A stretch of DNA of 64,000 bases from Eledone cirrhosa (Eukaryota). Positions 1 through 64,000 of this stretch are shown here, in pieces. How positions within the stretch are numbered: the first letter of the stretch is position 1; each line of letters begins with the position of its first letter. Under the pieces are notes generated by a model. That model saw only the letters and a list, made by a program, of their open reading frames with translations. It did no database searches and was not told where the DNA came from. The stretch spans positions 14,074,001 through 14,138,000 of the forward strand of contig OZ024754.1 in NCBI GenBank assembly GCA_964016885.1, read 5' to 3'. Made by a program: the position numbers and the translations under genes.

Positions 1-835
1 GGTAGGTAGGTATGTAGGTAGGTAGGTAGGTAGCTAGGTAGGTAGGTAGGTAGGTAGATAGGTAGGTGGGTAGGTAGGTAGGTAGGTAGGTAGGTAGGTA
101 GGTGGGTAGGTAGGTAGGTAGGTAGGTAGGTAGGTAGGTGGGTAGGTAGGTAGGTAGGTAGGTAGGTAGGTAGGTAGGTAGGTAGGTGGGTAGGTAGGTA
201 GGTAGGTAGGTAGGTAGGTAGGTAGGTAGGTGGTAGGTAAGTAGGTAGGTAGGTGGGTAGGTAGGTAGGTAAGTAGATAGGTAATTGGGTAGGTAGGTAG
301 GTAGGTAGGTAGGTAGGTGGGTAGGTAGGTAGCTAGGGAGGTAGGGAGGTAGGTAGGTAAGTAGATAGGTAGGTGGGTAGGTAGGTAGGTAGGGAGGTAA
401 ATAGGTAGGTAGGTAGGTAGGTAAGTAGGTAGGTACGTGGGTAGGTAGGTAGGTAGGTAGGTAGGTTGGTAGGTAGGTAAGTAGATAGGTAGGTGGGTAG
501 GTAGGTAGGTAGGTAGGTAGGTAGGTAGGTAGGTAGGTAGGTAGGTAGGTAGGTAAGTAGATAGGTAGGTGGGTAGGTAGGGAGGTAGGGAGGTAGGTAG
601 GTAGGTAGGTAGGTAAGTAGATAGGTAGGTGGGTAGGTAGGTAGGTAGGTAGGTTGGTAGGTAGGTAAGTAGATAGGTAGGTGGGTAGGTAGGTGGGTAG
701 GTAGTTAGGTAGGTAGGTAGGTAGGTAGGTAAGTAGGTAGGTAGGTGGGTAGGTAGGTAGGGAGGTAGGTAGGTAGGTAAGTAGATAGGTAAGTAGGTAG
801 GTAGGTTTGTAGGTAGGTAGGTAGGTAAGTAGATA
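1..835. repeat. Variant (GGTA)n tetranucleotide array, continues off the left edge
   Basis: GGTA units with GATA/GGTG/AGTA/GGGA variants; near-identical to 7861-8691. Confidence 0.97.
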
Positions 836-1099
836 TATTTCTTTTATTTGCCACTAGGGCATCAAAAGTGGGACAAGTACAAAGGGGGGAGTTTACACAA
901 AAAGGCGTCCTCAATAAGGAGGAGGCAATAACAAAATATAAAAATAAAATAAGATATAACAAAAAATAACATTTTTAACAAAATCCTCAATAGAGAGGAG
1001 GCGCCTTGGGGGGTCGCACACACCCCCGAAAAAAGTGTGCAACCCTTCTCCTCAGGAGCACAGAGAAGGGGTGCTCCCTTGGTCTTTCATCTTCCTCAC

Positions 1100-4000
1100 C
1101 TATAGTCTGATGTAGAGTGAAGGCCCATTCACACGGGCCATTCTCGCCACTTTCACCCATCTTTCATAGAAACGGCTGGGGTGCAGCACCTCTCTCTCCA
1201 TCCTGATCCTTCTTCCGAAATGATATCGGAAGAAACGGACCAGTTGTTGGCCAGAGAGAAAGGTGCCCGACCTCAGTCCTTTCAGACGCGTCCACCATAC
1301 AACCTCTTTCGCCATGGCTATTACGCACAGAAACACCGCCTCTGCTTCATCTTTGAAGGGGGGAGGCGGCTTGATCATTACAATAGACTCGGTGGTCAAC
1401 CGGATCGGTCCCACCCTTGACAGCAGTTGTTCGACATAGCCCCACAGATCGGCTACGCCCGAGCAGTGTACTAATGCGTGTGCAACGGTTTCCTCGTCGC
1501 ACACGCATCTGGGACAGATCTTTTTGGCGGGGTCCCTACCCGGGCGCCCGTGTCTGTAGAGCCTTTCTCGAACGGGTAAAGCCCCTCGGTAGCACTGCCA
1601 GGCCAGGGACTTCTGGAAGTTGTCCATAGGTCCCGGGCTGAATGTCCTACCGAAAAGGCTGGCCAGTTCGTCCTCCTCCATGTCTAGGGCTTCTCCGAGG
1701 GCGTCGTCGCACCTGCTGCGTACCAGCCCTCTATAGAATGTTGCGGTGGAGTCTCCACTGATAACCGGATCCGCCTGCCAGAGGGCGGTGAGCGCCTGGG
1801 CACACTCAGTGTGCCAGGCGCCCAGTTTTCTCGGTCTTTGCTTGACCCAGGATTGCAGCTCGGTGAGTGAGACGAGTCTGGGAAAGGTTCGTCTCACAAA
1901 CGAGGCCCACACCGGTTGTCCGGTGAGGAATACGTAGAGGTGCCGTAGCCTTAATGCGTGTTTACGCATCATTAGCCACGGCATCCCCAGCCCTCCTTTC
2001 GAAGGGTGTTGACAGCAGATGGATCTCCTCACCATAGGAGCCCGCCTCTTCCAAAGGAATTGGAAGAGCGCGCGCTCCATCTTGGTGAGGGTTTCCCTTG
2101 GGCAGGGCACTACGGTCAGGCGGTAGTAGATGACGGACGCTATGTGGGTGTTCGCCACCTCCGCCCGACCTTTCAGGGATAGTTTGCAACTGGCCCACTT
2201 CTGGGTCAGTGCAAACACTCTGTTCGTAACCTCCGCCCAGTTTTTCTCCACCTGGAGGTCCGGTCCGAACCAGACCCCGAGCAACTTCACCGGGCCCTCC
2301 GTCCAGCGTCCGACGACGCTATCGGAGGGCATCGGTCTGCCCCTCCACGTGCCGAGTTGCAAACCGATCGACTTGTCCCGGTTCAGCTTAGCCCCTGTGA
2401 ACTTTTCGTACTCCTCCAGTAAGGTGCCGACCGCCTCGATTTCGGAGGCCGTCGACACCATTACTGTCACGTCATCGGCGTAGGCCGACACCGCTTTCCG
2501 CAATCCCGGTTCCAAAGGGATGCCCTGCAACAACTCCAACTTCCGCAGTAGTGGCTCGAGAGTCAATACATACAGAAGGGAGGAGAGAGGGCACCCTTGT
2601 CGGATGGACCGCGCGATTTTGAACGGCTCCGAGAGGTAGCCGTTCACCTTGACCCTAGAGCAGATGCGGCTGCTGTGCATAGCAGTGATCCAGCCCCTGA
2701 AAACGGCTCCGAAGCCTGCCGCCGCTAGCACCGCATCCAGGTAACCATGGTCGACCCTATCGAACGCCTTAGATTGATCCAAGTTGATCAGAGCCCCACC
2801 AAAGCCGGGTTCGTTCCCAACCCTCTCTATGATGTATCGCATGAGGTGGAGGTTGTCATGGATGGACCTGGACGGGATAGCGCATGTCTGCGCATCTCCC
2901 ACCAGGTTGCCCACGACAAGCGCCAACCTCTTTGCTAGCACCTTGGCCAAAATCTGTAACTCTGTATTTAGCAGTGTTATGGGCCTGAAGTTACTTATTT
3001 CGTCCCCCTTGTTCTCGTCCTTCCTCACTAGCGTGACTACGCCCTTGGTCACAGTACAGGGAATTCTCCCGTTCTGTTGCCAGTTGCAGTAGACCGCCTC
3101 GAGGAGATCGGGGAACAAGTCCGGCATAGCTAGATATAATTCGTAAGGAAGACCATCGAGACCCGGGGATTTGCGTTTGCCGCATTGGCTCAGCACGTCC
3201 TCTATCTCAGCGGCCGAAATCGGCTCCTCGCAGGACTTCGCCTCCCTGTCCGAGAGGCGCGGCAGGCCGTCGAGGTATGGACCGAAGTCCACGTTCCCAA
3301 CCGGCTCCCCGCCCCTCCCGAACAGTCGGGCAAAGTGCCTTTGAAAGGCCTCACACATCTGCTTAGGCTCAAGAATCGCCCGTCCATCCAGGTCTCGCAA
3401 AGACCGGATGGTGGATTTAGTTCCACTGTTGGCCTCTGTCACGCGGGCCCAGCTAACAGCTTTGGTCCCCTCGTTCCCTAGAGCACGTATTTTACTTCGG
3501 ACAACGCAGCCTTCGTGCTTCGCGTCGAAAAACTGGCTCAAAGCCGTTCTCGACGCTAGCACTCTGGCCACGTCGCCGCTTCTAATTGCCTCTTCTACTC
3601 TATCTATTAGCTCCCTTTCCTTCCTATTCCTATCCGCAGCTAGAACCTTACTAAATTCTATCGAGACTACTCTAACCTCTCTCTTTAGAGATACCCACCA
3701 CCTGCTGTTGACGATCGCTCCAGTCAACCGTTCCTTAACTAACGTACTAATCCGATTCCTGTAGGCTCTACTTGCCGGCAAGGACAAGTTGAGCTTCCAG
3801 TAACCGGGGCCCTGTCTATGAGTTCTGTCAAGGTTGACCATGCAGGTCACTAATTTGTGGTCTGAATAGCCAACAATGCGCATTTTTGGACAACTTAAAA
3901 AGTCCTTATCCTTAATTCTAACTAAGAACCTATCTAGGTACGACCTAGATGATCCGCTACGATTTGCCCAAGTCCAGGTTGGCGCAGTCGGAAAATCTAG

Positions 4001-4537
4001 TCGATATCTATCGGCCAGGTCAAATCGACCGATTAACCCTTTGAGGCTATTACACCCCTCTCTATCGGGGCAGGCCCCTACGTAGTCCCAGCGTGCATCT
4101 AGGATACCATTCCAGTCCCCCACTAATAGCAAGGAGCGGGACGTCCCTAGAAAAGTCTCCAGACGATGGAAGAAGTCCGGCCGCATTGACCCGAAAGGGC
4201 CGTAGGCGGCTACCAACCTAAACGCTCCGCCTTTACCACTGCCAAGGTCCAGAACCACTAGTCGACCCTCCGGGTCCAAATGTACCATCTGTGTTGCGAG
4301 ACCCAGATGTTTTTGCAGCAGAACGACAACTCCACCCCCACCTCCAGGCTGACAGAGAGATGCGTGCATCTCAAAGTCATCAAAGGTGGGGGCCAGCTGT
4401 CGCACGTTGCTGATCCGGGCCTCGCAAATAACCATCACATCTATACGTTGTGACCTGAGGTCATTTAGAAGCATTGCTTGCTTCCAAGTTGAGCCCAGGC
4501 CACGCGCATTTAAACAGCCTACTCTTAGCATAGCCAT
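1100..4537 (-). CDS. Tx1-type ORF2: AP endonuclease + reverse transcriptase + C-terminal CCHC zinc finger (~1145 aa from MAMLRVGCLN)
   Basis: APE motifs LNARGL, GDWN, YLDRF, SDH; GPGYWKLN linker; RT motifs KSPGLDG, NFRPITLLN, DQSKAFDRV, RQGCPLS, AYADD; CPRC-x8-H-x4-C; uninterrupted frame. Confidence 0.96.
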   Translation of the reverse strand: MAMLRVGCLNARGLGSTWKQAMLLNDLRSQRIDVMVICEARISNVRQLAPTFDDFEMHASLCQPGGGGGVVVLLQKHLGLATQMVHLDPEGRLVVLDLGSGKGGAFRLVAAYGPFGSMRPDFFHRLETFLGTSRSLLLVGDWNGILDARWDYVGACPDREGCNSLKGLIGRFDLADRYRLDFPTAPTWTWANRSGSSRSYLDRFLVRIKDKDFLSCPKMRIVGYSDHKLVTCMVNLDRTHRQGPGYWKLNLSLPASRAYRNRISTLVKERLTGAIVNSRWWVSLKREVRVVSIEFSKVLAADRNRKERELIDRVEEAIRSGDVARVLASRTALSQFFDAKHEGCVVRSKIRALGNEGTKAVSWARVTEANSGTKSTIRSLRDLDGRAILEPKQMCEAFQRHFARLFGRGGEPVGNVDFGPYLDGLPRLSDREAKSCEEPISAAEIEDVLSQCGKRKSPGLDGLPYELYLAMPDLFPDLLEAVYCNWQQNGRIPCTVTKGVVTLVRKDENKGDEISNFRPITLLNTELQILAKVLAKRLALVVGNLVGDAQTCAIPSRSIHDNLHLMRYIIERVGNEPGFGGALINLDQSKAFDRVDHGYLDAVLAAAGFGAVFRGWITAMHSSRICSRVKVNGYLSEPFKIARSIRQGCPLSSLLYVLTLEPLLRKLELLQGIPLEPGLRKAVSAYADDVTVMVSTASEIEAVGTLLEEYEKFTGAKLNRDKSIGLQLGTWRGRPMPSDSVVGRWTEGPVKLLGVWFGPDLQVEKNWAEVTNRVFALTQKWASCKLSLKGRAEVANTHIASVIYYRLTVVPCPRETLTKMERALFQFLWKRRAPMVRRSICCQHPSKGGLGMPWLMMRKHALRLRHLYVFLTGQPVWASFVRRTFPRLVSLTELQSWVKQRPRKLGAWHTECAQALTALWQADPVISGDSTATFYRGLVRSRCDDALGEALDMEEDELASLFGRTFSPGPMDNFQKSLAWQCYRGALPVRERLYRHGRPGRDPAKKICPRCVCDEETVAHALVHCSGVADLWGYVEQLLSRVGPIRLTTESIVMIKPPPPFKDEAEAVFLCVIAMAKEVVWWTRLKGLRSGTFLSGQQLVRFFRYHFGRRIRMEREVLHPSRFYERWVKVARMARVNGPSLYIRL

Positions 4538-4561
4538 GTTGGTGGTGAAGAGAAAAGGCAC

Positions 4562-6338
4562 TTACCTCTCTGCGTCCCGGGTATCGGGCTGCACAATTTC
4601 CATTAGGGTGGGGGATGGGTTGTTGGGTGGGGTGGTGGTTTGTGGAAGTGTGGGGGCATCAGTGTGTTGTGTGGTTGGGGAGCTTGGAGTTGTGAGGGTG
4701 TTTGGGGAGGGGGTGGGATAGTTTTTTAGGAGGACTCGGTTAATGGGCCCGACGCAGGGGGGACCCACGTCCTCTTTAAAATTGTTTTTTAAAGTTTTAT
4801 AGGTGTCCTGTGGGGCCTTAATCATTTTGAGGTGGGGGAAATCCCCTGCCTGGGTGAAGTTAGGCCCTTGTGTTTTTATTAGATTGTTGTTGTACACAAT
4901 GTTTAACAGTTTTTTGTTTCTTGTATTTATGTATGTGTATGCATGTTTTTGTTTTTGTGTGGTGTTTTTTGTTTGCTGTTGTGAGCTCTTTTGTGTCAGT
5001 GTTATGTTTTGGGGAGGGGTTTTTTTCATTTGTGTGTCTGAGGTGTGTTTTCTTTTTTTTTCTTTTGATTGTGTGGAAGTGCTCCTCCTCGTCTGACGAC
5101 GAACTAGGGTCATCTTCCGCGTTGGAGGGGAGGGGTATATTTTCGGGTTGTGTTTGCGGTACGGGTGTTTTGGAAATTGTTTTTGTTTTTTGAGTGGAGG
5201 GGATGGGTTGGACATTGTTTTGTTTTGGTTTGAGCTGTGGTGGTTGTTTTTGTAGTGGTTGTTGTGGTGATTGTGTTGGTTGTGCAGTTGTTGGTGGTGT
5301 AGGCAGGATTGGGGTTTTCTTATTAAGTTGGGGACAGACAGCCCTCAGGTGACCTCTGGTTCCGCAGAGGTAACACGAGGGCCGTCTACCCTCAACGGTA
5401 ATGTTGATGAAGGTTAGATCATCCAGTATGACGCGTTCAGGGATCTGGGCGATCCTTTCGGGCCTCATTTGAACTACAAGTTCGAGGCTCGTTCCACTGA
5501 ACGCGTCACCCGATGCCTTTCCCATGGACACCAGCATGTCATCCTCCAGGTCCAGAAAACCTGTCAAAACCCACCATATGTCCATAATCGGCAGGATGGT
5601 GTGGATTTTTATTTTTTGTGTTCTTCTACCCATGTACGTAGGGTAGAAGGTGTATGCGGTGGATGTGATTGGTTTGATGGACAGTTTCACTGCTGTGTCC
5701 CTGTCCTTCATGAGAATGGATAGACTCCCGTAGAGTCTATCCTTCTGAATGAAGGTGATGTCCTTCATGACGTCTTTTAAAACCAGCTCTATCTCGCTCT
5801 GTGATGGTTGAGCTGGTTTTTTACTTTTGTTCGAGATTGTCCTAAACATGACCGTGTTTAGGAGTCTCTGGCTTTTTAGTTCCGGGGGGGAATGGATTGT
5901 GAATGAACCATTTTCCCCGTACACTATATATTTTTTCGCATCCGCCAGTAGCTCCTTCGCTTTTGTTATATCTACTGGCAGATAGTCGAGGGTTTTCCTT
6001 GTCGTCTCGGCGAAGGAGAAATTTTGTTTGTTTGTGTTGTTGTTGTCGTTGGTGGTGTTGTTGTTATCATTGTTGTTGTTGTCACCGTTATTGGTCTTGT
6101 TGTTGTTATTGTTATTGTTATTGGTGTTGTTTTCTACCGTCGCATTGTTGTTGTTGTTGCTGTTGGTTCTTTGGGTTGTTGCCATGGTAACGTCAAGTTG
6201 TCGGTTAACAGGTGGAGAGAATTCTTCCTCTGGCTGACCTATCTTCTTGACCTCTGCTACTGTGACAGTGGCAGGGGGAAGCTGTAAGTTCATCTTCCCC
6301 CTTCCTCCTTCGAATCTTGGTGAAGAAGCTTCGGCCAT
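4562..6338 (-). CDS. Tx1-type ORF1 (gag-like, CCHC zinc knuckle), probably ~590 aa with one frameshift near 4940-5060
   Basis: 492-aa ORF with poly-Asn tract and CYLCGTRGHLRAVC knuckle; overlapping 217-aa ORF in the +1 frame ends with TAA at 4562, 24 nt before the ORF2 ATG. Confidence 0.8.
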
Positions 6339-6545
6339 TTAAAAAAATATTGACTTTTCAACAAGAAAAAACTTTTTTTAACTATTTCGCCCAAAGGCGC
6401 AGAATATTTTGAGAGACTGACCAGATCAAAGTTTGACCTGGCAGTCCCTCTACAAAATGGTACAAAATTTAAAGTTATCAGACAAGAATTTCTATAGAAA
6501 TTTAAACAGAACTTACTCAGCAAGTTATACGCGTGTGTCCATCCC

Positions 6546-8691
6546 AGATAGATAATAGATAGATAGATAAGTAGGTAGGTAGGTGGGTAGGTAGGTAGGT
6601 AGGTAGGTAGGGAGGGAGGTAGGTAGGTAAGTAGGTAGGTAGGTGGGTAGGTAGGTAGATAGGTAGGGAGGTAGGTAGGTAGGTAGGTAGGGAGGGAGGT
6701 AGGTAGGTAAGTAGGTAGGTAGATGGTAGGTAAGTAGGTAGGTAGGTGGGTAGGTAGGTAGGTAGGTAGGTAGGTAGCAGGGTAGGTAGGTAGGTAGGTA
6801 GGTAGGGAGGTAGGTAGGTAGGTAGGTAGGTAAGTAGGTAGGTAGGTGGGTAGGTAGGTAGGTAGGTAGGGAGGTAGGTAGGTAGGTGGGTAGGTAGGTA
6901 GGGAGATAGGTAGGTAGGTGGGTAGGTAGGGAGGTAGGTAGGTAGGTAGGTAGGTAGGTAGGTAGGTAAGTAGGTAGGTAGGTGGTAGGTAGGGAGGTAG
7001 GTAGGTGGGTAGGTAGGGAGGTAGGTAGGTAGGTAGGTAGGTATGTAGGTAGGTAGGTAGGTAGCTAGGTAGGTAGGTAGGTAGGTAGATAGGTAGGTGG
7101 GTAGGTAGGTAGGTAGGTAGGTAGGTAGGTAGGTAGGTAGGTGGGTAGGTAGGTAGGTAGGTAGGTAGGTGGGTAGGTAGGTAGGTAGGTAGGTAGGTAG
7201 GTAGGTAGGTGGTAGGTAAGTAGGTAGGTAGGTGGGTAGGTAGGTAGGTAGGTAGGGAGGTAGGTAGGTAGGTGGGTAGGTAGGTAGGGAGATAGGTAGG
7301 TAGGTGGGTAGGTAGGGAGGTAGGTAGGTAGGTAGGTAGGTAGGTAGGTAGGTAGGTAAGTAGGTAGGTAGGTGGTAGGTAGGGAGGTAGGTAGGTGGGT
7401 AGGTAGGGAGGTAGGTAGGTAGGTAGGTAGGTAGGTAGGTATGTAGGTAGGTAGGTAGGTAGGTAGGTAGGTAGATAGGTAGGTGGGTAGGTAGGTAGGT
7501 AGGTAGGTAGGTAGGTAGGTGGGTAGGTAGGTAGGTAGGTAGGTAGGTAGGTAGGTGGGTAGGTAGGTAGGTAGGTAGGTAGGTAGGTAGGTAGGTAGGT
7601 AGGTGGGTAGGTAGGTAGGTAGGTAGGTAGGTAGGTAGGTGGTAGGTAAGTAGGTAGGTAGGTGGGTAGGTAGGTAGGTAAGTAGATAGGTAATTGGGTA
7701 GGTAGGTAGGTAGGTAGGTAGGTAGGTGGGTAGGTAGGTAGCTAGGGAGGTAGGGAGGTAGGTAGGTAAGTAGATAGGTAGGTGGGTAGGTAGGTAGGTA
7801 GGGAGGTAAATAGGTAGGTAGGTAGGTAGGTAAGTAGGTAGGTACGTGGGTAGGTAGGTAGGTAGGTAGGTATGTAGGTAGGTAGGTAGGTAGCTAGGTA
7901 GGTAGGTAGGTAGGTAGATAGGTAGGTGGGTAGGTAGGTAGGTAGGTAGGTAGGTAGGTAGGTGGGTAGGTAGGTAGGTAGGTAGGTAGGTAGGTAGGTG
8001 GGTAGGTAGGTAGGTAGGTAGGTAGGTAGGTAGGTAGGTAGGTAGGTAGGTGGGTAGGTAGGTAGGTAGGTAGGTAGGTAGGTAGGTAGGTGGTAGGTAA
8101 GTAGGTAGGTAGGTGGGTAGGTAGGTAGGTAAGTAGATAGGTAATTGGGTAGGTAGGTAGGTAGGTAGGTAGGTAGGTGGGTAGGTAGGTAGCTAGGGAG
8201 GTAGGGAGGTAGGTAGGTAAGTAGATAGGTAGGTGGGTAGGTAGGTAGGTAGGGAGGTAAATAGGTAGGTAGGTAGGTAGGTAAGTAGGTAGGTACGTGG
8301 GTAGGTAGGTAGGTAGGTAGGTAGGTTGGTAGGTAGGTAAGTAGATAGGTAGGTGGGTAGGTAGGTAGGTAGGTAGGTAGGTAGGTAGGTAGGTAGGTAG
8401 GTAGGTAAGTAGATAGGTAGGTGGGTAGGTAGGGAGGTAGGGAGGTAGGTAGGTAGGTAGGTAGGTAAGTAGATAGGTAGGTGGGTAGGTAGGTAGGTAG
8501 GTAGGTTGGTAGGTAGGTAAGTAGATAGGTAGGTGGGTAGGTAGGTGGGTAGGTAGTTAGGTAGGTAGGTAGGTAGGTAGGTAGGTAAGTAGGTAGGTAG
8601 GTGGGTAGGTAGGTAGGGAGGTAGGTAGGTAGGTAAGTAGATAGGTAAGTAGGTAGGTAGGTTTGTAGGTAGGTAGGTAGGTAAGTAGATA
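6546..8691. repeat. (GATA)n patch (6546-6570) followed by 2.1-kb variant (GGTA)n array with internal higher-order duplications
   Basis: Landmark variants recur, e.g. gtaattgggt at ~7690 and 8141, aggtacgtgg at ~7840 and 8291. Confidence 0.97.
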
Positions 8692-9481
8692 TATTTCTTT
8701 TATTTGCCACTAGGGCATCAAAAGTGGGACAAGTACAAAGGGGGGAGTTTACACAAAAAGGCGTCCTCAATAAGGAGAAGGCAATAACAAAATATAAAAA
8801 TAAAATAAGATATAACAAAAAATAAAATTTTTAACAAAATCCTCAATAGAGAGGAGGCGCCTTGGGGGGTCGCACACACCCCCGAAAAAAGTGTGCAACC
8901 CTTCTCCTCAGGAGCACAGAGAAGGGGTGCTCCCTTGGTCTTTCATCTTCCTCACCTATAGTCTGATGTAGAGTGAAGGCCCATTCACACGGGCCATTCT
9001 CGCCACTTTCACCCATCTTTCATAGAAACGGCTGGGGTGCAGCACCTCTCTCTCCATCCTGATCCTTCTTCCGAAATGATATCGGAAGAAACGGACCAGT
9101 TGTTGGCCAGAGAGAAAGGTGCCCGACCTCAGTCCTTTCAGACGCGTCCACCATACAACCTCTTTCGCCATGGCTATTACGCACAGAAACACCGCCTCTG
9201 CTTCATCTTTGAAGGGGGGAGGCGGCTTGATCATTACAATAGACTCGGTGGTCAACCGGATCGGTCCCACCCTTGACAGCAGTTGTTCGACATAGCCCCA
9301 CAGATCGGCTACGCCCGAGCAGTGTACTAATGCGTGTGCAACGGTTTCCTCGTCGCACACGCATCTGGGACAGATCTTTTTGGCGGGGTCCCTACCCGGG
9401 CGCCCGTGTCTGTAGAGCCTTTCTCGAACGGGTAAAGCCCCTCGGTAGCACTGCCAGGCCAGGGACTTCTGGAAGTTGTCC
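8692..9481 (-). mobile_element. 5'-truncated copy (790 bp) of the Tx1 element
   Basis: Matches 836-1625 with about 2 differences seen; 42-bp direct repeat 8650-8691 / 9487-9528 containing the rare gtttgt variant. Confidence 0.95.
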
Positions 9482-9840
9482 GTAGATAGGTAGGTAGGTT
9501 TGTAGGTAGGTAGGTAGGTAAGTAGATAGGTAGGTAGGTAAGTAGGTAGGTAGGTAGGTGGGTAGGTGGGTAGATAGGTAGGTAGGTAAGTAGGTAGGTA
9601 GATGGGTAGGTAGGTAGGTAGGTAGGTAGGAAGGGAGGGAGGTAGGTATGTAGATAGGTAGGTAGGTAGGCTGGTATGTAGATAGGTAGGTAAGTTGGTA
9701 GGTAAGTAGGTAGGTAGGTAGGTAACTATGTAGGTAGGTATGTTGGTAGGTAACTAGGTAGGGAGGTAGTTAGGTAAGTAGGTAGGTAGGTGGGTAGGTA
9801 GGTGGGTAGGTAGGTAACTAGGTAAGTAGGTAGGTAGATA
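9482..9840. repeat. Degenerating (GGTA)n array end
   Basis: Direct reading. Confidence 0.95.
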
Positions 9841-10116
9841 TGTAAAGAAATAAAGAGTATAAAAGAGAGGTATGATAAAATAAGTACCGAATTTCCTGGC
9901 ACCAGAGACACTTCGTCCCTGAGGACACACCCTAATTTTAACAACCACAAATTAAAAAAAAAATAATAAACAACCTTCGTCCTCCAGGAACATGGTAGAT
10001 TTTTTAGACTTTTTTTAGGGGCAAAGTAGCGTGTTCGATGCCGGGAAATATGGTAGATAAAATGAAAATAAGATATATAAAGAGATAAAGAAAAGGCGAG
10101 ATAAAGTTTAAAATAC

Positions 10117-46882
<36,766 letters not shown>

Positions 46883-47099
46883 GTCTTCGGTGTCTTTTAC
46901 TTCAGATCCCTTTAACTCTAATTCTTCAGATTTCTGAATATACAAATGATAAAAGAAGGGGGTAATCTATTGTCCAATTTCATGGAATATCATTAAAGTG
47001 TTTTATATTTAGCTTCTTTATTATAGTTGATATTGTTGTTGTATTTGAATATTTCATCCGGGTTATGGTTAAATTCCAATGATATTGACTTAACAGTGA

Positions 47100-47745
47100 T
47101 GTTGTTAATGGTGGTGGTGGTGGTGTTGGTGGTGTTGGTGTTGGTGGTGTTGGTGTTGGTGGCGTTGGCGTTGGTGGTGGTGGTGGGGTGTTGGTGGTGG
47201 TAGTGGCGTTTGTGGAGGTTGTGATGGTGTTGGGGTGTTGGGATGGGTCTTGGTGGTGGAGGGGGAATTTGTGTGGGTATATTTAGTGATGGATGGCGTT
47301 GGTGGTGGTGGTGATCGTGTTGGTGGGGGTGATTGTGGTGGTTGTAGTGGTGGTGGTGGTGGTGGTGGTGGTGGTGGTGATGGTGGTAATGGTGGTGTTG
47401 GTGGTGGTGGTGGTGGTGGTGGTGGTGGTGGTGGTGGTGGTGGTGGTGGTGGTGGTGGTGGTGGTGGTGACGGTGGTGGTGGTGGTGGTGGTGGTGGCTG
47501 TGGTGTTGGTGGTGGTGGTTGCAGTGGTGGCTATGGTGGTGGTGGTGGTGATTGTGGTGGTGGTGGTGGTGATGGTGGTGGTGGTGATGGTGGTGGTGGT
47601 GGTGGAGATGGTGGTGGTGGTGGTGGTGGTGGTGGTGGTGGTGGTGGTGGTGGTGGTGGTGGAGATGGTGGTGGTGGTGGTAGTGGTGTTGATGGTGGTG
47701 GTGGTGGTGGTGGTAGTGGTGTTGATGGTGGTGGTGGTGCTGATG
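47100..47745. repeat. (GGT)n array
   Basis: Direct reading. Confidence 0.95.
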
Positions 47746-48430
47746 GCTGGTGACACCATAAAATGTACCCAGTCCACCCCTGTAAAATAATAGTGCTGGT
47801 ACCATGATAAAATGTACCCAGTCCACCCTTGTAAAATAATAGTGCTGGTGACACCATAAAATGTACCCAGTCCACCCTTGTAAAATAATATTGCCGGTGA
47901 CACCATAAAATGTACCCAGTCCACCCTTGTAAAATAATAGTGCCGGTGACACCATAAAATGTACCCAGTCCACCCTTGTAAAATAATAGTGCTGGTACCA
48001 TGATAAAATGTACCCAGTCCACCCTTGTAAAATAATATTGCCGGTGACACCATAAAATGTACCCAGTCCACCCCTGTAAAATAATAGTGCTGGTACCATG
48101 ATAAAATGTACCCAGTCCACCCTTGTAAAATAATAGTGCCGGTGACACCATAAAATGTACCCAGTCCACCCTTGTAAAATAATAGTGCTGGTACCATGAT
48201 AAAATGTACCCAGTCCACCCTTGTAAAATAATAGTGCCGGTGACACCATAAAATGTACCCAGTCCACCCTTGTAAAATAATATTGCTGGTGCCACGATAA
48301 AATGTACCCAGTCCACCCTTGTAAAATAATATTGCTGGTGCCACGATAAAATGTACCCAGTCCACCCTTGTAAAATAATATTGCTGGTGCCACGATAAAA
48401 TGTACCCAGTCCACCCTGTAAGGTGGTAGA
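47746..48430 (-). repeat. 49-bp minisatellite (~14 copies), related to 44180-45132
   Basis: TGTACCCAGTCCACCCTTGTAAAATAATAGTGCTGGTACCATGATAAAA. Confidence 0.95.
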
Positions 48431-49374
48431 GCTGATGCCAACAATACAAAGCTACTGTACGGCTTATTACGAGCTGCCTATGGTCCTTATTCTTCTCCAA
48501 TTTCACCTCTGAGATCTTTTAATATCAACAAATTGTTTAGAGACCCAAAGGGTATCCTTTTAAAATGAAGGGGTCACATCAGTGAACCTTTGAATAGACC
48601 TTCTCATTTGGAAGTGGCTGTAAAACAACTTGTAGAAGATCACGCCATCTAGCGTCGACTGCCTACACAGTCGATTAACTGCCCTTAGTTCTGACATCAG
48701 TGGCTGAGACAATAACACTTGGATAATAACACTTGAAGACAATAGGACATGTGATAATCACGTAGGGGTCACCACTTTAGGCGGGAAGTGGTCGTCAGTC
48801 ATCCCGTCCTATTGGTTATGGTTTACTGGCACATTTCAAACAAAGAATAAAGACATACCTCAACATAATGGAAATTCCGTAGGGCAGGATGGTATTTGTG
48901 CTGAGGTACTGATATGTAGAAGTTGAAACATTCTTTGACTTCTTACAAACCAGATATGTTAGGTTTGGGTAGAAGAAAGTGGTCCCCAAGACTAGAAAGA
49001 TGCATTGATGTTGATGCTTTATAAAGGAAAAGGTGGAAAGGATGATTGTGGTAATCACCGGGGGATATGCCACAAAGCATGTTGTCAGACGCTCTACCGA
49101 TACTGCCAATCCACCGAGAAAGTTAATTTTATTAAATATCTCCAAATTTTTGATTATTTTCCAAATTATTTGAAAATTAGAAGTATAGTAATAAAAAGAT
49201 TAAGGTGTTCATATTGAACTAAAAGCCTTCCATCACAATTAATGAAGCCTGCTAAACTGAAAAAGAGTAAGGAGAGGAGTGAGATGGGTACAACCAGGTT
49301 TAACAATCCCCTAGAAACAGTGTATGTCAATGCAGTGCCACTACAACTTGCCCAGGAATAATGGGACCAGACAT

Positions 49375-49578
49375 CATCATCATCATCGATTAACGTCTAT
49401 CTTCCACGTTAGCATGGGTTAGATGAGTTTGTCCCATTTAAAGGCAAGTTGGGTCTGGTGACTATGTCTCACTCATATAGGAGAGTTTCTAGCTGTTTTT
49501 TTACGGCTGGATGACCTTCCTAACACCAACCACATTTACAGTGTGGGTTGGGTGTTTTGTGGTACCAGTATAATATAC

Positions 49579-49610
<32 letters not shown>

Positions 49611-49925
49611 AGTTGTGAAAGAAACTGGGTATAAGAGGGATAAGTTGTGGTGTGCAGGAGAGAAGGCTGAGATGGTATGGCCATGTGATGCACATGTAGG
49701 ATGACCGCTGAGTAAAGAAGCGCCAAGAAATCCCAGTAGAAGGAAGATGCAGAGGAGATAGACCACATAAAACATGGGCGGAGGTTGTGAGAGCAGACCT
49801 CAGATCACTGAAACTCACCGAGGAGATGACGAAGGACCGTGACAAGTGGAGAGATGCTGTGCTGAATAGGACCCGTCCAACCCTTGCAAGCAGGGAAAAG
49901 CGGATGTAAAATGATGATGATGATG
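49375..49925. mobile_element. Two back-to-back RTE-family 3' ends (minus 49375-49565; plus 49612-49925)
   Basis: VQERRLRWYGHVMHM...DRPHKTWAEVVRADL; (ATG)n tails. Confidence 0.8.
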
Positions 49926-50343
49926 ATATACATATACATACATGCACATATCATGATAATGATATACACATATATATATATTTGCATGCATATACATATA
50001 CTATATATGTAATATACATACACATATCATACATATACATACACACTTCATATATATATACATAAATACACACATATAATTAGAGCTTCAACACAAACAA
50101 GGACAAATTTGACAATCACAAAAATAAACCACAATTTAGGAATAATTGAGATAATAAGCAAAAAACGATCGTGTTTCATTTATTAAGTTGCATTGTAATT
50201 ATCTCCTAGACTACAGGAAATATTCTAAACGAGTTTCTCGTACATACATATATACATTTGTACATACATACATATATGCATTTGTACATACATATATACA
50301 TTTGTACATACATACATATATACATTTGTACATACATACATAT

Positions 50344-50950
50344 ATGGTGGCTGCCAACTCGTTTTCGAGTACGGCCACTACTTTATATCCATGTAGGAGA
50401 ACCCCTACTGATGCGCTGAACGAGTGTGACTTTTTAGTCCAGCCAGCGACTTGAAAACTCTGGTACAAACACTACACTTGTGACAATTATTGACACATAG
50501 TGCTGGGCCCATGGTACCATGTGACGACAAATGCAGAGATCTCCAGATATAAAGCAATGCCTGTGCCGTGAAGCTTTTATAGTGAGCAAAGGCACTGCAC
50601 AAGGCCAGTCCCACTCTCTTAACCAAGATGATATTTACCAAAAAGAAGAATAAGTCAACATCATTGGATACCATCAGGGTTGCAGGTGTTATATCAGAGT
50701 TTTCCTTCTCCTAGAATTCTGCCTTGACAAAGGCTAAGGATTCATCTCTCCCAGTGATTTTGGATGGCCATTGACTCTTAAGAGCTCCTTTGCCCTTTGA
50801 CAGGTTTTGTTTTTAGTCCTGCAGGATATCCAAAGTCACCCTCCTCACCAAGAAACCCTGGTGGGGTTGCCAGTTTAGTCGCCAATGACCCGACCATGAG
50901 ACAGGTTGTACTGGGATACATGTTACCAGTAGCACCAACTGGTGACCTGA
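50344..50950 (-). mobile_element. Bipartite non-autonomous RTE derivative (5'UTR + 3' end, (TATG)n tail), copy 1
   Basis: RTE 5' motif GGAGAAGGAAAACTCTGA; terminal C2H2 CSVCTRVFKSLAGLKSHTRSAH; no RT sequence between them. Confidence 0.75.
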
Positions 50951-51147
50951 CATACATATATACATTTGTACATACATACATATATACATTTGTACATACA
51001 TACATATATACATTTGTACATATATACATATACACATTTGTACATACATATATACATTTGTACATACATACATATATAAATACATACATTTGTACATACA
51101 TACATACATTTGTACATACTTACATACATACATTTGTACATACATAC

Positions 51148-52584
51148 ATGCCTGTCCTAACACCAACGTTTGGAATACTCAATTGGACGATAGACAAAAT
51201 CCGAGCAGTTGATGTTGGAACTCGAAAAATACTGAACAACACCGGAAACTTCCACATCAACGGTGACATAGACCGCCTTTACTTGAAACGTAGGCAGGGA
51301 GGCAGAGGCCTAACATCAGTCCAGACAACATTTGAATGTCGCATCATATCTCTCCGACAACATCTACGAACCTCGAAGCGTAGGAGCCCGTTTCTCGAGC
51401 AAGTCTATCTGCATGAAACAGATAAGATCATGAGAGTTGGGAAGGAACTCCTTGAGAGATATTCCCTGTGTGATAATCAAAAAATCACACCCAGGGATGT
51501 CGCTCAGCAGTATCGCAGTGAATCCATGGATGAAAAACTGCATGCCTATCAGCAAAAAATCATGCATTCATATGTTGCCAGGAAGCTCCAGAGTGAGTGT
51601 AATATAGATAAGGAAAGTAGTCTATCTTGGACCAACAACTGCTATATTGGCTCCCACTTTGAAGGATATGCCTTTGCAATCCAAGAATAGGAGATTAGCA
51701 CGAAATACCTGATTCACAAAAGAGATAGGGATGCAGGCAAAACACCTAGATGTGATAACAGGTGCAGACTCTGCAGAACTAACATCGAAGATGTCACCCA
51801 TGTCATCAGCCGCTGTCCAAATATGTCATCGCGGTACTATCTACCTATGAGGCATGATGTAGTGGCCAAAACACTGTACAATGCAATTCGTAAAAAAGAT
51901 AGCCCCGATAATAAACACATTAAAAGCTACAACAATGTGGAAGACATCCATGTACATAATATGAAAGAGTATTGGTGGAATGTTCCAGTAAAAACCCCAA
52001 TAAAATGCAGGCATAACAGACCAGATATTATGATATGGGACAGGGAGAAGAAAACATGCACAGTAGTGGAAATTAGCTGCCCAGCAGATGCCAATATAAT
52101 ATCAAAGATTAGTGAAAAGGAGAATATTTATGCAGAACTGATGAGAAATCTGCAGATACTCCACCCTGATTACACCTTCAGATTTATGCCTGTGATTATT
52201 GGGGCACTGGGGTATGTTAGTAACTGCCTCAATACAAATCTTGAGAAGCTAGGCTTCACAGGAACAGAAAGAACACAACTAGTTAGGAAACTACAAGTAC
52301 AATCCATTAATGGAACAGTAAAAATATGTAAAACATTCCAAAAATGTTGCATCTAATAACTGCATATACACATGTACAGATACAAAGCATATACACATGC
52401 ACACATACAACTCAAAACATCCACATCCACACATACAATAACATCCATATCTACACATGCATGCATACATACATATCTACCTAGTTGATGTTGTGTAAAT
52501 TCCAATGGGAGAGTCTTGTGTCTATGTTAGAAACCGACTCTCTCTCTATTGGTAAAACTTTGTGAAATTATAAAACCAGAAGAA
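51148..52584 (+). mobile_element. R4/Dong-type RLE LINE family A, 5'-truncated
   Basis: GDIDRLYLKRRQGGRG, CRLC-x8-H-x4-C, RHD, RPDI, EISCP; ends AAAACCAGAAGAA|CATACATA. Confidence 0.9.
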
Positions 52585-52677
52585 CATACATACATTTGTA
52601 CATATATACATACATTTGTACATACATACATATATACATTTGTACATACATACATATATATATTTGTACATACATAC

Positions 52678-52987
52678 ATGGTGGCTGCCAACTCGTTTTC
52701 GAGTACGGCCACTACTTTATATCCATGTAGGAGAACCCCTACCGAAGAGCTGAACGAGTGTGACTTTTTAGTCCAGCCAGCGACTTGAAAACTCTGGTAC
52801 AAACACTACACTTGTGACAATTATTGACACATAGTGCTGGGCCCATGGTACCATGTGAGGACAAGTGCAGAGAGATCTCCAGATATAAAGCAATGCCTGT
52901 GCCGTGAAGCTTTTATAGTGAGCAAAAGCACTGCACAAAGCCAGTCCCACTCTCTTAACCAAGATGATATTTACCAAAAAGAAGAAC
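52678..52987 (-). mobile_element. RTE derivative copy 2, 5'-truncated
   Basis: Matches 50344-50650; 36-bp direct repeat at 52578-52613 / 52980-53015. Confidence 0.85.
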
Positions 52988-53015
52988 ATACATACATTTG
53001 TACATATATACATAC

Positions 53016-56000
53016 TAACGGAATTGAGTGATACTACAAGTACAGCCCTTGTAGACAACCACCCCACCTCCACTGACAGACAGAGAGAATGGCCAGCTAA
53101 ATCTAACAGTGAACAGCTCACCAACAATTTTGCTGAAATCCATCCCACTTCCACTGAAGAACAGCGAGAAAGGTCAGCTGACTCTAGTAGTAATTGTCAC
53201 CACATCAACAACGAGGCTGAAATTCATGACTCTACTGTACAAACAGAACACCAAAAACTTGTGGACACCTTACAAGTGATATGGAACGATATGTTTCAAG
53301 AGATACACAGCCTTAATGTGAGTGACAGACCATACAACACTAGAGTCAGTAAAGAACCCACTAAATTGGAATTGGAAGCGGTGAACGAAATAGCTGGCAA
53401 TTATCTGAAGGCTATACGATCTAAAGGTGTAGAAACGACATTTGAAACGCTTAATATTTTGTTAATATGTTTCAGCTGTCACATTGCTATCATATAACAC
53501 ACATCTAAAACCACGCAATCAAGATACAAACAAAAAGCCTGAACCAGCGTGGATGCGAAATTTAAAAAGCAAAATTTTGTCCCTGAGACGAAGTATCTCA
53601 CACATCGCAGTCGTTATGAAATGCAACATAGAGAGCAACTTCACACGACACCAGGAAGACCTAAAAAAAAAAGTTAGAGAGACGATTTGGAGATACAAAA
53701 TTTAAAACTTTAAACTCCAAATTACATCAGTTGAAACAACAACTCACAGCTACAACAGAAAGACTAAAATATAAGTCAACAGCACATAAATGACAAGTGC
53801 TAAATAGATTGTTTGCCAGAGATCCTAAATCAGTTTATCGCAGCTTCGGTGGCAGAAGCTCAATCTCTGTAAATGACACCCCTTCAAAAGAACAGGTTGA
53901 GAGCTACTGGAGACCTGTATGGGAAACGGATGACGGATTCAACAGACAAACTAATTGGCTAAAAGAACTGGAACAGGACTACTGCCAACATGTCCAGACA
54001 AAACAATATGACATAGATGAGTCAATACTGGAAACAGCTCTACAGAAAATGTCGAATAGGAAATCACCAGGCCCAGATCTCATTACAGGATAGTGGTTGA
54101 AGAATTTCACTTTCTATCGGCAAGATCTCATACGGATGTTTACAGAAACCATTAAAGGCACACAAGAACTGCCCAAATGGTTATCAACTGCCACTACTCT
54201 CCTCATTCCCCAAAATAGCCAAACCACCCTTGCTAAAAATTACCGCCCAATAGCCTGCCAAAACATCATGTATAAATTATATACTGGGTGCCTTAACCTG
54301 TTCTTACAGGATCACTGTGCTACCAACAACATCATAACACCTGAGTGGGCTGGTGGAAAGAGGGAGGTGTGGTGTTGCATAGATCACCTACTCACTAATA
54401 AAATGATTCAAGAAAAAACAACAAAGAATCGCAGAAACATGACTGTGGTGTGGCTGGACTATCAAAAAGCATTTGATAGTGTACCTCATGGGTGGATTGT
54501 TAAGGCTTTACAGTTAGCCAAAGTCCCACAACCACTGGTAGCTGCTGTTGAACGTCTGGCCAAGAACTGGTACACCAATTTGGTCCTTAGAGGTGAGAAG
54601 GAGCAAGTTAAGACTGATACGATACATTACCAGAAGGGCATCTTTCAGGGTGATAGCTTGTCAGTGCTACTCTTCGTTCTCTCACTAAATCCACTATCTT
54701 ACCTACTCAGGAAACAAGGTGGACAAAGAAGTGGGTCCAGAAGTATCTCCCATCTTTTCTTTGTTGATGACCTGAAGTTGTATGGGCCAAATATCAATGA
54801 CATCAAGAAACAATTGGACCTCATTACACAATTTTCAACAGACATCAAAATGAAATTTGGTGAGTCCAAGTGTGCTGCATATTTGTCAGTAAAACGTGGA
54901 AGAGCTGTGCCCTGCTCTGGAAATCTAGAGATGAACGGCCTGACAATACAACCTCTACAGTCAGGTGACAACTACAGATATCTTGGACAGGATGAGAATG
55001 TCAGATATGATGGACCCATAAATAAGGAGAGAACCAGAACTGAATACCTCAGAAGAGTAAAGAAAATATGGTCATCAGAACTGTCAGCATACAACAAATA
55101 CATTGCTCACAATACTTATGCTGTGCCAATTCTAACGCCAACATTTGGCCTACTGAACTGGTCATTGCAAGAACTAAGTGAGATGGATGTTAGAACTCGA
55201 AAACTTCTCAGTGTTACTGGGAACTTTAACATCAATGGTGATGTGGATAGGCTATACTTCTCAAGCAAGGAAAGTGGCCGGGGTCTAAAATCCATATTAA
55301 CATCATATGAGACCCGGATAGTAACACTGAAGCAACATCTTCAACAGAGGAAAAAGGTTGGCAACATCTTGCCCAGGTTTATGAGCATGAAAAAAGAAAT
55401 ATCATTAGAATAGCGACTGATCTGGAGGAGAAATATGGAATAAAGCCTGATATAAATCTCTCACCCACAGAAACCGGAAGATCCTATTCTATGTTCAAAC
55501 AAGATGAAAAAATTGACCAATTTACAGAAAAAGTTGTGCATGGATACTTGAGACGTAAAACACAGCATAGAGGGGATAAACCACTCAAAAAACCTGGCAT
55601 GGAGTTCCAATAAGTTTATGACATCACACCTTGAGGGATATCTCTATGCAATACAGGAACAAGGACTCCCTACCAAATATCTGCTGCACAAAAGGGGAGG
55701 GCCATCAGCTGACAATAAATGTAGGCTATGTAAAACAAAGATCGAGGATGTAAGCCACATTGTTGTCAGCTGCGAAAGAATGTCATCTCGCTACTACCTC
55801 CCCATGAGACACAATGGGATAGCTAGAACCATCTGGAACGCACTTCGGAAAACAAAATTAACAACAAATGAGGAAGAATATATTGAGACAGATGGCACTA
55901 AGGAATACTGGTGGAACCTGAAAATAAAAACTGCCACCAAATTAAAGCACAACTGGCCTGATATTGTTGTTTGTACCACACATTGAAAACGTGTTCTGTT

Positions 56001-56373
56001 GTGGAGATCAGCTGCCCACTTGATGTAAACGTTGTCAGAAAAATACAGGAGAAGGGGGACATCTACGGACCATTGATGAGGAGTTTACAAATCCAGTATC
56101 CAAGATACACCTTTAGCTTCATACCCATCATTATTGGAGCTACGGGTTATATACCAACCCGCTTGGACCAAAGTATGACTGAACTTGGATTTGCGGACAA
56201 AGAGCGCAGCTCCCTAATTCATAGTCTGCAAATGGTTGTGATAGCTGGCACCTTCAAATTTTGCAAAACATTCTTGCGATTCAAGGGATGATAATTTCTT
56301 TTCTTTTACAACCTTGCAACCGGGAAGGTGGCCGGTAAAGAAAAATATACTCGAAATTAAGAGGAAGAGATAA
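53016..56373 (+). mobile_element. R4/Dong-type RLE LINE family B, near full length, disabled by stops and frameshifts
   Basis: KSPGPD, NYRPIAC, DYQKAFDSV, GIFQGDSLS, FFVDD, CRLC..H..C, RHN, PDIV, EISCP; ends GAGGAAGAGATAA|CATACATA. Confidence 0.93.
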
Positions 56374-56619
56374 CATACATACATACATTTGTACATACAT
56401 ACATACATACATTTGTACATACATATATACATTTATACATACATATATACATTTTTACATACATACATATATACATTTGTACATACATACATATATACAT
56501 TTATACATACATACATATATACATTTGTACATACATATATACATTTGTAAATACATACATACATGTGTACATACATACATACATACATTTGTACATACAT
56601 ACATTTGTACATACATACA

Positions 56620-57667
56620 TCCATGGATGAAAAACTGCATGCCTATCAGCAAAAAATCATGCATGGATATGTTGCCAGGAAGCTCCAGAGTGAGAGTAAT
56701 ATAGATAAGGAAAGTAGTCTATCTTGGACCAACAACTGCTATATTGGCTCCCACTTTGAAGGATACGCTTTTGTAATCCAAGAACAGGAGAGTAGCACGA
56801 AATACCTGATTCACAAAAGAGATAGGGATGCAGGCAAAACACCTAGATGTGATAACAGATGCAGACTCTGCAGAACTAACATCGAAGATGTCACCCATGT
56901 CATCAGCCGCTGTCCAAATATGTCATCGCGGTACTATCTACCTATGAGGCATGATGTAATGGCCAAAACACTGTACAATGCAATTCGTAAAAAAGATAGC
57001 CCCGATAATAAACACATTAAAAGCTACAACAATGAGGAAGACATCCATGTACATAATATGAAAGAGTATTGGTGGAATGTTCCAGTAAAAACCCCAATAA
57101 AATGCAGGCATAACAGACCAGATATTATGATATAGGACAGGGAGAAGAAAACATGCACAGTAGTGGAAATTAGCTGCCCAGCAGATGCCAATATAATATC
57201 AAAGATTAGTGAAAAGGAGAATATTTATGCAGAACTGATGAGAAATCTGCAGATACTCCACCTTCAGATTTATGCCTGTGATTATTGGGGCACTGGGATA
57301 TGTTAGTAACTGCCTCAATACAAATCTTGAGAAGCTAGGCTTCACAGGAGCTGAAAGAACACAACTAGTTGGGAAACTACAAGTACAATCCATTAATGGA
57401 ACAGTAAAAGTATGTAAAACATTCCAAAAATTTTGCATCTAATAACTGCATATACACATGTACAGATACAAAGCATATGCACATGCACACATACAACTCA
57501 AAACATATACATCCACACATACAATAACATCCATATCTACACATCCATGCATACATACATATCTACCTAGTTGATGTGTAAATTCCAATGAGAGAGTCTT
57601 GTGTCTATGTTAGAAACCGACTCACTCTCTATTGGTAAAACTTTGTGAAATTATAAAACCAGAAGAA
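56620..57667 (+). mobile_element. R4/Dong family A, second 5'-truncated copy
   Basis: High identity to ~51523-52584. Confidence 0.92.
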
Positions 57668-57772
57668 CAGACATACATTTGTAGATACAAACATATATAC
57701 ATTTGTACATACATACATACATACATACATACATACATACATACATACATTTGTACATACATACATACATAT

Positions 57773-58302
57773 ATGGTGGCTACCAACTCGTTTTCGAGTA
57801 TGGCCACTACTTTATATCCATGTAGGAGAACCCCTACCGATGCGCTGAACGAGAGTGACTTTTTAGTCCAGCCAGCGACTTGAAAACTCTGGTACAAACA
57901 CTAGACTTGTGACAATTATTGTCACATAGTGCTGGGCCCATGGTACCATGTGACGACAAGTGCAGAGAGATCTCCAGATATAAAGCAATGCCTGTGCCGT
58001 GAAGCTTTTATAGTGAGCAAAGGCACTGCACAAGGCCAGTCCCACTCTCTTAACAAAGATGATATTTACCAAAAAGAAGAACAAGTCAACATCATTGGAT
58101 ACCATCAGGGTTGCAGGTGTTATATATTCTCCTAGAATTCTGCCTTGACAAAGGCTAAGGGGTCATCTCTCCCGGTGATTTTGGATGGCCATTGACTCTT
58201 AAGAGCTCCGTTGCCCTTTGACAGGTTTTGTTTTTAGTCCTGCAGGATGTGCAAAGTCACCCTCCTCACCAAGAAACATTGGTGGGGTTGCCAGTTTAGT
58301 CG
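57773..58302 (-). mobile_element. RTE derivative copy 3
   Basis: Matches 50344-50881. Confidence 0.88.
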
Positions 58303-58432
58303 ATACATATATATATATACATATATACATACATACATATATACATTTGTACATTCATACATTCATACATGCATACATATATACATACGTACATACATAC
58401 ATAGATACATACATACTACATATATACATACA

Positions 58433-58521
58433 TAAATTCCAATGAGAAAGTCGTGTATCTGTGTTAGAGAGCGATTCTCTCTTTATTGGCAAAGAGTTGT
58501 GAAATTATAAAACCAGAAGAA
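58433..58521 (+). mobile_element. R4/Dong family A-like 3' tip
   Basis: AAATTCCAATGAG...GTGAAATTATAAAACCAGAAGAA|CATA. Confidence 0.85.
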
Positions 58522-58575
58522 CATACATACATATATACATACATACATACATACATACATACATACATACATACA

Positions 58576-58608
<33 letters not shown>

Positions 58609-58937
58609 CAACTAGAAATTGATTGACATATATATATATATCTAAAATACATATGAAACAATCACATGGAATAATTTGTAAAAGTGTGTGAGCAGACATA
58701 GCTATGTAGGTAACTAATTAATGTTTAACTAGAACTTTAAAAATAGATATCTTATAAATGGATTAAAGTGGATGTATATATACATATACGTATATATATA
58801 CACATATATACATGCATATATATATACATATATACATACGTACATATATGCATATGTACATACATACAGGCAGACATATATATATGTACACATATACGCA
58901 TATACATATGTATGCACAAACATACATACACACATAC

Positions 58938-59207
58938 ATGATGGCTGCAAACTCTGCCGAGAGTATTGCAATCGCTTGTCAGATTCAGATGTGTGACACT
59001 CGCATATGGCTTTTCAGGCCTGCTAGAGACTTGCACTCCTTCACACACTGACGACAACTATGGATCTCCCTGGCTTCAGGTCCTGCATCAGGTTGCCTGT
59101 GAACCCTCACAACACCGTGGAGATCATAGTTCACTGGTTCTCTTTGAACATGGCTGCAACTGTGGCTCCTGAGTCCAGATTTGCCCAAGCCAATCATTCC
59201 ATACTCG
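58938..59207 (-). mobile_element. Related RTE 3' end with (TATG)n tail
   Basis: C2H2 CRQCVKECKSLAGLKSHMRVSH. Confidence 0.75.
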
Positions 59208-59229
59208 TACATATGTATATATATACATT

Positions 59230-59970
59230 CATACATACATATATAAAGACACATAGGCATACATACATATATAAAAACAGAAAACATACGTACATACATA
59301 CACACAATACATATATACAAACATACATACATACATACATATATACATACATATATAAAGACACACACAGACACTTAGGCATACATACATATATAAAAAC
59401 AGAAAACATACGTACATACATACACACAATACATATATACAAACATACATACATACATATATACATACATATATAAAGACACACACAGACACTTAGGCAT
59501 ACATACATATATAAAAACAGAAATCATACGTACATACATACACACAATACATATATACAAACATACATACATACATATATACATACATATATAAAGACAC
59601 ACACAGACACTTAGGCATACATACATATATAAAAACAGAAATCATACGTACATACATACACACAATACATATATACAAACATACATACATACATATATAC
59701 ATACATATATATAGACACACACAGACACTTAGGCATACATACATATATAAAAACAGAAAACATACGTACATACACACACACAATACATATATACATACAT
59801 ACATATATACATATATACATACATATATAAAGACACACACAGACACTTAGGCATACATACATATATAAAAACAGAAAACATACGTACATACACACACACA
59901 ATACATATATACATACATACATATATACATACATATATATAGACACACACAGACACTTAGACATACATAT
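59230..59970. repeat. ~118-bp CATA-rich tandem repeat; resumes at 60520-61010
   Basis: Recurring AAAAACAGAAAACATACG...GACACTTAGG. Confidence 0.9.
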
Positions 59971-61312
59971 GTAGCAGGAGTTGCCTCCCTTGTTGTGACA
60001 CTCACATCCCCAATAGATTAACGCTCTCTAGACAGGAAGTAGAACCCTTTCTGTAACTTCCGGTCAGAACCCTATAAAACTAATAACTGTTTCTACTTTT
60101 GGCACAAGCCCAGCAATTACCCAGTGCATTACTGGTACTTTATTTTATCGACCCCGTAAGGATGAAAGGCAAAGTTTAACCTCGGCGGGATTTGAACTCA
60201 GATCATACAGGGAGGTAACTCTATGCTTCAAAGCATGGCGTTCGACCCTCTACCGATACTGCCAATCCACCGCCTTTAAAACTAATAACGTTAAACTCCC
60301 TATCTCTCATTTGCCTTTCCGGCGCCTGGCCTTCGCCAGGCGTCTTCTGCCGGGCGCGTTCACCTGGCAACCAAAACGGTAACTAATAACTTTGCTTCAT
60401 TCTTTCATCTATTCATTGACATGTCAACTATACTGTTCTATATATCCACAAATTGTTAATTAAATATTATACACACAAATCACGTCTCATGTTATACTTA
60501 TACAACCCAGTATATTGTTATACATACATATATAAAAGCAGAAAACATACGTACATACATACACACAATACATACATATATACAAACATACATACATACA
60601 TATATACATATATAAAGACACTCACAGACACATAGGCATACATACATATATAAAAACAGAAAAGATACGTACATACATACACACAATACATACATATATA
60701 CATACATATATACATACATATATACATACATATATAAAGACACACACAGACATTTAGGCATACATACATATATAAAAACAGAAAACATACGTACATACAT
60801 ACACACAATACATACATATATACAAACATACATATATACATATATACATACATATATAAAGACACACATATACAAACATACATACATATATACATACATA
60901 CATATATAAAGGCACTCACAGACGCATAGGCATACATACATATATAAAGACACACACAGATACATAGACATACATAAATATATAAAAACAGAAAACATAC
61001 ATACATACATGCTAATTTATATACACTAGCAGAAAAACTGCCCTCGCAGGCGGTTTTCTGCTAGCATATGTAGTGTGCATATTGGTTTTATATGCAAATA
61101 TATATGCTTATAGATATGATACGTAAATTGAAAAGTAAATTGACAATATCTTCTTCTTTGCCCACTTATTTATGAGAATATCGTGTGTGTGTGTGGGGGG
61201 GGGGGGGGGGTCAGGCTACTGAATATCGAGACGTTTGGGGAAGTCAGGCTACTGACTGCGAGATTCTTATCTTCACTGACGGCTCGCCTAACAGAGGTAA
61301 CTGGTGAAGCTC

Positions 61313-62510
61313 GTGACAGTGTTAATGGAGTGTTGGCAGTGTTAATGTAGTGTTGGCAGTGTTAACGGAGGGGTGACAGTGTTAATGGAGTGTTGATGGA
61401 GTGGTGGCAGTGTTAATGGAGTGATGGCAGTGTTAACGGAGTGGTGGCAGTGTTAATGGAGTGGTGACTGTGTTAATGGAGTGGTGACTGTGTTAATGGA
61501 GTGTTTGCAGTGTTAATGGAGTGGTGGAAGTGTTAATGGAGTGGTGACTGTGTTAATGGAGTGTTAATGGAGTGGTGACTGTGTTAATGGAGTGGTGACT
61601 GCGTTAATAGAGTGTTTGCAGTGTTAATGGAGTGGTTACTGTGTTATTGGAGTGGTGACAGTGTTAATGGAGTGTTTGCAGTGTTAATGGAGTGGTGACA
61701 GTGTTAATGGAGTGATGACTGTGTTAATGGAGTGGTGACTGCGTTAATAGAGTGTTTGCAGTGTTAATGGAGTGGTTACTGTGTTATTGGAGTGGTGACA
61801 GTGTTAATGGAGTGTTTGCAGTGTTAATGGAGTGGTGACAGTGTTAATGAAGGGGTGACTGTGTTAATGGAGTGGTGACTGTGTTAATGGAGGAGTGACA
61901 GTGTTAATGAAGTGGAGACAGTGTTAATGGAAGGGTGACAGTGTTAATGGAGTGGTGACTGTGTTAATGGAGTGATGACTGTGTTAATGGAGTGTTGGCA
62001 GTGTTAATGGAGTGGTGACAGTGTTAATGGAGGGGTGACAGTGTTAATGGAGCGGTGGCTGTGTTAATGGAGGGGTGACTGTGTTAATGGAGGAGTGACA
62101 GTGTTAATGAAGTGGAGACAGTGTTAATGGAAGGGTGACAGTGTTAATGGAGTGGTGACTGTGTTAATGGAGTGATGACTGTGTTAATGGAGTGTTGGCA
62201 GTGTTAATGGAGTGGTGACAGTGTTAATGGAGGGGTGACAGTGTTAATGGAGCGGTGGCTGTGTTAATGGAGTGGTGACTGTGTTAATGGAGGAGTGACA
62301 GTGTTAATGAAGTGGAGACAGTGTTAATGGAAGGGTGACAGTGTTAATGGAGTGGTGACTGTGTTAATGGAGTGATGACTGTGTTAATGGAGTGTTGGCA
62401 GTGTTAATGGAGTGGTGACAGTGTTAATGGAGGGGTGACAGTGTTAATGGAGCGGTGGCTGTGTTAATGGAGGGGTGACTGTGTTAATGGAGTGGTGACT
62501 CTGTTAATGG
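61313..62510. repeat. 20-bp minisatellite (GTGTTAATGGAGTGGTGAC[A/T]) with higher-order repeats
   Basis: Direct reading. Confidence 0.96.
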
Positions 62511-63662
62511 GTTTGTGATGCCGGGTTTCAGTTAGTTTTATGTTTCCTTTGTGGATAGTGGTTGTTGGGATACATAGACTATAACCATTGCGTGTGACCA
62601 GTGAAATTTGTCTCTTTATTACCAATATAGTGAGATCATGTTTATTACATTATTGTCTTTTTGTTGGGGAGGTGGACGTTCCATTTTGGCTGAGATTTAT
62701 TTCTTGGTTTAAAATCTCTTTGATTATAAGTCTACATGGCTTGTGTTTAGCTGAAGTGAGACGTGTTGGCGTCCTAAAAGACAAAAACAACAATAACAAC
62801 AATGAGCACATGATTTGAAACCGGATGAGCTGACATCCTGTTTCCGATAATTAAAAGGATTAGCACAAACTATTTGATTTATGTTCCTTGTGTGGGTTAG
62901 ACCAACACAAAATAAAGTGAAACTCTTTAGACAATGTATGTTTCAAGCACTTCACTTGCATGAGGTAGGTGGGGAGCAATGTAAACCCAGTTAGAAACAA
63001 TTCTATGTAAGGGAAGGCACACAGCCTAGTGGTAAGTGAATTGGATTCGTAATCATGAGGTTGTGAGTTCAATTCTCAGACCAGGCAATGCGTTATGTCC
63101 ACTTTATTTCACTTTGCTCTTTCTGCCAGGAATTGCGACCGGTAGATAGTATCAGCAATGGAAAGACCAATGGAGACATTATTCCCTTGATCTGATTTGA
63201 TGAGTACCCCCCACCCTCCTCAGTAAGCTAAATGGGTCTGGGATGTTATCAATCGATATAAGTATGTATAAACCTCTGATAGAGTCATAGGGGGCACCAC
63301 CAGTCGTGACATAGAGCATGACATTTTGTTCAACACTCCATCAATTCTGCCAATTTGCTGCCTTAGACTGCTATTTCATTTTATCAACTTTAAAAGGACG
63401 AAAAGCAAAGTTGACCATGGCAGGATTTGAACTCAAAAACTGATACAACTGTAACAAATACTGCAAAGTATTTTGTTTGATAGTCAAAGAATTCAGTAAA
63501 ACCAATACGATTTAAGGATTTAAATTGAAGTGAAAACCAACAGATGCATGTGTTTTTATTGGCAGCATGACCCTCCCTATATATAACAGTATCTGTTTCA
63601 ACACACATTTTCAGATAAGAAATCTTGCAAAACAAATTCAAGAATGAAGTATATATCATTTT

Positions 63663-64000
63663 TCATCATCATTTCATTTTACGTCCGCTTTTCCCTGCTT
63701 GCAAGGGTGGGACGGGAACTGATTCTGGCTTGATTTCTACAGCTGGATGCCCTTCCTAACACCATCCTCATTTACAGTGTGGGCTGGATGCTATTTTGAC
63801 TGGATGGCTCCCTGTTTGACCTGCAGCGCCTGACGGCCAAGACAAGGACCGTGCAGAGGATCGTCCTGGAGGCCCTCATGGCCCACAGGGAGTCTGACCT
63901 CTAAGTCATCGTCAACAAGTTCGTGGAAGCCTCCTGTATCTTCGGTCTCACAATTAGCCTTGGCAAGACTGAGGTCCTGTTCCAGCCTGCACCTGCCTCC
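63663..64000. mobile_element. SINE 3' end (-) joined to RTE RT fragment (+)
   Basis: LFDLQRLTAKTR...FGLTISLGKTEVLFQPAP. Confidence 0.75.

Follow-up and report, generated by a model that had tools for sequence, protein, structure and literature searches.

The locus and its features

The window, the 64-kb stretch of Eledone cirrhosa DNA that was analyzed, contains near its left end a full-length copy of a 5.7 kb APE-RT LINE on the minus strand. The family represented by this copy is referred to as family A, and family A together with its sister families as the clan. The copy, its shorter relatives and the surrounding arrays are located as follows.

1..835, plus strand: GGTA-rich array X, which extends 1231 bases left of the window
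827..835, plus strand: A-N-x-T-A-G-A-T-A, the target motif at the 3' junction, on the predicted primer strand
836..6548, minus strand: full-length LINE copy of family A; its 5' end falls within 6546-6549, where it cannot be told apart from the GATA flank
836..1099, minus strand: 3' UTR with a fixed end and without poly(A)
843-848, minus strand: AATAAA in the 3' UTR, 7 bases from the element end
850-860, minus strand: GCC-N5-GGC hairpin at the 3' UTR's end
1100..4537, minus strand: ORF2, open, 1145 aa, with APE endonuclease, reverse transcriptase (RT) and C-terminal zinc-binding motif
1442..1612, minus strand: zf-RVT-like zinc-binding region (24.7 bits, below the Pfam cut-off of 27.5)
2273..3004, minus strand: reverse transcriptase core (Pfam RVT_1 match, E 1e-25)
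3800..4537, minus strand: APE endonuclease domain, with the catalytic motifs LNARG, CE, YGP, GDWN, YLD and SDH
4562..6338, minus strand: ORF1 region, frameshifted near 5052 in the window copy
5334..5375, minus strand: single CX2CX4HX4C zinc knuckle in ORF1 (sequence of P0002)
6546..6569, plus strand: GATA patch where the full copy has its 5' junction; a short target site duplication (TSD) is absent
6556..8691, plus strand: GGTA-rich array X', closely duplicating ~1.7 kb of array X
8692..9481, minus strand: 5'-truncated family A copy of 790 bases, TSD GTAGATA
9482..9837, plus strand: GGTA-rich array to the right of the truncated copy
17505..17724, minus strand: older 5'-truncated copy, 88% identity, in a 27-bp satellite; ATATA junction, TSD TAATATATA
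24962..25066, minus strand: sister family B, a short 3' fragment in unique sequence; AGATA junction, TSD CTGTACAATAGATAG, 14-15 bp

ORF2 is uninterrupted and rich in GC and CpG, as the first-pass annotation had described (GC 55% and CpG observed/expected 0.86, versus 39% and 0.42 for the whole window). The accompanying description of the element as intact does not hold for ORF1, which spans 592-595 aa in the natural copies L095 and L118. Compared with these, a T run near 5052 is one base longer in the window copy; reading stops at 4860 after 492 aa, and the natural C-terminal part is encoded in a different frame that extends to 4562. No Pfam family was matched by ORF1. Within the APE domain, the short hairpin segment NRSGSSR is common to the whole clan. 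The AATAAA follows the same hairpin in all five family ends compared, and a T run at the 3' junction is absent from all 70 sampled copies, in agreement with the reported lack of a poly(A) tail.

Four insertions of a single lineage had been proposed for the window. All four copies exist, but they represent neither four independent sites nor one lineage. The 8692 copy differs from the full copy at 2 positions, and the 835 bases left of 836 differ from the bases left of 8692 by 2 mismatches and 2 small indels, a match that reaches ~1.7 kb, into the neighbouring stretch. Arrays X and X' were compared by their variant units because their repeat content defeats plain global alignment. The two flanks are duplicates, so 836 and 8692 do not count as independent junctions. 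The 24962 fragment belongs to family B, whose ORF2 is 76-77% identical to that of family A, and carries the TSD originally reported for it. For the 17505 copy the reported TSD is likewise present, but the register of the junction is at ATATA and not at AGATA. A further copy, at L027:6344-8769, sits immediately to the left of the window and has the junction TTGATAGATA. The GTAGATA junctions ending at 835 and 8691 and the GATA patch are found as first described. AGATA is rarer than AGGTA in all three GGTA arrays (9 versus 138, 21 versus 361 and 6 versus 48), so the earlier observation that a minority GATA word is used inside them stands.

Junction motif

In the 3-Gb genome, 1946 exact family A 3' ends were collected, a set that includes some later duplicates (L130/L131). 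AGATA precedes 1652 of them (85%) and ATATA another 239 (12%); together the two words account for 1891 ends (97%), leaving at most 55 with neither. The background frequency per site, estimated from 20 random 10-kb stretches, is 0.224% for AGATA and 2.68% for ATATA, which puts AGATA at family A ends ~380-fold over background. The proposed specificity for GATA is thus borne out, far beyond chance. The published criterion for a target-specific Tx1 family is one sequence type in >20% of flanks (Kojima, 2015), a threshold that the AGATA share found here far exceeds.

In 70 copies from chromosome 1, positions -9, -5, -3 and -1 are A and position -2 is T without exception, position -4 is G in 56 and T in 14, and the bases beyond the cut vary among A, G and T. 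The junction motif is A-N-A-T-A-(G/T)-A-T-A, with GATA preferred. Since the motif allows either G or T at -4, (TA)n is also used and is a second target, at ~1/80 of the per-site rate of GATA. GGTA, which the first-pass annotation had named as part of the host microsatellite, is found at none of the 70 junctions and is rejected as a target of young copies; the actual target is ATA(G/T)ATA. Less in keeping with the motif, two older copies end at GATAGGTA, and a further one is at L137.

At least two GATA units stand at the flank in 47 of the 70 copies, and GATAGATA occurs no more than 50 bases from the 5' end in 45. Near full-length copies number 14, the remainder being 5'-truncated. Orientation is fixed, with the GATA strand as the antisense, cDNA strand. 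Exact TSDs of 11-21 bp that are not pure repeat were found at ten loci, of which two are duplicates of one site and three lie between stacked copies. The copies are ~99% identical, and 123 of the best 150 endonuclease-domain matches lie in a 1153-codon open frame. ORF2 is apparently functional, and the youth of the copies suggests that the family is active.

The GATA repeat might instead be a 3' tail that the element itself writes, as in microsatellite-tailed CR1 and RTE elements. Such a tail would fit the 3' flank, which is GATA in nearly every case and frequently pure, with three perfect units in 37 of the 70 copies. However, GATA also flanks truncated and full copies at their 5' ends, 12% of ends lack any G, and TSDs in unique sequence carry the motif once per side along with private variants (L072, L101, L115, L122, L124, L130). 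The tail reading is already largely refuted and is considered highly improbable.

Sister families and array occupancy

The same target is used beyond family A. In family B, 1760 of 2080 3' ends lie at AGATA, with some tolerance of TATT (5/30), and in family C, whose ORF2 is 85% identical, AGATA was seen at all eight 3' ends. GATA targeting is common to at least four families, and the sister endonucleases that share it are 73-89% identical in the EN domain.

Array occupancy was examined from the opposite direction, starting with the first 40 (GATA)n arrays on one chromosome. A clan element lies within 700 bases of 25 of these, in the same orientation in all 25, although the array pattern needs four non-G bases in front, which could bias the sample towards arrays in contact with an element. 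Clan elements were present at 5 of 140 random pieces, all five being one element, and near 10 of 24 GGTA arrays. Beside (CATA)n arrays, no clan member was found in 29 cases, and (CATA)n is three times commoner than (GATA)n (51,256 versus 17,217 array starts). These counts bear on the suggestion that the element inserts without specificity and that microsatellite DNA, being harmless, is simply where copies persist, a scenario to which a genome rich in simple repeats lends some plausibility. It is contradicted by the empty (CATA)n arrays, the single-base register, the fixed orientation and the concentration of 97% of ends in two words. In addition, copies that are so nearly identical have had little time for selection. 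The CATA control and the register refute survival without specificity, which is given practically no weight.

Many (GATA)n loci in this genome are therefore retrotransposon junctions, a point of relevance for microsatellite markers and for repeat evolution in cephalopods.

Proposed mechanism of target selection

The preferred interpretation, regarded as probable, is that family A sits almost exclusively after A-N-A-T-A-(G/T)-A-T-A, chiefly in (GATA)n, and that its endonuclease likely cuts the GATA strand just after the motif, priming reverse transcription. Following established target-primed reverse transcription, the APE domain would nick after ...GATA, the free 3' end at the nick would prime the cDNA, and a second cut on the other strand 11-20 bases upstream would generate the TSD. 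With GATA left on both sides by each TSD, the target is restored and copies become stacked head to tail. Less firmly, the AATAAA 7 bases from the end may place RNA cleavage inside the downstream (UAUC)n, and the few target-complementary bases of the read-through RNA might base-pair with the primer and in this way set the start point, as has been described for R1Bm and SART1. Accurate priming by R1Bm needs downstream target sequence (PMC7265360). The last ATA at the junction could be RNA-templated, so that the junctions allow more than one nick position.

Pairing of this kind could also account for most of the specificity, if the endonuclease were loosely AT-specific and the read-through (UAUC)n paired only with nicks ending in ...AGATA, so that only those primed. 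The conserved positions all lie on the primer side and the bases after the cut vary, so RNA pairing fits them as well as enzyme recognition does. Poly(A) is not copied despite the AATAAA, and priming must therefore start internally. Terminal bases also track the target class: 7 of 18 ends in AG lie at ATATA, compared with 5 of 49 ends in TA or TG (p 0.012). Against selection mainly by RNA, target class is unclustered on a 55-copy tree of low resolution, where the 11 changes equal the shuffled mean of 11; copies at TA sites are thus not descended from TA-site donors. Further, no additional GATA units occur between element and TSD at unique sites, and in domain swaps between TRAS1 and SART1 it is the EN that sets the target (PMC1919474). 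Selection chiefly by pairing is thus considered unlikely, and recognition by the endonuclease remains the preferred interpretation. The 9-base motif resembles the ~10 bp recognized by the ENs of TRAS1 and Tx1L (PMC1919474).

Relationship to known elements

The element has the traits of an APE-type LINE of the L1 group, namely an N-terminal APE, an RT, a C-terminal zinc motif and a separate ORF1, together with 5' truncation and TSDs. A CCHC zinc knuckle in ORF1 is a feature of the Tx1 clade, and one is present. ORF2 scores 335, 308 and 251 bits against the fish pol-like proteins BAC82605, BAC82609 and BAC82606, presumably the Kibi/Koshi series, versus 168 bits against human L1. Judged from its sequence, the element is likely a young L1-group LINE of the Tx1 clade, and this similarity, not a tree, is what supports the Tx1-group label given to it initially. 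In a quick-search tree of 51 RT rows, built without Tx1L, Keno or vertebrate L1 rows, it groups with animal elements, the three fish proteins among them, and is separate from plant L1 (100). The fish branch (98) excludes the element, which falls in its own 11-row branch (100) with an Argonauta protein; the named protein closest to it comes from Argonauta hians (67% in RT). Family A is accordingly not sister to Kibi/Koshi in the RT tree, provided that the fish anchors are what they are presumed to be, and its identity to these presumed Kibi/Koshi proteins is 33-34% in RT and 23-24% in EN. ENA contains protein relatives at ~40% identity, which carry neither names nor flanks from which to read a target. 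A metagenome search gave 80 related loci, nearly all 23-35% identical and too distant or short to read a target, the ESM Atlas gave generic APE-RT clusters only, and contigs from four public runs yielded no junctions for three other organisms.

Tx1 elements with specificity for microsatellites have been on record since 2004, so that the clan is not a new kind of system. Kibi and Koshi of teleost fish belong to the Tx1 clade and target (TC)n and (TTC)n, respectively (Kojima and Fujiwara, 2004, as cited in PMC4494074 and PMC3812793). Crocodilian Tx1 families that group with Kibi/Koshi insert into (TTCC)n or (TTTC)n (PMC4494074). Family A resembles Kibi and Koshi as an APE-RT LINE that inserts into a microsatellite and the crocodilian families in its preference for a tetranucleotide, but its target is (GATA)n/(TA)n and none of these four repeats. 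Moreover, its copies are near-identical in sequence and 97% specific, and the clan numbers thousands of copies in a mollusc genome, unlike the fish elements.

The clades of Waldo, Mino, Dong and Togen are R1, R4 and a NeSL-related group. These are non-LTR elements with the microsatellite targets (ACAY)n, (AC)n, (TAA)n and (TG)n, respectively (PMC3812793, PMC4640811). All four lie in clades other than Tx1 and none is listed as GATA-specific; the family A clan, for its part, avoids (CATA)n.

No GATA-specific retrotransposon was found in the literature searched, although Repbase Reports, subscription papers or the supplement of PMC4494074 may list one. As a tentative view, held at somewhat less than even confidence, the clan may comprise the first (GATA)n-specific retrotransposons, an undescribed octopod Tx1-like group that has kept this target across an ORF2 divergence of at least 24%, takes up most (GATA)n microsatellites in the genome and increases its own target through duplication at each insertion, with an EN nicking the purine-rich strand and read-through RNA in place of poly(A). 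The clan extends the known targets of APE endonucleases by a new one that is sharply defined. Its thousands of junctions, >100 open ORF2 copies and sister enzymes form a resource suited to asking what share endonuclease and RNA-primer pairing each have in site choice.

In Octopus vulgaris, 80 L1-Tx1 families have been described, 13 of them recently active, with 421 insertions (PMC13282606). These are probably the same kind of element as family A; the text of that article contains neither 'target' nor 'GATA' and describes no specificity for them.

Human L1 shares its ORF2 architecture and EN fold with family A, and human L1 EN is the best match to the predicted structure of the endonuclease (pLDDT 91, TM 0.83). 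The two differ in that human L1 has poly(A) and a loose TTTT/AA site, whereas family A has no poly(A), a fixed end, a 9-base motif and a purine-rich primer.

Family A and its genomic junctions

The window holds a full copy of a LINE, designated family A, together with several related pieces, and loci elsewhere in the same genome are given as L numbers.

836-6548, minus strand: LINE, full copy of family A, from sequence
1100-4537, minus strand: ORF2, open, 1145 aa, with an APE endonuclease, a reverse transcriptase (RT) and a weak zf-RVT match
8692-9481: truncated copy, 99.6% identity
17505-17724: copy piece, 88% identity
24962-25066: piece of a sister family
Directly left of the window: further copy

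The first-pass annotation described the full copy as young and intact with an uninterrupted ORF2. Its youth and its open ORF2 stand, but ORF1, which starts at 6338 and contains one CCHC knuckle, leaves frame near 5052, so the copy is young, yet not wholly intact. A T run there is one base longer than in L095 and L118, copies with an ORF1 of 592-595 aa; the frame state recurs in L132, and a homopolymer assembly error may be its source. An asparagine-rich (AAC)n tract in ORF1 (window 6030-6190) differs in length between copies in steps of three. The closest solved-structure relative of ORF2 is human L1 ORF2p (168 bits), and the endonuclease model (pLDDT 91) has L1 EN as its top structural match.

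A 28-base word beginning two bases inside the 3' end is used to search the 3.0-Gb assembly, whose contig C14 carries the window, and finds 1946 exact family A ends, part of which are later duplicates, so not all are independent events. AGATA-NN precedes 1652 of these ends and ATATA-NN another 239, together 97%, against per-site backgrounds of 0.224% and 2.68% in 20 random 10-kb stretches. The respective enrichments are ~380 and ~4.6 (per-site ratio ~83). This genome-wide survey bears out the earlier proposal of a GATA-specific family: the target specificity is real, strong and genome-scale.

Among the first 90 copies listed for chromosome 1, 70 had both ends read. Counting back from the element 3' end on the GATA-reading strand, A is invariant at -9, -5, -3 and -1 and T at -2; position -4 is G in 56 copies and T in 14, position -7 is A in 68, and none of the 70 has an AGGTA junction. 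The sequences point to very recent activity of family A: these copies are mostly 98-100% identical to the window copy (one subfamily, ~87%), 14 of them are near full length, and of the 150 best endonuclease-domain matches in the genome, 115 tie at the top with identical scores and 123 fall within an open frame of 1153 codons.

Target and tail

GATA written by the element as its own tail is countered by GATA at 5' ends and by exact duplications. In 45 of the 70 copies GATAGATA is found no more than 50 bases from the 5' end, and it follows that end in most of the 29 full-length ends, out of 30, that could be read. Ten loci carry exact duplications, 11-21 bases long and not composed of repeat alone (e.g. 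CAGTAGACACATATATA, AATTGATAAATAGATAGATA), and none of them has extra GATA units between the target-site duplication and the element; several copies lack a recognisable duplication (6/70 scored none). The GATA repeat at the junctions is the target, not a tail.

The converse search starts from arrays, defined as five perfect GATA units after four non-G bases, with 17,217 starts genome-wide. Among the 40 distinct arrays that come first on chromosome C1, a sample of one chromosome arm whose selection pattern may favour arrays touching an element, 25 have an element of the clan (family A and its sister families) within 700 bases. All 25 elements are antisense on the GATA strand. Random control pieces contain a clan element in 5 of 140 cases, all one element. 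After removal of 7 of 60 CATA and GGTA loci as the same array, clan elements are absent near all 29 (CATA)n arrays and lie near 10 of the 24 (GGTA)n arrays, a rare class. The GGTA set includes AGATA junctions at three loci and GATAGGTA at two older copies, so these arrays look like degenerate GATA neighbourhoods.

Copies also stack head to tail with only a short GATA-ending duplication between them (L104, L082, L083 (G000:C1:42.26 Mb in the assembly), L118/L119, L035, L045, L047), and different families are stacked within one array at L363 and L365. In the L129-L132 region (G000:C1:108.7-108.8 Mb), L130, L131 and L132 all sit at one position within a satellite unit; two of these three copies are duplicates, and because the third differs in both its length and its end, two separate insertions there are probable.

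Junctions within the window

In-window evidence for the specificity is weaker than the first-pass annotation judged. The ends at 836 and 8692, read there as separate insertion sites, have flanking arrays that duplicate one another (835 bases within the window, ~1.7 kb in total) and therefore count as one site; the 17505 copy, placed there at or beside AGATA, is in register at ATATA; and the 24963 piece, assigned to the same lineage, belongs to sister family B, whose ORF2 is 76% identical. Positions 922 and 970 distinguish the full copy from the short (8692) one, and because the short-copy variants are present in other genomic copies, the short copy was not simply excised from the long one. On the simplest reading, the target had been regenerated at the 3' junction of the short copy, the full copy would have inserted there, and a long duplication would have arisen as the event was resolved; alternatively, a tandem duplication may have combined with conversion. 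The GGTA array is duplicated for ~1.7 kb on each side of the full copy (window 1-835, 6556-8691, L027:8770-10000), with an extra internal duplication; a tandem duplication would explain this, as would a target duplication of great length.

Tandem arrays with periods of 13-124 are numerous (window 12829-14067, 26679-27253, 28381-29756, 44186-46615, 59208-62510). The 98-bp unit at 26679 resembles a SINE-like piece in tandem repeat, and the 23-bp array at 12829 has AGATA in every unit, yet no clan element. An old same-strand fragment of the lineage (71% identity) lies ~17 kb left of the window (L028:6076-6784).

Sister families and mechanism

GATA targeting is a property of a clan, not of a single family. 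Family B has 2080 exact ends, 1760 of them after AGATA-NN, and TATT ends in 5 of 30 copies read; AGATA occurs at 8/8 ends seen in family C (85% identity) and at 2/3 in a fourth family (96% identity). All the clan families share the endonuclease hairpin segment W-x-W-x-NRSG-x-SRSYLD and end in a GCC-N5-GGC hairpin and AATAAA. Relaxed TAATATT or TTATATT junctions of family B are seen at L180-L182, L185 and L188, three within one satellite. At L041 and L310 a clan element is joined to, or inserted in, one on the opposite strand. An older full-length clan element in a random control stretch (L164:1900-7660) sits at ATATA and has a diverged direct repeat of ~70 bases on its flanks.

Target-primed reverse transcription is an established process, in which the primer here would be the strand reading AGATAGATA. 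The fixed end, the lack of poly(A) and the position of AATAAA, seven bases short of the end, suggest RNA read-through into (UAUC)n, and the few bases of this extension may pair with the primer. Enzyme recognition aided by such pairing probably sets the target. That RNA-primer pairing does so alone seems improbable. A tree of 55 copies shows no inheritance of target class, which speaks against donors as the sole determinant of the target, but the tree has low resolution, and the two terminal element bases do correlate with target class (p 0.012). The 9-base motif fits the roughly 10 bp that TRAS1 and Tx1L endonucleases recognise (PMC1919474), and accurate initiation by R1Bm requires target sequence downstream (PMC7265360).

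Known systems and placement

The (GATA)n target appears to be new; the microsatellite-targeting habit is known. Within Tx1, microsatellite targets are described for Kibi, (TC)n, for Koshi, (TTC)n, and for families of crocodilians, (TTCC)n or (TTTC)n (PMC4494074). Other elements with such targets are Waldo, Mino and Dong (PMC3812793) and Togen (PMC4640811); PMC3747384 and PMC4746887 give clade context. For octopus, PMC13282606 counts L1-Tx1 families with recent activity, and PMC8967140 describes L1-Tx1 as expanded in coleoids, the relevant parts of both stating no target. No GATA-specific retrotransposon is found in the literature searched, which excluded Repbase, Dfam and most subscription papers.

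Among named proteins the nearest is one of Argonauta hians (67% over RT), which makes an octopod host likely. Bit scores are 251-335 for three pol-like proteins of fish (BAC82605, BAC82606 and BAC82609), which we take to be the Kibi/Koshi series, 168 for human L1 and no more than 142 for plant L1. In a quick tree of 51 RT rows the element shares a branch of its own (100) with proteins from Argonauta and unnamed ones, does not fall within the fish branch, and stands together with the fish proteins apart from plant L1; as the rows are without Tx1L and vertebrate L1, Tx1 membership is likely, not proven. The P0005, P0013 and P0163 clusters, with hundreds of members, consist of unnamed ENA proteins at 40% identity to ORF2 and represent a high-copy relative in another organism.

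Follow-up and report, generated by a model that had tools for sequence, protein, structure and literature searches.

Organization of the hub

The window, which is the whole stretch of 64,000 nucleotides of Eledone cirrhosa DNA analyzed here, contains a hub of eight R4 and RTE-like pieces held in CATA-based repeat. In order along the forward strand these are RTE-d1 (50346-50950, -), a non-autonomous element of about 600 bp that ends in a C2H2 finger remnant and is the longest of three copies; R4-A1 (51150-52584, +), a 5'-truncated Dong/R4-like LINE; RTE-d2 (52680-52986, -), also 5'-truncated; R4-B (53014/16-56373, +), nearly full-length, yet 5'-truncated and degenerate; R4-A2 (56621-57667, +), 5'-truncated and 2.3% divergent from R4-A1; RTE-d3 (57775-58302, -), 5'-truncated; an R4-A-like tip (58434-58521, +), the 88-bp 3' end of an R4-A-related subfamily; and RTE' (58941-59209, -), a 3' piece from a second APE-RT family, which carries C2H2 fingers at the C-terminus. 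The order and orientations proposed in the initial annotation are borne out by these coordinates. All four R4 pieces lie on the + strand and all four RTE-like pieces on the - strand, a perfect split by family (p=0.008). Strict alternation of R4 and RTE was rejected, as 8 of the 70 possible orderings of four and four are as extreme (at least 7 runs). Every copy of R4-A and R4-B in the window is confined to this one 9-kb hub, with none in the other 55 kb despite the many other repeats there.

The spacers, all given on the + strand, are based on CATA but are seldom simple. S0 (50240-50345) is a 24-bp composite CATA minisatellite, and composite minisatellite also makes up S1 (50951-51149), S2 (52585-52679), which runs from the 3' end of R4-A1 to the 3' end of RTE-d2, and S4 (56374-56620), which adjoins no RTE end. 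S1 lies head to head between two 5' ends and therefore is not the tail of either neighbor; across the 27-bp S3 (52987-53013), RTE-d2 and R4-B likewise stand head to head. S5 (57668-57774) separates R4-A2 from RTE-d3, and S6 (58303-58433) is a CATA/TA repeat, part of which could be the UTR tract of the R4-A-like tip itself. Directly 3' of that tip is a near-pure (CATA)21 (58522-58605), and a 118-bp CATA-rich minisatellite (59208-59969) with the strand polarity of the hub flanks the 5' end of RTE'. This polarity is pronounced: CATACATAC occurs 98 times on the + strand and once on the - strand, and only once on the + strand of the window outside 50.2-61 kb. The claim that every junction lies in CATA/TACA repeat does not hold as worded: the pieces lie in CATA-based repeat, but the spacers are mostly 20-24-bp composite minisatellite (five of the eight profiled, and the spacer between R4-A1 and RTE-d2), near-pure (CATA)n is found among them only at 58522-58605, and 164 bp of non-repeat DNA (58606-58769) lie between the R4-A-like tip and RTE'.

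The R4 families and their junctions

As initially proposed, the R4 copies belong to two distinct families, R4-A and R4-B being 46% identical at the amino-acid level. The R4 reverse transcriptase domain is of the non-LTR type (RVT_1, E=7e-24), with R2 proteins as the top PDB matches (E=6e-23); the R4-A C-terminus had no significant match in PDB. Both families carry a CRLC-X8-H-X4-C knuckle followed by PD..E..K, and the knuckle described for R4/Dong is CX2CX7-8HX4C with a conserved R, followed by a PD..(D/E)..K core (PMC5678591, partial text). R4-A1 contains the thumb, the CCHC knuckle, the PD..E..K nuclease motif and one in-frame stop (51688), and R4-A2 has one stop and an 11-bp deletion. R4-B retains RT, CCHC and RLE with about 5 frame changes and 2 in-frame stops; lesion densities of about 2.1 per kb in R4-B and 1.5 per kb in R4-A are too close to call an age order. 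The R4 copies in the window are truncated on the 5' side before the point where the diverged N-terminal SANT/Myb-like domain of the R4/Dong clade, which has no N-terminal zinc fingers, would lie. The R4-A-like tip differs by 14.8% from both R4-A1 and R4-A2, which differ from each other by only 2.3%, and it therefore represents another subfamily, although its final 25 bases are identical. The 3' UTR of R4-A1 includes a CA/CATA-rich tract of 120 bp, and a hairpin is predicted in it. No conserved 3' structure is claimed, because only in R4-A1 does the hairpin reach z=-2.7, those of R4-A2, the tip and R4-B being weak (z -1.2 to -1.6).

The 3' ends of all four R4 copies (52584, 56373, 57667 and 58521) fall in the single register AA|CA(T/G)AC, as the initial annotation had it. 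In-register positions make up 119 of the 885 positions inside six measured spacers, so that for ends landing inside spacers the agreement of four out of four has p ~3e-4, or ~2e-3 if R4-A1 and R4-A2 are counted once. At the 5' side, all four junctions can be placed directly behind CATACAT, a placement blurred by 1-2-base microhomology and ambiguous by 2 bases in R4-B. The suffix-prefix match of the R4 copies is 3 bases in three of the four, the fourth having one mismatch. The R4 3' ends (AGAAGAA, AGAGATAA) have at most one base in common with the repeat. CATA repeat is also present at the head-to-head R4 5' junctions (S1 and S3), where no tail can account for it, which supports CATA-specific targeting. 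None of the four window copies is inserted in (TAA)n, as Dong in the narrow sense would be; all are in CATA repeat, and a relic of the TAA lineage elsewhere in the window adjoins (TAA)15 rather than CATA.

Relatives of the R4 families

The nearest named relative of R4-B is an Argonauta hians protein (65% identity over the RT piece). In an RT tree, a branch with 100/100 support sets R4-B, loci L001-L004 and L008 and Argonauta P0127 apart from all 12 TAA-labelled loci and a Bombyx protein. The same split (SH-aLRT 100) was recovered in a C-terminal tree that also included R4-A, a quick tree built without bootstrap. The members of both trees are sequences that do not bear the names Dong, R4, HERO or NeSL. 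The window families are about 30% identical to the TAA-ended relatives, and at least four TAA-type end units were found at 15 of the 34 loci examined, all of these outside the octopod branch.

In place of TAA, three metagenome relatives have (CTTA)n on the sense strand at all four visible junctions (L001 5', L002 5' and 3', L004 3'), although the 3 contigs concerned have similar accession numbers and may stem from one host. The L002 and L004 arrays sit about 1.07 kb beyond the ORF, and both 3' flanks begin CTTAC. The contigs of L003 and L008 are flank-less and contribute no junction; simple repeats are places where assemblies commonly break. The full-length relatives align end to end with B. 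mori XP_037866951, including its N-terminal motif, with no match to the Pfam Myb domain, and six of them had no match to APE. Wider searches found 8 distant loci in genome contigs, probably eukaryotic contamination. The exact R4-A 3' pattern had no match in metagenome or viral contigs, an alignment search of viral contigs confirmed none of 360 candidates, and the searched portion of the octopus transcriptome supplements of PMC9115989 contained no match. Among 13 sequencing runs listed for R4-A, 9 (5 studies) contained part of it and 3 (one sample) at least half of its words; these were not used as evidence.

The RTE-derived pieces

RTE-d and RTE' are pieces without RT, and their assignment to RTE rests on their C2H2 ends and on relatives. 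These ends match proteins (E ~1e-7 to 1e-9 for RTE', only ~1e-4 for RTE-d, in a window-sized search) whose longer relatives combine Exo_endo_phos, RVT_1 and C2H2 in a single ORF, with C-terminal motifs that we take to be those of RTE/BovB. RTE' itself yielded nothing in a direct search for homologs; a profile-free representative search returned only zinc-finger-rich matches, from which the longer APE-RT relatives were reached. Their architecture resembles that of RTE-2_OV, which combines EN, RT and a C2H2 finger with a microsatellite 3' UTR (PMC9115989, partial text).

Each RTE-d copy is directly adjoined by an exact target duplication, of 11-12 bp in RTE-d1 and RTE-d2 and 10 bp in RTE-d3, against a null expectation of 0.13-0.15 for each copy; no exact duplication was found for RTE'. 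The values are within the ~6-12 bp given for RTE in the available part of PMC2887409. The final 11 bases of S0 recur at 50951-50961 as the RTE-d1 duplication, lengths of 35 and 59 fitting too by periodicity, and the final 10 bases of S5 recur at 58303-58312 as that of RTE-d3. Because the duplications directly adjoin the elements, RTE-d1, RTE-d2 and RTE-d3 are best read as insertions into pre-existing repeat. The repeat behind each copy is wholly accounted for by target and duplication, and the "(TATG) tails" attributed to RTE-d are indistinguishable from target DNA together with a duplication of 10-12 bp. RTE-d1 and RTE-d3 join as ATATATG instead of perfect TATG, so that tail pairing would be partial at best. 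The 5' junction of RTE-d2 shows 7-9-bp microhomology, and a 36-bp exact repeat around this copy (52578-52613 = 52980-53015) takes in the last 7 bases of R4-A1. This is the one junction that may reveal a nesting order, with R4-A1 arriving first and RTE-d2 later.

Origin of the hub

On the sequence of the hub, we consider it probable that the CATA array grew by independent insertions, because the two Dong/R4 families present likely cleave CATA repeats in one fixed register. The R4 restriction-like nuclease would nick the TATG strand, the 3' end of the element would be joined ahead of CATAC, and a second cut would leave the apparent 3-bp duplication (CAT, modulo 4); with the nick on the TATG strand, every R4 copy would read on the CATA strand. 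For the RTE derivative, it is likely the CATA strand that primes, at a nick after ...AT that yields the 10-12-bp duplication, probably with help from base pairing between the primer and the short AUG/UAUG terminus of the element; the derivative would for this reason always read on the TATG strand. The opposite orientation of R4 and RTE-d is likely a by-product of this strand choice, with no alternating programme. Since each insertion would split the array into two usable halves, the site would remain a sink.

It is improbable, by comparison, that the R4 elements lack true CATA specificity and simply accumulated in a tolerated repeat-rich spot with microhomology setting the register. There is just one hub; the 92.7 Mb and 51 families of Dong-R4 in O. 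vulgaris (PMC13282606, partial text) are a load more like that of a weakly specific element, and passive accumulation has been proposed for Waldo in Drosophila (PMC3812793, partial text). However, microhomology is limited to at most one base at the R4 3' ends, two families keep the register at both ends, relatives in (CTTA)n have the same start, and the other 55 kb of the window holds no R4-A or R4-B copy in its many repeats.

Similarly doubtful is the feedback loop of the initial annotation, in which tails of RTE or its derivatives make or lengthen the CATA repeat that R4 and RTE then target. It is known that RTE can add SSRs when it inserts (PMC2887409, partial text), O. vulgaris RTE-2_OV has its microsatellite 3' UTR (PMC9115989, partial text), a TATG tail would contribute repeat of the correct polarity, and the 36-bp repeat, if it is the RTE-d2 duplication, would leave 66 extra repeat bases on the 3' side of RTE-d2. 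Against this, the duplications at the edges of all three RTE-d copies mean that no net tail is needed, which leaves the loop unsupported. Composite repeat is also found in S1 and S4, both without an RTE 3' end, no R4 copy in the window is spanned by an RTE target duplication, and the sole possible order is R4-A1, then RTE-d2.

A local segmental duplication of an R4-A and RTE-d unit with later deletions, the alternative named in the initial annotation, is very unlikely. In its favor, 51522-52988 and 56619-58083 are 95% identical over 1479 aligned bases, the divergence of the R4-A pair (24/1049) and the RTE-d2/d3 pair (11/307) is not significantly different (Fisher p=0.22), and the 36-bp repeat could alternatively reflect a deletion between 9-bp microhomologies. 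Against it, the 5' truncations of both elements differ between the units, RTE-d2 and RTE-d3 have different target duplications and are not the closest pair (3.6%, versus 2.3% for d1-d2 and 2.6% for d1-d3), and R4-B, the R4-A-like tip and RTE' occur once each and cannot have come from it.

Relation to known elements and implications

Nests of this sort, with target-specific LINEs stacked in a repeat, are already known. Dong (Bombyx mori), DongAg, DongBg and Darwinula Dong1/2 are alike in having a single ORF, RT, a CCHC knuckle and a C-terminal RLE, and in inserting into microsatellites with repeat on both sides. The published target of such Dong-like R4 elements is (TAA)n (PMC7998251, PMC3812793, partial texts), whereas it is CATA-based here and (CTTA)n in the relatives. 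The claim of CATA-specific R4/Dong families is supported, for one hub, by the fixed register at both ends, by the head-to-head 5' CATA and by these relatives. Judged by sequence, R4-A and R4-B likely belong to a Dong sublineage aimed at C(A/T)TA tetranucleotide repeats and not at (TAA)n. That an undescribed Dong/R4 sublineage exchanged (TAA)n for C(A/T)TA targets, namely (CATA)n in two or more octopod families and (CTTA)n in relatives belonging to another host, and has a conserved cut register, has in our view an even chance of being correct.

Waldo of the R1 clade (WaldoAg1, WaldoAg2, WaldoFs1) likewise inserts into ACAY microsatellites including (ACAT)n, equivalent to (CATA)n (PMC3812793, partial text); because Waldo is APE-type whereas the hub families use a C-terminal RLE, the CATA target would be convergent. 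Togen and HERO are, by description, further RLE LINEs with microsatellite targets, such as (TG)n for Togen (PMC4640811, partial text), but of different clades and with different repeat units. Octopuses have abundant Dong-R4 and RTE elements with recent activity (PMC13282606, PMC8967140, PMC9115989), and in the parts available these articles name no target into which octopus Dong-R4 inserts; RTE-2_OV and O. bimaculoides Dong were compared here by description only. The Dong-R4 of O. vulgaris, with 5 families and 1129 recent insertions, is among the most active octopus LINE groups (PMC13282606, Table 1, partial text).

A CATA target would predict landing sites and explain strand-polarised TE nests, and it would be a warning that insertions into such repeats are likely to escape short-read calling. 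Retargeting inside one RLE clade is directly testable and relevant to the engineering of site-specific retrotransposons. If true, it would offer a TAA, CTTA and CATA series in which the contributions of the Myb-like and RLE domains to specificity could be mapped, and it may account for the landing places of the highly abundant Dong-R4 copies of octopuses.

Anatomy of the repeat hub

Self-comparison, open reading frames and alignments resolved eight inserts in the CATA-repeat hub, and their order and strands bear out the nest of R4 and RTE pieces described in the initial annotation: RTE-d1 (50346-50950, -), a copy of an RTE-like non-autonomous derivative; the Dong/R4-like LINE piece R4-A1 (51150-52584, +); RTE-d2 (52680-52986, -); R4-B (53014/16-56373, +); R4-A2 (56621-57667, +), of the same family as A1; RTE-d3 (57775-58302, -); an R4-like tip (58434-58521, +); and RTE' (58941-59209, -), a fragment of a second APE-RT family. 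R4-A and R4-B, 46% identical in protein, both carry a CCHC knuckle and a PD..E..K nuclease motif, and an RT is present in R4-B. All R4 copies are broken, A1 by one stop, A2 by one stop and an 11-bp deletion, and R4-B by about five frame changes and two stops. Among named proteins, R4-B is closest to one from Argonauta hians (65% identity across the RT piece), and the two are sisters in a 35-row RT tree (support 100/100), which makes an octopod host likely. Elsewhere in the window, a short, heavily deleted R4-like relic at 24630-24900 (+) is without CATA flanks.

R4 junctions

The motif CATACATAC occurs 98 times on the + strand of the window and once on the - strand, with one + copy falling outside 50.2-61 kb. 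That every junction lies in CATA repeat holds in so far as the spacers are CATA-based, but for the most part CATA runs are combined in them into a composite 20-24-bp unit (near-pure only at 58522-58605), and 164 bp of ordinary DNA separates the tip from RTE'. The common 3' register AA|CA(T/G)AC across two families was recovered at all four R4 ends, and all four 5' ends follow CATACAT. Taken modulo 4, these junctions show an apparent duplication of 3 bp, which three of the four copies carry exactly; with 119 of 885 positions in register across the six spacers measured, chance agreement is ~3e-4 for four copies and 2e-3 for three. Because the spacers at 50951-51149 and 52987-53013 are each flanked by two 5' ends, their repeat is target rather than tail. 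The R4-A 3' UTR contains a 120-bp CA/CATA-rich tract, a possible further source of repeat.

Relatives and their targets

Using a search alignment of 18 full-length homologs, we gathered 88 loci (8 from genomes and, from 315 confirmed metagenome loci, the best 80), all of which were screened for tetranucleotide arrays; flanks were examined in 34, selected because they extended to the C-terminus or had high identity. At least four TAA-type units soon follow the ORF in 15 of these 34. The most similar five among the matches listed (L001-L004, L008) fall in one group with the window families and none has a TAA end, the L003 and L008 contigs showing no flank. Full-length R4-like elements lie in sense-strand (CTTA)n at the 5' junction of L001 (1-60), both junctions of L002 (1-100 and 4822-4871) and the 3' junction of L004 (4651-4694), on three contigs, maybe from one host, that each end at the repeat. 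The 3' flanks of L002 and L004 both begin CTTAC, soon after AATAAA; the three elements have 3' regions of ~1 kb and ORFs that look intact. The branch that holds the window families is separated from the TAA-ended loci and the Bombyx protein in two trees, a quick 64-row tree of the C-terminus (SH-aLRT 100) and the RT tree (100/100); for the latter, one outgroup was dropped (short alignment) and the other fell among TAA-side rows with weak support.

A rearranged Dong-like relic in the window (15250-16390, -) is nearer the TAA lineage, and its 5' side adjoins (TAA)15 at 16392-16437. Eukaryotic Dong-like LINEs also occur within prokaryote genome records (MAG contigs L082, L085 and L086, and L083), probably through assembly contamination.

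RTE-like pieces and alternative explanations

At their ends, both RTE-d and RTE' retain C2H2 remnants like those of single-ORF APE-RT proteins with terminal fingers. RTE' matches these proteins well and RTE-d weakly; the 5' 350 bases of RTE-d yielded no protein match. The C-terminal motifs of their relatives are presumably RTE-type. The RTE label reflects these motifs, the C2H2/APE-RT architecture and RTE-2_OV (in the portion of PMC9115989 available), rather than a tree.

Orientation is split by family, R4 + and RTE - (p=0.008), as would follow if priming used the TATG strand for R4 and the CATA strand for RTE, an arrangement predicted from TPRT; in RTE elements the 3' tail pairs with the target. 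The R4/RTE alternation is at chance level (8 of 70 orders).

Local duplication of an A+d unit is an unlikely source of the pattern. A 95% block is made of two A+d pairs, and R4-A and RTE-d divergences are not told apart (p=0.22), divergence alone being compatible with an early event. However, the two pairs differ in truncations and target duplications, d2-d3 (11/307) is no closer than d1-d2 (7/305) or d1-d3 (8/305), and R4-B, the tip and RTE' are left unexplained.

RTEs are described as adding SSRs and producing 6-12-bp duplications (PMC2887409, in part). Here an exact duplication directly abuts each copy (11-12 bases for RTE-d1 and RTE-d2, 10 for RTE-d3; of random draws of spacer positions, 13-15% yield 10-19 bases), so that no net tail is needed. 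A unique 36-base repeat flanks RTE-d2 and takes in the final 7 bases of R4-A1, with 7-9 bases of microhomology; read as a long duplication, it would place RTE-d2 later than R4-A1 with 66 added bases remaining, and read as chance or later deletion it implies no order. The feedback loop of the initial annotation, with RTE tails building the CATA repeat that both clades then target, is improbable and finds no support here, because the abutting duplications account for the repeat beside all three RTE-d copies and no RTE duplication spanning an R4 copy was found in the hub.

Other elements in the window

A full-length two-ORF L1/Tx1-like LINE (833-6546, -; ORF2 at 1100-4561 with APE, RT and zf-RVT) and a 5'-truncated second copy (8689-9481, -) both lie within a long tract of (CCTA)n/(TAGG)n and have a common 3' junction, making this a second tetranucleotide hub; this is possibly a (CCTA)n-specific Tx1-type family. 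A 409-aa ORF with an RT remnant and PHD finger (33266-34495, -) has short related 3' fragments at 49372-49927 and other window sites, and decayed RT pieces from APE-RT (RTE-like) elements lie at 48431-49070 and 63785-63994. An abundant 200-bp SINE-like repeat with a (TAA)n-type tail (60081-60288; copies at 15047, 25995, 26442-27300, 32056, 40395 and 42143) has in one copy become a 98-bp tandem array (26679-27253).

Target specificity in the Dong/R4 clade

Octopus Dong-R4 elements are described as abundant and active (PMC13282606, PMC8967140 and PMC10294476, in the parts available). In the accessible part of PMC3812793, Dong elements of Bombyx, Anopheles and Biomphalaria target (TAA)n and the APE-type Waldo targets ACAY. 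A CATA or CTTA target for Dong/R4 did not appear in the literature searched, mostly titles and summaries, and an earlier report is possible. The window copies all lie within one hub, but the register at both ends, the target repeat of the two spacers between 5' ends and the (CTTA)n relatives argue that R4-A and R4-B are, as initially proposed, probably CATA-specific Dong/R4 families. Whereas Dong, as far as these sources describe it, targets (TAA)n, the window families occupy a CATA-based repeat and their relatives (CTTA)n.
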